Shown here: piece by piece, positions 1 to 64,000 of the stretch | How the letters are laid out: each line of letters starts with the position of its first letter | Numbering within the stretch: position 1 is the stretch's first letter | Assembly (NCBI GenBank): GCA_947444925.1 | Contig: CANFBW010000001.1 | Coordinates: 29,823-93,822, forward strand | Length of the DNA stretch: 64,000 bases | Source: Flavobacteriales bacterium | Lineage (GTDB): Bacteria; Bacteroidota; Bacteroidia; Flavobacteriales_C; GCA-002722245 | Direction of reading: 5' to 3' | The notes under the pieces: generated by a model | What the model saw: the letters and a program-made list of their open reading frames with translations, nothing else | Databases searched by the model: none | What the model was told of the DNA's origin: nothing | Position numbers and translations under genes: made by a program

Positions 1-428
1 TCGATGGCAGTAGTGCTTTGCGATGTGGCATCAGATCCAGCTTCAGGCTCCGACAAGCAGAAGGCGCCAATTTTTTCTCCCTTTGCCAGATCAATCAAGT
101 ATTTTTGTTTTTGCGCTTCGCTGCCGTAGGTTTCCAATCCCCAGCAAACGAGAGAATTGTTGACGCTCATGCACACCGAAACAGAGGCGTCGATTTTTGA
201 AATTTCTTCCATCGCTAAAACGTAGGAGATGGCATCCATTCCGGCGCCGCCGTATTTAGGGTCAACCATCATGCCCATGAATCCAAGTTCTCCGAGTTTT
301 TTAATTTGTTCTTTCGGAAAAGTTTGGTGCTCGTCTCTTTCAATAACGCCTGGTAACAATTCGTTGCGCGCAAAATCTCTGGCGGCTTGTTGAATCATTT
401 TATGTTCTTCAGAAAATTCTATATTCAT
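1..428 (-). CDS. Acyl-CoA dehydrogenase, N-terminal part (gene continues beyond the window start)
   Basis: The reverse-strand translation starting at the ATG at 428..426 reads MNIEFSEEHKMIQQAARDFARNELLPGVIERDEHQTFPKEQIKKLGELGFMGMMVDPKYGGAGMD...GAFCLSEPEAGSDA. This matches the typical ACAD N-terminal and middle domain. It is not in the ORF track because it runs off the window edge. Confidence 0.7.
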   Translation of the reverse strand, partial: MNIEFSEEHKMIQQAARDFARNELLPGVIERDEHQTFPKEQIKKLGELGFMGMMVDPKYGGAGMDAISYVLAMEEISKIDASVSVCMSVNNSLVCWGLETYGSEAQKQKYLIDLAKGEKIGAFCLSEPEAGSDATSQSTTAI

Positions 429-458
429 AAAGTAAATTTAAATCATTAATTTTTCACG

Positions 459-1520
459 GTGAAAAAATACAAGGTTATCGGTTTAATGTCGGGCACTTCC
501 TTAGATGGATTGGATATAGCCTATTGTGAATTTACACAAAAAGATGGTGTTTGGACTTTTATTTCAGGTCCTGGTGTCACCATTTCTTACGACCTTTCCC
601 TCAAAGAACAACTGCAAAACGCTCGCTCTTATACCGGCTATGAACTAAGCAAGTTACATGTTGATTACGGAATTTGGATGGGCGAGAAAGTAAAATTATT
701 TATTGCGCAGCACGGCTTAGAGGTTGATTTCATTTCGTCGCACGGCCATACTGTTTTTCACCAGCCTGAAATTGGCTTGACTTTGCAGATTGGCGACTTG
801 AATCATCTTGCTGCAATCACGCAAAAAACAGCGATAGGTGATTTTCGAACCTTGGATGTTGCCCTCGGTGGACAAGGCGCACCATTGGTTCCGATTGGTG
901 ACCAATTGTTGTTTGCGCAATATGACAACTGTTTAAATTTGGGTGGTATTGCCAATATTTCCTACCAAGAGCAGAGGAGAATGGCCTTTGATGTTTGTCC
1001 GGTGAACATTGTATTAAATGTTTTAGCCGAACATTTTGGAAAACCATACGATGACGGTGGAAAAATTTCAGCGGAAGGAAAAGTGGATGTTGATCTTTTG
1101 AATCGCTTATCTGTCGTTGAATTCAATAAACTTCCTGCTCCGAAATCATTAGGAATTGAATACATAGAAAAAAACTATTTCCCGATTTTAAAAGCATCGG
1201 CATTAAGTGTAAATGACCAAATGCGCACTTTTGTGGAATACATTGCTCAAAGTATTGTTGCCAACATAAAACCAGGTTCTTTGCTGGTTACAGGAGGTGG
1301 AGCGAAAAATTCCTTTTTAGTAGAAAGAATAAAATTCAATTTCAAAAACGGAGAAGTGGTGGTGCCTGAAGCGGCGGTGATTGATTTTAAAGAAGCAATA
1401 ATTTTTGCCTTCCTGGGCGTACTGAGATATTTGAATTTACCGAATTGCTTGGCGAGTGTGACAGGAGCCAAGTATGATTGTAGTGGAGGGGTGATTGTGG
1501 TTCCTGGCGCGCGTTTGTAA
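459..1520 (+). CDS. anmK: Anhydro-N-acetylmuramic acid kinase
   Basis: GTG start. The N-terminus GLMSGTSLDGLDIAYCEF matches the AnmK signature GxMSGTSxDGxD. The 353-aa length is typical. Confidence 0.85.
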   Translation: MKKYKVIGLMSGTSLDGLDIAYCEFTQKDGVWTFISGPGVTISYDLSLKEQLQNARSYTGYELSKLHVDYGIWMGEKVKLFIAQHGLEVDFISSHGHTVFHQPEIGLTLQIGDLNHLAAITQKTAIGDFRTLDVALGGQGAPLVPIGDQLLFAQYDNCLNLGGIANISYQEQRRMAFDVCPVNIVLNVLAEHFGKPYDDGGKISAEGKVDVDLLNRLSVVEFNKLPAPKSLGIEYIEKNYFPILKASALSVNDQMRTFVEYIAQSIVANIKPGSLLVTGGGAKNSFLVERIKFNFKNGEVVVPEAAVIDFKEAIIFAFLGVLRYLNLPNCLASVTGAKYDCSGGVIVVPGARL

Positions 1521-1590
1521 CGCGTGCCTACTTATCTTGGCATTTCAAATGCCTTTATAAATCCGCACGCGTCTGGAGACGCGCGCGATG
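1509..1590. terminator. Cluster of GC-rich hairpins in the convergent anmK/purQ spacer; likely bidirectional terminators
   Basis: Three stem-loops are visible. cgcgtt-tgt-aacgcg overlaps the anmK stop codon. ggcattt-c-aaatgcc is followed by a T-rich tract. cgcgtct-gga-agacgcg at about 1568-1584 is the third. Confidence 0.3.
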
Positions 1591-1607
1591 TATGTGATTA
1601 TAGATCC

Positions 1608-2306
1608 TTAAATTTTCGCCATCACCCCTTCGATCAACGACTCAAAAATCAATCGTCCATCAATGTTTGAAAGCTGATCGTCTGCAGCTCTTTCGGGATG
1701 CGGCATCATGCCGAATACATTTTTGCCTTTGTTGCAAACACCCGCAATATTGTCTAAAGCGCCATTTGGATTTGCGGCATCGTTAATGTTTCCATCTTTG
1801 TCGCTGTAACGAAAAATGACCTGATCGTTTTCGTTCAATTGCCACAAAGTTTCTTTGTCGGCATAGTACCTTCCTTCCTGATGAGCGATTGGAATTTTAT
1901 AGGCTTTGTTTTTTTGCAATGAAGTACAAATCGCGGCATCAGCGCTTTGAGGCGTTACAAATACATTTTTGCAAATGAATTTTTGAGAATTGTTTTGCAA
2001 GAGTGCGCCAGGCAATAAACCCGACTCGCATAAAATTTGAAAACCATTGCAAACACCCAATACATATCCACCTTTGTTGGCGTGTTTGATTACTTCTTCC
2101 ATGATAGGTGAAAAGCGCGCAATGGCGCCTGAACGTAAATAATCTCCGTAAGAGAATCCGCCGGGAAGCACAACGAAATCACAGCCTTTAAGGTCGCTGT
2201 CTTTGTGCCAAAGTGACTCCACTTCTTGACCCAAAATATCTTTTAAAACATATATCATGTCTTGATCGCAGTTGGATCCCGGGAAAGTAATTACGCCAAA
2301 TTTCAT
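1608..2306 (-). CDS. purQ: Phosphoribosylformylglycinamidine synthase I (glutaminase subunit)
   Basis: MKFGVITFPGSNCDQDMIYVLKDILGQEVESLWHKD... is near-identical in pattern to the PurQ N-terminus. GVCNGFQIL is the class-I glutamine amidotransferase Cys motif. The MMPHPER motif is also present. Confidence 0.9.
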   Translation of the reverse strand: MKFGVITFPGSNCDQDMIYVLKDILGQEVESLWHKDSDLKGCDFVVLPGGFSYGDYLRSGAIARFSPIMEEVIKHANKGGYVLGVCNGFQILCESGLLPGALLQNNSQKFICKNVFVTPQSADAAICTSLQKNKAYKIPIAHQEGRYYADKETLWQLNENDQVIFRYSDKDGNINDAANPNGALDNIAGVCNKGKNVFGMMPHPERAADDQLSNIDGRLIFESLIEGVMAKI

Positions 2307-2479
2307 TTGTCTCTAATTTTATTTGTTGCTCAGTCAAAGTGTGCAGCTTTTTAATATTCCATGTTAGGAATGATGCATAAGTCACTGCGCTTTATTTTAT
2401 ATCGCAAACTTAAGGTAAAAAGTTAAAAGCGGAAAGGCAATTACTTCCTTTTTATCATTGTTTCTTTTACCTTTCACCA

Positions 2480-3793
2480 ATGATTCTCATTTACACGCCT
2501 AAAATCACAAGCAGAGCAAAGTATGCCTTTAATTTGGTGTTCAGAGATATTTACGCCGTAAAGTTTGAAATCACTACTGATAGAGATCGTTTTTTGAATT
2601 ATGAAGGACCTAAAATAACTTACAGCAATCAGCCTTTTGCTGACGAGGTGTTTGTTCAGTCGAAAGGACTTTTATTTGAAACGGGTATTTTAGACCAAGA
2701 TATTTCAGTTTTCAATTGGAAAGATACCAAGGCTTTTTTCTCAGTGGGCCCAAAGTCGGCACTGCCTTTTGATATTTTTTCGGCAGCCTTCTTTTTGGCC
2801 AGCCGCTACGAAGAGTATTTGCCGCATATTAGGGATGTGTACGATCGTTTTGATGCGCCCGCAAGTTTGGCGCACAGCTATAATTTTTTGCATCAACCGG
2901 TGGTCAATAAGTGGGCCTTGCATTTCAAGGCTGTGCTGCTGCAAAAATATCCCGATTTGATTTTTCCTGTTCAGAAATATAGGTTCATCTCGTCCATTGA
3001 TATCGACAATGCCTATGCTTACTTGGAAAAGGGCTTTGTGCGCACGATTGGTGGCTTTTTAAAGTCGCTTGCAAAACTTGATATTAAAGGATTCAAAGAA
3101 CGTTTGGCTGTGTTGAGTGGTTCGCAAAAAGATCCATATGATACCTACGACTTTCAACTTGACTTGCAAAAAAAGCACAATTTGGAATACCTCTACTTTT
3201 TTTTGTTGGGTGACTATGGCGTGAACGACAAAAATATTTCGGTGGAAAGCAGAAAATTTAGGTCACTCATCAAATCACTCGCCGATTATGCGCAAGTAGG
3301 TATTCATCCTTCGTTTGGTAGCAATGGCAAGCCTGCACTGCTGGCGAAAGAAGTGTCGCGACTCAATGGTGTCATCAATAGAGAGGTATTTAAGAGTCGA
3401 CAACATTTTTTGAAAATCACGTTGCCTGATACCTACCGTAACTTGATTGAACTTGATATTCAAGAAGATTACACAATGGGTTATGCCTCAGATTATGGTT
3501 TTAGAGCTGGCTTGTGTACTCCTTTTTTCTTTTATGATTTAGATTTGGAAGTGGAGACGGCGCTGAAGATTTTTCCATTTGCCATTATGGAAGGCACCTT
3601 GAAATACTACCAAAAAATATCACCCGAAAGGGCGATGGACCACTACCGAGCCATTATTGATGAGGTGAAGGCTGTGAATGGTATTTTTATTTCATTATGG
3701 CACAACGATTCTATGAACGATCGTGAATTGTGGAAAGGATGGCGTAAAGTGTATATTGATATGGTGGAATACGCAAAGCCTGATGGACATTAA
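2480..3793 (+). CDS. Conserved hypothetical protein, possibly polysaccharide-deacetylase-like
   Basis: Intact 437-aa ORF with no recognisable catalytic motif by eye. I recall similar proteins annotated as polysaccharide deacetylase family in Bacteroidetes. The function call is weak. Confidence 0.45.
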   Translation: MILIYTPKITSRAKYAFNLVFRDIYAVKFEITTDRDRFLNYEGPKITYSNQPFADEVFVQSKGLLFETGILDQDISVFNWKDTKAFFSVGPKSALPFDIFSAAFFLASRYEEYLPHIRDVYDRFDAPASLAHSYNFLHQPVVNKWALHFKAVLLQKYPDLIFPVQKYRFISSIDIDNAYAYLEKGFVRTIGGFLKSLAKLDIKGFKERLAVLSGSQKDPYDTYDFQLDLQKKHNLEYLYFFLLGDYGVNDKNISVESRKFRSLIKSLADYAQVGIHPSFGSNGKPALLAKEVSRLNGVINREVFKSRQHFLKITLPDTYRNLIELDIQEDYTMGYASDYGFRAGLCTPFFFYDLDLEVETALKIFPFAIMEGTLKYYQKISPERAMDHYRAIIDEVKAVNGIFISLWHNDSMNDRELWKGWRKVYIDMVEYAKPDGH

Positions 3794-4694
3794 GTATTTT
3801 GAACATAAAAATATTGACTTTCAGAAATGGGATACTTGTGTTCGCCAGAGTATTCAGCAGTTGCCATATGCTTTTTCTTGGTATTTGGATGAGTTGTGCG
3901 AAAACTGGGACGGCATAGTGGTTGGCGATTACGATGCTATTTTTCCTTTGCCGTGGAATAAAAAATTCGCTATTAAATATGTTTATCCGCCGTTTTTTAT
4001 ACAGCAATTGGGCTTGTATTCAAAAACGCAAACAGATGAAAATATTTTGTTTGAAGTTTGGAAAATCGCAAATTCAAAATTTAAGTTTTTAGAGTATTAT
4101 CTAAATTCCTTTGATGGATTGAAAGCTCCGGGATTGACTGCAGAGCGCGTGAATTTCGAGTTGAATTTGTCGTCTTCCCATGACGACATAAAAAAAGGAT
4201 ATTCGGAAAATTGTCGCCGAAATATTAAGAAGGCAGTTCAACTTGGATTGACTGTTGAGGAAGTGCCAAAGGCTTTGGAAGTGATTAATTTGTTTCAGCA
4301 GGAAAAAGGGAAAAGCATCAAAACGCTTTCTAAAAAAGATTACCTCCGCTTTGAAGGATTGATGGATGTGTGCGATTACAAAGGGATATTAAGAGTGAAG
4401 CATGTTTTGCTGGCAGGTAAAGTTTGTGCCGGCGCATGTTTTTTAAAAACAGAAGGGAAAATAGTCTTTCTTTTTTCGGGAAACAATGAGCTGGCGAGAA
4501 ATTCGGGCGCTATGGCTTTTTTAATCGACAGTGTTGTTCATGAATACAGCGGACAAAATATCACCTTTGATTTTGAAGGGTCAAACGATGATAATATTGG
4601 AAGATTTTACCAAAGTTTTGGTGCGTTGAATCATCCCTATTTGTTTGTGAAGGTGAATAAATTGGGCTTTCCGCTGAAGTTGTTGAAGAAATAA
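3783..4694 (+). CDS. FemAB-like / GNAT-fold acyltransferase family protein (Acetyltransf_6-like)
   Basis: The ORF track starts at 3723, but the first plausible start is MDIKYFEHK at 3783, giving an 11-bp overlap with the upstream gene. Roughly 300 aa with a two-lobed GNAT-like pattern. The function call is weak. Confidence 0.45.
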   Translation: MDIKYFEHKNIDFQKWDTCVRQSIQQLPYAFSWYLDELCENWDGIVVGDYDAIFPLPWNKKFAIKYVYPPFFIQQLGLYSKTQTDENILFEVWKIANSKFKFLEYYLNSFDGLKAPGLTAERVNFELNLSSSHDDIKKGYSENCRRNIKKAVQLGLTVEEVPKALEVINLFQQEKGKSIKTLSKKDYLRFEGLMDVCDYKGILRVKHVLLAGKVCAGACFLKTEGKIVFLFSGNNELARNSGAMAFLIDSVVHEYSGQNITFDFEGSNDDNIGRFYQSFGALNHPYLFVKVNKLGFPLKLLKK

Positions 4695-4724
4695 TTTGAG
4701 CTTATTTATAGTCTGTTCGTGAGT

Positions 4725-4754
4725 GCGAGAATTTTTGTGCCCAAAAATTCTCGC
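4725..4754. terminator. Perfect 12-bp inverted repeat (gcgagaattttt-gtgccc-aaaaattctcgc) between convergent genes
   Basis: Seen directly in the sequence between the GNAT-like gene stop (4694) and the dNK stop (4782). Confidence 0.4.
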
Positions 4755-4781
4755 AATGACCTGTAGTCTGAAAAAATAGGA

Positions 4782-5396
4782 TTAGAATAATCCGTTAATC
4801 TCTGCGTCAATTTTAGTGATGATCTTTCCTAAATCTTCTTTGTTTTCAGGGAAGTTGTTGTGGTCAACATCGATTATTAATAGTTTACCGGCAGCATAGG
4901 TTGATATCCATGCCTCGTAACGTTCGTTCAATCTTGTAAGGTAATCCAAACGGATGGCGGCTTCGTATTCACGACCTCTTTTTTGAATTTGATTCACCAA
5001 TGTTGGAACACTTGCGCGCAGATAAATCAAAAGATCTGGCGCTTGAATCAAGCTATTGCAAAGGTTGAATAAATTGGAGTAGGTAGTGAAATCGCGTTTG
5101 ATCATCAAGTTCATTGCGTGCAAGTTGGGCGCAAAGATATAGGCGTCTTCGTAGATGGTTCTGTCTTGAATAACACTCTTGCCTGTTGTTCTTATTTCTT
5201 GAATTTTACTGAAGCGAGAGTTCAAAAAGTAAATTTGCAGGTTGAATGACCAGCGTTGCATGTCTTCGTAAAAGTCATTCATATAAGGGTTGTCATCGGC
5301 ATCTTCAAAATGTGCTTCCCATCCGTAATGCTTAGATAGCATTGAAGTAAGTGTTGTTTTTCCCGATCCTATATTTCCAGCAACAGCTACATGCAT
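4782..5396 (-). CDS. Deoxynucleoside kinase (dNK/dCK/dGK family)
   Basis: P-loop VAGNIGSGKTTL at the N-terminus and a DRxxYED-like motif (RTIYEDAYIF). The 204-aa length fits. Confidence 0.85.
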   Translation of the reverse strand: MHVAVAGNIGSGKTTLTSMLSKHYGWEAHFEDADDNPYMNDFYEDMQRWSFNLQIYFLNSRFSKIQEIRTTGKSVIQDRTIYEDAYIFAPNLHAMNLMIKRDFTTYSNLFNLCNSLIQAPDLLIYLRASVPTLVNQIQKRGREYEAAIRLDYLTRLNERYEAWISTYAAGKLLIIDVDHNNFPENKEDLGKIITKIDAEINGLF

Positions 5397-5430
5397 ATGA
5401 TAATTTTTTGGAGTTAACCTTCGCGCTAAA

Positions 5431-6300
5431 TTAAGGGTTTAATTTATAAATATGAAGGCTATCTGCATTAAGTATAAATAGTTTTTTTTCGCTGATGCTA
5501 AAGTCAGTCATAGTGCTGTTGGAATATATTTTTGAAAGCTCTAAGGTTTCAGTATTGAGGAAGAAGATTTCGTTGTTTCGAAGGAAAGACAGAATGCCAT
5601 CCAATACGTTGAATTTGCTGATGTTTGGCTCAGGTATTTTGCGCAGAAAAGCACCGTAATTGTCGAAAACAAATATCCCTTTAGTGGGGTCGTTGAGGTA
5701 AAGCCCATTGTTGCGCTCTATCATTTGCGTAGGATTGAAATTTTCGCCGATGATGCGTTGGATGTTTAAAATTTCAATATCAATGTTCAGCGTGGCACTT
5801 ATTTTAACGAGTTTGTCTTGTTTGATGTCGTATACCCAAATTCCGTTGTTCAAGGCTTTGCAAGCAGTTTCGGCTTGATCGAGTCCGAAGTCCATTAGTG
5901 AAATGCTGCTTTCTTCGGCCATGAAATTGTCGAGAAAAGTGATGAGTGAAAGGTCTTTGTAAAATACAAGCACGCGCATGGGGTCGCCTGCATCAATAGA
6001 CGTGATGGTGCCTGATCGTTTTAAGCTGTATACAAATTTAGCGCTGTTTTGTGAACTGGTTTTGCAAATTGAATTTTGGCTTGCTACATAGTAATTTTCG
6101 ATGGCATCGGTGTACAGTTGAGTGCCATTCACTTTTATTGCTTTGAGCAGCATAAGTGCTTTAGTGTGCATGGTGTCAGTAGTAAACAACGAATCGCTAT
6201 TTTGTTTTTTTTGTGGCGTTGTGCTTTTCGATAGCGCGCTAAAACCACAGCTCATCACTAATGCGAGCGCAGTAAAAAACAAAATTATTTTTGTTTTCAT
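5431..6300 (-). CDS. Hypothetical lipoprotein
   Basis: The ORF track extends to 6399, but the likely start is MKTKIILFFTALALVMSCGF, a signal peptide plus lipobox Cys. Its ATG at 6300..6298 overlaps the stop of the upstream GH3 gene (an ATGA overlap). Confidence 0.5.
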   Translation of the reverse strand: MKTKIILFFTALALVMSCGFSALSKSTTPQKKQNSDSLFTTDTMHTKALMLLKAIKVNGTQLYTDAIENYYVASQNSICKTSSQNSAKFVYSLKRSGTITSIDAGDPMRVLVFYKDLSLITFLDNFMAEESSISLMDFGLDQAETACKALNNGIWVYDIKQDKLVKISATLNIDIEILNIQRIIGENFNPTQMIERNNGLYLNDPTKGIFVFDNYGAFLRKIPEPNISKFNVLDGILSFLRNNEIFFLNTETLELSKIYSNSTMTDFSISEKKLFILNADSLHIYKLNP

Positions 6301-7811
6301 TGCTGTATGAATTTTTTTATTTCTTCCACAAATACTCTGTCGTTCGACAAGCGTGGAATTTTGTTTTGACCACCCAATTTGTCTTTGCTCTTGAACCATT
6401 TGTAAAATGTGCCACGCGGCACTACGCGTACTTCGGGGGGATGTAAAACCATGTTCTTGTAGCGCTTGGCTTCATAGTCGGAATTCAATGTTTTTAGCGC
6501 ACTGTCAAGACTTTCAGAGAAGTAGGTGATGTCAATAGGGTCTTCTTCAAATTCGATAACCCATTCGTGGGCGCCGCAGCCTGTCTCGTTTAAAAAAATG
6601 GGAGCAGCGGTGTAGTCATTGATTTTTACTTTTAATTTTTCACACACGATTTGAATTGCTTTTTCAACGTTGTCAATCATGAGTTCTTCTCCAAAAGCAT
6701 TGATGCAGTATTTGGTGCGCCCCAAAATAATGAAACGGTAAGGATGTGTTGCCGTGAATTTAATGGTATCACCAAGTTTGTAGCGCCAAAGTCCTGCATT
6801 GGTTGAAATGACCATGGCGTAAGCTTTGTTGACTTCTACTTCCTGCAAGGGCAATGCTTTTGGTTGTTCTTTGTCGATTTCATTGATGGGGATGAATTCG
6901 TAAAAAATGCCGTTGTCAATGAGCAGTAAAAGGTCGCGTACTTTATTGTCTATTTGCACACCGAAATACCCTTCAGAAGCGTTGAAAGTTTCGCTGTATT
7001 TCATTTTTCCCGATGGAAAAAGTTTGTTGTATTGTTCGATGTAGGGATCAAACTTTACGCCGCCGTGCATAAACATTTCAATGTTTGGCCACACTTCTTC
7101 TATGTTGGCTTTGCCTGTTTTTTCGAGCACTCGTTTTAGAAAAACCAAGGTCCACGATGGAACTCCCGACAGGGTGGTGATGTTTTCTTTAATGGCGATA
7201 TCGGTCATTTTCTCCAACTTCTCTTCCCAGTTGCCAAGTAGGGCAGTTTTTTTATCAGGACTCCTGCGCGCATTGATCCAGAACGGAAGGTTGTCGATGA
7301 TGATTGCCGAAAGATCACCAACGTAGCTTTTGTCGTTTAGAATGTTGATTTCGTGGCTTCCGCCCATGAAAAGGCATTTGCCTTCAAATATTTTGGCTTT
7401 TTTAAATTCATTGCAATAAATAGAAAGCATGTCTTTGCCGCTTTTATAGTGGCAGTCGTGCAGCGATTCTTTGCTAACTGGAATGAATTTACTTTTGTCA
7501 TTGGTGGTACCCGACGATTTCGCGAACCATTTTACTTCACCCGGCCAAAGTATGTTTTCTTCGCCTTGCAAAGCTTTGTTAATGTAAGGAAAAAGATCTT
7601 CATAGTTGTGCAGCGGAATGCTGGCGCGGAATTGCTCGTAAGTGTATATGTTTTTGAACTCATACTGTTTGCCGAATACCGTGTTTTTGGCATTGTCAAC
7701 AAGGTTGAGCAAACATTGCTTTTGCACGGTGTGGGCGTGCGTCATCCAGTACTCTATTTTTGGATAGCGTTTTTTGAGTTGCCAAGTTATGATGCTCTTG
7801 CTTAATGACAT
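6297..7811 (-). CDS. GH3 auxin-responsive-promoter family protein (acyl-acid amido synthetase-like adenylating enzyme)
   Basis: 504 aa. FAKSSGTTNDKSKFIPVS is the adenylate-forming SSGTT motif. The overall GH3-family layout is common in Bacteroidetes. Confidence 0.8.
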   Translation of the reverse strand: MSLSKSIITWQLKKRYPKIEYWMTHAHTVQKQCLLNLVDNAKNTVFGKQYEFKNIYTYEQFRASIPLHNYEDLFPYINKALQGEENILWPGEVKWFAKSSGTTNDKSKFIPVSKESLHDCHYKSGKDMLSIYCNEFKKAKIFEGKCLFMGGSHEINILNDKSYVGDLSAIIIDNLPFWINARRSPDKKTALLGNWEEKLEKMTDIAIKENITTLSGVPSWTLVFLKRVLEKTGKANIEEVWPNIEMFMHGGVKFDPYIEQYNKLFPSGKMKYSETFNASEGYFGVQIDNKVRDLLLLIDNGIFYEFIPINEIDKEQPKALPLQEVEVNKAYAMVISTNAGLWRYKLGDTIKFTATHPYRFIILGRTKYCINAFGEELMIDNVEKAIQIVCEKLKVKINDYTAAPIFLNETGCGAHEWVIEFEEDPIDITYFSESLDSALKTLNSDYEAKRYKNMVLHPPEVRVVPRGTFYKWFKSKDKLGGQNKIPRLSNDRVFVEEIKKFIQQ

Positions 7812-7842
7812 TTTGCGTAGGCGATGGCCAAAGGTACTATTA

Positions 7843-9651
7843 TTATTCTATGATGATTTCACCAGGCAGTCGTGTTTGCAGGCCTTTCATGCTTTGCATT
7901 TGACGCAGCAGATTCATAATGGCAGAGTAGTGGCCCTTCAGCTCAGCGCTTTCGGCAATTGTGTTTTGAATTTCCAAAGAAGAAAAATCTTTGATTACGT
8001 CGCTGAAGTTGAATTCTTGATGTGGAAATGATTTGAGTTCGTAATTGCTCAGGTGGGCTTTTTGCGCTGCGATGGCAATGGCGTCATTGAGTCCGCCTAA
8101 TACATCAACCAGTCCGATTCTTTTAGCATCTGTTCCCGACCATACTCGGCCTCTGCCTAAACTGTCGGCCATTTCAACACTGAATTTTCTGCCAGTAGCT
8201 ACTCTTTGTTTGAAAACACCATACACTACTTCAATTTCTTTTTGAATAATTTCTTTTTCCTTGGCATTGAGCGGGCGATCGAAGGCTGGGAAATCAGAGT
8301 GTTTGTTTGTGTTAACAGCGTCGAAGCTAACGCCAATTTTATCTTGCAATAGCTCGCGCAAGTTGAACATCATTCCGAATACGCCAATGGATCCGGTGAT
8401 GGTGGTTGCTTGCGCAACAATTGCATCGGCTTTGCAAGCGATGTAGTAACCACCTGATGCCGCAACATTGCCCATGGATACCACTACTGGTTTTGTTTTT
8501 TTTGTCAGTTCAACTTCACGCAAAATGTTTTCAGATGCTAAGGCGCTTCCTCCGGGAGAATTGATGCGCAGTACCAATGCTTTGACGTTGGTGTTTTCTC
8601 TTATTTTTTTTAATTCGGCCATAAATGAAACATCGCCAATTTGATCCTTCGCGCCTTTGCCATCAACGATTTCTCCTTCAGCATAGAGTATGGCGATGGT
8701 GTTTTTTGGATTTTCAGTTTCTTCTACATCAATAGGAGTTTTGCTTTTAAGATAGTCGGAGAAGGCGACAAGAGCTTGTGTTTTGTTGGACACAGCGCCG
8801 ATTCTTGTTTCAATTTGATCTCGGTAATATACACCGTCAACAAGTTTGTTTTGCACTGCTTGCGCGGCATTAAGCACAATTAAACTGTCGGCTATGTCAT
8901 TGAGTTCGCTGCTGCTGCGTTTTCTGCTCAATGAAATATCTTTGCGCAGCACTTGCCATATCGATGACACAAGGGCTGTTGACTGCTCCTCGCTTGCAAT
9001 GCTCATAGAATCGAGTTCAAATGGTTCTATAGCGCTTTTGTATTTTCCTTGGCGAAAAATTTCGGGTTGAATACCGAGTTTGTTGAGTAGTTTTTTGAAA
9101 AACAAATACTTCATCGAAAGGCCTTTGAATTCGACCTGTCCCTGTGGATTCAGCCAAATTGAGTCGGCACAAGTAGCGAGATAGTATTCACTTTGTGAAT
9201 AGGCAGAACTGTAGCTGTATATTTTTTTTCCGCTTTTTTTGAAGTGTAGCATTTCGCTGCGCAGTTCTTCGATGTTCGCCATACCGGTTGATAAACCAGA
9301 AAAATCAAGTAGCACCCCTTTTATCAGTGGATCATTTTTGGCAAAGTTCAGGCCCTCTTTTATTTCTTCCAATGATGGACTCTGCGCATCTTCGTTGTTT
9401 ACGAGTACTTCTAGTGGGTTGTGGTCTTTTCTATCGGCGATATCTCCTTGCAAGTGCAGTTTTAAGAAAGTGGGGTGGTCAATTTTGGTTTGGTCTTTTG
9501 TGTTGTTAAGATCCAGTGAAGAGTATGCGATACCAGCAATTACTACTAATATAACAACGAAGAGGATAGTATACACGATTTTACCGACAAGGTAAGCGGC
9601 GAGGTTTGCCCAAAAAGAAGTTTTGAAACTCATATTTTTAATTTGTGTCAA
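7843..9651 (-). CDS. sppA: Signal peptide peptidase SppA, 67K type (protease IV)
   Basis: 602 aa with an N-terminal TM helix and two ClpP/crotonase-like halves. One half carries the catalytic-Ser-region motif SMGNVAASGGYYIA. Confidence 0.85.
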   Translation of the reverse strand: MTQIKNMSFKTSFWANLAAYLVGKIVYTILFVVILVVIAGIAYSSLDLNNTKDQTKIDHPTFLKLHLQGDIADRKDHNPLEVLVNNEDAQSPSLEEIKEGLNFAKNDPLIKGVLLDFSGLSTGMANIEELRSEMLHFKKSGKKIYSYSSAYSQSEYYLATCADSIWLNPQGQVEFKGLSMKYLFFKKLLNKLGIQPEIFRQGKYKSAIEPFELDSMSIASEEQSTALVSSIWQVLRKDISLSRKRSSSELNDIADSLIVLNAAQAVQNKLVDGVYYRDQIETRIGAVSNKTQALVAFSDYLKSKTPIDVEETENPKNTIAILYAEGEIVDGKGAKDQIGDVSFMAELKKIRENTNVKALVLRINSPGGSALASENILREVELTKKTKPVVVSMGNVAASGGYYIACKADAIVAQATTITGSIGVFGMMFNLRELLQDKIGVSFDAVNTNKHSDFPAFDRPLNAKEKEIIQKEIEVVYGVFKQRVATGRKFSVEMADSLGRGRVWSGTDAKRIGLVDVLGGLNDAIAIAAQKAHLSNYELKSFPHQEFNFSDVIKDFSSLEIQNTIAESAELKGHYSAIMNLLRQMQSMKGLQTRLPGEIIIE

Positions 9652-9719
9652 AAATATCTCTTTTTTTGTCTTTACAGCATACTCTTATATGAATACTGCT
9701 TATTACTTTAGCCGCAGTT

Positions 9720-10217
9720 ATGAAAAAGGAAGTGTTTTTATTGTTGGGAAGTGATATGGGTGACCGGTTGAGTAATTTGTCGCAGGCACGAGATTTTATA
9801 TGTGCTGCGGTTGGAGCGTTACTTGAGCAATCGCCTATATACGAAACAGAAGCTTGGGGTTTTGCAAGTGAGGCGCTATTTTTAAATCAGGTGTTGAGGG
9901 TAGAGAGCGACTTGTCGGCTTTTGATTTGTTAGAGTTATTGAAACAAATTGAGTTGCGGATGGGGCGTTTGCCATCGTTGCTGGAGGGTTATGTTTCTCG
10001 GGCAATAGATATTGATATTTTGTTTTATGGAAACGAATTGATCGACAGTGAGCACTTGACAATTCCTCATTCAAAGTTACATGAAAGGCGATTTGCCTTG
10101 CTTCCTATGGTGGATATAGCATCTGATATGTATCACCCACTGCTTAAAAAATCATTGATTCAGTTGTTAAATGAATGTCAAGACACCTTGAATGTCAGGT
10201 TATTTGTTGAAAAATAA
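9720..10217 (+). CDS. folK: 2-amino-4-hydroxy-6-hydroxymethyldihydropteridine diphosphokinase (HPPK)
   Basis: YETEAWG, IDIDILFYG and LTIPH align with the E. coli FolK motifs YRTPPLG, LDLDIMLFG and LTVPH. Confidence 0.85.
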   Translation: MKKEVFLLLGSDMGDRLSNLSQARDFICAAVGALLEQSPIYETEAWGFASEALFLNQVLRVESDLSAFDLLELLKQIELRMGRLPSLLEGYVSRAIDIDILFYGNELIDSEHLTIPHSKLHERRFALLPMVDIASDMYHPLLKKSLIQLLNECQDTLNVRLFVEK

Positions 10218-10293
10218 ACGCGAATGTTTTGTGGAAAAAAAAACATTCTTTATAATTGCATCAAATTAACAGGAATACTAAATTATTCAAACC

Positions 10294-11730
10294 ATGAAAT
10301 TTAAATCACAATTAGTTGTAGGCTTAGCACTTGTTACCGGCCTAAACACAGTGTCGGCTCAGGTTGACACAACGAAAAAATCTTCTTTCTTAGACAGATT
10401 AACTATCGGTGTGAACGGGGGAGCAATCTTGACATACACAGATATAAAGCAGTACTACGTTGGTTTGGCTTCACAGTTCCATTCTGAGTTAGGCGGTGGT
10501 TTGGGAATCAATACCACGTATGCATTTAATTCTGTTTTTGGAATTCAAGGACAGTTTAACGGTGGAAACGTACATGGTTCAAACAGAGATGTAGATAAAA
10601 AGTATTTCGATGGAGATTTTTATGAAGGGTCGCTTAATCTTCATGTGAATTTGAACAACCTTTTATTTCCTGCAAGAATCAATAAAACTAAGTTTTCTAC
10701 TTATGGTTATGTTGGTTTGGGATGGAATACCTTCAGATGTGTATTGAGAAATCTTGCTGGTGATGGTGTAGTTTACTACCAAGGCTATAACAGTCCAACA
10801 TTATCTTTGGATAAAAGAACCACAGAATGGGTAATGCCTTTGGGCCTTGGTATTAAGTACCAAGCTACTGAGCATATTGCTTTGTCTATTGAAACAAGTT
10901 TCAGATTTATGAATTCTGATAAATTGGATGCTACTAAAGTTCACAATAGCTCAAACGATTTTTACCAATATTCTAATTTTGGTGTTAGCTATAATTTTGG
11001 TGCTAAAAAACAAGTTACAGATGTTTCTCAGTTGGCTGATAAAATTGCTACTGTATCTGAAATGATTGATGGATTTGGTGACAAAGACGCCGACGGTGTT
11101 GCTGATAAATATGACAAAGACAATAACACTGTTGCGGGTGCTAAAACATACGGTGATGGTACAGCTATGGATACTGATGGTGACGGTGTACCTGATTATA
11201 TGGACCAAGAGAAATTCTCTGCAAATGGTGCAAAAGTAAGTGGAAACGGTGTTGAAGTGGATGCTGACGGTGACGGTGTAGGAGACAGCAGAGACTTAGA
11301 GCCTAATACTGCTAAAGGTGCTCAAGTGGATGCTAAAGGTGTTACTATCCAAACAGGTGGTCCAATGGTAGCTTCTAAAACTGACGCTGCAGGATACCAA
11401 CCTTCAGGTTTGCCATCTATCTACTTCCAAATGAACTCTTCAGTAGTAGAATACAACAACTACCCTGGTATGACCACAATTGCTCAAGCTTTGAAAGCTA
11501 ACGCTAAATTGAAACTGGTTGTAGTTGGACATGCTGACAACGTTGGATCTGCTGAGTACAACAAAAAACTTGCTTTGAAACGTTCTGAAGCAGTTGTTTC
11601 GCACTTAGTGAAAGTGTACGGAATTGACAAAGCAAGATTGTCTACTGACTCTAAAGGTAGTGGTGACGTCCTTACAAAAGGAAAAGGCTCTATCGTTGAC
11701 AGAAGAGTTGACTTCTTGATCGGTAAATAG
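10294..11730 (+). CDS. OmpA-family outer membrane protein with thrombospondin type-3 Ca-binding repeats
   Basis: Signal peptide, then a beta-barrel-like N-terminal region. Repeated DxDxDGVxD motifs follow (DKDADGVADKYD, DTDGDGVPDYMD, DADGDGVGDSRD). The C-terminal OmpA peptidoglycan-binding domain reads VVGHADNVGSAEYNKKLALKRSEAV. Confidence 0.8.
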   Translation: MKFKSQLVVGLALVTGLNTVSAQVDTTKKSSFLDRLTIGVNGGAILTYTDIKQYYVGLASQFHSELGGGLGINTTYAFNSVFGIQGQFNGGNVHGSNRDVDKKYFDGDFYEGSLNLHVNLNNLLFPARINKTKFSTYGYVGLGWNTFRCVLRNLAGDGVVYYQGYNSPTLSLDKRTTEWVMPLGLGIKYQATEHIALSIETSFRFMNSDKLDATKVHNSSNDFYQYSNFGVSYNFGAKKQVTDVSQLADKIATVSEMIDGFGDKDADGVADKYDKDNNTVAGAKTYGDGTAMDTDGDGVPDYMDQEKFSANGAKVSGNGVEVDADGDGVGDSRDLEPNTAKGAQVDAKGVTIQTGGPMVASKTDAAGYQPSGLPSIYFQMNSSVVEYNNYPGMTTIAQALKANAKLKLVVVGHADNVGSAEYNKKLALKRSEAVVSHLVKVYGIDKARLSTDSKGSGDVLTKGKGSIVDRRVDFLIGK

Positions 11731-11752
11731 TACAACTGAATAATTTTAAAAG

Positions 11753-11784
11753 GACACCCTTGGGAAACCAAGGGTGTTTTTTTT
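11753..11784 (+). terminator. Rho-independent terminator after the OmpA-family gene
   Basis: Hairpin acaccc-ttgggaaaccaa-gggtgt followed by T8. Confidence 0.6.
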
Positions 11785-12064
11785 ATGTCAAATTTCCAGT
11801 GAGTATTTAATAATGCGAGCCCTTGTGGGTAATTGCAATTGAACAAGAATGAAGAGATGTGTTGTCGAGTAAAATGCACTTCCAATAATAGATATTGGGG
11901 CAGTCAGTAAATGCATCAACGTGGCGTTGCATTGCGCAAATTATATGGAAAGTAATTGCATGAAATGCGCACGCATTGTGTAGGGCGCTGTTGAATGGCA
12001 CGCAGAATAATGCGTGTAATTGTTTTGGTTCTTTTTGGACTAAACTATGCTTGAAGAGATGGTT

Positions 12065-12598
12065 TTAGCGTTGGTTCATCTTAACAAAGAGATCCCAAAT
12101 GATAATGCCTGCGCATACAGAAACATTGAGAGAATGTTTGGTGCCTAATTGCGGTACTTCAATACAATAATCGCTTTCGTGTATTATTTCTTGACTGACG
12201 CCTTCTACTTCGTTTCCTAGCACGACTGCGTATTTTTCTCCTGTGTTAGGTTGAAAGTCTTGCAGGAAAGTTGGATTTTCTACTTGTTCAATAGAGATAA
12301 TTTTATAGCCTTTGTTTTTTAATTCGCTAAGCGCTGCGATAGGGTCTTCAAAATGCTTCCAGTGCACCGATTCAGTTGCGCCCAAGGCTGTTTTTTGAAT
12401 TTCGCGGTGAGGAGGTGTTGCAGTGATGCCGCACAAGTAAATACCTTCTAACAGAAAGGCGTCGGCAGTGCGGAATATGGCTCCAACATTGTTTAGGCTG
12501 CGCACGTTGTCGAGTACCAAGATCAATGGCGTCTTCTCTGCTTTTTTGAATTCGTCCACCGACATGCGGTTCAATTCGTCCATTGAAAGTTTTTTCAT
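12065..12598 (-). CDS. TrmH/SpoU-family RNA 2'-O-methyltransferase
   Basis: SpoU_sub_bind-like N-terminus, followed by NVGAIFRTADAF and the VLGNEVEGVS motifs. Confidence 0.85.
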   Translation of the reverse strand: MKKLSMDELNRMSVDEFKKAEKTPLILVLDNVRSLNNVGAIFRTADAFLLEGIYLCGITATPPHREIQKTALGATESVHWKHFEDPIAALSELKNKGYKIISIEQVENPTFLQDFQPNTGEKYAVVLGNEVEGVSQEIIHESDYCIEVPQLGTKHSLNVSVCAGIIIWDLFVKMNQR

Positions 12599-12689
12599 GT
12601 GCAGCGCGTATTGTTTTTAAATAGTGAAAAATGTTAATATATAGTGGCTTCCAAATCCTGCATTCCAGTGGTACTTTGCTAAATTTACT

Positions 12690-15323
12690 TTGAAAAAAAA
12701 GTATATTTTGAGCGAGCAGCCGAGCAAAGATAAAAATGAAACGCCATTAATGAAGCAATACAATGGCGTGAAGGAAAAGTATCCTGACGCCTTGGTGTTG
12801 TTTCGTGTTGGAGATTTCTATGAGACTTTTGGTGAAGATGCTGTAAAGACTTCTAAAATATTAGGTATTGTATTGACCAAGCGATCCAATGGAACCGCTT
12901 CTGAAGTGGCATTGGCAGGGTTTCCGTACCATTCCTTAGAGACGTATTTGCCTAAATTGGTAAAAGCCGGTCAGCGTGTAGCTGTGTGTGATCAATTGGA
13001 AGATCCTAAAATGACCAAGAATATTGTCAAACGTGGTGTTACCGAGGTGGTAACACCAGGTGTGGCGATCAGCGATAGGGTGTTGGAGCATAAAAGCAAT
13101 AACTATTTAGCGAGTGTTTACATAGAAAAAACTAGAGCTGGATTGGCTTTGGTTGATATTAGCACAGGTGAATTTTATGTGACGGAGGGAGAGTTTGGAT
13201 TTATCTCGAAAACATTAAATAGTTTTTTGCCCAAAGAAGTGCTCTTTCAAAAAAATAAGATAGAACGCTTTACTGAGTTGTTTGGTGGTCGCTATTATAC
13301 CTATGGATTGGAAGATTGGGTGTACAGCGCAGATTATGCAAAGGAGCAAATTCAAAAGCAATTTGAAACCGATAGTTTGAAAGGGTATGGCATCGACAAA
13401 GAACCTTTGTCGGTTATTGCCGCTGGCGCCATATTGCATTACTTGCATTACAACCAGCAGGATAAATTGGCGCACATCAACAAGATTGCAAAGATTGTAA
13501 GCGATGATTATGTGTGGCTTGATCCATTCACGATTCGCAATTTAGAATTGGTGTATTCGCCAAATCCTGGCGCTATCACTTTGCTTGATGTGATTGATCA
13601 AACCCTCACCCCAATGGGTGGTCGGATGTTGCGCAAATGGATGGTGTTGCCATTGAAAGACAAAGATAAAATCAATTACCGACATGCATTGGTTGGACAT
13701 TTGATTGAACATAAAAGCGTCAGTGCAGAAATAAGAAAAGTGCTCCACAATATTTCGGATCTTGAACGCATTGCCTCGAAAATAGCAATGGTTCGTGTTT
13801 CTCCCCGTGAAATGTTGCATTTGAAGTTTTCTTTGCGCTGCATCGAAGAATTAAAGCAACACAACACATCAGCGAATACTGAGTTTAAAATACTGCTCGA
13901 TGAAATGCAAGTGCTCTTGCCTTTTGTAGAGAAAATTGAAAAAATATTGTATGCCGATGCACCCGCTGTAATCGGTAAGGGACGCTTGATTGCCGATGGT
14001 GTTCATGCAGAATTGGATGAGTATCGAAAGTTGTCTACGGATTCGAAAAACTATTTGCTCGACATTCAAAAGAGAGAAATTGACAGTACCGGAATTTCTT
14101 CTTTGAAAATTGCATTCAACAATGTTTTTGGCTACTATATTGAAGTGCGCAATACACACAAAGATAAGGTGCCCGATACTTGGATACGCAAGCAAACACT
14201 GGTGAATGCTGAGCGGTACATCACCGAGGAATTAAAGGTGTTCGAAACAAAAATTTTGCAGGCCGAAGACAAGATCAATGAAATTGAATTTGCGCTTTTT
14301 TCTGGCTTGGTATCCGAAGCTGCTGACCACATCGCGGCGCTTCAAAAAAATTCCGCTTTGATTGCCACACTTGATTGTTTGGCTGGTTTCGCCAAGCAGG
14401 CAGTGGAGTTTGATTACGTGCGGCCAGAGGTAGATGATTCGTTGGTGATAGACATCAAACTTGGTCGCCATCCTGTGATTGAGAAAAATTTGGCAGTGGG
14501 TGTAAAATATGTGCCTAACGATATTTATCTCGATGAAAAAGAGCAGCAAATCATTATGGTTACTGGTCCCAATATGTCGGGTAAATCGGCGTTGTTGCGA
14601 CAAACAGCATTGATTGTTTTGATGGCACAAATTGGCTCATACGTGCCAGCGAAAAAAGTGCGTATGGGCGTTGTTGACAAGGTGTTCACGCGTGTGGGCG
14701 CATCCGACAATATTTCCACCGGCGAATCTACTTTTATGGTGGAGATGAATGAAACGGCAAATATTTTAAATAATTTATCGGAACGATCTTTGATTTTATT
14801 AGATGAAATTGGCCGCGGTACAAGCACCTACGATGGTATTTCTATTGCGTGGTCGATTGCCGAATACATCCATCAATATCCATTGTTTAAACCTAAAACG
14901 TTGTTTGCTACACATTACCACGAGCTGAATGAAATGACGAATATTTTTCCGCGCGTTAAAAACTTTAATGTGTCGGTAAAAGAGATTGAGGGCAAAATAA
15001 TTTTCTTGCGAAAACTCGCTGCTGGTGGCAGTGAACATAGTTTTGGTATTCACGTGGCGAAATTGGCGGGACTGCCAAAATTGGTGATTGCAAATGCAAA
15101 TACGGTGTTGGAACGTTTAGAGAAACAGCGTGAAGGCGGCAATGATTTACGCGAAAAAATTAAACCAGAAGCGACTTCTGGAATGCAGTTGAGTTTTATT
15201 CAACTCGACGATCCGGTGCTGCAAGAAATTCGAGAAGATTTAACCCGTTTGAATATCAATACACTTACACCTGTGGAGGCATTGATGAAATTGAGTGAAA
15301 TAAAAAAACGATTGGGTGACTAA
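12690..15323 (+). CDS. mutS: DNA mismatch repair protein MutS
   Basis: TPLMKQY...FRVGDFYETFGEDA N-terminal domain. Walker A GPNMSGKS. The start is TTG at 12690; an alternative in-frame ATG (MKQY) lies at 12753. Confidence 0.9.
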   Translation: MKKKYILSEQPSKDKNETPLMKQYNGVKEKYPDALVLFRVGDFYETFGEDAVKTSKILGIVLTKRSNGTASEVALAGFPYHSLETYLPKLVKAGQRVAVCDQLEDPKMTKNIVKRGVTEVVTPGVAISDRVLEHKSNNYLASVYIEKTRAGLALVDISTGEFYVTEGEFGFISKTLNSFLPKEVLFQKNKIERFTELFGGRYYTYGLEDWVYSADYAKEQIQKQFETDSLKGYGIDKEPLSVIAAGAILHYLHYNQQDKLAHINKIAKIVSDDYVWLDPFTIRNLELVYSPNPGAITLLDVIDQTLTPMGGRMLRKWMVLPLKDKDKINYRHALVGHLIEHKSVSAEIRKVLHNISDLERIASKIAMVRVSPREMLHLKFSLRCIEELKQHNTSANTEFKILLDEMQVLLPFVEKIEKILYADAPAVIGKGRLIADGVHAELDEYRKLSTDSKNYLLDIQKREIDSTGISSLKIAFNNVFGYYIEVRNTHKDKVPDTWIRKQTLVNAERYITEELKVFETKILQAEDKINEIEFALFSGLVSEAADHIAALQKNSALIATLDCLAGFAKQAVEFDYVRPEVDDSLVIDIKLGRHPVIEKNLAVGVKYVPNDIYLDEKEQQIIMVTGPNMSGKSALLRQTALIVLMAQIGSYVPAKKVRMGVVDKVFTRVGASDNISTGESTFMVEMNETANILNNLSERSLILLDEIGRGTSTYDGISIAWSIAEYIHQYPLFKPKTLFATHYHELNEMTNIFPRVKNFNVSVKEIEGKIIFLRKLAAGGSEHSFGIHVAKLAGLPKLVIANANTVLERLEKQREGGNDLREKIKPEATSGMQLSFIQLDDPVLQEIREDLTRLNINTLTPVEALMKLSEIKKRLGD

Positions 15324-15413
15324 TTCAGTCTGTTTTTTTCTGCCTTTCATCGATTTAAGGTTGACTCGCTTTACAATTCTCCTTATCTTCGACCAATATT
15401 AAAAATCAGGGGT

Positions 15414-18400
15414 ATGAGTGAGAGAATTAGGGCGGTTTGTGAAGGTTTCATGAGGAAGAGTTGTGTTCTAAAGGCAGTTGCTTTTTTATGTTTGTCTTTT
15501 CCATCTTTTTCTCAAACAAACTTCACCTGGTCGGCCACTGCAGCTTCTTCCAATTGGAATACCAGTGCCAACTGGAGTCCGAATGGAACACCACTTTCCA
15601 CCGATAACGTAGTTATTGTAAATTCAGCCAATATTCCTGTATTGCCTGGAAATTCTTCGGTCAACAATTTCACCATGACTTCCGGAAGTATTGATTTGGG
15701 AGCCAATACCCTCACGATTAACGGTACAGCAATTTTTACGGCAGGAACGCTCAACAACGGAACCATAGCCCCAAGTGGTTCGGCAGTTACTTGTACTGCA
15801 AGTACTTTCAATACTACTGTTAATGCAGTATGCGCTGCGGTGACTTTGAACGGCGGCACATTTAACGCTGTTACTACAATTGAAAAAACAGGTGCTTCAA
15901 ACAATACCGGTAATGGAGGTTGTACTTTCAATGCTGCCACAAATATCATAAACAGCGGCACTACTATACTGCGCATGGCCAATACTACTGCCGATATTTA
16001 CAATCAAAATGTGACCTTCACCAACACGGGTTCTAGTTATATTGATGTGGGTTATGGAGCAGGAACAACGCAGTTGAACGGAGATGTGTATGTGAATTCA
16101 ACTTCGGGTACCGGGGTGCGTTTCGGACAAGGATCGGGATTGGTGAATTTAGCTTCAGGAAAAACAGTGAATGTTGGAGGTACAGGATTTTCTGCCGGTG
16201 CGCTATACTTTAGAAACTTTACACAAACAGGATCAACAGCACAAAGTCTGGATTTCACAGGAACTGCAATATTGTATTTTCAATCAGGATCTACATTCAA
16301 TGCTAATATCAGCATGGTGGCTCCCCAAATTTATTTGAACGGAACTACTTTCAACGGTACGGTCTCTTTAGAAAAAAACGGAGCTACTAACAATGCAGGT
16401 ACGGGAGGAAATGCATTTAATGCAGCAACTACTCTGGCCTTGAGCGGAAGTGGATATTTCATGACGGGTAACGGAAATGCCGATGTTTTTTCTGCGCCGC
16501 TGACTTTAAATAATACCGGAACTGCAATTATTCATATTGCTTATGCTACGGCTACAGCAACCATTAGTGATAATATTGTAGTGACTTCCGCATCTTCGGG
16601 AGGTGTTGCTTTCGGAAGCAATGGCGGTGCAGTAAATTTCGCGTCAGGAAAAACGATCACCGTTGGAGGTGCAGGATTTTCAGGTTCGGGAACATTGTTG
16701 CTTAAAAACTTTACTCAAAACGGATCCACTGCTCAAACTCTTACCCTTACAGGAACATCAGTATTAACTATTGGTTCGGGATCAACTTTTAATGGAAATG
16801 TAAATTTCATCTCGCCACAAATTTATTTGAATGGTTGCACTTACAATGGTACTGTGACTATGGAAAAAACAGGAGCAACAAACAATGCTTGTACTGGTAA
16901 TAATACTTTTAATGGAGTAGTATCATTTATAAATAGTGGTTCGGGAAATTTGCGTTTGGCAAATACCAATGGTGATGTTTTCAATCAAACACTTACTTTA
17001 ACCAATATCGGCAGAAGTTATATTGATATCGCCTACGGTGCAGTAGCAGGAAGTTCTTTGAATGAAAATGTAATAGTGAATTCAACAGGAGGAACGGGGA
17101 TTCGTTTCGGGCAGGGGGCAGGAACAGTAACCCTGGCTGCGGGAAAGACAGTAACGGTGGGCGGAACAGGATATAGTGCCGGGGATTTGAAATTCAGAAA
17201 TTTTACGCAAACAGGAGCTACCGCTCAGAGCTTTACTTTAACAGGAACTGCTATTATTTATTTTGAAACCGGAGCCACTTTCAATGGAGCTGTAACAGCT
17301 TTGGCTCCTCAGATTTATTTAAACGGAACAACTTTTAACGGGACGACTTATATTGAAAAGACAGGTGCAACAGGGAATACAGGCTTGGGAGGAAATACTT
17401 TTAACGGAGTAACTATTTTGAAAAACAGCGGAACTGCCAACATGATTTCGGGAAATACTACTGCCGACACTTACAACAACGATCTTACTTTAACGGCCGC
17501 CAACACGGGTTCCATTTATCTCGCCTATGTTTCTGCAGGAACTGTTTTCAATGGAAATATTGTTGTGAATTCAGCTTCATCGGGAGCGATTTATTTAGGA
17601 AATGGTGCTTCTTGCAGCTCTACTCTGGCGTCGGGAAAAACGGTAACAATAGGAGGAAGCGGATTTTCAGGATCGGGAGTTTTGCAATTTAAAAACTTTA
17701 CGCAAACAGGAGCAACTGCTCAAGCACTAACATTAACAGGGACTTCAACGCTGAGCTTACTCGCAGGAAATACTTTCAATGGCAATGTTACTTTTATTGC
17801 GCCTCAGGTTTTATTGAGCGGAACAACCTACAACGGCACAGTGAGCATTGAAAAAAATGGTGCAACGAATAATGCCGGCGTTGGTGGAAATACTTTTAAC
17901 AATACAACTTCATTGACTTTAAGTGGTTCAGGTTATTTCATGAGTGGCAGCGGAAATGCAGATGCTTTCAATGGAGTTTTAACAGTCACGAATGCGGGAA
18001 CAGCCAATATTCATTTGGCTTACGCAACTGCACCGGCTTCATTCAACGAGAACATTGTAGTGAATGCTACTAACATCGGAGGAATTTATTTTGGAAACAA
18101 TGGAGGGTCATCTACGTTGGCATCGGGAAAAACAATAACAATAGGCGGTTCAGGATTTTCTTCTTCAGCACTTTTGGTTTTGAAAAACTTTACACAAACA
18201 GGATCCACTGCTCAATCATTAACACTTACAGGAACAGCTACTTTAACCATTGGTGCTGGTACTACCTTTAATGGTAATGTTGATTTTACAGCGCCAATCA
18301 TTTTGATCAACGGTTGCACGTACAATGGAACAGCTGCATTTAATCGAACAGGTGCAGGAACCAATCAAAGCAGCGGTGGAAATACTTTCAATGCGGCGGT

Positions 18401-20744
18401 TGCTTTTACCAATAGTGGTTCAGGAATTTTTTACATCGATTATACAGGGAGTGATGTTTTCAACGACAATATTATTGTGAATTCTACAGGTGGAAGTGAT
18501 GTGCGTTTTGGAGCAAGCACAGGTTCTGCAACACTCGCAGCGGGTAAAACAATTGCGATTGGAACAGGCGGCTTTACTTCGGGCGGTTTGTACTTAAAAA
18601 ATTTCACGCAAACAGGATCCGCCGCACAAAGCCTCACACTCACCGGAACTGCTGCTTTGTATTTTCAAACTGGATCAACTTTCAATGGAAATTTAATAGC
18701 TGTTTCTCCTCAGGTTTATTTGAACGGTTCTACTTTTAACGGAACAACTACTATCGAAAAAAATGGCGCAACAAACAATGCGGGTGCCGGTGGAAATACT
18801 TTTAACGGAACAACTACTTTAACATGCAGCAGCAACGGATATTTCATGACGGGTAACGGAACTGCCGATGTTTTCAGCGACCTTACTGCTACCAGCACCG
18901 GAACAGGAATTTTGTATGTGGCCTATGCTACAGGAAGTTCTTCTTTTAATGGAAATATTGTGGTGAGTAGTTCGAATACTGCCGGAGTGTATTTCGGATC
19001 AACCAGCGGTACAAGTACTTTAGCCAGTGGAAAAACGATTACAGTAGGCAGCGGATTTTCTTCGGGAATATTATTGCTGAAGGGGATTACACAAAGTGGA
19101 TCAACTGCGCAAAGTATAACATTAACAGGAACTGCTACTTTAACTGTCGGTTCTGGCGCTACCTTTAACGCTGACGTAACTTTCACTGCTCCTCAGATTT
19201 TGTTGAATGGCTGTACTTTCAACGGAACAGCTACCATAGAAAAAAGCGGAGCAACAAATAATGCTTCTACTGGAAGCAATGTTTTTAATTCAACTACCAC
19301 TATCAAGAACAGCGGAAGTGGAATTTTATATTTAGGAAATACCAGCGGCGATGATTTTAACGGTAACGTTACTTTCATTCAAACCGGCGCCGGTGCTTTA
19401 TACCCTGCATACAACAGCACTTCTACTTTCTCAGGAAATATTTCTACAACAGGAACCTCTACTGCTATTACTTTTGCTTCGGCGGCTACAGGAAGAGTAA
19501 ATATTGACGGAGGTACGCAATCCATCTCAGGTTCATCTGCGCAAACACTAATTATAAAAAGATTAACGGTTTCAGGAGGGGGAACTTTAACTTTGAATGT
19601 TCCTGTCAACATTAGTACTGGCGGTGATTTAAGTATGACGAGTGGTACTGTAGTAACTACATCCACCAACATTTTAACGCTACAAGATGAAAGCATAACT
19701 TCTACTATCGGGAATTCAGGAAGCTATGTAAATGGTCCGCTAGCGTACACGATGTCGAATAACGGCGCAAGTGTCTTATATTTCCCACTGGGTAAAGGAA
19801 GTGATTGGCGACCGATAGCGCTTACGCCTACGCATAACGCAGCAACTGCTTACACATACACTGCCGAGAGATTCAATGCTTCAGCCGATGCTTTTGGATA
19901 TACTTTGCCTGCATCAGTGGATAAAGTTTCAACATACAGTTACTGGGACATCAGTCGCACAGCATCTTCTTCTGCAAACCTAACGAGTGCTGTGGTTACC
20001 TTTTATTATGGAAGCAGCGGTACCAGTGATCACGTGTTGGATTACACAGGCTTAACACTTTGCAAATCCAATGGTGCCGGGGCGTGGATAGATATCGTTG
20101 GAACTGCAACAGCGAACAACGATGGCAGTATTTCTTCAGGGGCATTTACTTCTTTCAGTAAATTTACTTTGGCGAATTTGGTGGGATCAGGCAATCCATT
20201 ACCGGTTGAATTGCTTGATTTCACAGCTGTTTTAAATAAAGGGAAAGTAGATTTGAACTGGTCTACGGCCACGGAAATCAACAACGATTATTTTACGCTG
20301 GAGCGTTCGGCTGATGGAAAAGAATTTACTGCTTTGTCACAAATTAGTGGTGCAGGCAACAGTCATTCACTTTTAAAATATTCATTTGTTGATGAAAATC
20401 CTTTGCAGGGACTTTCTTACTACCGCTTGAAACAAACAGATTTTAATGGAGCTTTTACTTATTCAAAAGTTCAGTTGGTCAACCAAAACGCAGCCCCGTC
20501 TATTCTTGCTTATTCAATAGTTTCTGATGAAATTCATTTACAATTGACAGGTTATTCGGCCAACGAAAAAGTGAGTGTTGTGATTTATGATTTGAGTGGC
20601 AGAGAAATTTATAGTTCATCGTTAATACTTGATGCAAAAGGAAACAACAACATGAATATTGCCAATGATTTTGCTCAAGGAATTTATTCTTTGAATGTTA
20701 TTTCCGCACAGCAGGCCCTTACTCAGAAATTAGCGCTGCGTTAA
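15414..20744 (+). CDS. Giant repetitive cell-surface protein with a type-A T9SS C-terminal sorting domain (adhesin-like)
   Basis: 1776 aa, rich in G/T/S/N. Eight repeats of about 165 aa, followed by a LPVELLDFTAV..NWSTATEINNDYFTLERSADGKEF module. The terminal segment (~80 aa, IYDLSGREIY...GIYSLNVISAQQALTQKLAL) matches the Por_Secre_tail pattern. The probable real start is the in-frame Met at about 15450, which gives the signal peptide MRKSCVLKAVAFLCLSFPSFSQ. Confidence 0.8.
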   Translation: MSERIRAVCEGFMRKSCVLKAVAFLCLSFPSFSQTNFTWSATAASSNWNTSANWSPNGTPLSTDNVVIVNSANIPVLPGNSSVNNFTMTSGSIDLGANTLTINGTAIFTAGTLNNGTIAPSGSAVTCTASTFNTTVNAVCAAVTLNGGTFNAVTTIEKTGASNNTGNGGCTFNAATNIINSGTTILRMANTTADIYNQNVTFTNTGSSYIDVGYGAGTTQLNGDVYVNSTSGTGVRFGQGSGLVNLASGKTVNVGGTGFSAGALYFRNFTQTGSTAQSLDFTGTAILYFQSGSTFNANISMVAPQIYLNGTTFNGTVSLEKNGATNNAGTGGNAFNAATTLALSGSGYFMTGNGNADVFSAPLTLNNTGTAIIHIAYATATATISDNIVVTSASSGGVAFGSNGGAVNFASGKTITVGGAGFSGSGTLLLKNFTQNGSTAQTLTLTGTSVLTIGSGSTFNGNVNFISPQIYLNGCTYNGTVTMEKTGATNNACTGNNTFNGVVSFINSGSGNLRLANTNGDVFNQTLTLTNIGRSYIDIAYGAVAGSSLNENVIVNSTGGTGIRFGQGAGTVTLAAGKTVTVGGTGYSAGDLKFRNFTQTGATAQSFTLTGTAIIYFETGATFNGAVTALAPQIYLNGTTFNGTTYIEKTGATGNTGLGGNTFNGVTILKNSGTANMISGNTTADTYNNDLTLTAANTGSIYLAYVSAGTVFNGNIVVNSASSGAIYLGNGASCSSTLASGKTVTIGGSGFSGSGVLQFKNFTQTGATAQALTLTGTSTLSLLAGNTFNGNVTFIAPQVLLSGTTYNGTVSIEKNGATNNAGVGGNTFNNTTSLTLSGSGYFMSGSGNADAFNGVLTVTNAGTANIHLAYATAPASFNENIVVNATNIGGIYFGNNGGSSTLASGKTITIGGSGFSSSALLVLKNFTQTGSTAQSLTLTGTATLTIGAGTTFNGNVDFTAPIILINGCTYNGTAAFNRTGAGTNQSSGGNTFNAAVAFTNSGSGIFYIDYTGSDVFNDNIIVNSTGGSDVRFGASTGSATLAAGKTIAIGTGGFTSGGLYLKNFTQTGSAAQSLTLTGTAALYFQTGSTFNGNLIAVSPQVYLNGSTFNGTTTIEKNGATNNAGAGGNTFNGTTTLTCSSNGYFMTGNGTADVFSDLTATSTGTGILYVAYATGSSSFNGNIVVSSSNTAGVYFGSTSGTSTLASGKTITVGSGFSSGILLLKGITQSGSTAQSITLTGTATLTVGSGATFNADVTFTAPQILLNGCTFNGTATIEKSGATNNASTGSNVFNSTTTIKNSGSGILYLGNTSGDDFNGNVTFIQTGAGALYPAYNSTSTFSGNISTTGTSTAITFASAATGRVNIDGGTQSISGSSAQTLIIKRLTVSGGGTLTLNVPVNISTGGDLSMTSGTVVTTSTNILTLQDESITSTIGNSGSYVNGPLAYTMSNNGASVLYFPLGKGSDWRPIALTPTHNAATAYTYTAERFNASADAFGYTLPASVDKVSTYSYWDISRTASSSANLTSAVVTFYYGSSGTSDHVLDYTGLTLCKSNGAGAWIDIVGTATANNDGSISSGAFTSFSKFTLANLVGSGNPLPVELLDFTAVLNKGKVDLNWSTATEINNDYFTLERSADGKEFTALSQISGAGNSHSLLKYSFVDENPLQGLSYYRLKQTDFNGAFTYSKVQLVNQNAAPSILAYSIVSDEIHLQLTGYSANEKVSVVIYDLSGREIYSSSLILDAKGNNNMNIANDFAQGIYSLNVISAQQALTQKLALR
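15845..19680 (+). repeat. Intragenic tandem repeat with a period of about 490 bp, 8 copies, alternating A and B types
   Basis: Repeat boundaries fall at the recurring (A/S)PQ(I/V)(Y/L)LNG(T/C)T(F/Y)NGT..EK(N/T)GATNN motif. These boundaries sit near 15845, 16320, 16811, 17305, 17800, 18290, 18700 and 19190. A units contain SGSGYFMxGxGNAD. B units contain NSGSG...(S)YID(I/V)(A/G)YG. Confidence 0.75.
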
Positions 20745-20746
20745 TT

Positions 20747-20938
20747 TTAAAAGAATTTCATCATTTTTACGATGGCAAAAAAAGCTAGAAAAAAAATCAG
20801 GATGATGATCATTGTTTTGGATGCACCCTTGAAAATCTTAGGGTTGTTGCGTATGTCCTTGCGGTAGGCAAAGATGAGTCCGCCTATAAAAACAACTATA
20901 AAAAAGAGAATAAAATACAATCGACCTTCTGTAAACAT
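20747..20938 (-). CDS. Small hypothetical membrane protein (63 aa, two predicted TM helices)
   Basis: Hydrophobic ORF only. Its stop abuts the giant gene's stop with a 2-nt gap, in convergent orientation. There is no homology evidence. Confidence 0.3.
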   Translation of the reverse strand: MFTEGRLYFILFFIVVFIGGLIFAYRKDIRNNPKIFKGASKTMIIILIFFLAFFAIVKMMKFF

Positions 20939-21014
20939 GAACTAAAGGTAAGTTCAAAATAAGTTTTCACAAAATGTTTTTATCTTGAGCTCAAAATACA
21001 TTTAAAGATCGGCT

Positions 21015-21467
21015 ATGTTTACGCAAATTGTATCTAAAAAATATCTTCGCACACTGGCGGCTTTGCACGCTGTGTTGGCTTTTGGACAATTGTTGTTTTT
21101 GGCCATTGCGCTGATCGGGAAAAATGGACACAGTGTCGAGCAATCTCAAGCCGATACCAATCGTATGCTTCTTTTGATGGCTTTGTTGATGGTTGCGGGA
21201 AGTATTGCAGGTGGAATTTACATGCGCAAACGAAAAGTGCTTGAGATTCGAATGAATAATAATTTGCGCCAAAAGCTTGATGAGTACACCATTTCGCTCA
21301 TCATTCGTTTTGCTTTAATGGAAGTAGCATCTATTTTTTGTATTGTGGGCTATTTGTTTTCGTCCCATTACTTATTTGTTTTTTTTACGCTTGTAGTGTT
21401 GGTGTTTTTTGTTGTGGTTCGTCCTACTAAGGGCAATGTTTTGCGTGATTTAGATTTGATCGTTTAA
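21015..21467 (+). CDS. Hypothetical polytopic membrane protein
   Basis: 150 aa with three or four hydrophobic segments. It lies immediately upstream of the acyltransferase gene. Confidence 0.45.
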   Translation: MFTQIVSKKYLRTLAALHAVLAFGQLLFLAIALIGKNGHSVEQSQADTNRMLLLMALLMVAGSIAGGIYMRKRKVLEIRMNNNLRQKLDEYTISLIIRFALMEVASIFCIVGYLFSSHYLFVFFTLVVLVFFVVVRPTKGNVLRDLDLIV

Positions 21468-21479
21468 GCCAAAAAAAGA

Positions 21480-22529
21480 ATGAATCTCCTTTACTCCTTT
21501 TTGCATTTTTTGGTCAAAATCACCTTGCCTTTGTACTACCGTCGAGTGCACGTAAGTGGCATTGAAAACTTACCAAACGACAAACCAGTGTTGTTGGCGG
21601 TAAATCATCAAAATGCATTTTTGGATGCGGTTTTAGTGGTGTATCAATTGAATCGACAAGCTTATTTTTTAGCACGCTCTGATGTGTTTAAAAATCGTGT
21701 GGTTGGCAAAATATTGCGAAAGTTGAACATCGTACCCATTTACAGATCACAAGATGGTACTGGAGTAAAGAATAACGGAGAAGTTTTCAATTGGTGCTAC
21801 CACACTTTGTCAGAAAATAAGTGGGTGCTTATTTTTCCCGAAGGAACCTGCGAACCTCAGCAGCATATGCATCCGTTGAAAAAGGGAATGGCACGTATTG
21901 CATTGGGAGCAGTTGAAAAGTATCCCGATTTGGATTTGCAAATTGTGCCTGTCGGGCTCAATTACTCTGAGCACATGGGTTTTCGTTCAGATGTTTGGAT
22001 TGATTATGGAACGCCAATATCTGTGCGCGATATTGCACTCAGTGACAAAGGATCGGGTGAAAAAATCAATGCCTTGACTGCTGCTGTTGAATTTGAATTG
22101 CGCAAAGTAGTGCTGCATCATGAAATGGAAGGTTATGCCGAAGCTGCGGAGGCGATGCGCCACAATATAGCGGCGCTGCGCCCGCAATCGGGCAGAACTT
22201 TGGTGGACATCAAGAAATCAGCGCTAAGCAGTGAAAAATCGTTTTCTGCAAAACCGAATTTTTGGCGCGAGCTGTTTTCATTTCCCTTGTTATTGGTGCA
22301 TCGTCCGCTCTATTTTGCCATAGATGCTATGGCGGCAAAGTTGACGGGAATGGATGCTTTTTTTCCTTCTGTGAAATATGGACTGTGTGCCTTGCTTTTT
22401 CCTTTTTATTGGCTGTTTTTGTCTCTGTTTCTTACTTATATGCTACAAGTACCCACTTTATTGGTGTTTCCGATCTGGTTGCTTTTTCCTGTAAGTTTGT
22501 GGGCAGGTCTAAAAATAAAAAAGGTTTAG
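21480..22529 (+). CDS. PlsC-like (lysophospholipid / 1-acyl-sn-glycerol-3-phosphate) acyltransferase with a C-terminal membrane extension
   Basis: The HX4D motif is VNHQNAFLD. FPEGT is the second acyltransferase block. The C-terminal ~90 aa is hydrophobic. Confidence 0.75.
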   Translation: MNLLYSFLHFLVKITLPLYYRRVHVSGIENLPNDKPVLLAVNHQNAFLDAVLVVYQLNRQAYFLARSDVFKNRVVGKILRKLNIVPIYRSQDGTGVKNNGEVFNWCYHTLSENKWVLIFPEGTCEPQQHMHPLKKGMARIALGAVEKYPDLDLQIVPVGLNYSEHMGFRSDVWIDYGTPISVRDIALSDKGSGEKINALTAAVEFELRKVVLHHEMEGYAEAAEAMRHNIAALRPQSGRTLVDIKKSALSSEKSFSAKPNFWRELFSFPLLLVHRPLYFAIDAMAAKLTGMDAFFPSVKYGLCALLFPFYWLFLSLFLTYMLQVPTLLVFPIWLLFPVSLWAGLKIKKV

Positions 22530-22568
22530 TGCTTCCACTAAACCTCATTCACAATCGCATTTGCTTTT

Positions 22569-23381
22569 TTAGTTTTTGTATAAAGTTCCTGCTTTGTCGT
22601 TCGCCAAAATAATTCCTTTGATCATGGCAGAGCTGAAGCCTTGGTGTTCCATTTCGTTTAAGCCAGCAATGGTGCATCCTTTAGGAGAAGTAACTTTGTC
22701 GATTTCATCTTCTGGGTGTGAATTGTGTTGGTGCAAAAGTTCAGCTGCACCGCGTGCCACTTGCACGGCCATTTTCAAAGCGTCGTGTGAGTGAAATCCA
22801 ATTTCAGTTCCACCTTGTGAAGCAGCGCGTATGGAGCGCAGGAAGAAAGCAACGCCGCATGCGCACAGTGCTGTGGCAGCAGTCATTTGACCTTCGTCGA
22901 TGGTTACCGTTTCACCAACTGTATTGAATAATTCGGTAGAAATATCAATGTATTTTTTATCGTTGTTGGTAGCTGCCAAGCAAGTCATGGATTGCTGAAT
23001 TGCAATCGCTGTGTTTGGCATCGCGATCACCACTGGTATTTTTGCGTTCAAATATCCTTTGATGTCGCTTGAAGTAACTCCTGAAATAAGAGATATTACA
23101 AATTGCGAGCTAACATCCACTGTGTTTTTGATGTCGTCAAGCACGTTGTTTACTTGCTGCGGAAGCACTGCCAATACAATGGCATCGGCACCTACAATGG
23201 CTTCTGCATTGTCGCGGGTGGCAGGAAATCCCTCTGCTTGTATGGCTTCTACATTTCGCAACATGCGTCGTGTCAATGTAATTTGTTCGGGTTTGAATTT
23301 TCCTGATTTTACGAGTCCGCGCGCAAAGGCCAAGCCCATATTACCACCGCCTAGAATTGCAATTTTGTTGATTGTTGCCAT
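22569..23381 (-). CDS. proC: Pyrroline-5-carboxylate reductase
   Basis: MATINKIAILGGGNMGLAF Rossmann N-terminus with the ProC dimerisation domain at the C-terminus. 270 aa. Confidence 0.9.
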   Translation of the reverse strand: MATINKIAILGGGNMGLAFARGLVKSGKFKPEQITLTRRMLRNVEAIQAEGFPATRDNAEAIVGADAIVLAVLPQQVNNVLDDIKNTVDVSSQFVISLISGVTSSDIKGYLNAKIPVVIAMPNTAIAIQQSMTCLAATNNDKKYIDISTELFNTVGETVTIDEGQMTAATALCACGVAFFLRSIRAASQGGTEIGFHSHDALKMAVQVARGAAELLHQHNSHPEDEIDKVTSPKGCTIAGLNEMEHQGFSSAMIKGIILANDKAGTLYKN

Positions 23382-23426
23382 ACTTATATGTTTTGAGCTG
23401 TAAATTTAATAAAATACAAAGACAGT

Positions 23427-23846
23427 TTACAATTTAGTGCACACTGCAGTCAAGGAATCTACTTCGTTGCCATCGTCAGCGGTATAGCTGAAGGTTAATT
23501 TTGTGCTGTTGACCTCGGTGCCACTTCCGCTAATGTAATTCGAAAGAACACTTTGTACCGGAATATCAAATGTATTGGCCGCCACAGTGCTTACTGTAGC
23601 ATAAACTTTGCTGTTTGAACCCAATTTGTAAAAATTGGCGATGTTGATGCGCGAGGCATTGCTGGTGTCTTTGCTGATGCTGACGGTGAATTCAGATGCG
23701 CCTGTGATCTTGCTGTTTTGCACACATTTCCATGTGCCGATATAATCGGTGCGAATGTCTCCGTCAGCACTGCTGCTGTCTTTTTGGCAAGCCGCTAACA
23801 GCAGTATCGCGCCGGCAGCAATAAGGTGTTTGATTTTATTTTTCAT
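23427..23846 (-). CDS. Hypothetical lipoprotein
   Basis: The likely start is MKNKIKHLIAAGAILLLAACQKD, a signal peptide plus lipobox. The ORF track extends this to 23879. Confidence 0.5.
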   Translation of the reverse strand: MKNKIKHLIAAGAILLLAACQKDSSSADGDIRTDYIGTWKCVQNSKITGASEFTVSISKDTSNASRINIANFYKLGSNSKVYATVSTVAANTFDIPVQSVLSNYISGSGTEVNSTKLTFSYTADDGNEVDSLTAVCTKL

Positions 23847-24120
23847 AATTTGTTTTTTTCTTTTTGTCGTTAAATCCATACGGACAATGGCGGCAGTGTG
23901 ACTTGCAGCAATGTCCTCTCTTTAGCAAATATTTTGCCGTAAATACCCGGTAGCCGCCTTCCCAATAGAAGTCATCGGGTTCCAATTGTTTTTTACCGGG
24001 AAATATTTCGTCCAATGTTTTACTTATTTGCGGTAAATTTACAAATATATGTTGTTGCAGACTATAGGTATTTTCAACGAAGGCATTCAGCTTGATATTT
24101 TGCGTGAGGACTTGCGCCAT
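23836..24120 (-). CDS. Small Cys-rich protein, DUF5522-like (FYWEGGYRVFTAKYLLKRGHCCKSHCRHCPYG)
   Basis: C-terminal CC..C..HCPYG motif. The ORF as drawn overlaps the divergent ACC-deaminase-family gene by about 70 bp. The real start is probably an internal TTG near 24010, so the 5' coordinate is uncertain. Confidence 0.35.
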   Translation of the reverse strand: MAQVLTQNIKLNAFVENTYSLQQHIFVNLPQISKTLDEIFPGKKQLEPDDFYWEGGYRVFTAKYLLKRGHCCKSHCRHCPYGFNDKKKKTNYEK

Positions 24121-24921
24121 CCTTTTATTTCGGGCAATAAATGGTGGAAGTTAAAACACAATATTGCTGAAGCCAAGCGATGGAATTGTGAAATCATAGT
24201 GACTTTTGGAGGAGCGTACTCCAATCATTTGGCGGCAACTTCCGCCGCTGGAAACGAAGCGGGGATTGCCACTGCGGGTATTGTGCGCGGTGAAGATGAC
24301 GTGCACAATGCAACACTTCAGTTTTGCAGAAGGCAGGGCATGCAGCTGTATTTTGTGTCGCGTGAAGAATACCGTTTAAAGAATTTTAAACGATTTAATT
24401 TCAACAATGCTTTTGTTGTGCCCGAGGGTGGGTCAAACGACCTTGGGGTGAAGGGTTGCACTGAAATGGGAGTGGGTTTAAAGGAATCCTATGACTTTGT
24501 TGTTTGTGCCTGCGGTACAGGTGCGACATTGAGCGGTTTGATCGTATCGGCACGTCAAGGTCAAAAAATACTTGGTGTTCCGGTATTGAAGGGGGCGGAG
24601 TTTTTGAAGAACGATATACAAGGTCATTTGCTTTCTCAAGATTGTGACAACACCAATTGGGACTTGTTGTGCGACTATCATTGCGGTGGTTATGGAAAAA
24701 TAAGCAACGAACTTGTTGTGTTTATTAAAATGTGCGCTGAAAAATACAAGATTCCACTCGATGGAATTTATACAGGCAAAATGGCTATGGCTGCGTTTGA
24801 TCTGTTGCAAAAAAGATATTTTCCACCCCACAGCAAAGTGCTGCTTGTGCATACGGGCGGATTGCAAGGCAATGCAGGGATTTTGCAGCGCTTTGGCGTT
24901 GACCTAACAGCCTCTTGTTGA
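24049..24921 (+). CDS. PLP-dependent ACC deaminase / D-cysteine desulfhydrase family protein
   Basis: DLRHPFISGNKWWKL contains the PLP-Lys of the ACCD family. GGAYSNHLAATSAA is also present. 290 aa. Confidence 0.75.
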   Translation: MLLQTIGIFNEGIQLDILREDLRHPFISGNKWWKLKHNIAEAKRWNCEIIVTFGGAYSNHLAATSAAGNEAGIATAGIVRGEDDVHNATLQFCRRQGMQLYFVSREEYRLKNFKRFNFNNAFVVPEGGSNDLGVKGCTEMGVGLKESYDFVVCACGTGATLSGLIVSARQGQKILGVPVLKGAEFLKNDIQGHLLSQDCDNTNWDLLCDYHCGGYGKISNELVVFIKMCAEKYKIPLDGIYTGKMAMAAFDLLQKRYFPPHSKVLLVHTGGLQGNAGILQRFGVDLTASC

Positions 24922-24975
24922 CAATAAGCGCAAATTGTTCATTGCCGAAGCGCGGCATCCGTTAATTTTATCTCT

Positions 24976-25854
24976 ATGAAATTCGCATCTCTTTTGTTGT
25001 TGCTGATTGTGCCTTCGTTTCTTGTTGCTGCATTTACGCCTGAGCAATATATCGAGCGGTATAGAAATGACGCTGTTATTGAGATGATGGAGTACGCTAT
25101 TCCAGCCAGTATCACCCTTGCACAAGGCATGCTCGAATCGAATTATGGCAACAGCACTTTGGCGGTGCTGGCCAACAATCATTTTGGTATCAAGTGTCAC
25201 GCCGATTGGACGGGTGACACTTATCACATGGACGATGATGCGAAAAATGAATGCTTCCGCAAATACAATGACGTGCTGGAATCGTACCGCGACCATTCTA
25301 AATTTTTAAAAACCCGCTCGCGTTATGCGGCTTTGTTTGCGCTCAAAAAAGACGATTACAAAGCTTGGGCGGAGGGATTGAAAGCTGCTGGATACGCTAC
25401 CAATCCTAAATATCCGCAGTTGCTGATCAACATGATTGAACGTTATGCACTGTATCAATACGACCATCAGATAGCTGTCAATTATGCGCCGAGCGATTCG
25501 TTGCCGCTTGTTTTTCTTAGTTTGAATCACGTTAAATACACGGTGGCAAAAAGGAATGAAACTTTTGAAAGCATCGCAAAGGCGCGGCAAATGAATTTGT
25601 ATTTGCTTAAAAAATACAACGACGCCGGCGACAGTATTGCCTTGCACGAAGGAGATATGGTGTATTTACAGCCCAAACGCCGAAAGGGAACACAAGACAG
25701 TTGTGTGGTGCGGAAAAACGACAGCTATCGCGGGCTGGCTCAAAAGTATGGCATCAAACTGAAGTATTTATACCGAAAAAACAAACTTGTTTCGGGAAGC
25801 ACTCCAAGTGCAGGCGAGGTGCTTTTGCTGCGCAAAAGAAAGCAGGGCAAATAG
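24976..25854 (+). CDS. Peptidoglycan hydrolase: GH73 glucosaminidase domain plus two C-terminal LysM domains
   Basis: Signal peptide. TLAQGMLESNYGNSTLA...NNHFGIK is the glucosaminidase (FlgJ-like) core. The two LysM-like blocks are YTVAKRNETFESIAK... and VVRKNDSYRGLAQKYGI... Confidence 0.8.
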   Translation: MKFASLLLLLIVPSFLVAAFTPEQYIERYRNDAVIEMMEYAIPASITLAQGMLESNYGNSTLAVLANNHFGIKCHADWTGDTYHMDDDAKNECFRKYNDVLESYRDHSKFLKTRSRYAALFALKKDDYKAWAEGLKAAGYATNPKYPQLLINMIERYALYQYDHQIAVNYAPSDSLPLVFLSLNHVKYTVAKRNETFESIAKARQMNLYLLKKYNDAGDSIALHEGDMVYLQPKRRKGTQDSCVVRKNDSYRGLAQKYGIKLKYLYRKNKLVSGSTPSAGEVLLLRKRKQGK

Positions 25855-25916
25855 GTTGGAACTGTTTTTTATTAAACTTCTTCTGACTCCTTGCGTATCA
25901 TTCAAAAAAGCACTGT

Positions 25917-27089
25917 ATGCTGAGTTTTCTCAACACTGAAATTGCATTTAAAGGCCGTTGCAATCGCGAGCTAAATAGATCTTACGTGCTGTTTAAAATG
26001 ATGGGGTATCCTTCCTTGGTCAAATACGGAAAGGGTATGCTGCGTTGGGCTTTTAGATTGCATTTGCCTATTAAGGGTCTGATTAAAAATACGCTGTACA
26101 AACAGTTTTGTGGTGGTGAAAATATTGAGGAATGCAAGGAAGTGGTGAATGAAATGTACGAGAAGTACAAGGTTGGAACTATTTTAGATTATTCGGCTGA
26201 AGGTCAGGAAAACGATGTTTCTTTTGAAAATTCGAAAGATGAAGTACTTGCTACAATTGCTTTAGCGAAAGGAAATAGAAAAATCCCATTTACAGTATTT
26301 AAAATTACCGGTTTGGCTCGTTTTGAATTACTCGAAAAGGTGCAGTCGGGCGAAGTACTCAATACTTCCGAAGCAGAAGAATATGCCAAAGTGAAGGGGC
26401 GTATTTCGCTTATTTGTCAAAGTGCATTCGATAGTAAAGTGCGCGTTTTTATTGATGCCGAAGAAACTTGGATACAGCAGGTGATTGACGGTCTTGCAGA
26501 AGAGATGATCAAAAAATACAACCGCGAGCAGGCCATTGTTTTCAATACTGTGCAACTTTATCGGAACGATAGAATAAGTTATATTAAAGATCAAATAGAA
26601 AAGGCGAGAGAAGAACGTTATTGTTTGGCCCTGAAACTCGTGCGCGGTGCCTATATGGAGAAAGAACGCAAACGCGCTCAGGTGGTGGGCTATGGCTCGC
26701 CCATCAATGGCAACAAAGAAGATACCGATCGCTTGTTCAATAAGGCTTTGACGATTTGCGTTGAAAATATCGACACGGTGCATATTTGCGCCGCAACGCA
26801 CAACGAATCAAGTTGCTTGCATTTGATACATATGATTAAGCAAAAAGGAATTAAAATTAATGATGAGCGCATTTACTTTGCGCAGTTGTTTGGTATGAGC
26901 AATCATATTTCATTTAATCTTGCTGCAGAGGGTTATAATGTTGCTAAGTATGTGCCTTATGGGCCCGTTGAAAAGCTCGTTCCTTATTTGATTCGTAGAG
27001 CCAAAGAAAATACTTCTATTGCGGGGCAAACTGGACGAGAGTTGCGGCTCATTATGTCAGAGAAAAACAGAAGAAAAACCATTGCGTAA
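25917..27089 (+). CDS. Proline dehydrogenase (monofunctional PutA-like)
   Basis: FLNTEIAFKGRCNRELNRSYVLFKMM N-terminus and TIM-barrel ProDH pattern, ending in LIRRAKENTS. Confidence 0.8.
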   Translation: MLSFLNTEIAFKGRCNRELNRSYVLFKMMGYPSLVKYGKGMLRWAFRLHLPIKGLIKNTLYKQFCGGENIEECKEVVNEMYEKYKVGTILDYSAEGQENDVSFENSKDEVLATIALAKGNRKIPFTVFKITGLARFELLEKVQSGEVLNTSEAEEYAKVKGRISLICQSAFDSKVRVFIDAEETWIQQVIDGLAEEMIKKYNREQAIVFNTVQLYRNDRISYIKDQIEKAREERYCLALKLVRGAYMEKERKRAQVVGYGSPINGNKEDTDRLFNKALTICVENIDTVHICAATHNESSCLHLIHMIKQKGIKINDERIYFAQLFGMSNHISFNLAAEGYNVAKYVPYGPVEKLVPYLIRRAKENTSIAGQTGRELRLIMSEKNRRKTIA

Positions 27090-27205
27090 AGCCTTTAAAT
27101 GTTTTGCTTGAAGTGGTCGTCCATCCGCGATGTATCAACCCTTCATTGTCGATATCTTAAGTATTTCCGCTTCTTATCCTTGAGCAGTTTTGTTATTTTT
27201 AAAAT

Positions 27206-28471
27206 ATGATGACAACTCTGCTTATTCTGGTCTTTGTAGTAGGCTATTTCGCTATCGCGTTTGAGCATCCTTTAAAAGTGGATAAGGCGGCAAGTGCTTT
27301 GCTGACGGGCGTGCTGTGTTGGACGATTTATATTTTCAGTTCCGGTAATGCTCAGTTTTCTGAAAATGTGACGGGTGAATTGGGGCATGTTTTTGGAGAA
27401 ATTTCGGGCATTTTGTTTTTTTTGCTGGGTGCGATGGTGATTGTTGAAATGGTGGATGCCTTTGAAGGATTTGCTATCATCACCAAAAGAATTTCGGCTA
27501 CTAACAAAGTGAAGTTGCTATGGGTTTTGGCACTGATCACTTTTTTTCTATCGGCTATTCTCGACAATCTAACCACCACTATTGTGATGATTTCACTACT
27601 GCGCAAATTGGTGGACGATAAAGACGATCGCTTGCTGTATGCTGGTGTTATTGTGATTGCCGCAAATGCCGGTGGCGCCTGGACGGTGACTGGTGATGTT
27701 ACCACAACAATGCTGTGGATTAAAGGAAAGATTTCGGCTGTCGCCATTATGAAAACGCTGTTCCTGCCAAGTTTGGCCTGTTTGCTGGTGCCTTTGGTAA
27801 TTCTGTCGTTTCGCATGAAGGGCGAAGTGCAGCGTCCGGTACTTATAGATGCTGAAGAAAACGCGATAAAACCTTTTCACAAAAACTTAGTTTTTGCGTT
27901 GGGTATTGGCGGTTTGCTTTTTGTGCCGATTTTTAAATCTGTTACGCACCTGCCTCCGTTTATGGGGATGCTTTTTTCCTTGGGTGTATTGTGGGTTGTG
28001 ACGGAAATTATCAATCCGAAAATGGACAGTGTTATGCGTTCGAGCACAAAAGTAGTGAGCGTATTAAAGAATATCGACAGCAGTAGTATTTTGTTTTTTC
28101 TCGGTATTTTGTTGGCAGTGGGTAGTTTGGGTAGTGCAGGATTGTTGATGGATTTGGCTCAAATGCTGGACGCCACAATTGGCGATAAGAATTCGATTGC
28201 AGTGGTGATTGGTTTTGCTTCGTCGGTGGTTGATAATGTGCCTCTAGTTGCTGCTGGTATGGAGATGTACAGTATGCCAATGGATGATCCTTTTTGGGAG
28301 TTTCTCGCGTATTGCGCAGGCACTGGTGGCAGTTGTTTGGTCATTGGTTCGGCTGCAGGAGTTGCGGCTATGGGTATGGAGAAAATGAATTTTTTATGGT
28401 ATCTCAAAAAATTTACTCCGCTTGCCATTGTTGGCTATTTGGCCGGTGTAGCGGTGTATGTTTTATTTTAA
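27206..28471 (+). CDS. NhaD/ArsB-superfamily Na+/H+ antiporter
   Basis: 421 aa with about 11-12 TM helices. The duplicated ILDNLTTT / VVDNVPLVAAG pattern is typical of the NhaD/ArsB ion-transporter superfamily. Confidence 0.75.
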   Translation: MMTTLLILVFVVGYFAIAFEHPLKVDKAASALLTGVLCWTIYIFSSGNAQFSENVTGELGHVFGEISGILFFLLGAMVIVEMVDAFEGFAIITKRISATNKVKLLWVLALITFFLSAILDNLTTTIVMISLLRKLVDDKDDRLLYAGVIVIAANAGGAWTVTGDVTTTMLWIKGKISAVAIMKTLFLPSLACLLVPLVILSFRMKGEVQRPVLIDAEENAIKPFHKNLVFALGIGGLLFVPIFKSVTHLPPFMGMLFSLGVLWVVTEIINPKMDSVMRSSTKVVSVLKNIDSSSILFFLGILLAVGSLGSAGLLMDLAQMLDATIGDKNSIAVVIGFASSVVDNVPLVAAGMEMYSMPMDDPFWEFLAYCAGTGGSCLVIGSAAGVAAMGMEKMNFLWYLKKFTPLAIVGYLAGVAVYVLF

Positions 28472-28514
28472 AATACTAAGAATTGAAAGAAGTCGTTAAT
28501 TTAAAAATTAGATT

Positions 28515-29291
28515 ATGAGTGCAAACGCAGAAACATCAGACAGGCTAATAGGAGCCACGGTTACCGTGGTGCTGCACGCTTTGTTGTTTGTTGTATTTTT
28601 GTTGCTGGTGGTGTCGGTGGAAATTCCTGACAAACCAGAAGGCGATGGAAATACTTTGGAAGTAAGTTATGGAATGGATGCTTTGGGCAGTGGAACTGAA
28701 GATAAGGATCCGGCTAGCGCGGTGGCGCAGTCAGCTGCTGAGCCAGAAAGTAATCCTGATGATCAATTGTTGGCAAGTGAAGTTTCTGATGCTGCTATTA
28801 CGGTGAAAAAACCGGTAGACAAACCAAAGACCAAAACGGTAAATAAAGAAACGAAGAAAACCGAAAATAAAACACAGCAGCAGGTAGATGCAGATTTAAC
28901 AGGGCTGAAAGATTTAATTGGTGGTGGCGGAGATGGTGATGACGGTGTAGCTGGTAATGTAGGTGGTGGCGGTACAGAACCAGGAAGAGGTCGTGGAAAA
29001 GGAAAAGGTGGTTCGGGCGGAACTGGCAATAGTCCGCGTTTGGTGACAACGCACAAGCAGCGTCATGCCACATATGATTGTCAAGAGGAAGGCATACAAA
29101 AAGTGAAAGTTAAAATCAATCGCAGGGGCGATGTTGTTACAGCGAGTGGCAATCAGGCGGGTAGCACAAATGTCGCGGCTTGCTTGAAAGAGAAAGCTGA
29201 AAAATTGGCAAAAGAGGAATCGTACAACGATGATCCGGCTGGCGCAGAATTTCGCTACTATACGACGTCTTTTGATTTCTTTCTGCAATGA
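28515..29291 (+). CDS. TonB-like energy transducer (N-terminal TM anchor, Gly/Lys-rich linker, TonB-C-like domain)
   Basis: TM helix LIGATVTVVLHALLFVVFLLLVV, then a low-complexity GGGGDGDDG...GRGRGKGKGGSGG linker. The C-terminal EEGIQKVKVKINRRGDVV resembles TonB_C. There is a 4-bp overlap with folC. Confidence 0.45.
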   Translation: MSANAETSDRLIGATVTVVLHALLFVVFLLLVVSVEIPDKPEGDGNTLEVSYGMDALGSGTEDKDPASAVAQSAAEPESNPDDQLLASEVSDAAITVKKPVDKPKTKTVNKETKKTENKTQQQVDADLTGLKDLIGGGGDGDDGVAGNVGGGGTEPGRGRGKGKGGSGGTGNSPRLVTTHKQRHATYDCQEEGIQKVKVKINRRGDVVTASGNQAGSTNVAACLKEKAEKLAKEESYNDDPAGAEFRYYTTSFDFFLQ

Positions 29292-30520
29292 CCTACCGCG
29301 AAACAACAGACTTTTTGTTTAATCAGTTTCCTGTGTACCAAAGCATTGGACAGTCGGCTTACAAAGCCGATTTGACGAACATCACGGCTATTTTGGATTT
29401 GCTGCAACATCCCGAAAAGGAGTTTAAAAGTGTTCACGTCGCGGGCACCAATGGCAAAGGTTCGGTGACGCATTTGCTGGCTTCTGTTTTTCAAGAGGCG
29501 GGTTACAAAACTGGAATTTATTGCAGTCCCCACTTGCTTGATTTTCGTGAGCGGATGAAAGTGAACGGAAAAATGATTTCAGAAGAGGAAGTGATTTCTT
29601 TTGTAGAAAAATATTCGCCGTTAATACAAAATATTCAACCTTCTTTTTTTGAGTACACAACGGCGATGTCTTTTCAGTTTTTTGCAAAAGAGAAAGTGGA
29701 TATTGCTATTGTCGAAGTGGGATTGGGTGGGCGATTGGACAGTACGAATGTCATTCTGCCAGAGCTTTCTGTCATTACCAATATTGGTTTAGACCACACC
29801 AATATCTTGGGATCTACACTGGCTGAAATTGCTTTTGAAAAAGCCGGAATTATTAAGAAAGGCATTCCGGTGGTGGTGGGACAACGAAGCGCTGAAACAG
29901 AAAATGTATTTGTGAAAGCAGCGCTCGACAAAGACAGTTTTTTGCAATTTGTTTCCTCTGAAAAATTGAATTTAGAAAGTGATTTAAAGGGAATTTACCA
30001 GCAGGAAAATATGCGTACCGCATATGCTACACTAGTGCAAATGCGCGCGATGGGCTGGGTGATCAGCGATGAAAATATTGAACAGGGCTTTTTGCAGGTG
30101 CAGCGCAATACCGCATTTATGGGGCGTTGGCAGCAACTTGGTCAGCATCCAAAAATTGTTTGTGACACCGGCCACAATGCCGAAGGAATTGCCTGTGTGG
30201 TGGAACAGTTGAAGTTGGAGAAATTCAAAACATTGCACATTGTTTGGGGATCTGTAAACGACAAAGACCAAAATAAAATATTACCCTTGTTGCCTAAAGA
30301 TGCGCGTTATTATTTTTGTGCGCCCAACATTGCGCGTGCTTTGCCTGTACAAGAATTAAAGCCTTTGGCTGCTGCTTTTAATTTGTATGGCGAAAGTTAC
30401 GCAAGTGCTGATGAAGCGCTGCGAACGGCGCGCGCAGCGGCATCAGAAGATGATTTTATCTTTGTGGGTGGAAGTACTTTTGTAGTGGCCGATGTATTGG
30501 CTGCTAATTCTTATCGGTAG
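29288..30520 (+). CDS. folC: Bifunctional folylpolyglutamate synthase / dihydrofolate synthase
   Basis: VAGTNGKGSV P-loop of the Mur ligase family and SPHL motif. 410 aa. Confidence 0.9.
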   Translation: MTYRETTDFLFNQFPVYQSIGQSAYKADLTNITAILDLLQHPEKEFKSVHVAGTNGKGSVTHLLASVFQEAGYKTGIYCSPHLLDFRERMKVNGKMISEEEVISFVEKYSPLIQNIQPSFFEYTTAMSFQFFAKEKVDIAIVEVGLGGRLDSTNVILPELSVITNIGLDHTNILGSTLAEIAFEKAGIIKKGIPVVVGQRSAETENVFVKAALDKDSFLQFVSSEKLNLESDLKGIYQQENMRTAYATLVQMRAMGWVISDENIEQGFLQVQRNTAFMGRWQQLGQHPKIVCDTGHNAEGIACVVEQLKLEKFKTLHIVWGSVNDKDQNKILPLLPKDARYYFCAPNIARALPVQELKPLAAAFNLYGESYASADEALRTARAAASEDDFIFVGGSTFVVADVLAANSYR

Positions 30521-30902
30521 CAATCACCATTTTTGCTTTCAATTTATTGCCAACAGCGAGTACATCTACGAGTTGTTGCACTGTTCCGTCTTTGTCGAGG
30601 CGCAATTTTATCACCAATTCGTCACCGCTTTTCATTTCAGCACTAATCGCTGTTTCTAAATTTTCAAACGTAGTTTCTTTGTTGTTGATGTAGTAATGGC
30701 CGTCTTTGGTAATGGTGAGGTCCATTTCTTTTTTGTGCAGTGTTTCAGTGGAGCTCGCTTTTGGTAAAGCAACATTGATAATACTTGGATTCAACAAAGT
30801 AGACGCAATGATGAAAAACAACATTAAGAAGAACATGATGTCGTTCATCGCAGAAGTAAATACTTCGGCGTTTTCTTTCTTTTTTTGGCGTAAATTAATC
30901 AT
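30504..30902 (-). CDS. exbD: Biopolymer transport protein ExbD/TolR
   Basis: AEVFTSAMNDIMFFLMLFFIIAS N-terminal TM segment, typical of ExbD. 132 aa. Confidence 0.85.
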   Translation of the reverse strand: MINLRQKKKENAEVFTSAMNDIMFFLMLFFIIASTLLNPSIINVALPKASSTETLHKKEMDLTITKDGHYYINNKETTFENLETAISAEMKSGDELVIKLRLDKDGTVQQLVDVLAVGNKLKAKMVIATDKN

Positions 30903-31642
30903 CGTGTTGGTTCTTTAAGTACGTCAAGGAAAGTCATCGTGTTCCATTCCATTTGGTGCACCGCTCTGTTGATCATTGAGTTGATCCAGTTGTAGCAAAT
31001 ATAAGCCAAAATACCAACGATAAGTCCCGAAGCGGAAGTTACCATTTTGGTGTACAATCCATGAGATACGGTACCTATTTCTAGGGTTCCTGCTGCAGCA
31101 ATATCAGAGAACAACTGAATAACCCCAAAGATGGTTCCCAAGAAACCAAGCATAGGTGCAATACCTGCGATGATGGAAAGCATGTGCACGTTTTTTTCCA
31201 TTTTGTACACTTCAAATTTTCCAACAATTTCAACCGATTCTTCAATTTCTTTGATGGGCATTCCAATGCGAGAAATACCTTTTTCTATCATGCGCGCTAC
31301 AGGTTTGGTGGAGCTTTTGCAAAAGGTCAGTGCCGACTCAATATTGCCATTTCTAATAAAATCTTGAATAGTGTTCATAAAGGTATTGTCGGCCGACACT
31401 TGACGTTTGATATAGAGAAAGCGCTCCACAAAAATATAGATCGTCACAATCGACAAAATAGCGATGGGAATCATAATGACTCCACCTTTAACGATCACAT
31501 CGAGTAAGTCCACTGACTCTGCAGCCTTTTCAACTGGCGGAGTGATTGCGGCGGCAACGCCTGTGGCTTGAAGTAGAGAGAATGAGAACATAGTTTTTGT
31601 TTTATAATATGTGCAACGTGTGCATTGTGTGAATAATTTCAA
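30899..31642 (-). CDS. exbB: MotA/TolQ/ExbB proton-channel protein
   Basis: Three TM helices and the GTVxGI..F motif region (GTIFGVIQLF). The start is 31642 or an internal Met at 31591. There is a 4-bp overlap with exbD. Confidence 0.85.
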   Translation of the reverse strand: MKLFTQCTRCTYYKTKTMFSFSLLQATGVAAAITPPVEKAAESVDLLDVIVKGGVIMIPIAILSIVTIYIFVERFLYIKRQVSADNTFMNTIQDFIRNGNIESALTFCKSSTKPVARMIEKGISRIGMPIKEIEESVEIVGKFEVYKMEKNVHMLSIIAGIAPMLGFLGTIFGVIQLFSDIAAAGTLEIGTVSHGLYTKMVTSASGLIVGILAYICYNWINSMINRAVHQMEWNTMTFLDVLKEPTR

Positions 31643-31864
31643 TTACTAAAATATATTTATTAGCGGTTGAAAACGCACAGCTTTCGCAGAAGATGTTAAA
31701 AGCGCATTGTTTATTTCAAGACTTGCATCGCACATAATTTGCTGTTGTTCTTTAGCTCAGCGATAAATGGAGAGTGATCGGAGTTTTTCGACAGCTTGTC
31801 GAATTGAATTTGAAAATATTTATTTTTTATGGACATTCACCACTCACCAATTAATATTAGAGTA

Positions 31865-32251
31865 ATGGGACTTACTAAGGAATTTAAAGAATTTGCCATG
31901 CGTGGCAACGTGATCGATTTGGCTATTGGGGTTGTGATTGGCGGTGCCTTTGGCAAAATTGTTTCGTCATCAATCGATGATATTATTACACCACTTTTGC
32001 TCAAGCCTGCCCTGGAGGCGGCGCATTTGAGTAAAATTGAGGATTTAACTGCTTTTGGTTCGGTGAAGTACGGTGTTTTTTTATCGAATGTGATTAATTT
32101 TGTAATTGTTGCCTTCGTTCTGTTTATGATCATTAGAGAAATGAATAGGGCCAAAAAAAGAAATGAAGCGGCAGCTGCTGCTCCTGCCACTCCTGCAGCT
32201 AGCAAAGAAGAAATGCTATTGACGGAAATTCGCGATTTATTGAAGAAGTAA
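31865..32251 (+). CDS. mscL: Large-conductance mechanosensitive channel
   Basis: MGLTKEFKEFAMRGNVIDLAIGVVIGGAFGKIV is the canonical MscL N-terminus. The ORF track starts 36 nt upstream of this. Confidence 0.9.
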   Translation: MGLTKEFKEFAMRGNVIDLAIGVVIGGAFGKIVSSSIDDIITPLLLKPALEAAHLSKIEDLTAFGSVKYGVFLSNVINFVIVAFVLFMIIREMNRAKKRNEAAAAAPATPAASKEEMLLTEIRDLLKK

Positions 32252-32268
32252 AATGACAATTTAAAACT

Positions 32269-33237
32269 GTGGAGATGAATAAAATATTTTTAGCACTGAC
32301 AATGATGCTGTCAGTCGCTGCTATTCAAGCGCAAACAACAGAAGCCGAAGAAGCTTTGAGAACTAAGAACGCCGATACTTTATTGGGCTGGAAGAAAGGC
32401 TGTATCGTAAATGTTGGGCTCTCACAAGTGAGTTTAACGAATTGGGCTGCTGGTGGACAAAATTCATTGTCGATCAACGGTTTGGTAAGTGTCTTTGCGC
32501 ACAAAAAAATGAAAAATTCTTTTTGGGAAAACTATTTAGACCTTGGTTATGGTGTGTTGCAGCAAGGCAATACGCAGGGTTGGAGAAAAACGGATGACAA
32601 GGTAGATCTGTTGACGAAGTATGGACAACAGATTTCGGGCAAGTATTATTTTGCTGCTTTGGCCAATTTTAAAACACAAATGACTCCTGGTTACAATTTT
32701 GGCACCGAAGCAGTGCGCATTTCAAATCTGTTAGCGCCTGCATACATACTTAGCGCCATAGGGGTGGAGACGGAAGTGAATTCGTACTTGTCGCTGTTTG
32801 TAGCGCCAGTGACTTCAAAAATTACTTTGGTATACGATCAAGATTTGGCCGATGCAGGCGCGTTTGGCGTTCGGGCAGCAGAGTATGATGGTACAGGAAC
32901 AACACTGCTGCAACAAGGAAAAAATATCAGAAGTGAATTTGGTGCATACGCACGTGTTTCATACAAGCGAGAAATAATGAAAAATGTAACATTAAAGACC
33001 AAATTGGATTTGTTTTCAAATTACTTGCACAATCCCCAAAACATCGATGTAAACTGGGACTTGCTTGTTGTAATGAAAGTGAATAAGTTTATTTCAGCTA
33101 CCCTTGGAACCAATTTGATTTACGACGATGATATCAAAATTGCTGTGGATAGAAACAACGACGGTGTGATTGATGCGAGCGGTCCGCGAGTACAATTTAA
33201 AGAGTTGATTACTGCCGGCTTTTCGTGTAAGTTTTAG
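32269..33237 (+). CDS. Outer-membrane beta-barrel protein, DUF3078-like
   Basis: Signal peptide, then alternating amphipathic strands. LTNWAAGGQNS motif. The function call rests on my recall of DUF3078 and is weak. Confidence 0.45.
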   Translation: MEMNKIFLALTMMLSVAAIQAQTTEAEEALRTKNADTLLGWKKGCIVNVGLSQVSLTNWAAGGQNSLSINGLVSVFAHKKMKNSFWENYLDLGYGVLQQGNTQGWRKTDDKVDLLTKYGQQISGKYYFAALANFKTQMTPGYNFGTEAVRISNLLAPAYILSAIGVETEVNSYLSLFVAPVTSKITLVYDQDLADAGAFGVRAAEYDGTGTTLLQQGKNIRSEFGAYARVSYKREIMKNVTLKTKLDLFSNYLHNPQNIDVNWDLLVVMKVNKFISATLGTNLIYDDDIKIAVDRNNDGVIDASGPRVQFKELITAGFSCKF

Positions 33238-33271
33238 TTCGCAAGTGATGAATTTTTATTGCGTTTTGAAT

Positions 33272-33997
33272 TTAGTTTTTAATGTTCATTCCTGCGTTCA
33301 TGAGAAGGTCGACGCCGTTCATTTGAACACTTGCAGAGCATAGGAAAGAAACGCTAGTGGCGACTTCTTCAATCGTGAGAAGTTTTTTTAAGGGATGGCT
33401 TTCCTTGATTTGTTCGATCATCCTTTCATCTGTTTCTGCAGTTAACGCAGTAAGCATGAACGAAGGAGAGATTGAGTTGGAGCTAATATTAAATTTTATG
33501 TTTTCTATCGCCCATACTTTGGTTAGTTTTTCTAAGTATGCTTTGTTGGCAATGTATACAGAAGATCCAATCGGTGGTGTATTGACTAGGGCAGCACTAA
33601 GAATAGTAATTATTTTTCCGCTCTTTTTTTTGCGGAAGGAAAGGATTGCTGTTTGCGTTATTTCAATTACTGGCAGTATATTGTTTTTAAAATCAAGAAA
33701 GAAGTCATTCGTTGGTGTTTTTTGAAAATGAGACTTAATGAATTCGCCGTTGTAAGCGTTATTGATTAGAACGTCTAAGTCAAATTCATGCATTGCCAAC
33801 TGAAGTGCCTGTATGTCATCAGGCTCACTGAAATCACATTTTATTGCTCTGCTATTGGGGTAATCGGTTTCAATTTCTTTGGCCTTCATAGCAGACTTGC
33901 TGTATGTAAAAAAAATGCTGTTATTTAGGTCTTCCGCTAGCTTTTTGGTGATCGCTTCTCCAAGTCCGGATGCGCCTCCTGTAATGAGTATATTCAT
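33272..33997 (-). CDS. SDR-family oxidoreductase (3-oxoacyl-ACP reductase-like)
   Basis: ILITGGASGLGEAI has the TGxxxGxG motif and NNAYNG is the NNAG motif. The catalytic YxxxK is SVYIANKAY. 241 aa. Confidence 0.8.
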   Translation of the reverse strand: MNILITGGASGLGEAITKKLAEDLNNSIFFTYSKSAMKAKEIETDYPNSRAIKCDFSEPDDIQALQLAMHEFDLDVLINNAYNGEFIKSHFQKTPTNDFFLDFKNNILPVIEITQTAILSFRKKKSGKIITILSAALVNTPPIGSSVYIANKAYLEKLTKVWAIENIKFNISSNSISPSFMLTALTAETDERMIEQIKESHPLKKLLTIEEVATSVSFLCSASVQMNGVDLLMNAGMNIKN

Positions 33998-34389
33998 AAG
34001 AGTATGCCAATTTGAATTTTTCCTTTCGCAACTATTTTACTTGCTGTTTTGAAATCGTATTTGAATTCAACTGCATTCACTGATTCGTAGATGCCAATGA
34101 TTACGGCCGTAAACAGTAATTCATCGTTGAGGTAAACAGGGTTTTTGAATTGTATTTCTTGAGAATGAATAATGACATTCTTAGTGGGTAAGCATTCCCC
34201 AATAAAATAAGAAAGGAATCCGTTCAAAATATTACCGTGCATAACTTTGCCTTTAAATCCTTTTGAGATTGCAAATGTCTCATTACAATGTAGCGGATTA
34301 TTATCTCTAAATAAGGCAACGAAGTTCGCGTGTGTATGCTCGGAAACCGTAAATTTTTCTTCGTATGTATTTCCTTCAACAAAAATCAT
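33994..34389 (-). CDS. Hotdog-fold (MaoC/FabZ-like) dehydratase
   Basis: 131 aa. The HTHANFVALFRDNNPLH motif sits at the N-terminus, where His/Asp are typical of MaoC dehydratases. 4-bp overlaps on both sides. Confidence 0.6.
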   Translation of the reverse strand: MIFVEGNTYEEKFTVSEHTHANFVALFRDNNPLHCNETFAISKGFKGKVMHGNILNGFLSYFIGECLPTKNVIIHSQEIQFKNPVYLNDELLFTAVIIGIYESVNAVEFKYDFKTASKIVAKGKIQIGILL

Positions 34390-34628
34390 ATTCCTTTTTC
34401 TTGCATGTTGGAAATCATTTCGCCAACGTTCGCCCAGCTTTGGATTTCTTTAGATGTAAAACGTATTTTGAATGCCTTTTCAATAGCCACTACGAGTTGT
34501 ATATGTGTCAAAGAATCCCATTCCTCAACGTCATTTGCATTTGATTTCTCTGTGATTATGATGTCGTCATTATCGAGAGTTTCGATAAAGATGGCGTTTA
34601 TCTTTTGGATAATTTCACTTCTTTCCAT
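34386..34628 (-). CDS. Acyl carrier protein (stand-alone PP-binding protein)
   Basis: EEWDSLTHIQLVVAIE contains the conserved DSL phosphopantetheine-attachment Ser. The start is taken at MERSEIIQ. The ORF track extends 18 codons further upstream. Confidence 0.75.
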   Translation of the reverse strand: MERSEIIQKINAIFIETLDNDDIIITEKSNANDVEEWDSLTHIQLVVAIEKAFKIRFTSKEIQSWANVGEMISNMQEKGI

Positions 34629-34635
34629 TGCTATT

Positions 34636-36357
34636 TTATTTGGTGCGTATAAAATTCTTTTTTGTTTCGTATGAAGGTACATCTAAATGCCAACGCTCTG
34701 TTCTTTCTGTGAAGCCCAAGTTGGCATAATGTTCTTTGACCATTTCATTTTTTGCGGTGGGCACATATTCTCCAATGATCGACGAATAGCATTTGTCTTT
34801 TGCAAATTCAACGATGCTATTAAGTACAAAATTTTCCATTCCACGTTTCAATACTCGGCAGCTCATAAACCATGAATCAATGAACAAGGTACTTGCGTTT
34901 TCTTTGCGTAGAATGACAACACAAATCAATCCATTGTCTCCAAATTTGTCATTTAAAGTAAATGAAAAAGTGAAGTGATCTTTAGAATTTGCCAGTTTTT
35001 CAATGTCCGCGTCGTCGTAACGCACGGTGCGCAGATTGAATTGATTCGAACGCTGAGAAAGCTGTGATACTCTGGGTGTATTGAATTTATTAAAGGATTC
35101 AACCAATGATAACATGTTTAAGCTTTTCAGAAAATCATCTTCATTGGTGAAGTTTTGTTGCACTCGGCTTCTTTGCGCCTCTACCTGGTACAACTGTGTT
35201 CTTTCAGTGTCTTCTTTGGAGAAAGAAGCGGTTTCAAAAAGGTTTAAGGTATAGAGATATTCCAAATATTCTGCAGGATCCTCTGGAAGTTCAGGGACAC
35301 AGATTTGAGGAATGTTTTCTCTAACGATGTTTCTTTCAAATGGATTGTCGTCGAGAAAAACCATAGAGTCAAAACCAATGTTCAATATTTTTTGAATTTG
35401 ACGGATATTGTCGGCTTTATTTTCCCAATTGGCAACAAAAACAGCAATGTCTTCGAGGTGTAGCACCATGTCGGGATGTTTTTCAAAAGGTTCTTTGGCT
35501 ACCGACTCAGTGTTTTTACTACACACCGCTATGATAATTCCTCTCTGTTTTAATTTTTTAATCCAATATTGAAATTCAGAAAAAGCTTTTCCTATTCCCA
35601 AAGCTCCAATTTGTATGTTTTCTAAGCCATCGTCACCAATGATTCCCCCCCACATGGTATTGTCTAAATCAACAATGAGACATTTTTTAAATTTGCCTTC
35701 TAGTGCTGAAATGAGCGCTATTGTTTTCGCTGCAACTATTGGAAGTGCATCAATACTCAAAACCATTTCTGTATTGATGTATATAGCGCTTTGAAATAAG
35801 AATTGTTTTCCGAAGTTGTTTTGAATAGAGGAGATGTCACACAAATAAAAATTGTTGGTTTTGGCTGCATACAGCATCAACTCGTAATTCAGCTTTCTAA
35901 GTTGAAACAAGAAAGAAGATTCTGTTTTGTTGGCGAAATTTCCAAAAACCGCATCTTCAATTTCAGTGTAATTGTAGTAGATTATTTTTGCATTGAGTTT
36001 TTGTGTGAGAACAGAAAAACTGTTTTTAATGATTTCGAGTTCATTGGCTGCCAGCAAAGGGTGTTGCTCTACTTTGTATTTATTGTATTTTCCAAGCAGT
36101 TTATGTGCCGATTGAAATACAAGGATGATTTCGGGTGCAAAAGAATACAGTTCAGAATTGGGGTCGAAAATTTGTCTTTCAATTTGATTGAAGTCGGCTT
36201 CCCATATGTCTAAATTCAATCCTTCGTCGAACGCTGTTCCTCGCAATGCTTGAATTAAAAACTGTGTTGCACTATCTCCCAGCACTGCTATTTTAATGGT
36301 CTTCAGTTTTGAGAAATCCTTCTTTAAATTCTTTTTTAACTGAGAAAAGTCTTTCAT
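34636..36357 (-). CDS. FkbH-like protein (HAD-superfamily IIIC phosphatase-like loader with GNAT-like C-terminal domain)
   Basis: 573 aa. HAD motif I is LIVDLDNTMWGG. The N-terminal IKIAVLGDSATQF is GDS-like. The C-terminal ~170 aa are GNAT-fold-like. The length and domain order match FkbH/HAD-IIIC family proteins. Confidence 0.7.
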   Translation of the reverse strand: MKDFSQLKKNLKKDFSKLKTIKIAVLGDSATQFLIQALRGTAFDEGLNLDIWEADFNQIERQIFDPNSELYSFAPEIILVFQSAHKLLGKYNKYKVEQHPLLAANELEIIKNSFSVLTQKLNAKIIYYNYTEIEDAVFGNFANKTESSFLFQLRKLNYELMLYAAKTNNFYLCDISSIQNNFGKQFLFQSAIYINTEMVLSIDALPIVAAKTIALISALEGKFKKCLIVDLDNTMWGGIIGDDGLENIQIGALGIGKAFSEFQYWIKKLKQRGIIIAVCSKNTESVAKEPFEKHPDMVLHLEDIAVFVANWENKADNIRQIQKILNIGFDSMVFLDDNPFERNIVRENIPQICVPELPEDPAEYLEYLYTLNLFETASFSKEDTERTQLYQVEAQRSRVQQNFTNEDDFLKSLNMLSLVESFNKFNTPRVSQLSQRSNQFNLRTVRYDDADIEKLANSKDHFTFSFTLNDKFGDNGLICVVILRKENASTLFIDSWFMSCRVLKRGMENFVLNSIVEFAKDKCYSSIIGEYVPTAKNEMVKEHYANLGFTERTERWHLDVPSYETKKNFIRTK

Positions 36358-36476
36358 TAATAGATGGAAAATTGAAATGTTAGATCATAAAAGTAGCTTT
36401 TGAATTTGAGAATCACAAAGAAACAAGGGTGTTAGCTATATGTTTGTTGTTGTCAATTTCCAAAATAAGCAACGGA

Positions 36477-37430
36477 TCAATGCTGGCTTAAATGAGATAT
36501 AGCGTTTTTAAAACTAGGAAAAGCCATTATTTTCTTTGTAAACCACTCTCCTCCGCATTTGTTTAAGTGACCATTGTCGGCATACAGTGAGTCGGGAAGG
36601 TCACCTACTTGTTCTTTAGAGCAGAAAAGGTGTCCGTTTTTTTTGATGATGTCACTCACCCGTAAGTCATGTGCTTTTATATATGCTGCAACGGTTTTGT
36701 TGTGGTATTTTTGATTTGGGGATGGCATATTTACATACAAAATGGTTATGTTTTTGCGCTTAAAATATGAGCACACTTTTTCAAGATAGACATAAGATTT
36801 TTCGACGCTTCTGTATTCTTTTACAGCGGAGATTTTTCGTTGCTCGTTAATGTATGTGCCGCCATTGATGTCTAAGGATTGATTGCCGCTATTTTTTTTT
36901 GTTTTCTTTAATTCGTCATTGATCCAACAGGTGTATTTGATCAATCCATCAAGGTTTCCTCCTTTTAAGTAGGAGTACTCGCAGAATGTACCAGTAAAAT
37001 ACAGATCTAATTCAAGCGATGAAGGAATGTTTTTTTCTTCGACCAGTGCTTCAGCAGTGTATAAGGATTGACAGTCGATCCACAACAATAGTTTTGGACG
37101 AATGTGATTTGCAATAAATTCCGAAGTCCGGTCAATATCCCGAGCTGTGAAATGCCATGATGCAAAATTGTAGTAATGAAGATTTGGCGGTATCGATTTC
37201 AGTAGAACGGAAGTGTTTAAGTCATAATATGTAAGAGAACTTCCTATGCCGAGGATGTCAATTTCTTTAACTTGTGTGTGTTTTAAGTGCCACATTTTTA
37301 CGTCAAAAGAACCACTATCAGATAAGCGTGGTGCGATATTTTTTTGTTCAAGGTAAATGCGGTACAATACCATTGATCCATAGGTCAATAGCGTGAAAAT
37401 TAATATTTTATATAGCGTTTCTTTTTTCAA
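36477..37430 (-). CDS. Membrane-anchored SGNH-like protein, DltD/AlgJ-type partner of the MBOAT
   Basis: The ORF track starts inside the MBOAT gene. A TTG at 37430..37428 overlapping the MBOAT stop gives MKKETLYKILIFTLLTYGSMVLY, a signal anchor. DILGIGSSLTYYD is a candidate Ser-nucleophile block. The position directly downstream of the MBOAT mirrors DltB-DltD, PatA-PatB and AlgI-AlgJ pairs. Confidence 0.5.
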   Translation of the reverse strand: MKKETLYKILIFTLLTYGSMVLYRIYLEQKNIAPRLSDSGSFDVKMWHLKHTQVKEIDILGIGSSLTYYDLNTSVLLKSIPPNLHYYNFASWHFTARDIDRTSEFIANHIRPKLLLWIDCQSLYTAEALVEEKNIPSSLELDLYFTGTFCEYSYLKGGNLDGLIKYTCWINDELKKTKKNSGNQSLDINGGTYINEQRKISAVKEYRSVEKSYVYLEKVCSYFKRKNITILYVNMPSPNQKYHNKTVAAYIKAHDLRVSDIIKKNGHLFCSKEQVGDLPDSLYADNGHLNKCGGEWFTKKIMAFPSFKNAISHLSQH

Positions 37431-38869
37431 AATTGAAAATAGATGAATTGTTGATGTTGCATATTTCCAAAAAGTATGATCATCCAAATTGCAAATAAGT
37501 ATACTGGCCATCTAAGTGATTTAGAAGACCTAAAGAAGCGGGCATAAATGTCATGTCGGATGTCTAGCCATTCCAATGCAATCAAAAGGATTATTAACAT
37601 GAAGTCAATAAATAATCCTTTTGTCCCAATGTCATAGTTAACATTGATAGAAAGTCCTTTGATATTTAGTGTGAAGATGGTTTTGAAAGCACTCATTGCC
37701 TGACCAAAATTCTTTGCTCTAAATAAGATAAAAGCGAGTGCGACAAAGGAAAATGTGATTCCCGTTGCTAAGAAATTGAAAAGGTGGGTGTTGGTTTTGT
37801 TTTTGAGTTGTTTTCTTTTTTTCTTGGTTAAGATTTCTACGGAAAGGTAAATTCCGTGAACAAATCCATAACAAATAAAAGCCCAACTGGCGCCATGCCA
37901 TAAACCACTTAGTGTGAAAATTATCATAACCCCTAGTATTGGCGCCCATTTTCCTGCATCTCGCATGTTGATTACAATGGGAGTATATATATAATTGGTG
38001 AACCATGTGGTGAGTGATATGTGCCACTTTCTCCAAAATTCGGTTAGACTTTTACTGAAAAATGGCTTATTAAAATTGCTTACCAATTCAAATCCCATAA
38101 CCCTGGCAGTTCCCTTCGCTATTAAACTGTATCCCGCGAAATCACAATATACTTGTATTGTGAAAAAGAGAGTGGCTATTACTATTGGGAAAAAGGAATA
38201 TTGTGTTAGGTCGTTAAAAACGGTGTTGACATAAGTTGCCAGATTATCAGCGATTACTATTTTTTGCATAGCGCCCCAAAGCATCAGTTGTAAGCCATAC
38301 GTTATATCTTGCGTTTGAACGCCAGGATGGGTTTTAAGTTGAGGTAATAGGTGATTTCCTTTTTCTATTGGGCCTGCAACGAGTTGTGGGAAAAAGCAAA
38401 CAAATAGAGCGAAAATTCCAAGGTGTTTTTCTGCCTTTAATTCTCCTTTATAGACATCAATTAGGTAGCCTGTAATTTGAAATACATGAAATGAAATACC
38501 AATCGGCAAAGCCCATTTTAAGTAGGGAAAATGATGAAAAATATTGAGTCCTGTCAATGCACTGTTTATGTTGTCAATAGTAAAATCGTAATATTTAAAA
38601 ATGAACAATTGACCAAAATTACATACGAGACCTATTGTGAAAAGAACTTTCCTTTTATGAATTGAATTACTAGATTCCATGCCTAAGCTACATAGGTAGC
38701 TGATCACAATGGTAGCCAGTAATAGTAGTAGGTAGTCAAATCGCCAGCACGAATAGAAATAAATACTCGCTAGGAGTAGAGGGATCCACTTGTATTTTGA
38801 AGGGGTGCTTAAAAAAACAATCGCAACGGCAATAAAAAAAAACAGGTAGTCTACGGAATTAAAAAGCAT
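37427..38869 (-). CDS. MBOAT-family membrane-bound O-acyltransferase (DltB/AlgI/PatA-like)
   Basis: 480 aa and polytopic. The conserved His region is FWRKWHISLTTWFTNYIYTPI. The overall MBOAT pattern includes WHGASW. Confidence 0.85.
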   Translation of the reverse strand: MLFNSVDYLFFFIAVAIVFLSTPSKYKWIPLLLASIYFYSCWRFDYLLLLLATIVISYLCSLGMESSNSIHKRKVLFTIGLVCNFGQLFIFKYYDFTIDNINSALTGLNIFHHFPYLKWALPIGISFHVFQITGYLIDVYKGELKAEKHLGIFALFVCFFPQLVAGPIEKGNHLLPQLKTHPGVQTQDITYGLQLMLWGAMQKIVIADNLATYVNTVFNDLTQYSFFPIVIATLFFTIQVYCDFAGYSLIAKGTARVMGFELVSNFNKPFFSKSLTEFWRKWHISLTTWFTNYIYTPIVINMRDAGKWAPILGVMIIFTLSGLWHGASWAFICYGFVHGIYLSVEILTKKKRKQLKNKTNTHLFNFLATGITFSFVALAFILFRAKNFGQAMSAFKTIFTLNIKGLSINVNYDIGTKGLFIDFMLIILLIALEWLDIRHDIYARFFRSSKSLRWPVYLFAIWMIILFGNMQHQQFIYFQF

Positions 38870-38984
38870 TGTGCGTTTTTTTAATACCTATTAAAATCTT
38901 GATTTTTGTCGCGATAATCATGAAGTCATGTTGGTGCGCTAAAATAGTGGTTTTAATTGAAAACGAACAAACGTAAAATAAAAA

Positions 38985-39011
38985 CCCCTCAATTAAATTG
39001 AGGGGTTTTTT
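38985..39011. terminator. Bidirectional rho-independent terminator (cccctcaatttaattgagggg flanked by A- and T-runs)
   Basis: Perfect 8-bp GC-rich stem. On the minus strand it immediately follows the tRNA 3' end. Confidence 0.6.
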
Positions 39012-39012
39012 G

Positions 39013-39087
39013 TGGGAGCTATAGGATTCGAACCTATGACCCTCTGCTTGTAAGGCAGATGCTCTGAACCAGCTGAGCTAAGCTCCC
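39013..39087 (-). tRNA. tRNA-Val (anticodon UAC)
   Basis: The reverse complement folds as a cloverleaf: GGGAGCTTAGCTCAGCTGGTTCAGAGCATCTGCCTTACAAGCAGAGGGTCATAGGTTCGAATCCTATAGCTCCCA. The acceptor stem is GGGAGCT/AGCTCCC, the anticodon loop is CTTACAA, and the T-arm is GGTTCGAATCC. Confidence 0.85.
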
Positions 39088-39170
39088 TTAGTGGGCTGCA
39101 AATATAGAGGATATTTTACTTTACACAAATATTTTGCATTTTTTTTTCGGGTAAAATGAAAAAACTTTCT

Positions 39171-41294
39171 CTAATTTTTTCTGTCGTAGTAGAAAAGGCG
39201 CAGCAATGCTGGAAAAAATATGAAATCACTAATCCATGCGAAGATGATGGCAGAGGTGGAGAGAATACCAAAATCGATGATGAAAACAATGTTGCTGGTC
39301 AGCAATACCGCAAAACCGATTGCAAACATAATAGTTGTTGCAGTGCAAGGGTGCACAATGATGCGCACTGAGTCGGCAAAGAGCACGTTGATTGCATAAT
39401 TTTTACGCTGGTACAAGTTGTTTTTAAAGCTCCAGATAACGTGGAGTACATCGTCGGCTATCATGCCGACAACAACAGAGAAAATCACGGACGTTGCTAT
39501 GTCAAATGGAATATTGAGTAGCTTCATTAGTAAGGCAACAGCGCAAAGTGGAAAAATGGTTGCGAAAGTTGCGAGTAATCCAAGTTTCAAGTCGCGCACA
39601 AATACGGACATTACCAATAAAATCAAGATTACTGCAACAAATAAGCTTTCCAGCATTTCATCAACGATTACATTCATTTGTTCAATGTAAGCGGGTAAAT
39701 ACCCCACCGCTCTTGCTGAAATCGGTTCTTTGCCAATGGCTGAGTTGATTTTTGATTGCGCTGTATTGATCATTTTTTCCATCTCTTTTACAGAGCCAGA
39801 TGGAATTTGAATAGTGATGCGCGAATGCATTTGGTCTTTCGAAAGCAGACCCGCAGAAATGCCTTCGGCATCTTTTGGACTGCTGTATTTTAATTCACTA
39901 AGAAGCGGTTTCCACGCATCGTAGGCGACGGCACTCTTAATGTAAGGTAGTGTGAGTAGTTGTTTTCGCACGTGCGCAATGGTTCTCCAATCAGCATTGC
40001 TGAATGGTTTTCCATCTTCTTTGTCGACCATGAAGTCGATGATGTTTACAGAGCCAAAGTTTTTTTCAATGTAGTCTTTTGACATCCGTACTTTGTTGTC
40101 AGGTTTTATAAAACCGACCGTATCCGTATCAACTGTTACATAAGGAAATATGAAAACACCGGCCCCCATCCACACCAACATAATGATCATGACGATCCAC
40201 GCTAGGCGTTTGTTCAGTTTAGCATAGTATCCGTCTAACATCTTGTTCATCCAATCCATTTTTTCAATGTTTCGGTTCACGTCGATGCTGCGCACAACCA
40301 ATGGTGTGCCAATTAAAAATAGCACCACTAATCCGATCACAATCCCTAATGAAGTGAGCAAGCCGAATTGGTAAATGACTTTGATGTTGCTCAACATTAA
40401 GGACCCAAAGCCAATGATGTTGGTCAACGCCGAAGTAAGGATGGGGGGGATTTTTTTATTTAAATACTTGTCGACATCACTGCTTTGTTTAGTGACTAAG
40501 TGCATTGCAAATGAGAAGAAGTTGATGATGAACAGCAGTGGTACTATCAATGTAATCATATTGATTGGAACATTGAACCAGCCAAATAGCGACATAGCTG
40601 GCCATATGGCAAGGAGAACCAATGATGAGCAGAGAAGTAAGTATTTTGCTTTTCGCAAGCGCCACCAAAGTAGAAGAAAGATCAACGCATAGCACGAAGT
40701 GAAAAGCCATTTGGAATCTTGGGTGCTAAGGGCGTTGATTTCTGTAAAAATAACGCCAGCTCCAGTTAAATCTTTTTTAATTGTGGCTGGGATTTGCGGA
40801 TAAACCAATTTTTGCAAGGAATCCAGTAAAAGAGGGCGAATTCTATCGGGATCTTTGTTGAGTCGCACTCTCAAAAACATGGCCTCACCATTGGGATTGG
40901 TTGATTTGAAGTAGGTGTCTTCCATTTTGTGGACGTATTCTTCGCCCATCAAATCTTTCAAGGAAGTGAGGTTTAAGCGTGAAAAAGTTTGATCGAAACC
41001 GTGAATTTTGCGAATATTTTCGCTCGTTGCATATAGTTGATCAAGTTTCTGATCCTCACTAATGCCCTTCGGAAAAGTAAGATAGAGTACCATTACTTCG
41101 TCGTTGCCGAAGTAACTTTCAAATTCATTTTTATCGGGAAGTTGACGGGAATTTTCGGGATACCAATCTTCGGGACGATTGGCGATGTGTATTTTCAAAA
41201 TGGGAATACCTGATAGCAATACAATGGCAGTTAAGAGAATTAACAGCCACGGTTTTTTTGCCGCAAAACGGATATATTTTAAATACAATTTCAT
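39171..41294 (-). CDS. MMPL / RND-superfamily exporter (COG1033-like, two 6-TM bundles)
   Basis: About 700 aa with two hydrophobic blocks separated by soluble domains. The likely start is MKLYLKYIRFAAKKPWLLILLTAIVLL. The ORF track extends this to 41327. Confidence 0.65.
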   Translation of the reverse strand: MKLYLKYIRFAAKKPWLLILLTAIVLLSGIPILKIHIANRPEDWYPENSRQLPDKNEFESYFGNDEVMVLYLTFPKGISEDQKLDQLYATSENIRKIHGFDQTFSRLNLTSLKDLMGEEYVHKMEDTYFKSTNPNGEAMFLRVRLNKDPDRIRPLLLDSLQKLVYPQIPATIKKDLTGAGVIFTEINALSTQDSKWLFTSCYALIFLLLWWRLRKAKYLLLCSSLVLLAIWPAMSLFGWFNVPINMITLIVPLLFIINFFSFAMHLVTKQSSDVDKYLNKKIPPILTSALTNIIGFGSLMLSNIKVIYQFGLLTSLGIVIGLVVLFLIGTPLVVRSIDVNRNIEKMDWMNKMLDGYYAKLNKRLAWIVMIIMLVWMGAGVFIFPYVTVDTDTVGFIKPDNKVRMSKDYIEKNFGSVNIIDFMVDKEDGKPFSNADWRTIAHVRKQLLTLPYIKSAVAYDAWKPLLSELKYSSPKDAEGISAGLLSKDQMHSRITIQIPSGSVKEMEKMINTAQSKINSAIGKEPISARAVGYLPAYIEQMNVIVDEMLESLFVAVILILLVMSVFVRDLKLGLLATFATIFPLCAVALLMKLLNIPFDIATSVIFSVVVGMIADDVLHVIWSFKNNLYQRKNYAINVLFADSVRIIVHPCTATTIMFAIGFAVLLTSNIVFIIDFGILSTSAIIFAWISDFIFFPALLRLFYYDRKN

Positions 41295-41390
41295 TTTAAT
41301 ACACAGTGCTTTACGGTCAACACACAATTGTTTCCGGTAAAGCGATCGCTAAAGTAAGAAAAAGCAAAGATAGTTCTGCTGTAAAAGCAA

Positions 41391-42134
41391 TCAATATCGA
41401 GGTTTGGAGTGTTTTCCGGTTAGTTTAAAATAACCTTTCATGTACTTTCCTTTGATGCCCGCTCTGAACAAAGAGTAGATTCCTGCAAGAAAAAGTTCAG
41501 TGACACTGCGTGGCGTTGCATTGTAAAATCTTCGCGCAGAGGTCTTAACGTAAGTGCTTCTGATTAATTTAGAACGATAGTAAGGTGCGGCATCCACCCC
41601 GTATTTATAGTCTTCAAAAATAATTCCGTTGTTAAATCCGCCAATTTTATTGTGAATTTCTTTTGTTGAAAAGATGCAACAACCGTGCACTGCGGGTTTA
41701 AACCAACGCAAAACAGTAAGATAAATGTTGGAGTAGGCCCAGTATAGAAAACGGTAGTATAAGTTTTTTTCAGCGGCGTAAATTTTACTTCCTCCGACTT
41801 TAATGCCTCTTCGCACAATTTCGTCCATTGCTGTCTTCAGGAAATTTGCAGGAAGCACCACATCTGCGTCAAGAAAAAGAAGGTTTTCATAGATCGCGTT
41901 GTCGGCACCAATGTTTCTTTGCAGAGATATGTTGCGCAGATTGTCAAGTGCGATGAAGTTTATTGGCATGCCGTGTTCGTTTTTGAAACGAGCTGCTACT
42001 TCTGCTGTTTTGTCGTCAGAGCCTGCGTCTGATATAACAATTTCATATACAACACCTTTTTGTATGCGAATGCTTTCCAATAATTTCGGAAGGTAGTTTT
42101 CTTCGTTGAGCGTACAAATTACAATTGATACCAT
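41391..42134 (-). CDS. Family 2 glycosyltransferase
   Basis: MVSIVICTLNEENYLPKLLESI...ISDAGSDDKT...LFLDADV reads as the GT2 DxD-type Rossmann N-terminal domain. Confidence 0.8.
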   Translation of the reverse strand: MVSIVICTLNEENYLPKLLESIRIQKGVVYEIVISDAGSDDKTAEVAARFKNEHGMPINFIALDNLRNISLQRNIGADNAIYENLLFLDADVVLPANFLKTAMDEIVRRGIKVGGSKIYAAEKNLYYRFLYWAYSNIYLTVLRWFKPAVHGCCIFSTKEIHNKIGGFNNGIIFEDYKYGVDAAPYYRSKLIRSTYVKTSARRFYNATPRSVTELFLAGIYSLFRAGIKGKYMKGYFKLTGKHSKPRY

Positions 42135-42173
42135 CCCCTAAATATAATGTTAGTGTTGTAGTTTTGTTTTGAA

Positions 42174-43316
42174 TTAAATTGATCCTGCCAAATGAGATTT
42201 GTTGTTTTCGGCAAGAATGTCGTCGGCGGTTATTTTCAAATGCTTAACATGTGAAACCACGCCTTCAAAGAAGGAGAAAGATTTGTACCAATCTGCGTTG
42301 TTTTCCTCTAAGGTTTCCTTAATGATATCAGTAAGTGCCGGGTAATGGATGTGACACACTTCAGGAAAAAGATGATGGGCGATGTGAAGGTTGAACCCAC
42401 CAAAAATAAAATTTGAAACTGGACTGTCAGGATTAAAGTCGATGGTTGTAATTACTTGATGTCTTGACCAAGCGTCATGTACAACGTGGTTTGCTTCATC
42501 AGCTTCCACGTAAGGAACTTCTACCACGTGATGAGAAATGAAGAAGGTGTAAGTTAAAGCTAAGGAAACCAGCATGTGCATGATTACGAAGGCTGCGATA
42601 ATTTCAAACAAGGAAAAAGTATCGCCTAACAAAATGTATGGTAATGCGATGAAGTTGAAGAAATATACAAGCTTTAGCAGAATCACTTTAAGCAATTCGT
42701 AAAATGGAACATGATTGAATTTTAAATTCGCGTGGTCTTTTCTGTAAAAGAAGGTGAAGTCGATGAATATGATCCAAATTAAAGAGGAGAACATGTACAG
42801 AAATGAAGCGTAAATGTGTTGAAATTTATGGAGTTTGTGCGTTTTTTGACCTGGGTGCAGCAAAAGCATGTTGGTTATTTCCAAGTCGGAATCGTAGTTG
42901 AATACATTTGGAAAAATATGATGGGAACTATTGTGGCGAATTTGCCAAAAATAGCCGCTCATTCCATTAATGCCGAATACCATTTGAAAAATAAAGTTGT
43001 CCACCTTTTTGTTGCCTGTAATACAGTGGTGCGCGGCATCGTGCCCGATATTGATGCCTACTATTAAAAGAGATGTGGCAACAACAATGTATAATAATGT
43101 TAATGTTAGAAAAGATCCAGCATGCAAAAGAGCATAATAAGCTACAATTGCCAAGAGCATCATCGAGATGAATTTCACCCAAAGATAGGTGTTGCCATTT
43201 TTTCCGCCTTTTTGAGAAGCGAAGTACTTTTCAGACTTGGCTCTTATTTGTTTGAAGATATGATCCGAGGTGTCCTTCGACTCATACTTCATTTTTTTCT
43301 TTTCAAAAGATTTCAT
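42174..43316 (-). CDS. Membrane fatty-acid desaturase (three His boxes)
   Basis: The three His boxes are HDAAHH, HNSSHH and HIAHHLFP, with four TM helices. 380 aa. Confidence 0.8.
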   Translation of the reverse strand: MKSFEKKKMKYESKDTSDHIFKQIRAKSEKYFASQKGGKNGNTYLWVKFISMMLLAIVAYYALLHAGSFLTLTLLYIVVATSLLIVGINIGHDAAHHCITGNKKVDNFIFQMVFGINGMSGYFWQIRHNSSHHIFPNVFNYDSDLEITNMLLLHPGQKTHKLHKFQHIYASFLYMFSSLIWIIFIDFTFFYRKDHANLKFNHVPFYELLKVILLKLVYFFNFIALPYILLGDTFSLFEIIAAFVIMHMLVSLALTYTFFISHHVVEVPYVEADEANHVVHDAWSRHQVITTIDFNPDSPVSNFIFGGFNLHIAHHLFPEVCHIHYPALTDIIKETLEENNADWYKSFSFFEGVVSHVKHLKITADDILAENNKSHLAGSI

Positions 43317-43516
43317 CTTGAATATTTATAATCCAGCGAACAAAGGTAGTAAAATAATTTGTTGGTGGGATGGGCTTTGGTAAAATTCGGATAACTTAGT
43401 TAAGTTTCTGATATTTAGTATTTTGAGTTGTGAATAAGCCGAAAGATTGACAAGGGTCATACTGCACACGCTCGGTAATTGTAAAGTTAAAAATGGTCTG
43501 CTCGCCCTCTCTTCAA

Positions 43517-45229
43517 TTATTGCAATCTTATTTCGTCAACGAAAATCCATGCAGGATGTCCTTCGCCTGTAAATCCTTCTGGTATGATTGTCTTTTTTGC
43601 GATGACTTTAATGAATTTGCTTTGTGTGGCAGAAAAATCAACGGTGATGGTTACTGTTTGTTTGCCGATTTTAGCTTGTGTTTTTTCTGCAATTAACTTG
43701 AAATTTTTTCCATCATCTGAACTGTAGATTTCAATTTTTTCGGGGTGGTGTATCCAAGCGTTGACTTGATTGTGAAAAGTCATCGCAATGGAGGAAAGGG
43801 TTGTGTTTGGATTTAAAGTCACAATCGCTTCAAGGTCCTCTCCTTCGAAGCTTACCCACTCTCCATCGGAAAACGAGGCCGATCCACTAATGCCATTGAG
43901 TAGTGTTGCTGCGCCGTTTTTACTTGCGTATTTGTTGCTCGGTGCATGTACTAAGTGGATTTCATTGCCAACACCTTTGTGTATGAAGTATTCTTCGGTA
44001 AATAGTTCGCCTGCGGCTTCTTCGCCATTATAAGCCATCGCGTTTAAAGTACAGCCCTTTTGAATGGCAAGTGGCATGTTGTATTTTTGGGAATGGGTGG
44101 TAGGTGTTTGTCCGTCGAGGGTGTAATAAATAGCGAGTTCTTTTTTACCGCTTTTAAGTTGTACTGCAATTTCACCACTCTGCTTTGCGCTTACATACGA
44201 AGCTGACACGTCAAAATATTTTTCTTTTGTGATGGTGTTCAATCCTTCGTTCATAGCGGGAAAATCAAGAAGTTCAATTTTTTTTACCGCTCCCCACGTG
44301 GTGAAGCAATGGCCAAGCATGTTTTGATTTTGAAGTGCAAATGAATATTTGATAAGGGCTTGCGCTGCTTTGACATCGGTATAGCTGCAGGGCAAGACTT
44401 TAAATCCTTTTTCCAAAAACAGGTCAATAGAGCCGTAACTTGAACGCACATTGTAATGCCAATCGCAAATCACAATGTCGTTGGGTATCATGTCTATTGC
44501 TGAAGAGGTGCCAACCGCTGAGGCTTCCCATGCGCCATAGTTGAATTGGGTCGCTTCAATCAGACGATCCCCCCAAATCATCATTTGAAGTTTTTTTTCT
44601 TTGACGAAGTGGTCGTGAAATTCATTAATAGCAATGGCCAATAGTTTGGCTGGATTTTTTCCGAAGGTGGCAGGGGATTTTGCGTTTCCTATCAAAAATA
44701 TTTCGTCCATTCCTAAGTGAATACCGTCGGCGTCGAATGCCGCTACAATTTCATCGATAAGTGCAAAAACAATTTCATTCACTTTTGGATTGGTAATGTC
44801 CCATTCTCTGCAATAAATACTATCGTTATTGGGAAAGGCGCCCGGCGTCAGGTCAAGTTCAGGGTATTTTTTAAGCAGAGAAGCAGTGTTCTGTTTCCAG
44901 GATTGGTGGCCGATGCACTGAAATTCAGGAATCAATCGGATGTTGTTTTTTTTGCACGACGCAGCAAAACTTTTGGCTCCATCAGCACTGATCGGTCGGG
45001 CACCATTGATGAGTTCAGGATGACTTTCAAATTCAAAATTGTAATCTACTTCAAGGATCAAGAGATTGATTCCTTTTTTTGAAAGTTCAGGTAGTTGCAG
45101 GCTAAGTCTATCAAGATCGGCATCAGTGCTATAATCGAGTAAGTGCAGGGCCGTCCATTTTTTGTCCATTTGCGCCGAGGCAGCTGTAGTCAAAAACAAA
45201 TATAAAATTGACAGAAATAGTGCTTTCAT
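43517..45229 (-). CDS. Secreted glycoside hydrolase, GH20-like TIM barrel with a C-terminal F5/8 type C (discoidin) domain
   Basis: Signal peptide. IRLIPEFQCIGHQ and IHLGMDEI resemble the GH20 blocks (V)IPEID.PGH and H.GGDE. The C-terminal ~150 aa are beta-sandwich-like. The function call is moderate to weak. Confidence 0.45.
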   Translation of the reverse strand: MKALFLSILYLFLTTAASAQMDKKWTALHLLDYSTDADLDRLSLQLPELSKKGINLLILEVDYNFEFESHPELINGARPISADGAKSFAASCKKNNIRLIPEFQCIGHQSWKQNTASLLKKYPELDLTPGAFPNNDSIYCREWDITNPKVNEIVFALIDEIVAAFDADGIHLGMDEIFLIGNAKSPATFGKNPAKLLAIAINEFHDHFVKEKKLQMMIWGDRLIEATQFNYGAWEASAVGTSSAIDMIPNDIVICDWHYNVRSSYGSIDLFLEKGFKVLPCSYTDVKAAQALIKYSFALQNQNMLGHCFTTWGAVKKIELLDFPAMNEGLNTITKEKYFDVSASYVSAKQSGEIAVQLKSGKKELAIYYTLDGQTPTTHSQKYNMPLAIQKGCTLNAMAYNGEEAAGELFTEEYFIHKGVGNEIHLVHAPSNKYASKNGAATLLNGISGSASFSDGEWVSFEGEDLEAIVTLNPNTTLSSIAMTFHNQVNAWIHHPEKIEIYSSDDGKNFKLIAEKTQAKIGKQTVTITVDFSATQSKFIKVIAKKTIIPEGFTGEGHPAWIFVDEIRLQ

Positions 45230-45783
45230 AATACATAGTTAGTATTGACAAAACTAAACTATTTGTGCGCTAGGGGTGCTGTTGAAGCACCGGACAAATG
45301 CTGGACGAATACTTTTTTTTCGTGTCTGTGAAATGGCTTGATTGTGCTTAAGTATTGATCATTGAGTGCTTTGAGACGTTGAAGCGAAACAATGTTCGAT
45401 CTGGCTCTTTAAATTGGTTTTTTGTAAAAGGAGTGAAAGTAAGGTTGTTTGCACAAGGCAATGTGCAAAGACACAGTGTCGTCATAGGTAGGATTTCAAA
45501 CATCAATAAATATCAACATGATTATACATAATTGGACCAGTCCTTTGACAGAAGTGGTGATAGATGCTTCAAAAAACGAAACTTCGTTTCTCCTCTTAAT
45601 CTCAAATTTCAGGAGGGCAATCATTCTCGAAATGCCTATGTGGAAAATCGTCCGCATTTGTCTTCCTGAGGTACTCCGAAGGATCTATCGCCCTAAACAT
45701 AAATCTACTGTTATGATTCCAGATAATCATATATCAAATGACTATTTTAGCACCAACAATTGCAACCCTTTAAAACAGAACCT

Positions 45784-46245
45784 ATGAATTACCAATTTCA
45801 CTTCGATCATTTGACCGTCATCCGTAATAAATTCGTTGAAGCGTTAGACGCGCTTCCATTGGAAAAATTATTGGTCATTCCGCAGGGCTGTAACAACAAT
45901 ATGCTATGGCAAATTGGGCATTGTGCCGTTTCGCAGCAACGTTTAATGTATAGCTACAGTGGATTGCCCATACATTTGGAAGACGACTTTGTTGAATTGT
46001 TTAAAATAGGCACTTCTCCAAAAAACTGGACCAGCACTCCTGATGTTGCCCTCGTTCGTGCTGCGTTGATCGGTACTCTTGATCATTTGAAGGTTGATAT
46101 TGAAAATGGGTTGTTTAAAGAGTATAAGTCTTTCAAAACTTCTGCGGGCTTGGTTTTGAATTCTTTTGAAGAGGCCTTCACCTATAGCAATTACCACGAA
46201 GGCGTGCACATAGGTAATCTGGAAATTTTCAGAAGAATTGTGTAG
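45784..46245 (+). CDS. DinB/YfiT-family (DinB_2) protein
   Basis: MNYQFHFDHLTVIRNKFVEALDALP...WQIGHCA..Q fits the four-helix DinB-family His pattern. The ORF track starts at 45760. Confidence 0.65.
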   Translation: MNYQFHFDHLTVIRNKFVEALDALPLEKLLVIPQGCNNNMLWQIGHCAVSQQRLMYSYSGLPIHLEDDFVELFKIGTSPKNWTSTPDVALVRAALIGTLDHLKVDIENGLFKEYKSFKTSAGLVLNSFEEAFTYSNYHEGVHIGNLEIFRRIV

Positions 46246-47007
46246 CTAGCCCCTTGTAAAAACCCAGTCGTTGGCAGTGGAGAGCGTTTTGTTGAAGGCA
46301 TAATCGTCGAGCTTGAATTTTTGCAAGTCGCTACTTTTTTCAATTTTGTTTTTTACGATGTAGTGCGCCATTCTGCCGCGCGCTTTTTTTGCGAACATCA
46401 TCACAATTTTATAGTCTTTGCCTTTTTTTTCTTTGAAATGACAATGAATGACATTGGCTTTCAGTACTTTTTGTTGCACAGCTTTAAAATATTCTACTGA
46501 TGCAAGATTGATGACGGTTTCGCTGCCATTGAGGTCTTTGTTGATTTGCTCAGTGATTAACTTATCCCAAAAAGCATATAGGTTTTTATTTTTTGCGGGA
46601 GCCCATGCTGTGCCCATTTCAAGGCGGTAGGGTTGAATAAGGTCAAGCGGTTTTAGCAAGCCATAAAGTCCAGAAAGGATACGAATGTGTTTTTGTGCAA
46701 AGTCAATTTCTTCTCCATTGAATTCGCTTGCAGCTAATCCGTTTGCGACCTCTCCGCTGAAAGTAAAAACAGCAGGTCGTGCGTTTTTGCGTTGGTGATC
46801 TTTAGTGAAGTGTTGGTATCGCTGGTGATTGAGTGCGCTTAGGTTTTCGCTTAGGTGCATCAATTCTCCAATTTTTTTCGTCGACATTTTTTTTAATCCG
46901 GCAATGAGTTGACTGGCCTGCTCTATATTTTCCGGCAGCGAATGCTGATCGCTTTTTATAGCGGTTTCAAAATCAAGTGTTTTGGCAGGTGAGAGTAGTA
47001 CAATCAT
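46246..47007 (-). CDS. yaaA: Peroxide stress protein YaaA (UPF0246)
   Basis: MIVLLSPAKTLDF...LSGLYGLLKPLDLIQPYRLEMG...KIVMMFAKKARG aligns closely with E. coli YaaA. Confidence 0.85.
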   Translation of the reverse strand: MIVLLSPAKTLDFETAIKSDQHSLPENIEQASQLIAGLKKMSTKKIGELMHLSENLSALNHQRYQHFTKDHQRKNARPAVFTFSGEVANGLAASEFNGEEIDFAQKHIRILSGLYGLLKPLDLIQPYRLEMGTAWAPAKNKNLYAFWDKLITEQINKDLNGSETVINLASVEYFKAVQQKVLKANVIHCHFKEKKGKDYKIVMMFAKKARGRMAHYIVKNKIEKSSDLQKFKLDDYAFNKTLSTANDWVFTRG

Positions 47008-47013
47008 TGTTGC

Positions 47014-47703
47014 TTAGGCTTCAAAAAGTTTGGCAACCATAAAAGCAGCGCTCGCTGCGGCGGCGCCAATCATTGTAACTTTCAGAGCACCCATGAATAG
47101 GGGTTGTCCAGTAGCTTTGCTCTTGAAATACCCAAAAGTGAAAAGGCAAAGTAAGGTAACAATTGCCGATATTTTCAGACCTTCCAAAGGAGTATCGGTC
47201 ATAAAATAGGGTATAAGCGGTATGATACCGCCCACGAGGTAGGAGGTGCCGATGGTTAACGCACTCCTAGACGCCCTATTTTCATTGGGTTTTTCGAGTC
47301 CGAGTTCGAATTTCATCATGAAATCAACCCATTTTTGTTTGTCTTTTGCTAACTCTTCCACCAACATCGTTTGCGATTCTTCACTGAAACCATATTCCTG
47401 AAAGATTTCTTTCACCTCTTGTTTTTCGCGTTCCGGTACTCTTTCAACTTCGTCCCATTCTCTTTTAAGTTCCGAATGGTAGTGTTCTACTTCTGTTTTT
47501 CCAGCAAGGTAGCCGCCCAATCCCATGGCAATGGCGCCTGCTATCATTTCTGCAATTCCTGCTGTGATGACAATGTCGTTGTTGCTTACTGCACTGCTCA
47601 CGCCGGCGGCTAAGGCAAAGGGAACGGTGAGTCCGTCAGACATGCCAATTACCACGTCGGTGATAAAGTCAGAGTTGGTCAAGTGGTTTTCTTCGTGTGT
47701 CAT
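47014..47703 (-). CDS. VIT1/CCC1-family Fe/Mn transporter
   Basis: VIGMSDGLTVPFALAAG is the VIT-family N-terminal motif. The C-terminal TM bundle is present. 229 aa. Confidence 0.8.
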   Translation of the reverse strand: MTHEENHLTNSDFITDVVIGMSDGLTVPFALAAGVSSAVSNNDIVITAGIAEMIAGAIAMGLGGYLAGKTEVEHYHSELKREWDEVERVPEREKQEVKEIFQEYGFSEESQTMLVEELAKDKQKWVDFMMKFELGLEKPNENRASRSALTIGTSYLVGGIIPLIPYFMTDTPLEGLKISAIVTLLCLFTFGYFKSKATGQPLFMGALKVTMIGAAAASAAFMVAKLFEA

Positions 47704-47718
47704 ATGCTGTGTTTAAGG

Positions 47719-47751
47719 TAAAAAAAAAAGGGCGTAAATAAATACGCCCTT
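47719..47751 (-). terminator. Rho-independent terminator of ahcY (hairpin agggcgta-aataaa-tacgccct, followed on the minus strand by U9)
   Basis: Seen directly in the sequence. Confidence 0.6.
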
Positions 47752-47771
47752 CTTTGCAAAGATGCTGTATT

Positions 47772-49091
47772 CTAGTATCTGTAAGCGTCAGATTTGTAAG
47801 GACCTTCTACTTTAACACCGATATAGTCGGCTTGTTCTTTTGTTAAAACTTCCAATTCCACAGAAATTTTATTCAAGTGCAAGCGCGCTACTTTTTCGTC
47901 CAAAGATTTTGGAAGAACGTATACTTTGTTTTCGTATTTACCAGGATTCATCCACAACTCTAATTGAGCCAATACTTGATTGGTAAATGAGCTCGACATA
48001 ACGAATGACGGGTGACCTGTTGCGCAACCCAAGTTTACCAAGCGGCCTTCAGCCAAAACAATCACATCATTTCCAGATTTAACAGTGTATTTGTCAACTT
48101 GTGCTTTGATGTTTTCTTTTGTGCTTCCGTATGTTTTGTTCAACCAAGCCATATCGATTTCTGTGTCGAAGTGACCGATGTTACAAACGATGGCTTTGTC
48201 TTTCATCGCTTCGAAGTGACGACCAACGACGATGTCTTTGTTACCAGTTGTGGTTACAATGATGTCGGCTTCTAAAACCGCTTTGTCCATTGATTTCACT
48301 TCAAAACCTTCCATTGCCGCTTGTAAAGCGCAGATAGGGTCGATTTCAGTAACAATCACACGAGCACCAGCACCTCTCAATGAATCCGCTGAACCTTTTC
48401 CAACGTCGCCATAACCAGCAACAACAGCAACTTTACCGGCCATCATGATATCAGTGGCGCGACGGATTCCGTCAACCAATGATTCGCGACATCCGTATTT
48501 GTTGTCAAATTTAGATTTAGTTACTGAGTCGTTGATATTGATAGCAGGCAGCGGTAAGCCACCTTTCGCTGCTCTTTCGTTCAAACGAAGTACACCAGTT
48601 GTTGTTTCTTCAGAAATACCTTTGATGTCAGCAATCAATTCAGGAAAACGATCTAAAACCATATTTGTTAAATCGCCACCGTCGTCCAAAATCATATTCA
48701 AAGCTTTTCCGCCTTCAAAAGCGTGAAGCGTTTGTTCAATACACCAGTCGAAATCTACTTCGTTCAAGTTTTTCCAAGCGAAAACCGGAATTCCTGCAGC
48801 AGCAATCGCGGCAGCAGCGTGGTCTTGCGTAGAGAAGATGTTACATGATGACCAACTTACTTCAGCGCCTAATTCTGTTAATGTTTCAATTAGTACCGCC
48901 GTTTGAATGGTCATGTGCAAACAACCAGCAATTCTCGCACCTTTCAAAGGCTGAGATTTTTTGAATTCTTCGCGAAGTGACATTAAACCTGGCATTTCGG
49001 CCTCAGCCAAACGAATTTCTTTTCTACCCCATTCAGCCAAAGACATGTCTTTTACCTTGAAGGAGAGCTTTTGTGCAGTCATTTTTTCCAT
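47772..49091 (-). CDS. ahcY: Adenosylhomocysteinase
   Basis: [28 protein letters not shown]-terminus and the NAD-binding [10 protein letters not shown] motif. The start is taken at MEKM. The ORF track extends this to 49136. Confidence 0.9.
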
Positions 49092-49168
49092 GTTAAATTT
49101 TATTTTATGCAAAGTTACAAAATGTTGATTCTGCAAACAATTATAAATTCACTATTTTCGTCCCGACT

Positions 49169-49900
49169 ATGAACATTTATCAACATATATTACAAAAGTC
49201 GGCGGCAGGCAAAAAGCAATTTGCTGTTTTGATTGACCCTGATAAGGAAACGGAAAGCTCATTGCTGTCTTTGGGTGAGCTTGCGAATCAAGGTTTGGTG
49301 GATTATTTCTTTGTGGGTGGAAGTTTGCTAACACAAGACTGTATTGATGCTTGTATCGCCACAATAAAAAGTGTTTCCAATATTCCAGTGGTGTTGTTTC
49401 CTGGTAGTGTTTTGCAAATCAACCAGAAGGCCGATGGTCTTTTGTTTTTGTCATTGATCAGTGGCAGGAACGCTGACTTGCTAATTGGAAAGCATGTGGT
49501 TTCTGCGCCAATGTTAAAACAATCAAAGTTGGAGGTATTGCCAACTGGATATATGCTGATTGATGGTGGTCATCCTACTTCTGTTAGTTATATGAGTAAC
49601 ACAACGCCTATTCCTGCTGATAAAAAAGACATTGCTGTTTGCACGGCAATGGCGGGCGAGCTGCTTGGTTTAAAATTGATTTTTATGGATGCGGGCAGTG
49701 GAGCTGCGCATCCTGTATCTGAAGTCATGGTTACTGCAGTTAAAAAAGCCATTGGCATTCCACTGATTGTTGGCGGAGGAATAAAGTCGGCTGAAAAAGC
49801 CAAAGCTATTTTTGATGCTGGAGCCGATGTTGTTGTTGTTGGAAACGCTATCGAAAGCAATCGAGCGCTCATTCAGGAGATCGCAGCTATCATATCTTAA
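49169..49900 (+). CDS. GGGPS/PcrB-family (geranylgeranyl- or heptaprenyl-glyceryl phosphate synthase) homologue
   Basis: (beta/alpha)8 pattern with FVGGS, GYMLIDGG and the C-terminal phosphate-binding IVGGGIKS...GADVVVVGNAIE. These are typical of the PcrB/GGGPS family. Confidence 0.7.
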   Translation: MNIYQHILQKSAAGKKQFAVLIDPDKETESSLLSLGELANQGLVDYFFVGGSLLTQDCIDACIATIKSVSNIPVVLFPGSVLQINQKADGLLFLSLISGRNADLLIGKHVVSAPMLKQSKLEVLPTGYMLIDGGHPTSVSYMSNTTPIPADKKDIAVCTAMAGELLGLKLIFMDAGSGAAHPVSEVMVTAVKKAIGIPLIVGGGIKSAEKAKAIFDAGADVVVVGNAIESNRALIQEIAAIIS

Positions 49901-49950
49901 TTTATTTGTATTAATTAAAGTTGGAAGGGCACTAAAAATTTATTTTCAAT

Positions 49951-49980
49951 AATGTTTGTACGTACAACAAATGTTTGTAC
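49951..49980. promoter_or_regulatory. Operator-like element: 12-bp perfect palindrome ttgtacgtacaa (49956-49967) nested in the direct repeat aatgtttgtac x2
   Basis: Seen directly in the sequence, about 45 bp upstream of the 50011 start codon. Confidence 0.3.
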
Positions 49981-50010
49981 ATTTGAATTTATAACTAAAA
50001 AATATACATT

Positions 50011-50424
50011 ATGATTACTAAATTATCTTTCAAGAAATCAATCACGGCAGGCGCATTGGCTGCAGTTGCAGCAGCAGCAGTTAACGTGCTTTTGTTTTTT
50101 GTGCTTAAGGCAGCAGGCGTTTTTGTGGACACTATTTTTTTGCAACCCAATCAGCCCTTAACGGTTTTAGCGGTGCTAATTGCAAGCATTGTCCCAACAT
50201 TGATTGCTAGTGTCGTTTTTTTCTTAATTGAAAAATTCACTAACAATGGTTTCAAAATCTTCACAATTGTGTCTGTTGTGTTGTTATTGCTTTCATTTAT
50301 GAATCCATTTATGGGAATTCCTAATGTTACCATAAGTTTTGCTCTTGGACTTAATTTAATGCATGTTGTTGTTGTTTTAGCGTTATTGATCTTTATAGGA
50401 AAGGCGCATAAGCAAAATGCCTAA
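50011..50424 (+). CDS. Hypothetical four-TM membrane protein
   Basis: 137 aa with four hydrophobic helices and no recognisable motif. Confidence 0.5.
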   Translation: MITKLSFKKSITAGALAAVAAAAVNVLLFFVLKAAGVFVDTIFLQPNQPLTVLAVLIASIVPTLIASVVFFLIEKFTNNGFKIFTIVSVVLLLLSFMNPFMGIPNVTISFALGLNLMHVVVVLALLIFIGKAHKQNA

Positions 50425-50472
50425 TTATTAAAGAGTATGTTCGTTGTTAGCAATATGAAATAAATAGTAAAT

Positions 50473-50997
50473 ATGAAAATACTAGCATTTGGCGCTTCTT
50501 ATAGTCGCAATTCAATTAACAAAACTTTTGCTGCCTACGTTGCAAAGCAAATTGGTAATGCTGAGGTTGAGGTGTTGGATTTAAGTCAATACGATTTGCC
50601 GATTTTTACGGTGGACATAGAAAAGGAAGTGGGAACGCCCACTTTTGTCAATGCTTTTTTGTCGAAGTTAGAAAGTGCTGATTTACTGGTTATTTCTATG
50701 GCTGAACACAATGGAAGTTATACGGTTGCATTTAAAAATTTATTTGATTGGACTTCACGCGCGAAGTTGAAAATGTTTGAGGATAAGAAAATGATTTTAT
50801 TGTCTGCCGCTCCAGGGCCAAGGGGTGGCAAGGGAGTGATTGATTCTGCTTTGGTGCGTTTTCCTATGCACGGAGCCAATATTGTTATGCATTTCACATT
50901 GCCGAAATTCTCTGAAAATTTTAGTGACGACCTTGGCATTTTAAATGAGGAATTGAAGAAGGACTTTAGTGCTAAAATTGAAAATCTTTCATTTTGA
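50473..50997 (+). CDS. NADPH-dependent FMN reductase family protein
   Basis: MKILAFGASYSRNSINKTFA is the flavodoxin-like N-terminus with an SxxS phosphate loop. 174 aa. Confidence 0.8.
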   Translation: MKILAFGASYSRNSINKTFAAYVAKQIGNAEVEVLDLSQYDLPIFTVDIEKEVGTPTFVNAFLSKLESADLLVISMAEHNGSYTVAFKNLFDWTSRAKLKMFEDKKMILLSAAPGPRGGKGVIDSALVRFPMHGANIVMHFTLPKFSENFSDDLGILNEELKKDFSAKIENLSF

Positions 50998-51701
50998 AGT
51001 ACTTTTTAAAAAGATCGTCAGATCGCATATACAAAAAAGATGCTTGGAAGGAAAGTTGGTATGCTTTCGTTCCGTATCAGACAAACTTTGGTGAGTTGTG
51101 TGGTTTTGCTGATGATATTGTACAGCCTGGAAAAGGATTTGGCATGCATCCCCATCAAAATATGGAAATCAGCACCATTGTTTTGTCAGGTTCTCAGGCG
51201 CATAAGGACGATACGGGAAGTGAAGGTATTGTAGATGAAAATTCAGTTCAAACGATGAGCGCTGGAAAGGGGATTTTGCACAGTGAATACAATGCTTCGA
51301 ATATTCATGATTTCCATAGTTATCAAATTTGGGTATATCCTAAAATGAACAATGTCGCACCTCGCCACGCTAAATTTGTGTATCAGCCGCAAGATAAATT
51401 GAATAAATTATTATTGGCCCTTTCTCCCGACGAAAGAAATGGCAGTAAACAGATTAACCAAGATGCATTTTTTAGCCTATCTCTTATAGAGGCAAATACT
51501 AATATTTCGTACGCGGTGCACCAAAAAGGAAATGGAGTTTATATTCATTGTGCCAGTGGCGTGGTGGAGATTGCTGGTCAACATATTTTGGCGGGCGACG
51601 CCATTGGTGTGTACGAAACTGAAATTATTTCTATTCTCGCACACGAGGCTGCTGACCTCATCTTTGTTGAGGTTCCAATGGAGAGGGGAATAACGCTCTA
51701 G
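50994..51701 (+). CDS. Pirin-family protein
   Basis: GFGMHPHQNMEI is the cupin metal-binding HxH...E motif of pirins. The start is TTG, with a 4-bp overlap onto the upstream gene. Confidence 0.75.
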   Translation: MKYFLKRSSDRIYKKDAWKESWYAFVPYQTNFGELCGFADDIVQPGKGFGMHPHQNMEISTIVLSGSQAHKDDTGSEGIVDENSVQTMSAGKGILHSEYNASNIHDFHSYQIWVYPKMNNVAPRHAKFVYQPQDKLNKLLLALSPDERNGSKQINQDAFFSLSLIEANTNISYAVHQKGNGVYIHCASGVVEIAGQHILAGDAIGVYETEIISILAHEAADLIFVEVPMERGITL

Positions 51702-51711
51702 TTATTTTTCT

Positions 51712-51740
51712 TTTGCATCTCCCAAAAAATTCTATCTTTG
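51712..51740 (+). promoter_or_regulatory. Bacteroidetes sigma-A-type promoter (-33 TTTG at 51712-51715, -7 TATCTTTG at 51733-51740)
   Basis: Matches the TTTG / TAnnTTTG consensus with a 17-nt spacer. The predicted transcription start falls at the 5' edge of the THI-box. Confidence 0.45.
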
Positions 51741-51744
51741 TTAC

Positions 51745-51825
51745 CTCTTATAGGGGTGTCTATTAAAGGCTGAGAAAATACCCTCATAACCTGATACAGG
51801 TAATGCTGTCGAAGGGAATAAGTTC
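51745..51825 (+). promoter_or_regulatory. TPP (THI-box) riboswitch
   Basis: taGGGGTGtctattaaaGGCTGAGAaaatACCCtcatAACCTGATacaGGtAATgCtGtCGaAGGGAataag matches the conserved GGGGUG...CUGAGA...ACCC...AACCUGAUC.GG.UAAU.C..CG.AGGGA cores. A P1 pairing cttat/ataag is visible. It lies 45 nt upstream of thiS. Confidence 0.85.
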
Positions 51826-51866
51826 CGTATGGATTCTCCGCCTTTTTGTGCGCTCTGCGTAAATAA

Positions 51867-52076
51867 ATGAACGTGGAAATTAAAGTCAATAGAGATACAG
51901 TTCACATCACCAGCACTACCACTGTTTTGTCATTGCTGCAAAAACTTCGTGGCGAAAAATTGAATGGTTTAGCGGTGGCGGTAAATGAAAAGGTGATTCC
52001 TCGTCCCCAATGGGAGATAATGCAATTAAATCAAAATGACAATGTGTTGATAATTCAAGCCACACAAGGCGGATAG
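51867..52076 (+). CDS. thiS: Sulfur-carrier protein ThiS
   Basis: 69 aa with a ubiquitin-like pattern, ending in ...IIQATQGG with the C-terminal Gly-Gly. Confidence 0.85.
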   Translation: MNVEIKVNRDTVHITSTTTVLSLLQKLRGEKLNGLAVAVNEKVIPRPQWEIMQLNQNDNVLIIQATQGG

Positions 52077-52112
52077 TAAGTTCAAAGTTTCAAGTTTAAG
52101 GTTCAAAGTTGA

Positions 52113-53966
<1,854 letters not shown>

Positions 53967-53969
53967 TAT

Positions 53970-54593
53970 ATGGAATTGATATTGATATCTCCGCAGTCAT
54001 CTACTGAAAACGAAGTTGAAAAGATTATTGGTCTTTTTATAGCCGGTTTAGAAGTATTTCACTTGCGTAAGCCTGGCTATTCGAAAGAGAAAATGATGCG
54101 ATTTATTGAGCAAATTCCTGAACATTTTCACAACCGAATAGTAATTCATTCTCACCACCGCTTGGCTTTGAAATACAATTTGCACGGCATTCATTTGTCG
54201 TCCAGTAAACGAAAAAGTCGTTTTGATATGTGGGTGATAAAGCGTTTTATTATTAGAAGAAAACACAATTTAACAGTGTCAACATCTTTTCATAAAATAT
54301 CCAATGTTGATCTTTATGATCCACTATACAACTATGTTTTTTTGAGTCCGGTATTTGATAGCATCTCTAAAAAAGATTACCAAAGTGGTTTCGATGCGTT
54401 TTCTCTTCAGAAGGCCTTGGAACGCAGCAAATACAGAGTGTATGCATTGGGTGGTTTGTGTGCTGAAAATATTGCATTGGCTAAAGAATACGGATTCAAA
54501 GGGGGTGCCTTATTGGGTGGGATTTGGACTGAAGAAGACCCTGTAGAGGCCTATAAGAAATGTTTGAGTGTATGCAAGGAAATAGAGCAATAG
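53970..54593 (+). CDS. ThiE/TenI-family protein (thiamine-phosphate synthase-like; possibly thiazole tautomerase TenI)
   Basis: About 200-aa TIM-barrel pattern ending in ALGG......GG. It diverges from the second, canonical ThiE at 55320. Confidence 0.65.
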   Translation: MELILISPQSSTENEVEKIIGLFIAGLEVFHLRKPGYSKEKMMRFIEQIPEHFHNRIVIHSHHRLALKYNLHGIHLSSSKRKSRFDMWVIKRFIIRRKHNLTVSTSFHKISNVDLYDPLYNYVFLSPVFDSISKKDYQSGFDAFSLQKALERSKYRVYALGGLCAENIALAKEYGFKGGALLGGIWTEEDPVEAYKKCLSVCKEIEQ

Positions 54594-55327
54594 TACTTTC
54601 TATAGCTGGCTTTGATCCCAGTGCTGGTGCAGGTGTTTTGTCGGACATCAAAACATTTGAGCGTTTCAAAGTGTACGGTGTAGGCGTAAGCACGGCTACT
54701 ACTTTTCAAACAGACACTGTTTTTCAAGATTGTAAATGGGAGAAAGTAGAAGATGTGCTGCGTCAAATGAATTTGCTTTTTGATCGTTTCGACGTTAAAT
54801 GCGTAAAGATAGGCATCGTTCCCGACGTGTATTTTTTAGCTGCTGTTGTCGCTGAAATAAAATCTTTGTCACCTGACACTTCCATTGTTTGGGATCCTGT
54901 GCACAAGTCGAGTACTGGTTTTACTTTTTTTAAAGAAGTGGGCGATGATTTTATTTTGTCTGATGTATTGCGAAAAATCAACTTGCTAACACCGAATCAT
55001 GCCGAGGCCTTGTTCTTTGGTAGGGAAGATGATGCGCAGCGCAGCGCCAAAAAATTGAGTCGTTATTGCAACATATTGCTCAAAGATGGACATGGGGCAG
55101 GCGCAATGTCTACCGACGTTTTGTTTTTGCAAAGTGATGAAGCCATTCAGTTGCATGCTGAGCGCATTCAAGGCGCTGTCAAGCATGGATCGGGTTGTGT
55201 GTTGTCGGCGTCAATCACTGCGTTGATCGCGCAAGGAATGGATTTGGAAAGCGCTTGTCGCGAAGCAAAAAAATACATTGCTCAATTTTTAACAAGTTCA
55301 AACGCTTTATTGGGTTATCATGTATAA
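54572..55327 (+). CDS. thiD: Hydroxymethylpyrimidine / phosphomethylpyrimidine kinase ThiD
   Basis: AIVLSIAGFDPSAGAGVLSDIKTF is the ThiD N-terminus (ribokinase-like fold). The start is taken at MQGN. The ORF track starts at 54560. Confidence 0.85.
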   Translation: MQGNRAIVLSIAGFDPSAGAGVLSDIKTFERFKVYGVGVSTATTFQTDTVFQDCKWEKVEDVLRQMNLLFDRFDVKCVKIGIVPDVYFLAAVVAEIKSLSPDTSIVWDPVHKSSTGFTFFKEVGDDFILSDVLRKINLLTPNHAEALFFGREDDAQRSAKKLSRYCNILLKDGHGAGAMSTDVLFLQSDEAIQLHAERIQGAVKHGSGCVLSASITALIAQGMDLESACREAKKYIAQFLTSSNALLGYHV

Positions 55328-55964
55328 TCTTACAAAAATAGCGCAACTGCAATTCATCACTTCTGATGACTGTGCCCTGTCTCATTTAGAGCAAATTAAA
55401 TTGGTGCTCAACAATGGGGTGCAATGGGTACAGCTTCGTGCAAAAAATATGGATGCCGATTCTTTTTTTCGTTTGGCGGAAGAGGCTAAAAAAATGACCG
55501 AGCATTTTGCGGCAACTTTGATTGTCAACGATCATGTGGAACTTGCCAAGGCGATGCATGCCGATGGCGTGCACATTGGTAAAAACGATATTTTTCCGTC
55601 GCTTGCGCGACAAATATTGGGCGATAAAATTATTGGAGGCACGGCAAATACACTTGCCGATATACAAGCGATTGAAAAATACGTTGATTATGTAGGATTG
55701 GGTCCTTTTAGATTTACGAACACCAAAAAGAATTTGAGTCCAGTATTGGGCCATGCAGGTTACGCAAATATTTTGCAGCAAATGCAAGTGAAAATTCCTG
55801 TTATTGCTATTGGCGGACTCACTGTAGAAGATGTTGAAACATTGATGAATACTGGTGTTCATGGCATCGCTATATCGGGCGCCATCATCAATGCAGCACA
55901 GCCTGAAATAAAAATAAAACAATTTTTAAACGCCCTTGAATCATATGTTAGCACAGCCATTTAA
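55320..55964 (+). CDS. thiE: Thiamine-phosphate synthase ThiE
   Basis: LQFITSDD...VQLRAKN...[10 protein letters not shown]...DGVHIGKND...IGGT...VIAIGGL matches the ThiE motif order. Confidence 0.85.
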
Positions 55965-56721
55965 AATAGGAGACAAGATTTTTCAGTCGCGTTTGTTCAC
56001 CGGAACCGGAAAGTTCAGCGACGTGTTGAGTATGGAAAAAGCCATCGAGGCAAGTGAATCTGAGCTGGTGACAGTGGCTTTAAAGCGTGTTGACATGCGC
56101 AATGAGAACGACGATATTTTAAGTCACCTCAAACATCCGCGCATCAATTTGTTGCCCAATACCTCAGGTGTGCGTACCGCCAAAGAAGCAGTTTTTGCTG
56201 CACAGTTGGCGCGGGAAGCCCTTGAAACAAATTGGTTGAAATTAGAAATACACCCTGATCCAAGATACCTTTTGCCCGATCCTATTGAAACATTAAAGGC
56301 GGCCGAAGAATTGGTGAAATTGGGTTTCATTGTTTTGCCCTACGTCAATGCCGATCCAGTGCTGTGCAAGCGTTTAGAGGAAGTTGGCGTTGCGGCCGTA
56401 ATGCCTTTGGGTGCACCTATTGGCAGCAACAAGGGTTTGCGCACCGTTGATATGTTACAAATCATTATTGCCGAAAGTAAAGTGCCTGTCATTGTTGATG
56501 CGGGTATTGGTGCGCCGTCACACGCGGCTTATGCCATGGAATTGGGCGCCGATGCGGTACTGGTGAATACCGCCATCGCAGTGGCCGACGATGCTGTTGC
56601 CATGGCTTACGCTTTTAAATTGGCTGTGCAAGCGGGGCGACTCGCCTTTGAAGCAAAGCTCGGAAGCATTCGTCATCAGGCGCATGCCAGCAGTCCACTC
56701 ACCGCATTTTTACAAGACTAA
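55945..56721 (+). CDS. thiG: Thiazole synthase ThiG
   Basis: [20 protein letters not shown]-terminus. [14 protein letters not shown] and IVDAGIG are ThiG signatures. The ORF track starts at 55936. Confidence 0.9.
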
Positions 56722-57839
56722 TGAATTTCAATCAAGTTATAGCACAGTATTCTTGGGACAACGTAAAAGAAAGTATTTACGCCAAAACAGCCGTTGATGT
56801 TGAAAAAGCATTGACTGCAGAACAAGTTAGTTTAGAAGATTTTAAAGCTTTGATTTCGCCGGCAGCGGAGCCTTTTTTAGAACGGATGGCAGTTCAAAGT
56901 CGAGCCCTTACTTTAAAGCGTTTTGGCAACACAGTGCAAATGTTTGCCCCTTTGTATTTGTCAAATGAGTGTCAAAACATATGCACCTATTGCGGTTTCA
57001 GTTTGCACAATAAAATTTTGCGCACCACCTTAACCGATGCACAAATTATACGCGAGTGTGAAGCCGTAAAAGTTTTGGGCTTTGACCATATTTTATTGGT
57101 GACGGGCGAAGCCAATAAAACGGTGGGGGTTGATTATTTGATCAACGCCATTAGATTGGTGCGGCCTTATTTTGCAAACATTTCAATTGAAGTGCAGCCT
57201 TTGGAGCAAGCCGAGTACGAGTTGCTGATTCAAGAAGGATTGTATGCCGTGCTGGTATATCAGGAAACCTACCACCAAGAGGAATACAAAACACACCATA
57301 CCAAAGGAAAAAAATCGAATTACGAATACAGAATAGATACGCCTGACCGTCTCGGAAAGGCGGGGGTGCACAAAATTGGATTGGGTGTTTTGATTGGTTT
57401 GGAAGATTGGCGTGCCGATTCTTTTTTCAATGCTTTGCACTTGAGCTATCTTGAAAAAAATTATTGGCAAACGCGTTATTCTGTTTCCTTTCCACGGCTG
57501 CGTCCGGCCGAAGGCCTGTTGGAACCTAAAGTGGTGATGAACGACAAACAATTGGTGCAATTGATTTGTGCTTACCGCATTTTCAATGAAAATGTCGAGC
57601 TGTCGATCTCTACCCGTGAAAATGCAGCCTTCAGAAACAATATTTTTAAAATCGGAATCACCTCTATGTCTGCGGGTTCTAAAACCAATCCGGGCGGTTA
57701 TGCTGTGTTTCCTGAAAAGGAAAGTTTAGAGCAGTTTGAAATCGACGACAGTCGCAGTCCCCATGAAGTGGCACAAATGATTCAGTCGCAAGGCTACGAA
57801 TCGGTTTGGAAAGATTGGGATAAAGTGTTTAATTTATAG
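56721..57839 (+). CDS. thiH: 2-iminoacetate synthase ThiH (radical SAM)
   Basis: CQNICTYCGFS is the CX3CX2C radical-SAM motif. 372 aa. TAATG stop/start overlap with thiG. Confidence 0.9.
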   Translation: MNFNQVIAQYSWDNVKESIYAKTAVDVEKALTAEQVSLEDFKALISPAAEPFLERMAVQSRALTLKRFGNTVQMFAPLYLSNECQNICTYCGFSLHNKILRTTLTDAQIIRECEAVKVLGFDHILLVTGEANKTVGVDYLINAIRLVRPYFANISIEVQPLEQAEYELLIQEGLYAVLVYQETYHQEEYKTHHTKGKKSNYEYRIDTPDRLGKAGVHKIGLGVLIGLEDWRADSFFNALHLSYLEKNYWQTRYSVSFPRLRPAEGLLEPKVVMNDKQLVQLICAYRIFNENVELSISTRENAAFRNNIFKIGITSMSAGSKTNPGGYAVFPEKESLEQFEIDDSRSPHEVAQMIQSQGYESVWKDWDKVFNL

Positions 57840-57909
57840 TCTGTAATTTTTGTACAACCATTAACGATTGAAATTTGTAGTGCAGTCTCATTGACTACCG
57901 AAGAAAGTT

Positions 57910-60900
57910 ATGCATAAAATCAAAGTGCTTCTGGTATTGAGTTTGTTGTATGTTTGTGCTTTTTCGCAGCCCGATAAGTTCAAGCTGTACAGCATCACCA
58001 AGGAAGATGGATTGATGAGCGACTACATTGAAAATGTGTTTCGCGACAGCTACGGTTTTTTATGGGTGGCGAATGTAGAAGGGTTGAACCGCTGGGATGG
58101 CAGCACTTTTAAAAAGTACCGGCACTCCAATGACGACAGCACCAGCTTGGTCAACAATATCGTTTATTCTATTTTTCAAGACAGTCAGCAGCGCTTGTGG
58201 TTTGGTACCAATAGCGGGCTCAATCTTTACGACCGTGAGCGCGATTGCTTCATCGCTTGCAATACAGGTAGTCCCGATCCTTCGGTGTCGGTCAATGTGG
58301 TCACCGAAGATTCAAAGCACCAGTTGTGGTTGGGTACTTCAAGCGGTGTGTGTAAGTACGATCACTTGCATAAAAAAAGTCAATGGTACAGCCACGAAAG
58401 AGGCAATCCAAACTCCTTGAGCGACAACAATGTTTTGGGCTTGAGTATCGACGATTACGACAATATTTGGATAGGCACCTTCAATGGCGGGGTGAACAAA
58501 TTGGTTGATGCCACTAAAAAATTCACGCGCTTTTCGCACGACGAAGACAATGCCAAAAGTATTTGCAGCAATAAAATTCGCACCGTTTTGGCCGACCACA
58601 ACAACAACATTTGGATAGGTACTTTTGAAAGCGGTGTCACTTTGCTTAACAACAAAGGCGCAGTGTTGAGGCATTATTCGGATTTCTCCGATAAAAACCA
58701 TCCTTCCGCCACACGCGATGCCGTTATCAGTATTTACGAAGACAAAAGCAATACCATTTGGGTGGGTTCTGACAATGAGTTGGCTTATTTTTTGGATGCC
58801 AACCGCAAGGTTTTTGTGCCCTTCGACAATTCACCCTACAAAAAATTCAATGTGGTGTGCCACTCGGTGTCGTCTATTTACGAAGACAATGCCGGCAACC
58901 TTTGGTTTGGAACCCACGGCTATGGCTTGTTTTACACGAGTAGTCGCAAAAATATTTTTCGCCATTTCCACAAAAGTGATCCCAATACAAGGGGATTGAA
59001 CCATGATTTTACTTCTGCGTTTTACGAAGACAAGAAAGGCGATATTTGGGTTGGTACCGATGGTGGCGGACTCACGCGCTTTGAACCCCGAACAAATAAA
59101 TTCACCAACTATTCCACTGACAATGGATTGAGCAGCAATTCTATTTTAGAAATTAAAGAAGACCACAAAGGCAATCTTTGGTTGGCGACGTGGAGTGGGG
59201 GCTTGATTTGTTTTGATCCCAAAAGCGCCAAAAGCACTACCTATACCTATAACGCCAAAGATCCATCGTCGCTCATTTTCAACAACATCAAATCCATTTT
59301 AATTGAAGACTCTGTCATCTGGGTGGGTACGCATGGCGAAGGCATTGCTGTTTTTGATTTGCAAAGCAAAAAGTTTATCCACCACAAAAACAACAAAACC
59401 ATTCCTTTTGACATGAAGTTGCCCGCTTGGATCAACCACTTGTTTAAAGATTCGAAGGGACGTATTTGGATGAGTAGCTACGATGGCTTGTTTGTGTACG
59501 ACCGCAAAAAACTGGGCCGTTACATTCATTCTGCTGATAGCAGCAGCATCAGCAGCAACGATGTCAACATGGTGGCCGAAGATTTAAATGGGCAAATATG
59601 GGCCATTACTGAATCAGGTGGACTCGAACTGTTCAATGAAAAAACACAAAGCTTCACCCACTTTAGCGAACGCTACCGTTTGCCGCAAACATTGAAAGCT
59701 ATTGTATTTGACAATAAAGGTACCCTGTGGTTGAGTTCAAACGAAGGACTGTTAGCGCTGCATACAAAAACACAAAAATTAGAGCGCTTCGATGTGTCTG
59801 ACGGTTTGCAAGGAAATTCCTTCTTCATCAAGTCAGTGTTAAAAAACCGAGCCGGTGAATTGTATTTTGGTGGAACCAATGGCTTCAATGTTTTTGATCC
59901 CAATAAAATTAAGGCCGCTGCGGCTTCTTTTCCGGTGTACCTCACCGAGCTATATGTTTTTGACGAACTGCAAAAACCAGGTGCTGCTGAATCGCCATTG
60001 AACAAGGTGATCAACTTTACCGATACTTTGGTGTTGAACGCTGATCAGTCGTTTTTCACCATTGCTTTTACAGCAGTGAATTTATATGCCGCAAGTAAAA
60101 TGGAATTTGCTTACCAGCTCGAAGGCTTGCACGACGAGTGGATTGTGGTGCACGGTGATCGCAAAGTATCGTTTACCAATCTTGATCCGGGTAAATACAT
60201 TTTTAAAATCAAATGCACCAATTTAGGTGCACAAGATGATGCGCAGGTAAAGCAATTATTGATCGTTATTTTGCCGCCCTGGTGGAAAACAGCGTGGTTT
60301 AAGTTTTTGGTTTTTATCGCCGTTATTGGCGCCGTTGCCTTGGTGTTTTACTTGCGTCTCAATGCCATTAAAGAGCGCAACAAACAGTTGAAAATTGAGG
60401 TGGCTGCGCGCACCCAAGAACTCACCGATACCAATATGGTGCTGGTAGAGCGCAACGATGAAATTAAAAGTCAAAACAAAAAACTCGAGGCATACAACGA
60501 CGAAGTAACCAAGCAGTCGGAGCGCATTTTAAAACAACAATCCGAAATTCTTGCCCAAAATCAAGAACTCGAACAAACGGTGAATGAGCTCACCAAGCTG
60601 AACCAAACCAAAAATAAATTCTTCTCCATTTTGGCGCACGACCTTAAAAGTCACGTGTACGCCCTCACCAGTATTTCTAATTTATTGAAGAAAAAGTTGC
60701 CAAGTATTGAAAAAGATGCTGTTTCTGAATACGTTGACAGCATTGATAAATCGTCCAATTCCATTTATCAATTGTTGATTAATCTTTTAGACTGGGCGCG
60801 TACACAATCGAAAAACATTCCTTATTCTCCCGCCGGTGTTAATGTTTATGAGTTGGTGACAAAAAATGGTATTTTGATGGAGCAGCAGTTCCGCACCAAA

Positions 60901-62163
60901 AACATTGCCTTGGAGGTTAAAATTGATCAAGCACATTACATATATGCCGACTATCCGATGATTGATTCAGTGGTGCGCAATATCATTGGCAACAGCATCA
61001 AGTTCACCGCCGCCATGGGAAAAATCACTGTAGAGTCAGAAGAATTAGGTGATGAAATATTGATACGCATTCGCGACAATGGTATTGGCATGACCAAAGA
61101 GCAAATTGACAATGTTTTTAAAATCGACAAAAATACTTCGTCGCGCGGTACGGCAGGTGAAACCGGAACAGGATTGGGACTGATCATTTCCAGCGAATTT
61201 TTAGAAATCAACAAAGGCGCATTGCTCATTGAAAGTGAACCCGCTCAAGGTTCGGTGTTTACCATTAAAGTGCCGCGTTTCCGCTCGGCGGTGCCTTTAG
61301 ACAATTCAGGAGTAATTGGTGCATATCCGGCAGGAATCAATATTGTAGAGCATTCACTGCAGAAGAAGTTAACCGACGACAAGATTTTAAAAATCAAAGG
61401 AAAGCGCTTGCTCATCGTTGAAGACAATCAAGAATTGCGCTCCTTCCTGCGCTTGTTGCTGTCAGATGTATTCACAATATTTGAAGCTGAAAATGGAGCA
61501 GAGGGACTCAAAATGGCCGCCGAATGCCAGCCTGCAGTCATTATCACCGACATGATGATGCCCGTAATGAATGGTTTGGAATTTTGCAGTGCCATAAAAA
61601 ATTCAAAAATGACCTCCCACATTCCGGTGATTATGTTGACCGGCCAAAGCGATGAAGAAAGCCAATTGTCGGGTTACGAAGCCGGTGCCGAGGTGTATTT
61701 GACAAAGCCGGTGAGTCAAGATATTTTGTTTCAAGTGATTTTGAACTTTATTCAAAACCAAGAAAAAATCCGTCAAAAAATATTGCAGTCCAACGACCTC
61801 TATCCTGAAGATGTGGTGATCAATAGGCTCGACGAAGAGTTTTTAAACGAGATTATTGTCTTCATTGAAAAACATTTATCAGACAGTGGTTTAGATTCTA
61901 AAATGATTTGCGAGCACATGGGCATCAGTCGCACCGTGCTTTATTCAAAATTTAAAATCATTACCGGTCAAGGTGTGCAAGAGTTTATCAAGTCGGTGCG
62001 ACTCAAAAAGAGTTTGAAATTGCTTTTTGAGCGACGCTTGACCATCAGTGAAACCGGCTATGAAGTTGGTTTTAGCAGTCCATCGTATTTCATCCGTTGT
62101 TTCACGCAGCAATACGGAATGCCTCCGAAAGAGTACATTACTTTTCATAAGCAACAGCAGTGA
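57910..62163 (+). CDS. Hybrid two-component system sensor kinase / response regulator (HTCS): Reg_prop beta-propellers, Y_Y_Y, TM, HisKA, HATPase_c, REC, AraC-HTH
   Basis: Signal peptide. More than 12 WxGT/WxGS propeller repeats. TM helix WFKFLVFIAVIGAVALVFYL. H-box FFSILAHDLKSH. G2 box GTGLGLII. REC domain LLIVEDNQELRSFL...ITDMMMP. The C-terminal AraC HTH ends in FSSPSYFIRCF. Confidence 0.85.
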   Translation: MHKIKVLLVLSLLYVCAFSQPDKFKLYSITKEDGLMSDYIENVFRDSYGFLWVANVEGLNRWDGSTFKKYRHSNDDSTSLVNNIVYSIFQDSQQRLWFGTNSGLNLYDRERDCFIACNTGSPDPSVSVNVVTEDSKHQLWLGTSSGVCKYDHLHKKSQWYSHERGNPNSLSDNNVLGLSIDDYDNIWIGTFNGGVNKLVDATKKFTRFSHDEDNAKSICSNKIRTVLADHNNNIWIGTFESGVTLLNNKGAVLRHYSDFSDKNHPSATRDAVISIYEDKSNTIWVGSDNELAYFLDANRKVFVPFDNSPYKKFNVVCHSVSSIYEDNAGNLWFGTHGYGLFYTSSRKNIFRHFHKSDPNTRGLNHDFTSAFYEDKKGDIWVGTDGGGLTRFEPRTNKFTNYSTDNGLSSNSILEIKEDHKGNLWLATWSGGLICFDPKSAKSTTYTYNAKDPSSLIFNNIKSILIEDSVIWVGTHGEGIAVFDLQSKKFIHHKNNKTIPFDMKLPAWINHLFKDSKGRIWMSSYDGLFVYDRKKLGRYIHSADSSSISSNDVNMVAEDLNGQIWAITESGGLELFNEKTQSFTHFSERYRLPQTLKAIVFDNKGTLWLSSNEGLLALHTKTQKLERFDVSDGLQGNSFFIKSVLKNRAGELYFGGTNGFNVFDPNKIKAAAASFPVYLTELYVFDELQKPGAAESPLNKVINFTDTLVLNADQSFFTIAFTAVNLYAASKMEFAYQLEGLHDEWIVVHGDRKVSFTNLDPGKYIFKIKCTNLGAQDDAQVKQLLIVILPPWWKTAWFKFLVFIAVIGAVALVFYLRLNAIKERNKQLKIEVAARTQELTDTNMVLVERNDEIKSQNKKLEAYNDEVTKQSERILKQQSEILAQNQELEQTVNELTKLNQTKNKFFSILAHDLKSHVYALTSISNLLKKKLPSIEKDAVSEYVDSIDKSSNSIYQLLINLLDWARTQSKNIPYSPAGVNVYELVTKNGILMEQQFRTKNIALEVKIDQAHYIYADYPMIDSVVRNIIGNSIKFTAAMGKITVESEELGDEILIRIRDNGIGMTKEQIDNVFKIDKNTSSRGTAGETGTGLGLIISSEFLEINKGALLIESEPAQGSVFTIKVPRFRSAVPLDNSGVIGAYPAGINIVEHSLQKKLTDDKILKIKGKRLLIVEDNQELRSFLRLLLSDVFTIFEAENGAEGLKMAAECQPAVIITDMMMPVMNGLEFCSAIKNSKMTSHIPVIMLTGQSDEESQLSGYEAGAEVYLTKPVSQDILFQVILNFIQNQEKIRQKILQSNDLYPEDVVINRLDEEFLNEIIVFIEKHLSDSGLDSKMICEHMGISRTVLYSKFKIITGQGVQEFIKSVRLKKSLKLLFERRLTISETGYEVGFSSPSYFIRCFTQQYGMPPKEYITFHKQQQ

Positions 62164-62371
62164 AAGTGGGGTTGTGTTCAAACTAAATTGGAGTAATTCT
62201 TAAGAGGGATTTTCCGATTACATCAAACTTATTTAATTGACGGTGGTGGAAGTTTCAGTGTTTTCCTTTTTTTGCTAGGTGGTATTTCAACTGCAAGCAC
62301 AATAGCGGCAGCATAGGTAACAATGATCTATTCTTTCCCTAAGAGGTATTCGTTACATCTTAAAAAGCTAT

Positions 62372-64000
62372 ATGAAAAAACAAATTACTCCCAGCGCTAT
62401 TGTTGTTTTGCTGTTCATTTTATTAGGCACGCTTTCGCAAGTGCAAGCCAAATGTCCTGCTGTTTTTATTAATGATTTTTCCGTTTCTGCGAAATTGGTT
62501 TGTCCGGGCGGCAAGGTTAGTTTTGACATTTCCACCGACTATGAGAATACAGTCGTGTGGAATTTTGGCAATGGGAGTGTTTCTACTAACCGAAATCCGA
62601 ACACTACCTACACTTCACCTGGAAAATACTATATTAAATGCTTAGTAAGCAGCAGCTGTGGTAACGATAGCTTAATTCGTGATTCGATAGTGGTGTCGGC
62701 AAATATTCCTTATTTCACTTTGAGTGCAAATGCAAGCAACGTAGATTCTATTTGCCCAAATGCGAAAGTAACTTTTAATGTCAATGGAGGAGATTACAAA
62801 ACGATCAATTGGAGTTTTGACAATGGTCATACGGCAACTAAAAGCGCTGTTGATGAAAAATTTACAACATTGGGTGATCATCCTTATACGCTTGTGCTCA
62901 CCGATTTTTGTAACAATGACACCACGCTTCACGGAAAAACAGTTGTTAGACACACATCTGATTTTAAAGAAGTCTTAAGGATAAATGCTCCCGATTCGGT
63001 ATGCTCTAAGGCAAAGATGACCTATAATTGTAATAAAGAGATGCAAGAAATTCGTTGGACTTTTGGTGATGGAGATTCATTCGTCGGCAATCAACAGATG
63101 GTAACACATTTTTACAAAACTGACGGAAAGTATACGGTATCACTTACGGCAACTGACTTTTGTGGAAATCAGTTGACAGTCACCGATACCGTTATTGTGA
63201 TGAACAGCATTAAACCTAGGTTCGATGGTTTTTCAAAAATGACTGACACCGTATGTCCTGGAGGCAATTTTTATATTATGACTTCAGCTTTGCATGCCAA
63301 TGAATTCAATTGGGATATGGGTGACGGAACGTATTTGCAAGGTGATATTATTTCTCATGAATACAGCAGCGTTGGAATGCATTATTTTTCATTGAAAATT
63401 TCAAACACTTGCGGACAGGAAATAACTGTTATAGACAGTATTTATGTATCCAGTAATCATAAAACGGATTTAACTTCTTACGAATATATGACGTTTAGCG
63501 ATGAAGCCTGTTTGGGTGACAACTTTACCATATTGAGCTTTCCATTCAGTAACTCTACCTTCATTTTAGGAAATGGGCATATTGTCAACGAAAGGCCTGA
63601 TAGCCTAGTTGATTTCACTGAAACATCAAACTTAAATATTGGATTAACGAGTTTTCACTTCAATACCTATGGCACTTATAAGATTAGTGTGACCAATAAC
63701 AGTGGTTGCGGTGTTACAGATGCTGTAGAAGTAGGTTCGGTAGAAGTCGTTTCAAGTGCTGCTGCTATGGCTTATATAGGATTGGATTTCCTTGGTGAAT
63801 CAAAGGGTAATATCGTTTACCTTAATCGATCAACCGACTTTTATGTAGGATTGGGTTCAAGCTATGATATCGATTACGGAGACGGCACAACAAAATCAAT
63901 TACTACAGGCGGCTTTATTACAGATAAACATACTTACACTGCCGAAGGAACTTACAATGTTAGCTTAAAGGTGACAAATTCATGTGGCGAATCTGATTCA
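62372..64000 (+). CDS. Secreted multi-PKD-domain protein (partial, continues beyond the window end)
   Basis: ATG at 62372 and signal peptide MKKQITPSAIVVLLFILLGTLSQVQA. At least 6 repeats of about 85 aa with the PKD-like pattern C(P/S)xxxVxF...WxFGDG....H.Y...G.Y.V.L...N.CG. The ORF is open to the window end. Confidence 0.7.
   Translation, partial: MKKQITPSAIVVLLFILLGTLSQVQAKCPAVFINDFSVSAKLVCPGGKVSFDISTDYENTVVWNFGNGSVSTNRNPNTTYTSPGKYYIKCLVSSSCGNDSLIRDSIVVSANIPYFTLSANASNVDSICPNAKVTFNVNGGDYKTINWSFDNGHTATKSAVDEKFTTLGDHPYTLVLTDFCNNDTTLHGKTVVRHTSDFKEVLRINAPDSVCSKAKMTYNCNKEMQEIRWTFGDGDSFVGNQQMVTHFYKTDGKYTVSLTATDFCGNQLTVTDTVIVMNSIKPRFDGFSKMTDTVCPGGNFYIMTSALHANEFNWDMGDGTYLQGDIISHEYSSVGMHYFSLKISNTCGQEITVIDSIYVSSNHKTDLTSYEYMTFSDEACLGDNFTILSFPFSNSTFILGNGHIVNERPDSLVDFTETSNLNIGLTSFHFNTYGTYKISVTNNSGCGVTDAVEVGSVEVVSSAAAMAYIGLDFLGESKGNIVYLNRSTDFYVGLGSSYDIDYGDGTTKSITTGGFITDKHTYTAEGTYNVSLKVTNSCGESDS

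Follow-up and report, generated by a model that had tools for sequence, protein, structure and literature searches.

The gene at 15414..20744 on the + strand of the window, as we call the whole 64,000-nucleotide stretch that was analysed, encodes what is probably a long, rod-shaped surface protein of an uncultured Bacteroidota bacterium from fresh water. On balance we favour a secreted, probably surface-attached beta-helical rod, likely an adhesin or fibril, that combines old modules with a dynamic locus. The open reading frame is intact, encodes 1776 aa and matches exactly the limits given in a first-pass annotation of this DNA.

Predicted architecture of the protein

15414..15512, +: Sec signal peptide (predicted by eye from the sequence), aa 1-33
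15513..15881, +: N-terminal beta-helix cap, aa 34-156 (AF2)
15882..16370, +: module R1, B type, aa 157-319 (unit HMM, alignment; 24 strand segments in AF2)
16371..16862, +: module R2, A type (SGSGYFMTGNGNAD), aa 320-483 (unit HMM, alignment, AF2)
16863..17354, +: module R3, B type, aa 484-647 (unit HMM, alignment, AF2)
17355..17849, +: module R4, intermediate, nearer A, aa 648-812 (protein identity, A and B HMMs)
17850..18341, +: module R5, A type, aa 813-976 (alignment, unit HMM)
18342..18755, +: module R6, B type, 138 aa with a 26-aa internal deletion, aa 977-1114 (alignment, unit HMM)
18756..19238, +: module R7, A type, aa 1115-1275 (alignment)
19239..19736, +: degenerate terminal module R8, last beta-helix stretch, aa 1276-1441 (HMM, AF2)
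19737..20201, +: all-beta (sandwich-like) domain, aa ~1442-1596, of no assigned family (AF2)
20202..20468, +: FN3/Ig-like 'LPVELL...YYRLKQTD' domain, aa ~1597-1685 (AF2 beta-sandwich, Foldseek)
20469..20744, +: T9SS type A C-terminal sorting domain and stop codon, aa ~1686-1776 (TIGR04183, AF2)

Both ends of the protein carry predicted export features. The putative signal peptide, judged by eye, has a basic n-region (MRKS) and a hydrophobic core (CVLKAVAFLCLSFPSF) followed by S-F-S|Q. The putative cleavage at ...SFS|QT would likely leave an N-terminal Gln, and the junction x-x-Q-T-x-[YF]-[TS]-W is kept in orthologs P0002, P0004, P0005 and P0006. At the other end, the type A sorting domain proposed in the first-pass annotation was recognised by TIGR04183 (24.7 bits against a cut-off of 23, aa 1713-1773) and approached by PF18962, at 21.6 under its gathering cut-off of 27; a precomputed table assigns PF18962 to P0001 and most homologs. 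AF2 places seven strands at aa 1696-1775 in a small beta-sandwich (pLDDT about 85-90). Foldseek matches of the C-terminal model were generic FN3/Ig tandems, which give no functional clue, and PorU (6za2), itself the bearer of a C-terminal domain. The sorting domain was the sole match in a full-protein scan against Pfam and NCBIfam, and the sequence evidence supports assignment as a T9SS type A cargo. A Pfam scan of 20 ORFs in the window revealed no T9SS component (SprA/Sov, PorV, PorU, GldK-N), and the T9SS of the host is therefore assumed from taxonomy. Judging from the names attached to relatives of its MutS, the host belongs to Bacteroidota and probably to Flavobacteriales.

The LPVELL module announced ahead of the sorting domain is likewise present. 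Foldseek matches it to tandem FN3 domains, and its pattern YYRL[KR]Q[TV]D[FYK] occurs in at least 600 stretches of GTDB species genomes. The all-beta domain before it has no Pfam match and is conserved in 120 of the 120 best homologs.

Between the two ends, the AF2 models predict stacked coils of three short strands each that form three parallel sheets, in agreement with the parallel beta-helix or fibre suggested earlier. According to this prediction, the body forms a single uninterrupted right-handed parallel beta-helix made of the cap, seven modules and a degenerate eighth, with ~8 coils per 164-residue module; the rod would measure roughly 30 nm, as estimated from strand counts rather than model coordinates. 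Confidence is high in the cap (model me06304ace8a1, pLDDT 90-96, 16 short strands) and in R8 (model mf33d69e1aa91, pLDDT 85-96). The final ~100 aa of the cap look like the C-terminal portion of a module, and a tblastn query with aa 58-156 matched the R6 region (37% identity, E 8e-5). The body is G/T/S/N-rich, as had been noticed (T 16.8, G 16.0, N 10.8, A 10.1, S 9.7%), and just 5.2% of its residues are charged. TxT and TxTxT motifs exceed the expectation from composition (z 3.6 and 5.1). The supposed abundance of N-x-T/S triplets dissolves once composition is considered (36 sequons observed, 32 expected, z 0.9), and the protein contains no copy of D[ST][AILVMT], the motif for O-glycosylation in Bacteroidota.

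Divergence and order of the modules

The array comprises seven full 164-aa modules and a degenerate one, about seven and a half in all. Of the eight repeats originally counted, seven thus stand as full modules and the eighth is degenerate, as R8 retains only 31-37% protein identity to the others and covers HMM positions 1-125. Repeat starts are spaced by 489, 492, 492, 495, 492, 414 and 483 nt, which bears out the ~490-bp periodicity. The copies are far from the near-identity at the DNA level that had been described. Inter-module identity in codon alignments, R8 aside, is 54-68% for DNA and 46-67% for protein, the longest exact DNA word common to two modules is 9-25 nt, and TRF reported no tandem array over 14000-22000 because the copies are too diverged. 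A near-identical tandem-repeat locus was rejected on these grounds. The DNA motif GGAAC(A/G)AC(T/A)TT(C/T)AACGG, said to recur every ~490 bp, has one exact match, at 17325; with up to three mismatches it is found 10 times within the gene, where chance would give 1.3 matches across the whole window. Since it encodes G-x-T-F-N-G, found about three times per module, it is no marker of the period.

The A and B types are real clusters (A, R2, R5 and R7; B, R1, R3 and R6), but their strict alternation fails, the order being B-A-B-A'-A-B-A-degenerate. R4 is intermediate, sharing 54, 60 and 56% protein identity with the three A modules and 52, 54 and 49% with the three of B type, and the A HMM outscores the B HMM on it. 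Nor is there a ~980-bp super-repeat present four times, since mean DNA identity between modules is lower at lag 2 (61.6%) than at lag 3 (64.5%). The proposal of a two-repeat evolutionary unit fails here, and family-wide the adjacent pairs (AA 50, BB 28, BA 24, AB 20) have no excess of alternation. Most modules of 120 homologs were unclassifiable by the A and B subtype HMMs, and with no alternation signal among them the A/B scheme is local to the clade.

Modules are positionally orthologous in orthologs of only 65-71% identity. Hence the architecture is old and has not undergone concerted evolution, and a recent expansion is not supported. P0002, P0004, P0006 and P0007 carry the 26-aa deletion of R6 in their orthologous module as well.

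Module loss and exchange between lineages

Close syntenic orthologs contain 8, 7 or 6 modules, the degenerate one counted, so that the anticipated variation of copy number among relatives does exist. One ortholog (L001) is without two modules (984 nt), and a single switch point lies in its R1/R3 hybrid module; another (L002) is without R7 (483 nt), again with one switch point, and synteny is unchanged in both. R7 is present in the window and L001 and missing from L002, L003 and P0006/P0007. From the sequences, each copy-number difference is explained by one in-register crossover. The loss in L001 corresponds to a B-with-B crossover, R1 with R3, that removed exactly two modules, and fits a pairing of like with like.

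That last event, together with the variation among close orthologs, is what would be expected of a contingency locus, in which copy number changes often within populations with the A+B pair as unit. Contingency-type adhesins with a variable number of repeats are alike in having in-frame repeats whose copy number varies among related genomes; unlike them, the window has long repeats (about 490 nt) that are old. This reading nevertheless seems improbable. Modules that are 54-68% identical in DNA, share no exact word above 25 nt and escape TRF do not support the present-day recombination hotspot that was claimed, and their positional orthology in distant orthologs, the single-module size of the other indel and the lack of alternation in the wider family also argue against it. 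Moreover, the length variation that had been supposed at the population level is not supported, since six independent assemblies of one population (at least 99.8% identical) give 1776 aa in all six, and the window allele was recovered in three separate samples and assemblers. The copy-number changes are rare between-lineage events and not frequent slippage or recombination within a population.

Exchange of segments is superimposed on this module turnover.

15690..17890, +: recombination tract, R1-R4, approximate limits (near-identity to the L002 ortholog)

L002 belongs to a different species-level lineage, whose flanking mutS is 79% identical to that of the window. Measured in 200-nt windows, the tract is 94-100% identical, and mutS about 79%; per module, identity is 95.9-99.4% over R1-R4, where dS is 0.000-0.168 compared with 2.64 in mutS. 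The gene is, on this sequence evidence, a recombination mosaic whose segments have moved between species-level lineages through homologous recombination. Presence of the gene as a whole also varies, at one fixed position flanked by mutS and a gene for a small membrane protein, and three related genomes are without it.

All genomes compared are metagenome assemblies, and chimeric assembly could therefore mimic part of the L002 mosaic. An artefact of assembly or binning, through chimeric contigs from co-occurring strains, might then account for both the mosaic and the presence/absence pattern, the more so as L002 and L003 come from one sample (SRR14366772). We hold such an artefact to be unlikely, somewhat more so than the contingency locus. 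The window allele is unchanged (at least 99.8%) from three assemblers and separate samples, P0002 was found on three contigs, and the gene-less loci come from three unrelated assemblies, in all of which mutS cleanly overlaps a 63-aa ORF. In addition, dS between the window and L001 is unusually high at the C-terminal end, beyond what mixing of those two strains would yield.

Module family, known systems and proposed role

The 164-aa module has neither a Pfam or NCBIfam model nor a solved-structure relative by sequence; comparison of its profile with PDB sequences returned designed Tako8 proteins and an antibody, all rejected as spurious. A literature search on T9SS, beta-helix and tandem-repeat adhesins found no paper describing the module family. 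The profile nonetheless recovers 810 cluster representatives (50% identity) from 1.84 billion proteins, every one of them with more than one copy of the module. The 716 homologs have 5-15 modules per protein, all named ones are from Bacteroidota, and the C-terminal region is kept in every one. A scan of genome contigs with the C-terminal alignment, which responded mainly to the widespread YYRLKQTD pattern, showed the taxonomic spread; among the matches listed are cultured Marivirga, Hymenobacter and Imperialibacter and Ohtaekwangia MAGs, and the window's own species is absent among them. The family is unnamed but of a known kind, that of T9SS-exported beta-helical surface or adhesin-like proteins.

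Among the closest known systems is EtpA, the two-partner-secretion adhesin of enterotoxigenic E. coli (PDB 8vba; PMC11463764), although no homology to it was detected at the sequence level. EtpA is proteobacterial, is exported by TpsB via an N-terminal TPS domain and is N-glycosylated by EtpC, whereas the window protein has a C-terminal T9SS signal, two beta-sandwich domains after the helix and a Bacteroidota host. The class of TpsA exoproteins (EtpA, HMW1, FHA) was rejected because neither a TPS domain (Pfam and NCBIfam, N-terminus) nor an adjacent transporter gene such as TpsB was found. Autotransporter passengers, both self-associating and classical (Ag43, pertactin, Vag8, Hap, UpaB), lack the 164-aa modules and end in a beta-barrel translocator; as the C-terminus here consists of beta-sandwiches and a T9SS sorting domain, the T5aSS class was discarded too. 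With T9SS type A cargo (TIGR04183/PF18962), such as the gingipains of Porphyromonas gingivalis, the protein has in common a putative signal peptide and the ~80-aa sorting domain, and with large T9SS cargo its very large size, repetitiveness and phylum. SprB and RemA are large repetitive gliding adhesins of Flavobacterium johnsoniae; SprB has a type B sorting domain and repeats unlike the 164-aa module. An SprB-like gliding adhesin was rejected, as the type A model alone passes: no type B sorting-domain or SprB-repeat match was found in the protein at E < 1, and the type C model gave a weak sub-threshold match (14.1 against 40).

Following the established T9SS pathway (PMC11969387), the predicted Sec signal peptide would direct the protein to the periplasm and the type A sorting domain would hand it over to the type IX secretion system, where PorU normally cleaves the sorting domain and the new C-terminus would be joined to a lipopolysaccharide anchor. 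The two beta-sandwich domains after the helix may then serve as a stalk beside the sorting domain. From fold resemblance and architecture, a role as adhesin or surface fibril is most likely. The repeat modules of EtpA act by multivalent low-affinity binding (PMC11463764), and the equivalent, almost uncharged helix faces rich in Thr, Asn and Gly could bind in a similar way, with the number of modules setting the reach of the rod. Whole modules are gained and lost via in-register unequal crossovers, gene tracts are traded between species-level lineages, and the entire gene is present or absent at its fixed site.

Two other uses of the beta-helix were weighed. A secreted polysaccharide-active enzyme (lyase, hydrolase or epimerase) on a pectate-lyase-like helix, with modules extending the scaffold, is quite unlikely in view of the absence of any Pfam or NCBIfam catalytic-family match at E < 1, the scarcity of charged residues in a body of equivalent repeated modules, a regular predicted helix that lacks long extra-helical loops able to form a cleft, and best matches to the adhesins EtpA, Vag8 and pertactin. 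A binder of ice or mineral in cold freshwater or groundwater, through Thr/Asn ladders on a flat helix face, is very improbable, as alternation of T and hydrophobic residues is common to any beta-helix, no similarity to known ice-binding families was found at the sequence level, and the genera listed above do not tie the family to one habitat.

We suggest tentatively, and as doubtful on present evidence, that the 164-residue module defines an undescribed Bacteroidota family of modular beta-helix 'rulers' whose length is tuned by module gain and loss, carried, in this freshwater Flavobacteriales-like clade, in a horizontally exchanged surface cassette by mutS, as expected where phages or grazers drive an arms race (the protein being, say, a phage receptor or its shield). 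Exchange among lineages and dispensability place the gene in the flexible surface repertoire of uncultured freshwater bacteria, which is probably exposed to phages or predators. Indels, swaps and gene absence are typical of bacterial surface proteins, and none of these results overturns current understanding. T9SS cargo makes up much of the surface of environmental Bacteroidota, and most large members are annotated just as 'T9SS sorting domain-containing protein'. A confident fold and a module definition for a family of ~810 clusters that lacks a Pfam model could seed a family model, and the locus offers a clean natural case of rod length altered by whole-module crossovers.

Copies of the modules or of the C-terminal domains were found nowhere else within the 64-kb window, and a scan for sigma-70 promoters and terminators gave nothing exceeding shuffled controls. 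A foreign base composition was rejected, the GC content of the gene being 41.6% and that of mutS 41.0%. Besides mutS, the neighbours are SpoU methylase, OmpA-family and acyltransferase genes.

The module array of the cargo gene

The cargo gene, encoding a putative T9SS-exported surface protein, is an ORF of 1776 aa with an ATG start (15414..20744, plus strand), located 90 nt downstream of the end of mutS (12690..15323). The first-pass annotation had placed the ORF there and given it a period of about 490 nt, and both claims were borne out by a repeat search that recovered repeat families, each with 7-8 copies, whose starts lie 489, 492, 492, 495, 492, 414 and 483 nt apart. Module limits in the product, the window protein, were set by anchoring on a conserved E-K-x-G-A motif.

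Modules of the window protein, delimited by E-K-x-G-A anchoring
R1, aa 157-319
R2, aa 320-483
R3, aa 484-647
R4, aa 648-812
R5, aa 813-976
R6, aa 977-1114, with a 26-aa deletion
R7, aa 1115-1275
R8, aa 1276-~1441, degenerate

The description of these repeats as near-identical did not survive: pairwise, R1-R7 share 46-67% protein identity and 54-68% codon-aligned DNA identity, R8 has 31-37% protein identity to the other modules, the longest exact DNA word common to two modules spans 9-25 nt, and Tandem Repeats Finder reported no array in the cargo gene. The DNA identities lie above the 40% below which an ancient, fixed architecture had been proposed, but far from near-identity; the module repeats are old and diverged. 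The DNA motif first noticed in them has 1 exact match and, with up to 3 mismatches, 10 matches in the cargo gene; the expectation for the entire window is 1.3. The motif codes for G-x-T-F-N-G, which occurs about three times per module.

Two subtypes of module do exist, as had been claimed, but their alternation is not strict. Subtype A comprises R2, R5 and R7 (65-67% protein identity, SGSGYFM..G.AD motif), the looser subtype B comprises R1, R3 and R6 (55-63%), and R4 is intermediate, although nearer A. Hence, the order is B-A-B-A'-A-B-A-(degenerate) and not four A+B pairs. Mean inter-module DNA identity is 59.2, 61.6, 64.5, 56.7 and 64.0% at lags 1 to 5, and the longest inter-module DNA match (family D5) has a spacing of 1479 nt, that is, three modules. 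When HMMs of A and B were applied to 120 homologs the majority of modules stayed unclassified, and no excess of alternation was found among adjacent classified pairs (AA 50, BB 28, BA 24, AB 20).

Predicted fold, export and family of the protein

The sole match to a described family is the C-terminal sorting domain, which confirms the T9SS tail claimed at first through TIGR04183 (T9SS type A; 24.7 bits, cut-off 23), PF18962 remaining below its cut-off (21.6 against 27). The N-terminus was read by eye as a Sec signal peptide; its likely cleavage site, S-F-S|Q-T, is conserved in the orthologs. AlphaFold2 modelled aa 34-647 from a 12-row alignment (A2) that combined homologs with the modules of the window protein itself, at a mean pLDDT of 94.6 and a pTM of 0.87; the beta-helix fibre proposed earlier holds as a prediction. 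The model contains short strands only, in 23-25 segments per module, which in a three-sided helix implies that each module forms about 8 coils, each some 20 residues long. Foldseek returned the same fold class without significance (best match Ag43, E 0.065). In a separate comparison of the beta-helix model the matches listed include Vag8 (22.1), phage tailspikes (19-21), pertactin (18.7), HMW1 (17.6), PL6 lyases and epimerases (17-18) and Hap (16.7). No relative of the module profile was found among sequences of solved structure. The remainder, aa 1276-1776, was modelled from a 21-row alignment (A1) with a pLDDT of 86.4.

C-terminal parts of the window protein in the AlphaFold2 model
First part of aa 1276-1776, end of the beta-helix (R8)
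aa ~1442-1596, conserved all-beta domain, followed by a short low-confidence linker
aa ~1597-1685, beta-sandwich with LPVELL...YYRLKQTD motifs
C-terminal end, seven-stranded sandwich coinciding with the sorting domain

Foldseek matches of these C-terminal domains were generic (tandem FN3/Ig domains and PorU). The body consists of 16.8% T, 16.0% G, 10.8% N, 10.1% A and 9.7% S, with 5.2% charged residues; TxT and TxTxT are enriched in the protein (z 3.6 and 5.1), and N-x-S/T sequons are not (z 0.9). The general O-glycosylation motif of Bacteroidota, D[ST][AILVMT], is absent from the 1776 residues (15414-20741) despite abundant Ser and Thr, which may be due to chance since Asp is rare.

Sequence and models point to a signal peptide and a sorting domain with, between them, a predicted continuous beta-helix made of the modules. 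According to established T9SS biology (PMC11969387), such a protein would be exported by Sec, pass through SprA/Sov, be shuttled by PorV and, after PorU cleavage, be attached to LPS. Likeness to EtpA (PMC11463764) and autotransporter passengers suggests a multivalent adhesive or surface-fibril role, in which module number would set the length of the rod, estimated at roughly 30 nm, with coils of 4.8 Å giving about 3.8 nm for each module. An ice- or surface-binding function is a possible but less probable alternative. An enzyme is unlikely, given the lack of a match to any catalytic family, the few charged residues of the body and the regularity of the predicted helix.

A search with the window protein gave 716 homologous matches; those named are all from Bacteroidota (Cyclobacteriaceae, Puia, Bacteroidia), usually annotated as hypothetical or 'T9SS type A sorting domain-containing protein', and carry 5-15 modules each. 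The C-terminal region of ~470-540 aa is kept in 120/120 best homologs. An exhaustive search of 1.84 billion proteins with a seven-module profile yielded 810 representatives of 50%-identity clusters, 677 of them at E <= 1e-10, and in almost all of the representatives listed the profile matches many stretches of the protein. GTDB genomes of Bacteroidota very commonly contain the C-terminal FN3-like motif, those of the cultured genera Marivirga, Hymenobacter, Imperialibacter, Agaribacillus and Parachryseolinea among them. Sequence and model together predict that the protein, a member of an unnamed module family, is a beta-helical surface protein exported by the T9SS.

Mosaic structure and module number among orthologs

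The object is real but of an ordinary kind; more notable is that the cargo gene is a recombination mosaic, dispensable among related lineages. In three loci from metagenome assemblies, L001, L002 and L003, an ortholog lies directly 3' of mutS. Both flanks of the window are common to L001 and L002, and L003 resembles it on the upstream side only (Peptidase_S49 to mutS), the downstream genes being different.

Between the window and L002, mutS has 78.9% identity (dS 2.64) and the acyltransferase gene 70%, whereas R1-R4 (~15690-17890) reach 95.9-99.4%, with dS of 0.025, 0.168, 0.115 and 0.000. Identity is 79-86% from R5 to the central C-terminal domain and 69%, near the flank level, at the C-terminal end. 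Against L001, mutS has 95.3% identity (dS 0.235) and R5-R7 93-97% (dS 0.07-0.24), while R1 and R4 show just 82-88% (dS 0.73 and 0.47) and the FN3-like plus sorting-domain end (20214-20744) 73% (dS 1.22). Relative to the neighbouring mutS, these dS values are up to a hundred-fold lower or five-fold higher, which excludes selection on the protein as the cause; this uneven synonymous divergence indicates recombination with other alleles. The GC content of the gene equals that of its flanks. Over segments with measurable dS, dN/dS is 0.02-0.32 (0.02-0.03 in mutS), a pattern of relaxed purifying selection without segment-wide positive selection. The window allele was obtained with different assemblers and in separate samples (ERZ19568519, ERZ27280191, ERR11485656). 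An assembly artefact as the origin of the mosaic is unlikely in its case and formally conceivable for L002.

The frame of L001, which begins with MSERIRAV like that of the window, is open over 1448 aa (L001:5440-9786). P0003 (1261 aa) is the database version of this ortholog, begun at an internal Met, its start probably displaced by a minus-strand ORF call at 5547-5993. L001 lacks exactly 984 nt, two modules, and its first module is R1-like over the first ~293 alignment columns and then R3-like, a single switch fitted by 129/149 informative sites. L002 (1610 aa) lacks the whole of R7 (483 nt); here too one switch, close to the boundary between modules, is fitted by 122/147 sites. L003 (1590 aa) and the database homologs P0006/P0007 (1613/1612 aa), 65-71% identical to the window protein, consist of R1-R6 and R8. 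Module number changes through in-register crossover. Each ortholog module best matches its positional counterpart in the window protein, and the orthologs have the R6 deletion in common, so that the array is older than these lineages and shows no homogenisation. In the homolog P0005 (2122 aa, 53% identity, 10 modules) the modules are nearer to each other than to the window's same-position modules, which, in contrast to the window's clade, points to expansion within its own lineage.

The expectation of variable copy number was correct between close lineages (L001, L002) but not within the population, where the five further distinct sequences in the 90% cluster of the window protein (99.8-99.9% identical to it) are all 1776 aa. 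Likewise, recombination does change length, by single-switch module indels, but as rare events between lineages.

Presence, absence and neighbourhood of the gene

The cargo gene is absent from the three further loci examined, L084, L085 and L086. There mutS is followed by the 63-aa minus-strand ORF with nothing between (L084:12575-12837, L085:12571-12827, L086:3217-3483; window counterpart 15324-20744), and in two of them, L085 and L086, the stop end of that ORF lies within an overlap with mutS. A remnant, a mobile-element gene and a direct repeat were looked for at the gene-less junction and none was seen. The mutS genes closest to that of L002 are those of L086 (88.6% DNA identity) and L084 (85.0%), L085 having 80.2%; L002 and L003, no closer to the window than these loci, have the cargo gene in that position. 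This distribution reflects either repeated loss or transfer from lineage to lineage, with recombination acting through the conserved flanks, and the R1-R4 tract shows that at least the latter process occurs.

The window MutS is closest to MAG proteins of 'Bacteroidetes bacterium' (88%) and 'Flavobacteriales bacterium' (86%), and has 62% identity to a Flavobacterium sp. MutS. In a Pfam scan the 20 larger window ORFs were housekeeping or without assignment, and no T9SS machinery gene was found among them. The conserved, hydrophobic 63-aa ORF (~20747-20938, minus strand), which abuts the cargo-gene stop codon, had no Pfam match in precomputed tables. A run of lipid-related genes (34636-43316, minus strand) comprises an FkbH-like gene, a 344-aa ORF without assignment, an MBOAT acyltransferase, an MMPL-family transporter and a fatty-acid desaturase. 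A 1417-aa ORF (57910-62163, plus strand), unrelated to the cargo gene, reads by eye as a Bacteroidota hybrid two-component system with periplasmic repeat region, histidine kinase, receiver domain and AraC-type DNA-binding end. In L085, a 911-aa protein with a Por_Secre_tail domain is encoded after the proline dehydrogenase gene (L085:19084-21819), at a site occupied in the window by a CitMHS transporter gene (27206..28471); this is a putative second site at which T9SS cargo varies in the neighbourhood.

Follow-up and report, generated by a model that had tools for sequence, protein, structure and literature searches.

Gene content and boundaries

The window, ie the whole 64-kb stretch of Bacteroidota DNA that was analysed, contains an operon of six co-directional genes on the minus strand between positions 33272 and 38869. 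All six reading frames were present at the coordinates given in Table 1, and the six-gene block recognised in the first-pass annotation was confirmed together with its domain assignments. That annotation had also described 4-bp overlaps between genes. These were found at three junctions only (TTGA at MBOAT/partner, ATGA at ACP/MaoC and at MaoC/SDR), and the FkbH and ACP genes are separated by a 7-nt spacer. Upstream, a tRNA-Val gene and a terminator-like hairpin beside it (39010-38980) set the operon apart from an MMPL gene; on metagenome contig L003 the context upstream of the operon differs. No polysaccharide locus was found within the 64-kb window.

Table 1. Features of the operon and its upstream boundary, as positions in the window.
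Feature	Position	Strand	Basis
MBOAT acyltransferase, 480 aa, operon gene 1	37427..38869	-	PF03062 3e-23
FIYFQF hexapeptide, FXYXXF acyl-shuttle motif at the MBOAT C-terminus	37430..37447	-	translation checked
Segment TPIVINMRDAGKW, MBOAT residues 296-308, between H283 and H325	37946..37984	-	alignment to DltB
SGNH/DltD-like transferase, membrane-anchored, 317 aa	36477..37430	-	TTG start overlapping MBOAT stop
FkbH-type loader, 573 aa	34636..36357	-	FkbH_N 7e-74; TIGR01686 3.7e-92
Carrier protein (ACP), 80 aa	34386..34628	-	PP-binding 1e-4; ATG at 34628
MaoC-type hotdog dehydratase, 131 aa	33994..34389	-	PF01575 5e-11
SDR ketoreductase, FabG-like, 241 aa	33272..33997	-	adh_short_C2 2e-30
tRNA-Val(TAC) and hairpin terminator, upstream boundary	38980..39087	-	ARAGORN

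The TTG start proposed earlier for the MBOAT partner is backed by a 317-aa homologue. An alternative ATG at 37511 would give 344 aa, and the NCBI annotation of 298 aa would drop the N-terminal helix. In structure the partner shows the SGNH fold, including a Ser/Asp/His signature, and its longest structural alignment is with DltD, in support of the SGNH/DltD-like assignment.

Loader and carrier protein

The loader scored 308.9 bits against TIGR01686 (cutoff 146.65), and it matched PDB entry 3slr (BF1531) at 3e-154. It consists of an FkbH_N domain, a HAD-IIIC phosphatase domain (DLDNT, 35656-35670) and a C-terminal acyl-enzyme domain (SCRV, 34852-34863). When it is aligned with a Streptomyces tetronate-cluster FkbH and with alphaproteobacterial homologues, the DxDxT and SCRV residues do not vary, in agreement with the original description of an FkbH-like HAD-IIIC protein with a DxDxT motif. 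The carrier matched ACP models at 1e-8, under their cutoffs. Its predicted phosphopantetheine site, Ser39, lies in WDSLTH (DSL at 34509-34517), and across 80 orthologues the pattern WDSL.H..L.V..E shows conservation of 95% or more, as expected of the phosphopantetheinylatable serine that had been proposed.

Homologous loci

FkbH homologues 69-76% identical to that of the window were gathered from 80 species. Sixty-three of the loci were assessable, ie had at least 6 kb of downstream flank. The carrier gene adjoins FkbH in every assessable locus (63/63) and in 79 of all 80, which bears out the suggested tie between the FkbH-like protein and the ACP. An MBOAT gene lies within 10 kb of FkbH in 56 of the 63, so the co-occurrence of FkbH, ACP and MBOAT for which a neighbourhood survey had been proposed is widespread; among loci that have an MBOAT (n = 67), the gene shares the strand of FkbH in 62 and is no more than 200 bp away in 49. 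Twenty-five of the 63 assessable loci have MaoC as well as SDR. The full six-gene cassette was found inside polysaccharide loci with Wzx, NeuB and glycosyltransferase genes (L091, L093). The cassette also extends to Alphaproteobacteria, S. meliloti pSymB among them. At the other extreme are four-gene minimal cassettes (FkbH, ACP, MBOAT and partner), for example in Pedobacter superstes. These sit amid unrelated genes, and the MBOAT is the sole candidate there for unloading the acyl group from the carrier.

In methoxymalonyl and tetronate biosynthesis FkbH and an ACP are the canonical source of glyceryl-ACP, and one homologue, on a Streptomyces plasmid, is encoded alongside KS, FabH-like, ACP and PPTase genes. 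The operon might on these grounds provide the starter or an extender unit for a polyketide or tetronate, with the MBOAT incidental. We regard this as highly improbable. Neither a KS nor an AT gene was found within the 64-kb window, as had been claimed for the block and its flanks, and its FkbH shares only 27% identity with the Streptomyces enzyme, compared with 69-76% with the cassette orthologues. A modular KS occurs in none of the 80 homologous loci, and this absence of PKS genes upholds the first-pass view that this is not a PKS extender-unit pathway. FabH-like KS III genes were found in three loci only, all within sugar or polysaccharide gene sets and all among the seven without an MBOAT. 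This confinement suggests that they are alternative off-loaders.

The MBOAT and its carrier-linked relatives

The best PDB match of the MBOAT was DltB (6bug, 1.6e-29), although its score against the DltB equivalog model TIGR04091 was 174 bits, under the cutoff of 375. The histidine block WHISLTTWF noted at first contains H283, which is conserved; a second conserved histidine, H325 (LWHG), had been missed. Across 153 relatives each is kept in 97% or more, and H325 aligns with the invariant His336 of DltB. The FXYXXF acyl-shuttle motif and its role were defined in PMC12148441, and Tyr477, within FIYFQF, is the predicted acyl-Tyr site. Every full-length MBOAT listed from the cassettes of other species has a terminal FXYXXF motif or a near variant, FIYFQF itself being present in 50 of 74. 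A single-sequence structure model of the MBOAT was of low confidence (pLDDT 40).

Between the two histidines, the segment TPIVINMRDAGKW is hydrophobic and aligns with horizontal helix HC of DltB, where DltC docks. The DltB contacts to DltC are M302, V305, I306, M309 and K312 (PMC11035591). Carrier-less relatives of the MBOAT read Y(I/F)PLGG(N/S)R at this position, which the window's MBOAT does not. As raw counts that ignore kinship, and with an unlinked set that is largely one clade, 75 of the 77 MBOATs linked to a carrier lack PLGG between the histidines, whereas 19 of the 21 without such linkage have it. PatA and AlgI probably carry PLGG; DltB, like the window's MBOAT, does not. Overall identity does not separate the two kinds, the window's MBOAT being 42-44% identical to both. 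In 70 of 72 loci the MBOAT closest to FkbH lacks PLGG, and in loci with two MBOATs the copy farther from FkbH is of the PLGG type.

Other MBOAT relatives (36-41% identical) lie directly behind an AMP-ligase (with or without GNAT) and an ACP, and in locus L022 the FkbH and AMP-ligase types of loader are side by side. The occurrence of related MBOATs behind an AMP-ligase and carrier suggests that the two types of loader are interchangeable. Together with the DltC-docking type of segment, these arrangements strengthen the central proposal of the first-pass annotation, ie that a carrier-bound C3 unit is passed by the MBOAT and SGNH proteins to an extracytoplasmic acceptor.

The same data bear on whether the genes are chance neighbours, ie an acetyl-CoA-dependent pair of the PatA/PatB or AlgI/AlgJ type lying next to donor genes which feed a cytoplasmic transferase encoded elsewhere, acylating a sugar nucleotide or lipid. 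Most close relatives of the MBOAT (36-42% identical) are without FkbH or ACP, about 10 of 80 being FkbH-linked, and 21 assessable MBOAT-relative loci have neither gene. Non-Dlt MBOAT/SGNH pathways are reported to use acyl-CoA (PMC12148441). In addition, the polysaccharide loci of L092 and Maribacter, the latter with FabH-like and DegT genes, contain FkbH-ACP(-MaoC-SDR) but no MBOAT; the donor module can therefore serve cytoplasmic acylation. We nevertheless consider chance association unlikely. The close, mostly same-strand pairing of MBOAT with FkbH-ACP in 56 of 63 species, the distribution of PLGG between nearest and second MBOATs, and the parallel AMP-ligase-ACP-MBOAT arrangements all argue against it, and no transferase other than the MBOAT/SGNH pair was found in the window or in the minimal cassettes.

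Identity of the acyl group

The MaoC protein has the hydratase-2 motif DNNPLH, with D29 and H34 conserved among 32 orthologues. The SDR conserves TGGxSGLG, Y148 and K152; it scored about 105 bits against 3-oxoacyl-ACP reductase models, under their cutoffs. The two genes are nearly always paired, both being present in 28 of the 80 loci (MaoC in 31, SDR in 29). According to He et al. 2014, as cited in PMC4765723, DH-KR proteins convert glyceryl-S-ACP into lactyl-S-ACP in FR901464 and lankacidin biosynthesis. By analogy MaoC and SDR probably do the same, and the earlier suggestion that they oxidise or dehydrate the C3 unit likely narrows to a glyceryl-to-lactyl conversion.

The same system could instead carry a glyceryl or pyruvoyl group, or some other MaoC/SDR product such as a 3-oxo or 2-hydroxy-3-oxo C3 unit. 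With the SDR no named NCBIfam reductase family model reached its cutoff, and both MaoC and SDR are missing from 31 MBOAT-linked loci, which suggests that what FkbH makes can act as a donor without further modification. Tailoring genes in other cassettes include a methyltransferase with VOC, MaoC with a B12-radical-SAM enzyme, and VOC alone, and the acyl group therefore appears to vary among cassettes. For the window, however, a non-lactyl group seems unlikely: the one characterised DH and KR pair known to act on glyceryl-ACP yields lactyl-ACP, removal of a 3-OH by a MaoC with the conserved hydratase-2 Asp and His suits glyceryl-ACP, and the two genes co-occur.

Comparison with known systems

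As in the Dlt system of Gram-positive teichoic acid D-alanylation (DltA, DltB, DltC, DltD and DltX), a carrier, an MBOAT and a membrane-anchored SGNH protein are encoded together, with the resemblances to DltB and DltD, the docking-position segment and the FXYXXF motif described above. Apart from the low equivalog score, the differences are that the loader is an FkbH-type HAD/acyltransferase and not the adenylating DltA, that a hydroxy-acid C3 unit would take the place of D-alanine, that the host is Gram-negative, without teichoic acids, and that the shuttle motif is on the MBOAT C-terminus (about 95 extra residues with two hydrophobic segments) whereas in Dlt it is on the separate DltX microprotein.

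Fusion of FXYXXF to the MBOAT, a separate SGNH partner and an extracytoplasmic polymer as target are shared with the Gram-negative PatA/PatB, AlgI/AlgJ/AlgX and WssH-type O-acetyltransferases, and many carrier-less MBOAT+SGNH pairs are among the closest relatives of the window's MBOAT. Those systems, however, are reported to use acetyl-CoA as donor, without a carrier (PMC12148441).

The loader shares its domain architecture, both motifs and a neighbouring ACP gene with the FkbH, OzmB and Tmn16/RkE-type tetronate loaders, and the dehydratase and ketoreductase that follow recall the FR901464/lankacidin lactyl-ACP route. Unlike those systems the cassette has no KS, AT or NRPS partner, and its predicted consumer is a membrane O-acyltransferase. 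The DH and KR roles would fall to the free-standing MaoC and SDR, not to PKS-type domains. An FkbH-ACP pair also decorates a glycan outside polyketide synthesis in the Campylobacter jejuni flagellar glycosylation locus (cj1302, PMC7099621) and Maribacter-type loci. There, however, the partners are cytoplasmic (FabH-like, aminotransferase), without an MBOAT or SGNH protein, and such loci probably serve the N-acylation of an amino sugar ahead of export.

Proposed mechanism

We think it fairly probable that these six genes specify an MBOAT-SGNH acylation system which depends on a carrier protein and builds a C3 acyl group, probably lactyl, for a surface polymer, an interpretation supported by comparative evidence from sequence; the identity of the acyl group, its direct transfer from ACP to MBOAT, and the acceptor are what we infer. 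On the basis of family membership and conserved residues, the FkbH-like enzyme would take a glyceryl unit from the glycolytic intermediate 1,3-bisphosphoglycerate, with the HAD domain stripping the phosphate, and the unit, held as a thioester on Cys500, would pass to the carrier, onto its phosphopantetheine arm at Ser39. By the analogy with FR901464 and lankacidin, loss of the 3-OH through MaoC would yield enol-pyruvoyl/pyruvoyl-ACP, whose 2-keto group the SDR would then reduce to form lactyl-ACP. The acyl-ACP would then dock at the cytoplasmic face of the MBOAT, on the segment aligned with helix HC, and H283 and H325 would pass the acyl group to Tyr477 at the outer face. As suggested by the mechanisms published for Dlt and PatAB and by the genes that surround related cassettes, the SGNH partner would accept it on Ser65 and esterify a polymer outside the cytoplasm, in all likelihood a polysaccharide of the cell surface.

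No published description of an FkbH-loaded MBOAT cassette was found in the literature searched, in keeping with the first-pass suggestion of an undescribed variation on the Dlt theme. The genes for this putative FkbH-fed variant of envelope acylation form a widespread cassette and are not peculiar to the source genome.

Gene content and borders of the operon

The six minus-strand open reading frames described in the first-pass annotation were all present in the order given there. Pfam and NCBIfam gave clear family matches for five of the six proteins, the exception being the partner, the protein encoded beside the MBOAT. The 4-bp overlaps reported between the genes were found at MBOAT/partner (TTGA), ACP/MaoC and MaoC/SDR (ATGA), but not between the FkbH and carrier (ACP) genes, which lie 7 nt from each other; the gap between the partner and FkbH genes is 119 nt. 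There is no AMP-binding gene for a DltA-type loader in the operon or in the window, and an FkbH-type gene occupies that place. Ketosynthase and AT genes, already noted as missing from the block and its flanks, were found nowhere in the window.

Features of the window and of the comparison loci (L-numbers) found in the homologue scans
Feature	Coordinates	Strand	Matches and remarks
MBOAT, 480 aa	operon 33272-38869, gene 1	-	PF03062 at 3e-23
Partner, 317/344 aa	operon, gene 2	-	Pfam/NCBIfam: none
FkbH-like protein, 573 aa	operon, gene 3	-	FkbH_N at 7e-74; TIGR01686 308.9 bits
Carrier, 80 aa	operon, gene 4	-	PP-binding at 1e-4
MaoC hotdog protein, 131 aa	operon, gene 5	-	MaoC_dehydratas at 5e-11
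SDR, 241 aa	operon, gene 6	-	adh_short_C2 at 2e-30
MBOAT segment H283 to H325	37895-38023
Hairpin terminator	39010-38980		between operon and upstream MMPL gene
tRNA-Val	39012-39087		between operon and upstream MMPL gene
MMPL/RND-type transporter, family-2 glycosyltransferase, fatty-acid desaturase	39171-43316		co-directional trio upstream of the tRNA
1776-aa ORF	15414-20744	+	no Pfam match at E <= 1e-4
258-aa Gly/Lys/Asp-rich ORF	28515-29291		no Pfam match; directly upstream of a FolC-like gene, ends overlapping; exbB/exbD near
Metagenome contig	L003:3925-5160		phage-type integrase adjoining MBOAT
Ferruginibacter	L022:2078-11611		FkbH-ACP-MBOAT-SGNH, then directly AMP-ligase, 221-aa protein, ACP, MBOAT, SGNH
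Methylobacter (Gammaproteobacteria), 2.4-Mb contig	L025:10001-15507		full FkbH-ACP-MaoC-SDR-MBOAT-partner
Tailoring variant	L026:3118-4737		B12-binding radical-SAM after MaoC
Tailoring variant	L029:4380-5698		SAM methyltransferase + VOC/glyoxalase
Tailoring variant	L051:11722-12630		methyltransferase + MaoC + SDR
Locus without FkbH or ACP	L116:8001-11613		non-PLGG MBOAT, 339-aa partner, MaoC, SDR; no FkbH or ACP within 8 kb
Rhodobacteraceae plasmid	L174:6494-12281		ACP, HAD-IIIC, MBOAT, hypothetical protein, VOC, acyltransferase
S. meliloti pSymB	L177:4409-10290		VOC, MBOAT, 409-aa protein, ACP, HAD-IIIC

At its 3' end the operon faces a convergent DUF3078 gene. A functional tie to the MMPL/RND, glycosyltransferase and desaturase genes on the other side was rejected, because the tRNA and the terminator lie between and because in contig L003, which carries the identical six genes, an integrase stands in the place of that flank. 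The trio may itself form a glycolipid or lipid export unit, and the neighbourhood seems to vary at the tRNA-Val with its hairpin (38980-39087). Neither a megablast search with the block against plasmids nor the PADLOC defence models gave any match. A scan for sigma-70 promoters did no better on the region than on shuffled sequence, the sigma-70 model not being applicable to Bacteroidota promoters.

The remainder of the window is an ordinary Bacteroidota-type chromosome, with MutS, a thiamine operon, a hybrid two-component regulator, ExbBD and GH20, and no polysaccharide locus is present in the whole 64 kb. The 258-aa ORF of the table could be a TonB-like protein.

The proposed donor module

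Enzymes of the FkbH family take a glyceryl unit from 1,3-bisphosphoglycerate and attach it to an ACP. The assignment of the 573-aa protein to this family held, its TIGR01686 score being well above the cutoff of 146.65 bits. Residues 3-381 match PDB 3slr at 3e-154, the structure of B. fragilis BF1531, whose function is unassigned. The protein was aligned with two alphaproteobacterial homologues, two distant metagenomic homologues and the FkbH of a Streptomyces plasmid, whose gene sits in a KS/FabH-like/ACP/PPTase (tetronate-type) cluster. D230-L-D232-x-T234, S280-K-N, D336-D337 and S499-C500-R-V were invariant across all six sequences, which we take to be consistent with the HAD phosphatase motifs and the acyl-holding cysteine of FkbH enzymes. 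From its family membership, the window enzyme would be expected to load glyceryl from 1,3-bisphosphoglycerate onto its own ACP.

The small protein had been described as a carrier with a DSL site. It matched PF00550 at 22.7 bits (cutoff 20.8), with Ser39 in WDSLTH as the predicted phosphopantetheine site, and 80 orthologues keep the pattern WDSL.H..L.V..E with a conservation of 95% or more. The hotdog dehydratase and SDR reductase were likewise borne out by their profile matches; the former keeps the hydratase-2 Asp and His (DNNPLH), and the latter keeps TGGxSGLG, Y148 and K152.

The MBOAT and its SGNH-like partner

The MBOAT call passed the PF03062 profile check (83 bits, cutoff 27), and the catalytic histidine is kept, H325 (LWHG) aligning with DltB His336 and H283 with DltB His289. 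Against the DltB equivalog TIGR04091 the protein scored 174 bits where 375 are required, and it is therefore not a DltB orthologue. Its C-terminus, FIYFQF, fits the FXYXXF acyl-shuttle hexapeptide and is preceded by about 95 residues beyond the DltB-aligned core, containing two hydrophobic segments. At least 97% of 153 relatives share F475, I476, Y477 and F480, and FIYFQF or a near variant ends all full-length cassette MBOATs listed from other species. PatA places the acyl group on the tyrosine of this motif, and DltB on that of DltX, before the group is passed to the SGNH partner; in MBOATs outside the Dlt pathway the motif is fused to the enzyme (PMC12148441). For the MBOAT, AlphaFold prediction from the single sequence gave a model too poor to use (pLDDT 40).

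The partner gave no Pfam or NCBIfam match even at E = 10, and was therefore examined by family profile and by fold search. A word-indexed search returned three homologues and an exhaustive search 182 representatives. Alignments revealed G63-S64-S65, N88, D187, G190 and D285-x-x-H288 as invariant, the pattern of SGNH blocks I, III and V, with a Ser/Asp/His triad. The best solved relatives of the family profile were DltD structures 3bma (E 0.011) and 6o93 (E 0.028), and some family members have precomputed Pfam matches to DltD, DUF1574 or LB_356. An AlphaFold model built on a 30-sequence alignment (pLDDT 85.5, pTM 0.85) starts with a helix (residues 3-29), after which comes an alpha/beta domain. 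Because of these invariants, the DltD profile matches and the model, the first-pass description of the partner as SGNH/DltD-like is retained.

A reciprocal scan of metagenomes with the MBOAT found relatives only 36-44% identical, mostly MBOAT-partner pairs without FkbH. Five were directly preceded by an ACP, each with an ORF of about 490-580 aa upstream. Three of these ORFs were scanned; all three encode AMP-binding enzymes, and a GNAT comes after one of them. The Ferruginibacter locus L022 carries an FkbH-fed and an AMP-ligase-fed set side by side. These relatives and L022 give direct comparative support to the proposal that FkbH replaces the adenylating enzyme.

Distribution of the cassette

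Close homologues of the FkbH-like protein number in the thousands; the matches listed are about 73-79% identical, and the named ones come from Flavobacterium, Pedobacter, Puia and Maribacter. It is on the taxa of the nearest FkbH homologues that the placing of the window in Bacteroidota is based. The neighbourhoods of 80 loci, one genome per species, were scored with the six window proteins and the partner-family profile, and the counts given out of 63 refer to those with at least 6 kb downstream. An ACP adjoined FkbH in 63/63 and an MBOAT lay within 10 kb in 56/63, so that the co-occurrence of FkbH, ACP and MBOAT that the earlier proposal asked to have surveyed is seen. A recognisable partner was present in 43/63, and MaoC and SDR together in 25/63. 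Where an MBOAT was found without a partner-profile match, an unassigned ORF of about 300-375 aa directly followed it in 12 of 13 loci (one cut by the contig end); one of these ORFs has a GDSL Pfam match. In the 67 loci with an MBOAT, it was on the same strand as the donor genes in 62 and within 200 bp of them in 49. Usually the genes run FkbH-ACP-(MaoC-SDR)-MBOAT-partner, whereas in the window the transfer module precedes the donor module.

Median identity to the window proteins falls from 72% for FkbH, 67% for MaoC, 63% for ACP and 59% for SDR to 36% for MBOAT and about 21% for the partner; the donor module is thus conserved and the transfer module fast-diverging. Had the FkbH genes served polyketide synthesis, KS or AT genes would be expected consistently near them. 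A modular KS occurred in none of the 80 loci, and a FabH-like KS III in only three (L023, L042, L088), all without an MBOAT, which agrees with the earlier view that this is not a PKS pathway. The MBOAT and the KS III would seem to be two alternative outlets for one acyl-ACP.

The FkbH cassette is widespread and not unique to this genome. The full six-gene cassette lies within a Wzx/NeuB/CMP-sugar/glycosyltransferase locus in L091 and L093, and the donor module is found without an MBOAT within sugar-modification gene sets in L092 and in Maribacter. In Flavobacterium psychrotolerans three MBOAT genes lie upstream of the donor genes and beside a GT4 gene, and a partner-family gene comes directly after two of the three. 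The cassette of Pedobacter superstes is reduced to FkbH-ACP-MBOAT-partner, and the genes around it are unrelated. The FkbH of the Methylobacter cassette is 75% identical to that of the window, which suggests transfer between phyla. In the alphaproteobacterial cassettes the MBOATs end in FIYFNF and FLYQGF, and the partners have GSS or GGS plus DxxH. The S. meliloti set stands between lsr genes and rkpR capsule-export genes, its 409-aa SGNH-like partner (GGS, DxxH) being mis-named 'TonB-dependent receptor'.

The tailoring genes between ACP and MBOAT are variable: none, MaoC + SDR, methyltransferase + VOC, MaoC + B12-radical-SAM, methyltransferase + MaoC + SDR, or VOC alone. These differences imply a family of different small acyl groups.

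The inter-histidine segment and putative carrier docking

Neither the NCBIfam DltB score (161-174 bits for carrier-linked MBOATs, 113 for that of S. meliloti, versus 143-157 for unlinked ones) nor overall identity and nearest-neighbour analysis cleanly parted the MBOATs encoded nearest to an FkbH-ACP or AMP-ligase-ACP module from those with neither FkbH nor ACP nearby, and both were rejected as separators. Only the segment between the two conserved histidines did so. Among the MBOAT relatives in L011-L173, Y(I/F)PLGG(N/S)(R/K) was present in 19 of 21 unlinked enzymes, and PLGG was absent from 75 of 77 carrier-linked ones (Fisher p = 5e-16, a value that ignores phylogeny, the unlinked set being largely one clade). 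In loci with two or more MBOATs, those farther from FkbH are of the PLGG type in 6/7, the exception being the AMP-ligase/ACP-linked one of L022, where both MBOATs are non-PLGG. L116, a non-PLGG MBOAT with no FkbH or ACP within 8 kb, is an exception that the model leaves unexplained. Characterised PatA and AlgI presumably carry PLGG.

DltB, when aligned, also proved to be without PLGG. In that enzyme the segment is the horizontal helix HC, which touches DltC at the mouth of the tunnel through M302, V305, I306, M309 and K312 (PMC11035591); V305, I306 and M309 align with V299, I300 and M302 of the window MBOAT (TPIVINMRDAGKW). We read the segment as independent evidence, of moderate strength, that the window MBOAT would be suited to docking a carrier protein. 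Whether an MBOAT has PLGG or lacks it tracks the linkage of MBOAT and carrier genes, and may be a general predictor of donor type.

Proposed acyl donor and mechanism

The gene context argues for acyl-ACP rather than acyl-CoA as the donor. That the carrier hands its acyl group to the MBOAT is supported indirectly, by synteny and by the docking-segment signature, and on balance we consider a carrier-fed MBOAT-SGNH mechanism the probable one for this operon. Related loci suggest a surface polysaccharide as the acceptor.

The MaoC and SDR genes follow the ACP immediately, with translationally coupled starts, and across species the pair is nearly always found together. The simplest reading is that glyceryl-ACP would be converted to pyruvoyl-ACP and then lactyl-ACP by a free-standing MaoC of the 3-hydroxyacyl dehydratase type and the SDR. 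The FR901464 and lankacidin pathways use DH-KR proteins to turn glyceryl-S-ACP into lactyl-S-ACP (He et al. 2014, via PMC4765723). Aeruginosin-type pathways have FkbH domains that load glycerate to be methylated afterwards (PMC10143770). We give a lactyl group about an even chance, or slightly less, of being the one transferred. Cassettes without the MaoC-SDR pair would transfer glyceryl, and those with a methyltransferase an O-methylated unit. The first-pass interpretation is supported overall, and refined to a putative lactyl donor.

Relationship to known systems

The window system shares with Dlt a carrier protein, an MBOAT and an SGNH partner. It differs in having no DltA, no DltX (a separate microprotein with FXYXXF was not found) and an MBOAT below the DltB cutoff, and is for these reasons not a member of the Dlt pathway. 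With PatAB and AlgIJ it shares the shuttle motif fused to the MBOAT and the Gram-negative host. Dlt is the only MBOAT/SGNH envelope-acylation pathway described as fed by a carrier, the others using acyl-CoA and no carrier (a 2025 paper, PMC12148441). No description of an FkbH- or HAD-IIIC-linked MBOAT system was found in a literature search that was incomplete, and an earlier description is possible; the sole match with both FkbH and MBOAT concerned unrelated aeruginosin genes.

Taken as a whole, the operon may be one of a large, horizontally mobile Gram-negative family of carrier-protein-dependent MBOAT-SGNH systems that esterify surface glycans with small hydroxy-acyl groups drawn straight from glycolysis. 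In such a family the donor module (FkbH + ACP) would be highly conserved, the tailoring swappable (glyceryl, lactyl, O-methylglyceryl and others), the loader interchangeable (FkbH or AMP-ligase) and the transfer modules fast-diverging and presumably acceptor-specific. We regard this joint reading, with all its parts, as evenly balanced between right and wrong.

If it is true, Dlt would be joined by another carrier-fed class, one that is widespread and whose loader does not adenylate, and the chemistry of surface decoration would be widened past acetyl and D-alanyl and tied directly to glycolytic flux through 1,3-bisphosphoglycerate. PLGG at the docking segment would be a simple marker of donor type, predicting carrier or acyl-CoA use for any bacterial MBOAT from its sequence alone. 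Thousands of Bacteroidota and Proteobacteria genes that now bear the names 'HAD-IIIC family phosphatase', 'MBOAT family protein' or 'hypothetical protein' would be accounted for, including those of S. meliloti pSymB beside the capsule-export genes, and such esters could influence phage, immune and symbiotic recognition.

Follow-up and report, generated by a model that had tools for sequence, protein, structure and literature searches.

Three adjacent minus-strand genes of an uncultured freshwater Flavobacteriales bacterium, coding for a membrane desaturase, a GT2 glycosyltransferase and an MMPL/RND exporter, may be read as a two-gene module for an unsaturated glycolipid followed by a clade-specific exporter, two separable pieces of which neither is tied to the neighbouring MBOAT/FkbH cassette. 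We give this reading a probability of about 0.5. All coordinates are positions in the window, i.e., the whole stretch of 64,000 nt that was analyzed (Table 1).

Gene layout and annotation

The original prediction of three minus-strand genes, named as an MMPL exporter, a GT2 and a desaturase with three His boxes, was borne out by long ORFs, family models, motifs, and folds. Given the long ORFs, the family matches, the 16 public metagenome contigs that hold an identical desaturase protein, and a gene order that is unchanged, as far as the contigs reach, in six of the listed desaturase-bearing contigs, these are real genes and chance ORFs are excluded. The gap between the desaturase and the GT2 is 39 bp, and a tRNA-Val(tac) gene comes directly after the exporter gene on the same strand. 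All three proteins are new members of already known kinds; literature searches on several gene combinations returned no relevant study, and the GT2 family, the MMPL clade and the desaturase subfamily have no member of tested function.

Table 1 Features of the locus and its immediate surroundings (window positions)
Feature	Position	Strand	Basis
Membrane fatty-acid desaturase, putative front-end (delta-6-like) type, 380 aa	42174..43316	-	PF00487, His boxes
Soluble or peripheral GT2 (GT-A fold) glycosyltransferase, 247 aa	41391..42134	-	PF00535
MMPL/RND (COG1033-like) exporter, 707 aa	39171..41294	-	PF03176
tRNA-Val(tac)	39012..39087	-	ARAGORN
Promoter-like -7 box TAccTTTG, 32 nt upstream of the desaturase ATG	43341..43348	-	Motif scan
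GT2-MMPL intergenic signals	41347..41380	-	Hairpin + T-run 41380-41356, invariant TTCTTACTTTAGCG block 41360-41347
Promoter-like site of the tRNA gene, TTTG-N19-TAtaTTTG	39099..39129	-	Motif scan
Intrinsic terminator after the tRNA, 14-bp stem + T-run	38980..39010	-	Terminator scan
Lineage-specific 7.4-kb block, outside the unit	31605..38979		Absent between tRNA-Val and ExbB in L014, L021

The desaturase matched the FA_desaturase family PF00487 (E-value 1e-27, 97.9 bits against a threshold of 29.7) and keeps all three His boxes intact and in order (HDAAHH at 92, HNSSHH at 128, HIAHH at 311), with the pattern HX3HH/HX3HH/HX2HH and a long N-terminal region. Hydropathy gave four TM-like segments, in pairs at 44-92 and 167-261. 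Its homologues are labelled linoleoyl-CoA or acyl-CoA desaturase by JGI and NCBI, the former being an automatic label of the sources, while no match was obtained among NCBIfam models and solved structures. The length, N-terminal region and His boxes fit front-end acyl desaturases.

The GT2 matched PF00535 (E-value 3e-20, 73.3 bits against a threshold of 23.3), and its catalytic motifs D89-A-D91 (DXD) and E174-D175 are invariant among 38 homologues, as are D36/S39/D41 and R201-R202. The AF2 model (pLDDT 91.9) has a GT-A fold, and the structure match is to this fold in general, no solved structure exceeding 21% identity. Its top structural matches include polysaccharide and polyprenyl-phosphate enzymes, and the GT-A fold is uninformative on the acceptor. 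No TM segment was found by hydropathy; the C-terminal 48 residues carry 11 K/R vs. 1 D/E and are rich in hydrophobics. The best-scoring curated family was TIGR04283 (arsenosugar-associated, mftF-like), whose members are of similar length, but membership was rejected (95.4 bits over residues 2-212 against a cut-off of 182) and no radical-SAM or arsenic genes were seen near the GT2. An assignment to the ArnC/GtrB type was likewise rejected, as the protein has no C-terminal TM hairpin and scored 24.9 bits on the ArnC model NF007986 (cut-off 529).

A gene pair conserved across Bacteroidota

Outside the exporter clade, a GT2 homologue (49–77% identical to that of the window) follows a desaturase homologue, with 0–1 gene in between, in 5/5 contexts: Hymenobacter sp. 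BT175 (L110), a Saprospiraceae genome (L111), L112, L113, and the P0185 contig. For 24 GT2 homologues the longest contig was exactly as long as that of a desaturase homologue, and in distant orders the pairing recurs though all other neighbours differ. The association of the desaturase with the GT2 is thus conserved in Hymenobacter, Saprospiraceae, and others across the Bacteroidota; in it, the desaturase is the most constant partner of the GT2 and the exporter is the variable part. Because of this conservation, the reservation attached to the original prediction, that the desaturase might be a housekeeping gene lying here by chance, is contradicted.

The genes that come after the pair are differing export or outer-membrane parts, namely an MFS gene in L111, an Omp85-like barrel in L112, and the MMPL gene in the clade of the window. 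The Omp85-like protein of L112 is 45–48% identical to that beside the MMPL gene in L011 and L019, and the ECF sigma factor that adjoins the pair in L111 shares 39–42% identity with those next to MMPL genes in L007, L019, and L022. Within the pair itself, a DUF2334 (deacetylase-like) gene separates the desaturase and the GT2 in L110 and L113, and an FA_hydroxylase gene does so in L111; a 3beta-HSD/epimerase gene lies upstream in L110. A PMT_2 (ArnT-like GT-C) gene was found near the pair in L112 and L113, accompanied in L113 by a 322-aa GT2 and a deacetylase.

Two other readings of the pair draw on these neighbours. According to the first, the GT2 would be a polyprenyl-phosphate sugar synthase of the ArnC, GtrB or FlmF2 type, supplying sugar for glycosylating lipid A/LPS or some other envelope acceptor in the periplasm, with the desaturase and the exporter acting on other lipids. 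The top 50 fold matches of the GT2 include GtrB, ArnC, DPMS, and PcManGT, and the PMT_2 genes with their companions in L113, the intervening DUF2334 genes, and the PAP2 and lpxA/C/D genes near MMPL relatives would suit such a role. However, the missing C-terminal hairpin and the low ArnC score set the GT2 apart from these enzymes, no GT-C or flippase gene lies near the three genes in the window, and the tight pairing with the desaturase would be left unexplained, hence we regard this reading as fairly unlikely. The second would have the pair modify a carotenoid or another isoprenoid lipid, through a desaturase-family ketolase or hydroxylase and a glycosyltransferase, with the exporter carrying the glycosylated pigment to the outer membrane, much as hopanoids are carried by HpnN. 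PF00487 does include carotenoid ketolases and hydroxylases, and the FA_hydroxylase and 3beta-HSD/epimerase genes, the nearby ECF sigma factors and the weak similarity of the exporter to HpnN and the sterol-sensing domain are consistent with it. Nevertheless, a 380-aa protein with such an N-terminal region and box pattern fits the front-end acyl desaturases, its homologues are labelled linoleoyl-CoA desaturase, the CruG model gave 22.9 bits against a cut-off of 600, and no crt, cru or cyclase gene was seen in the contexts examined or in the annotated parts of the window, which makes an isoprenoid substrate improbable.

The exporter and its clade

The exporter matched PF03176 in two stretches (45.5 bits, cut-off 20.5). 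As a TTG ORF it spans 39171-41327, but public gene calls begin with the ATG at 41294, which is the better choice of start. Hydropathy and the AF2 model (pLDDT 83.5) agree on a layout of TM1, a loop of ~155 aa, TM2-6, TM7, a loop of ~150 aa, and TM8-12, i.e., 12 TM segments with large loops between TM1-2 and TM7-8 in an MmpL-like fold. Foldseek returned the lipid-moving RND proteins MmpL5, MmpL4, and MmpL3 as best matches (TM-score 0.75–0.79 over the full length), followed by NCR1/NPC1 and HpnN, and lipid transport is the putative function, judging from gene neighbourhoods. Invariant residues are D614, D615, and H618 in TM10 and N258, H265, and K269 in TM4, the Asp of the MmpL3 and AcrB relays being absent from the latter. 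Membership in the HAE3 family (TIGR00921, 103.2 bits vs. 351.9) and in HpnN (TIGR03480, 44.3 bits vs. 751.85, over one TM bundle only) was rejected; weak matches to HpnN and the sterol-sensing domain were recorded.

The clade is small, with 23 homologues at ≥ 39% identity before a fall to 23%, and its 18 loci in GTDB species genomes all belong to Bacteroidota MAGs. Lipid enzymes acting on head groups or acyl chains (counted were desaturase, GT2, PF13528 GT, GT4, PAP2, and DUF3419 + GNAT + AMP-binding) lie within about three genes of the exporter relatives in 14 of 21 loci, and their families vary from locus to locus (GT2, GT28-like, GT4, PAP2, desaturase, BtaA-like protein). The lipid or glycolipid export arm of the original prediction gains support from this repeated adjacency to lipid head-group enzymes, as well as from the conserved pair; its union with the MBOAT/FkbH/ACP genes did not hold (see below).

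The exporter and the pair are not obligate partners, since neither a desaturase nor a GT2 adjoins the MMPL gene in L015-L018 (MMPL 58–60% identical) and this MMPL clade is absent from most genomes that have the pair. The local order GH20-MMPL-tRNA-Val may partly be inherited synteny without functional meaning. Taken to its end, this would make the locus a coincidental adjacency of three unrelated housekeeping genes, held together only by inherited gene order, and the persistence of GH20-MMPL-tRNA-Val without the pair in L015-L018, the absence of lipid genes beside MMPL relatives at ≤ 50% identity in L007 and L008, and the probable separate promoter of the exporter all agree with it. On the other hand, the pairing recurs in distant orders amid differing neighbours, MMPL relatives adjoin non-homologous lipid enzymes in otherwise unrelated contexts, and orthologous Omp85-like and ECF sigma genes link pair loci with MMPL loci, so that we consider coincidence unlikely.

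Transcription signals

Upstream of the desaturase, the T, A and TTTG of the box core do not vary among the window and the sister species L012-L014, while the two n positions do; TAnnTTTG is the Bacteroidetes primary-sigma consensus, which makes the box a candidate promoter. Between the GT2 and the exporter, a short hairpin with a T-run occurs at the same place in the window and in L012-L014 with differing stem sequences, whereas the TTCTTACTTTAGCG block behind them is invariant in all four. We infer a weak terminator from the hairpin and a promoter from the block, so the exporter is probably transcribed on its own.

The promoter-like site of the tRNA gene stops 12 nt short of the 5′ end of the tRNA. 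Between 30 and 46 kb, this strand has just one other full two-box match, located within the ExbB gene at 31457. The three genes had been thought to continue directly from the tRNA; with this site and the terminator in between, the exporter and the downstream module are probably separate in transcription. In L012-L016 and L021, too, the MMPL gene is followed by this tRNA, and collinearity with L014 stops exactly at the terminator. An integrase directly adjoins a 48-nt 3′ piece of tRNA-Val on the sister contig L030.

The MBOAT/FkbH/ACP cassette

Compared with sister genomes, an extra block of 7,376 bp follows the tRNA-Val in the window, holding a DltB-like MBOAT (174 bits vs. the cut-off of 375 of the DltB model), a 344-aa ORF, FkbH, ACP, MaoC, SDR, DUF3078, and MscL, and the GC content at 34–38 kb is 0.356 vs. 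~0.40–0.41 in the rest of the window. The sister species L012 and L014 (MMPL 86% and 80% identical) have the three genes without the cassette, which is also absent directly after tRNA-Val in L021; L013 was left out, as it ends too soon after the tRNA to show presence or absence. The cassette was seen in 80 other metagenome loci, one of them (L030) uninformative, and homologues of the MMPL, GT2, and desaturase genes were found at 0 of the 79 most similar informative FkbH loci. Elsewhere it is widespread, usually amid polysaccharide genes (DegT, Bac_transf, GT2, GDP-mannose dehydratase).

The original prediction had merged both gene sets into one unit and proposed to check their co-occurrence; that comparison finds them unlinked in related genomes, and the absence from L012 and L014, the 79/79 loci without the three genes, and the lower GC of the block establish the cassette as a separate entity beside a tRNA gene. 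A single pathway in which the three genes and MBOAT/FkbH/ACP/MaoC/SDR make, acylate, and export one glycolipid would agree with their adjacency on the same strand in the window and in contigs L001 and L002 of the same species. It also has a loose analogy in lipoteichoic acid, which is glycolipid-anchored and modified by Dlt, and the MBOAT is DltB-like. Set against the separate occurrence of both sets, the extra lower-GC block, the tRNA with its own promoter-like site and strong terminator between them, and the polysaccharide setting of the cassette elsewhere, such a pathway is very improbable.

Proposed mechanism and comparison with known systems

In the preferred reading of a glycolipid module plus a separable exporter, the desaturase and the GT2 would be expressed as the first piece from their own promoter. 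The peripheral GT2 would use a nucleotide sugar to glycosylate a membrane lipid, its presumed acceptor, on the cytoplasmic face of the inner membrane, and the front-end-type di-iron desaturase would introduce a cis double bond into an acyl chain of the same lipid class, so that both enzymes may act on one molecule. The product would be an unsaturated glycolipid, with glycosyl-diacylglycerol as the simplest guess for its type. The second piece, the MmpL-fold RND transporter, would use the proton gradient to move a polar lipid, possibly the product of the pair, out of the inner membrane towards the periplasm and outer membrane.

The closest likeness of the exporter is to mycobacterial MmpL3/4/5, with which it shares the fold, 12 TM segments, and two periplasmic domains of ~150 aa, and in both cases an RND exporter lies beside enzymes that build or would build a surface lipid. 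It differs from them in an identity of only 12–15%, in having neither an MmpS partner nor a C-terminal cytoplasmic domain, in lacking the Asp-Tyr pair of TM4 (only TM10 keeps D614-D615), in its Gram-negative Bacteroidota host, and in its neighbours, a GT2 and a desaturase in place of PKS or acyl-activating genes. HpnN with HpnI/HpnK accounts for hopanoid export and head-group glycosylation, and here too an RND/MMPL lipid transporter is linked with a GT2, to which relatives of the locus add the deacetylase-like DUF2334; HpnN is also among the best sequence and fold matches of the exporter. However, the exporter falls far below the HpnN cut-off, the GT2 matched neither the HpnI nor the HpnB model, and no squalene-hopene cyclase gene was present in the annotated parts of the window.

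In cyanobacteria, one and the same glycolipid is worked on both by a GT2 monoglucosyl-diacylglycerol synthase and by acyl-lipid desaturases such as DesD, all encoded by unclustered genes. The window likewise combines a GT2 with a membrane desaturase that is of front-end type, has three His boxes and lacks a cytochrome b5 domain, but its GT2 is much shorter (247 aa, no TM), its genes are clustered, and the likeness is one of enzyme type for which no orthology could be traced, the desaturase having matched no curated model or solved structure. The resemblance to the Dlt D-alanylation system (DltB-like MBOAT, carrier protein, loading enzyme) concerns only the neighbouring, unlinked cassette, whose loader is FkbH (glyceryl-type unit) and not DltA.

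More tentatively, and with a chance that we put clearly below even, the window may represent one version of an envelope-glycolipid system found throughout Bacteroidota, with the desaturase and the 247-aa GT2 as its core, interchangeable export hardware (the small MMPL clade, a POTRA-less Omp85-like barrel or an MFS protein) and often an attached, dedicated ECF sigma factor. If true, Bacteroidota would have in it a dedicated pathway by which a non-LPS glycolipid is made and delivered to their outer membrane.

Gene products and transcription signals

The original prediction placed genes for a membrane desaturase, a GT2 glycosyltransferase and an MMPL/RND exporter (the trio) next to a tRNA on the minus strand, and three ORFs of these kinds and positions were confirmed in a window with a GC content of ~40% and gene content typical of a Flavobacteriales chromosome. 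The desaturase has three His boxes, HDAAHH (92), HNSSHH (128) and HIAHH (311), with TM-like segments in two pairs, and a sequence search against PDB gave no match. The identical protein is found on 16 public metagenome contigs, and the six of these contigs that were displayed all share the gene order as far as each one reaches.

Coordinates of the features in the window and in the compared loci
Feature	Sequence	Position	Strand	Details
Membrane desaturase	Window	42174-43316	minus	380 aa; PF00487, E 1e-27
GT2	Window	41391-42134	minus	247 aa; PF00535, E 3e-20
MMPL/RND exporter, ORF	Window	39171-41327	minus	PF03176, 45.5 bits vs. cut-off 20.5
Exporter from favoured start	Window	39171-41294	minus	707 aa
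GH20 hexosaminidase	Window	43517-45229	minus	signal peptide, Fn3_assoc, CHB_HEX_C, F5/8-C domains
Collinear with L014 and L021, GH20 to tRNA terminator	Window	45166 to 38980
Collinearity resumes at ExbB	Window	31604
tRNA-Val 3' fragment retained in L030	Window	39012-39059		48 nt
FkbH/MBOAT cassette	Window	33272-38869	minus	DltB-like MBOAT, 344-aa ORF (no Pfam match), FkbH, ACP, MaoC dehydratase, SDR
ORFs with starts probably too early	Window	36477-37511; 34386-34682	minus
Low-GC part	Window	34001-38000		GC 0.356 vs. ~0.40-0.41 in the remaining window
Omp85-like protein	L011	7214-8491
Omp85-like protein	L019	8619-9569
Omp85-like protein	L112	8768-9934
GH20 between two desaturase paralogues	L021	5818-9935
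Second, partial copy of tRNA-Val 5' part	L013	12629-12653		~260 bp past the first, at contig end
Tyrosine integrase (PF00589) and DDE IS transposase	L030	1-3190		abut the tRNA-Val 3' fragment

The GT2 lacks a TM segment and was modelled as a confident GT-A fold (pLDDT 91.9); its nucleotide-binding Asp residues, DXD motif (D89-A-D91) and E174-D175 do not vary among 38 homologues, the C-terminal 48 residues contain 11 K/R vs. one D/E along with many hydrophobic residues, and helix 125-145 is rich in aromatics. A fold search returned generic GT-A matches only (≤ 21% identity), which do not discriminate the acceptor, and polyprenyl-phosphate sugar synthesis is a rival to glycosylation of a membrane lipid as its function.

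The ATG at 41294 is the favoured start of the exporter, judging from its sequence and from public gene calls, and the layout is TM1, a loop of ~155 aa, TM2-6, TM7, a loop of ~150 aa and TM8-12. The AF2 model (pLDDT 83.5) superposed best on MmpL5/MmpL4/MmpL3 (TM-score 0.75-0.79), followed by NCR1/NPC1 and HpnN, while the protein scored below the curated cut-offs for HAE3 (103 vs. 352 bits) and HpnN (44 vs. 752 bits). A sterol substrate, suggested by weak matches to the sterol-sensing domain and NCR1, was rejected as over-reading because the domain match is below threshold (19.9 vs. 22.3 bits). The family-invariant polar membrane residues of the exporter are asymmetric (TM10 D614, D615 and H618; TM4 N258, H265 and K269, with no Asp), in an arrangement that roughly mirrors AcrB with its D407/D408 (TM4) and K940 (TM10).

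Gaps of 39 bp and 96 bp separate the desaturase from the GT2 and the GT2 from the exporter, respectively. As a sigma-70 promoter scan was uninformative (38 sites vs. 38.4 expected), the Bacteroidetes TAnnTTTG motif was used in its place, which located a -7 box of this type (TAccTTTG) 32 nt before the start codon of the desaturase, its core invariant in three sister species and its two free positions variable. In 4/4 species the GT2-MMPL gap keeps a short hairpin and a T-run, with differing stem sequences, followed by an invariant TTCTTACTTTAGCG block, from which we infer a weak terminator and a separate promoter for the exporter. The sister species do not conserve the TAtcTTTG at 41372, ahead of MMPL, so it was given no weight as a promoter. 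The tRNA-Val(tac) 3' of the exporter has a full TTTG-N19-TAtaTTTG site and a terminator with a 14-bp stem.

Exporter clade and gene neighbourhoods

The exporter belongs to a small clade: only 23 homologues have at least 39% identity, the next similarity level being 23%, and when 1.84 billion representatives were searched with a profile, some four full-length 50% clusters scored above 600 bits, followed by a gap and a tail of 3,410 COG1033-like proteins. Scanning 185,579 species genomes yielded 18 loci of the clade, all in Bacteroidota MAGs. Neighbours were called and clustered for 21 distinct exporter loci, and representatives were annotated.

Gene neighbourhoods of exporter loci and of desaturase-GT2 pairs outside the exporter clade
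Locus	MMPL identity to window	Genes
L012, L013, L014 (sister species)	80-86%	GH20, desaturase, GT2, MMPL, tRNA-Val
L021	61%	desaturase, GH20, desaturase, MMPL; no GT2
L015-L018	58-60%	GH20, MMPL only
L010, L019	59-60%	desaturase, PF13528 (GT28-like) GT, Omp85-like barrel, MMPL
L011, L022-L025	43-50%	MMPL, PAP2, then GT4 or PF13528 GT; often ECF sigma factor with outer-membrane barrel-like protein
L026, L027, L029	37-40%	PEP-utilising enzyme (872 aa), DUF3419, 225-aa protein, GNAT (344 aa), AMP-binding enzyme, MMPL; patatin downstream in L027, L029
L028	36%	MMPL, patatin downstream; otherwise none of the preceding set
L007, L008		no lipid gene near MMPL
L110 (Hymenobacter sp. BT175, GCA_020685205.1)		desaturase, DUF2334, GT2
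L111 (Saprospiraceae)		desaturase, FA_hydroxylase, GT2, MFS, DUF5686, DUF2141, ECF sigma
L112		thioesterase, 242-aa protein, desaturase, GT2, Omp85-like, GT21
L113		desaturase, DUF2334, GT2
P0185 contig		ECF sigma, 405-aa protein, desaturase, GT2, 421-aa protein

Coincidental adjacency is a rival explanation for the trio; lipid head-group or acyl-chain enzymes lie within about three genes of MMPL in 14/21 loci, and the families involved are non-homologous between locus groups, as would be expected if different lipid pathways had each recruited a lipid exporter of this clade. In the most distant relatives (L026, L027 and L029), a conserved set of five genes directly upstream of MMPL, with a DUF3419 protein that we take to be BtaA-like, has the look of a lipid head-group pathway not characterised so far. 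In every relative whose MMPL is 58-86% identical, the GH20 gene precedes the unit, and the deacetylase-like DUF2334 separates the desaturase from the GT2 in other taxa; these neighbours may point to HexNAc as the sugar, or reflect plain synteny.

The desaturase-GT2 pair and its links to the exporter

The desaturase is a member of a large Bacteroidota family labelled in the source records as linoleoyl-CoA or acyl-CoA desaturase. About 75 GT2 homologues (246-248 aa, at least 43% identity) include proteins from Hymenobacter, Saprospiraceae, Haliscomenobacter and Chryseolinea, and for 24 of them the longest contig is exactly as long as that of a desaturase homologue. The pair is present in 5/5 readable contexts outside the exporter clade, so the desaturase is the constant partner of the GT2 and the exporter an optional add-on. 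A carotenoid glycoside pathway is a rival setting for this pair.

Two further families bridge the locus types. An Omp85-like protein adjoins either MMPL or the desaturase-GT2 pair, the one in L112 being 45-48% identical to those next to MMPL in L011 and L019, and is a candidate outer-membrane partner; these proteins are POTRA-less, ~320-425 aa long and orthologous (45-66% identity). An ECF sigma factor flanks both MMPL loci and one desaturase-GT2 locus (L111, 39-42% identical to those adjoining MMPL in L007, L019 and L022), which suggests shared regulation. Related ECF sigma factors (31-42% identity) in L007, L019, L022, L024, L025 and L111 are usually accompanied by a 490-580-aa protein with a weak outer-membrane barrel signal. 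The 64-kb window contains neither an Omp85-like homologue nor a related ECF sigma factor.

The FkbH/MBOAT cassette beyond the tRNA-Val

The original prediction joined the trio with the MBOAT/FkbH/ACP genes into one unit for making, decorating and exporting a glycolipid, and judged by its own criterion, linkage in related genomes, this union did not hold. The break in collinearity with L014 and L021 leaves 7,376 extra bases in the window, which hold the cassette plus DUF3078 and MscL genes and are absent from both relatives, where the tRNA-Val leads directly to ExbB. FkbH relatives from the metagenome scan (n = 500) told the same story: among the best 80, ACP was found in 73, MBOAT in 50, MaoC in 29 and SDR in 26, and homologues of MMPL, GT2 or desaturase in none. 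The sister contig L030, 92% identical at the nucleotide level, was rejected as an example of the cassette without the trio because it ends within a mobile element integrated in the tRNA-Val, and was left out as uninformative; the trio is thus missing from 79/79 informative FkbH loci.

The 3' flank of the tRNA-Val differs in every relative examined and is a variable insertion site in the lineage. Beyond the tRNA, L012 has unknown ORFs and a DUF6371 gene and L016 a DUF3874-like ORF, while the L013 contig ends ~300 bp past the tRNA, too short to judge the flank; its second partial copy may represent a tandem tRNA-Val in that species. The integrase at the tRNA fragment in L030 marks the tRNA-Val as a live integration site. 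The low GC of the FkbH/MBOAT part fits a foreign origin; no direct repeat matching the 3' end of the tRNA-Val was found at the far side of the block with up to 2 mismatches allowed, so integrase-mediated insertion is unproven and the block is treated as an indel only.

The cassette is widespread, usually in surface-polysaccharide loci, recurrent neighbours of FkbH being a methyltransferase, DegT aminotransferase, other GT2s, Bac_transf and GDP-mannose dehydratase. If the analogy with FkbH-DH-KR loading modules holds, the cassette could produce glyceryl- or lactyl-ACP, with Dlt-like transfer of this product to the other side of the membrane. The window MBOAT is only 31-43% identical to those of other cassettes; beyond the window, the 344-aa ORF occurs in L030 alone. 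This ORF shares 85 nt with the MBOAT gene and is 298 aa long in public calls, and the 98-aa ACP ORF, which overlaps FkbH, is called there at 80 aa.

Proposed function and implications

Each component is an ordinary member of a known superfamily, and no characterised member was found in curated families, solved structures or the literature on these gene combinations. In the best reading, with a probability of about 0.5, the peripheral GT2 would work on the cytoplasmic side of the inner membrane and add a sugar to a membrane lipid, the front-end-type desaturase would desaturate an acyl chain in the same lipid class, and the MmpL-fold exporter would draw on the proton gradient to carry this or a related polar lipid outward. 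An RND exporter adjoining lipid enzymes is already known from the MmpL and HpnN systems, and the trio follows the same logic. A more novel reading, in which the whole phylum shares a glycolipid system whose export parts can be exchanged, we consider rather unlikely.

Merging the trio with the FkbH/MBOAT cassette was tempting, is unsupported and has been removed, and the cassette deserves its own study as a separate, widespread surface-acylation module. How Bacteroidota make non-LPS lipids and deliver them to the outer membrane is little understood; the desaturase-GT2 pair, found in the cultured Hymenobacter sp. BT175, offers a concrete, testable gene set, for which the MMPL clade, the Omp85-like barrel and the ECF sigma factor supply candidate export partners.
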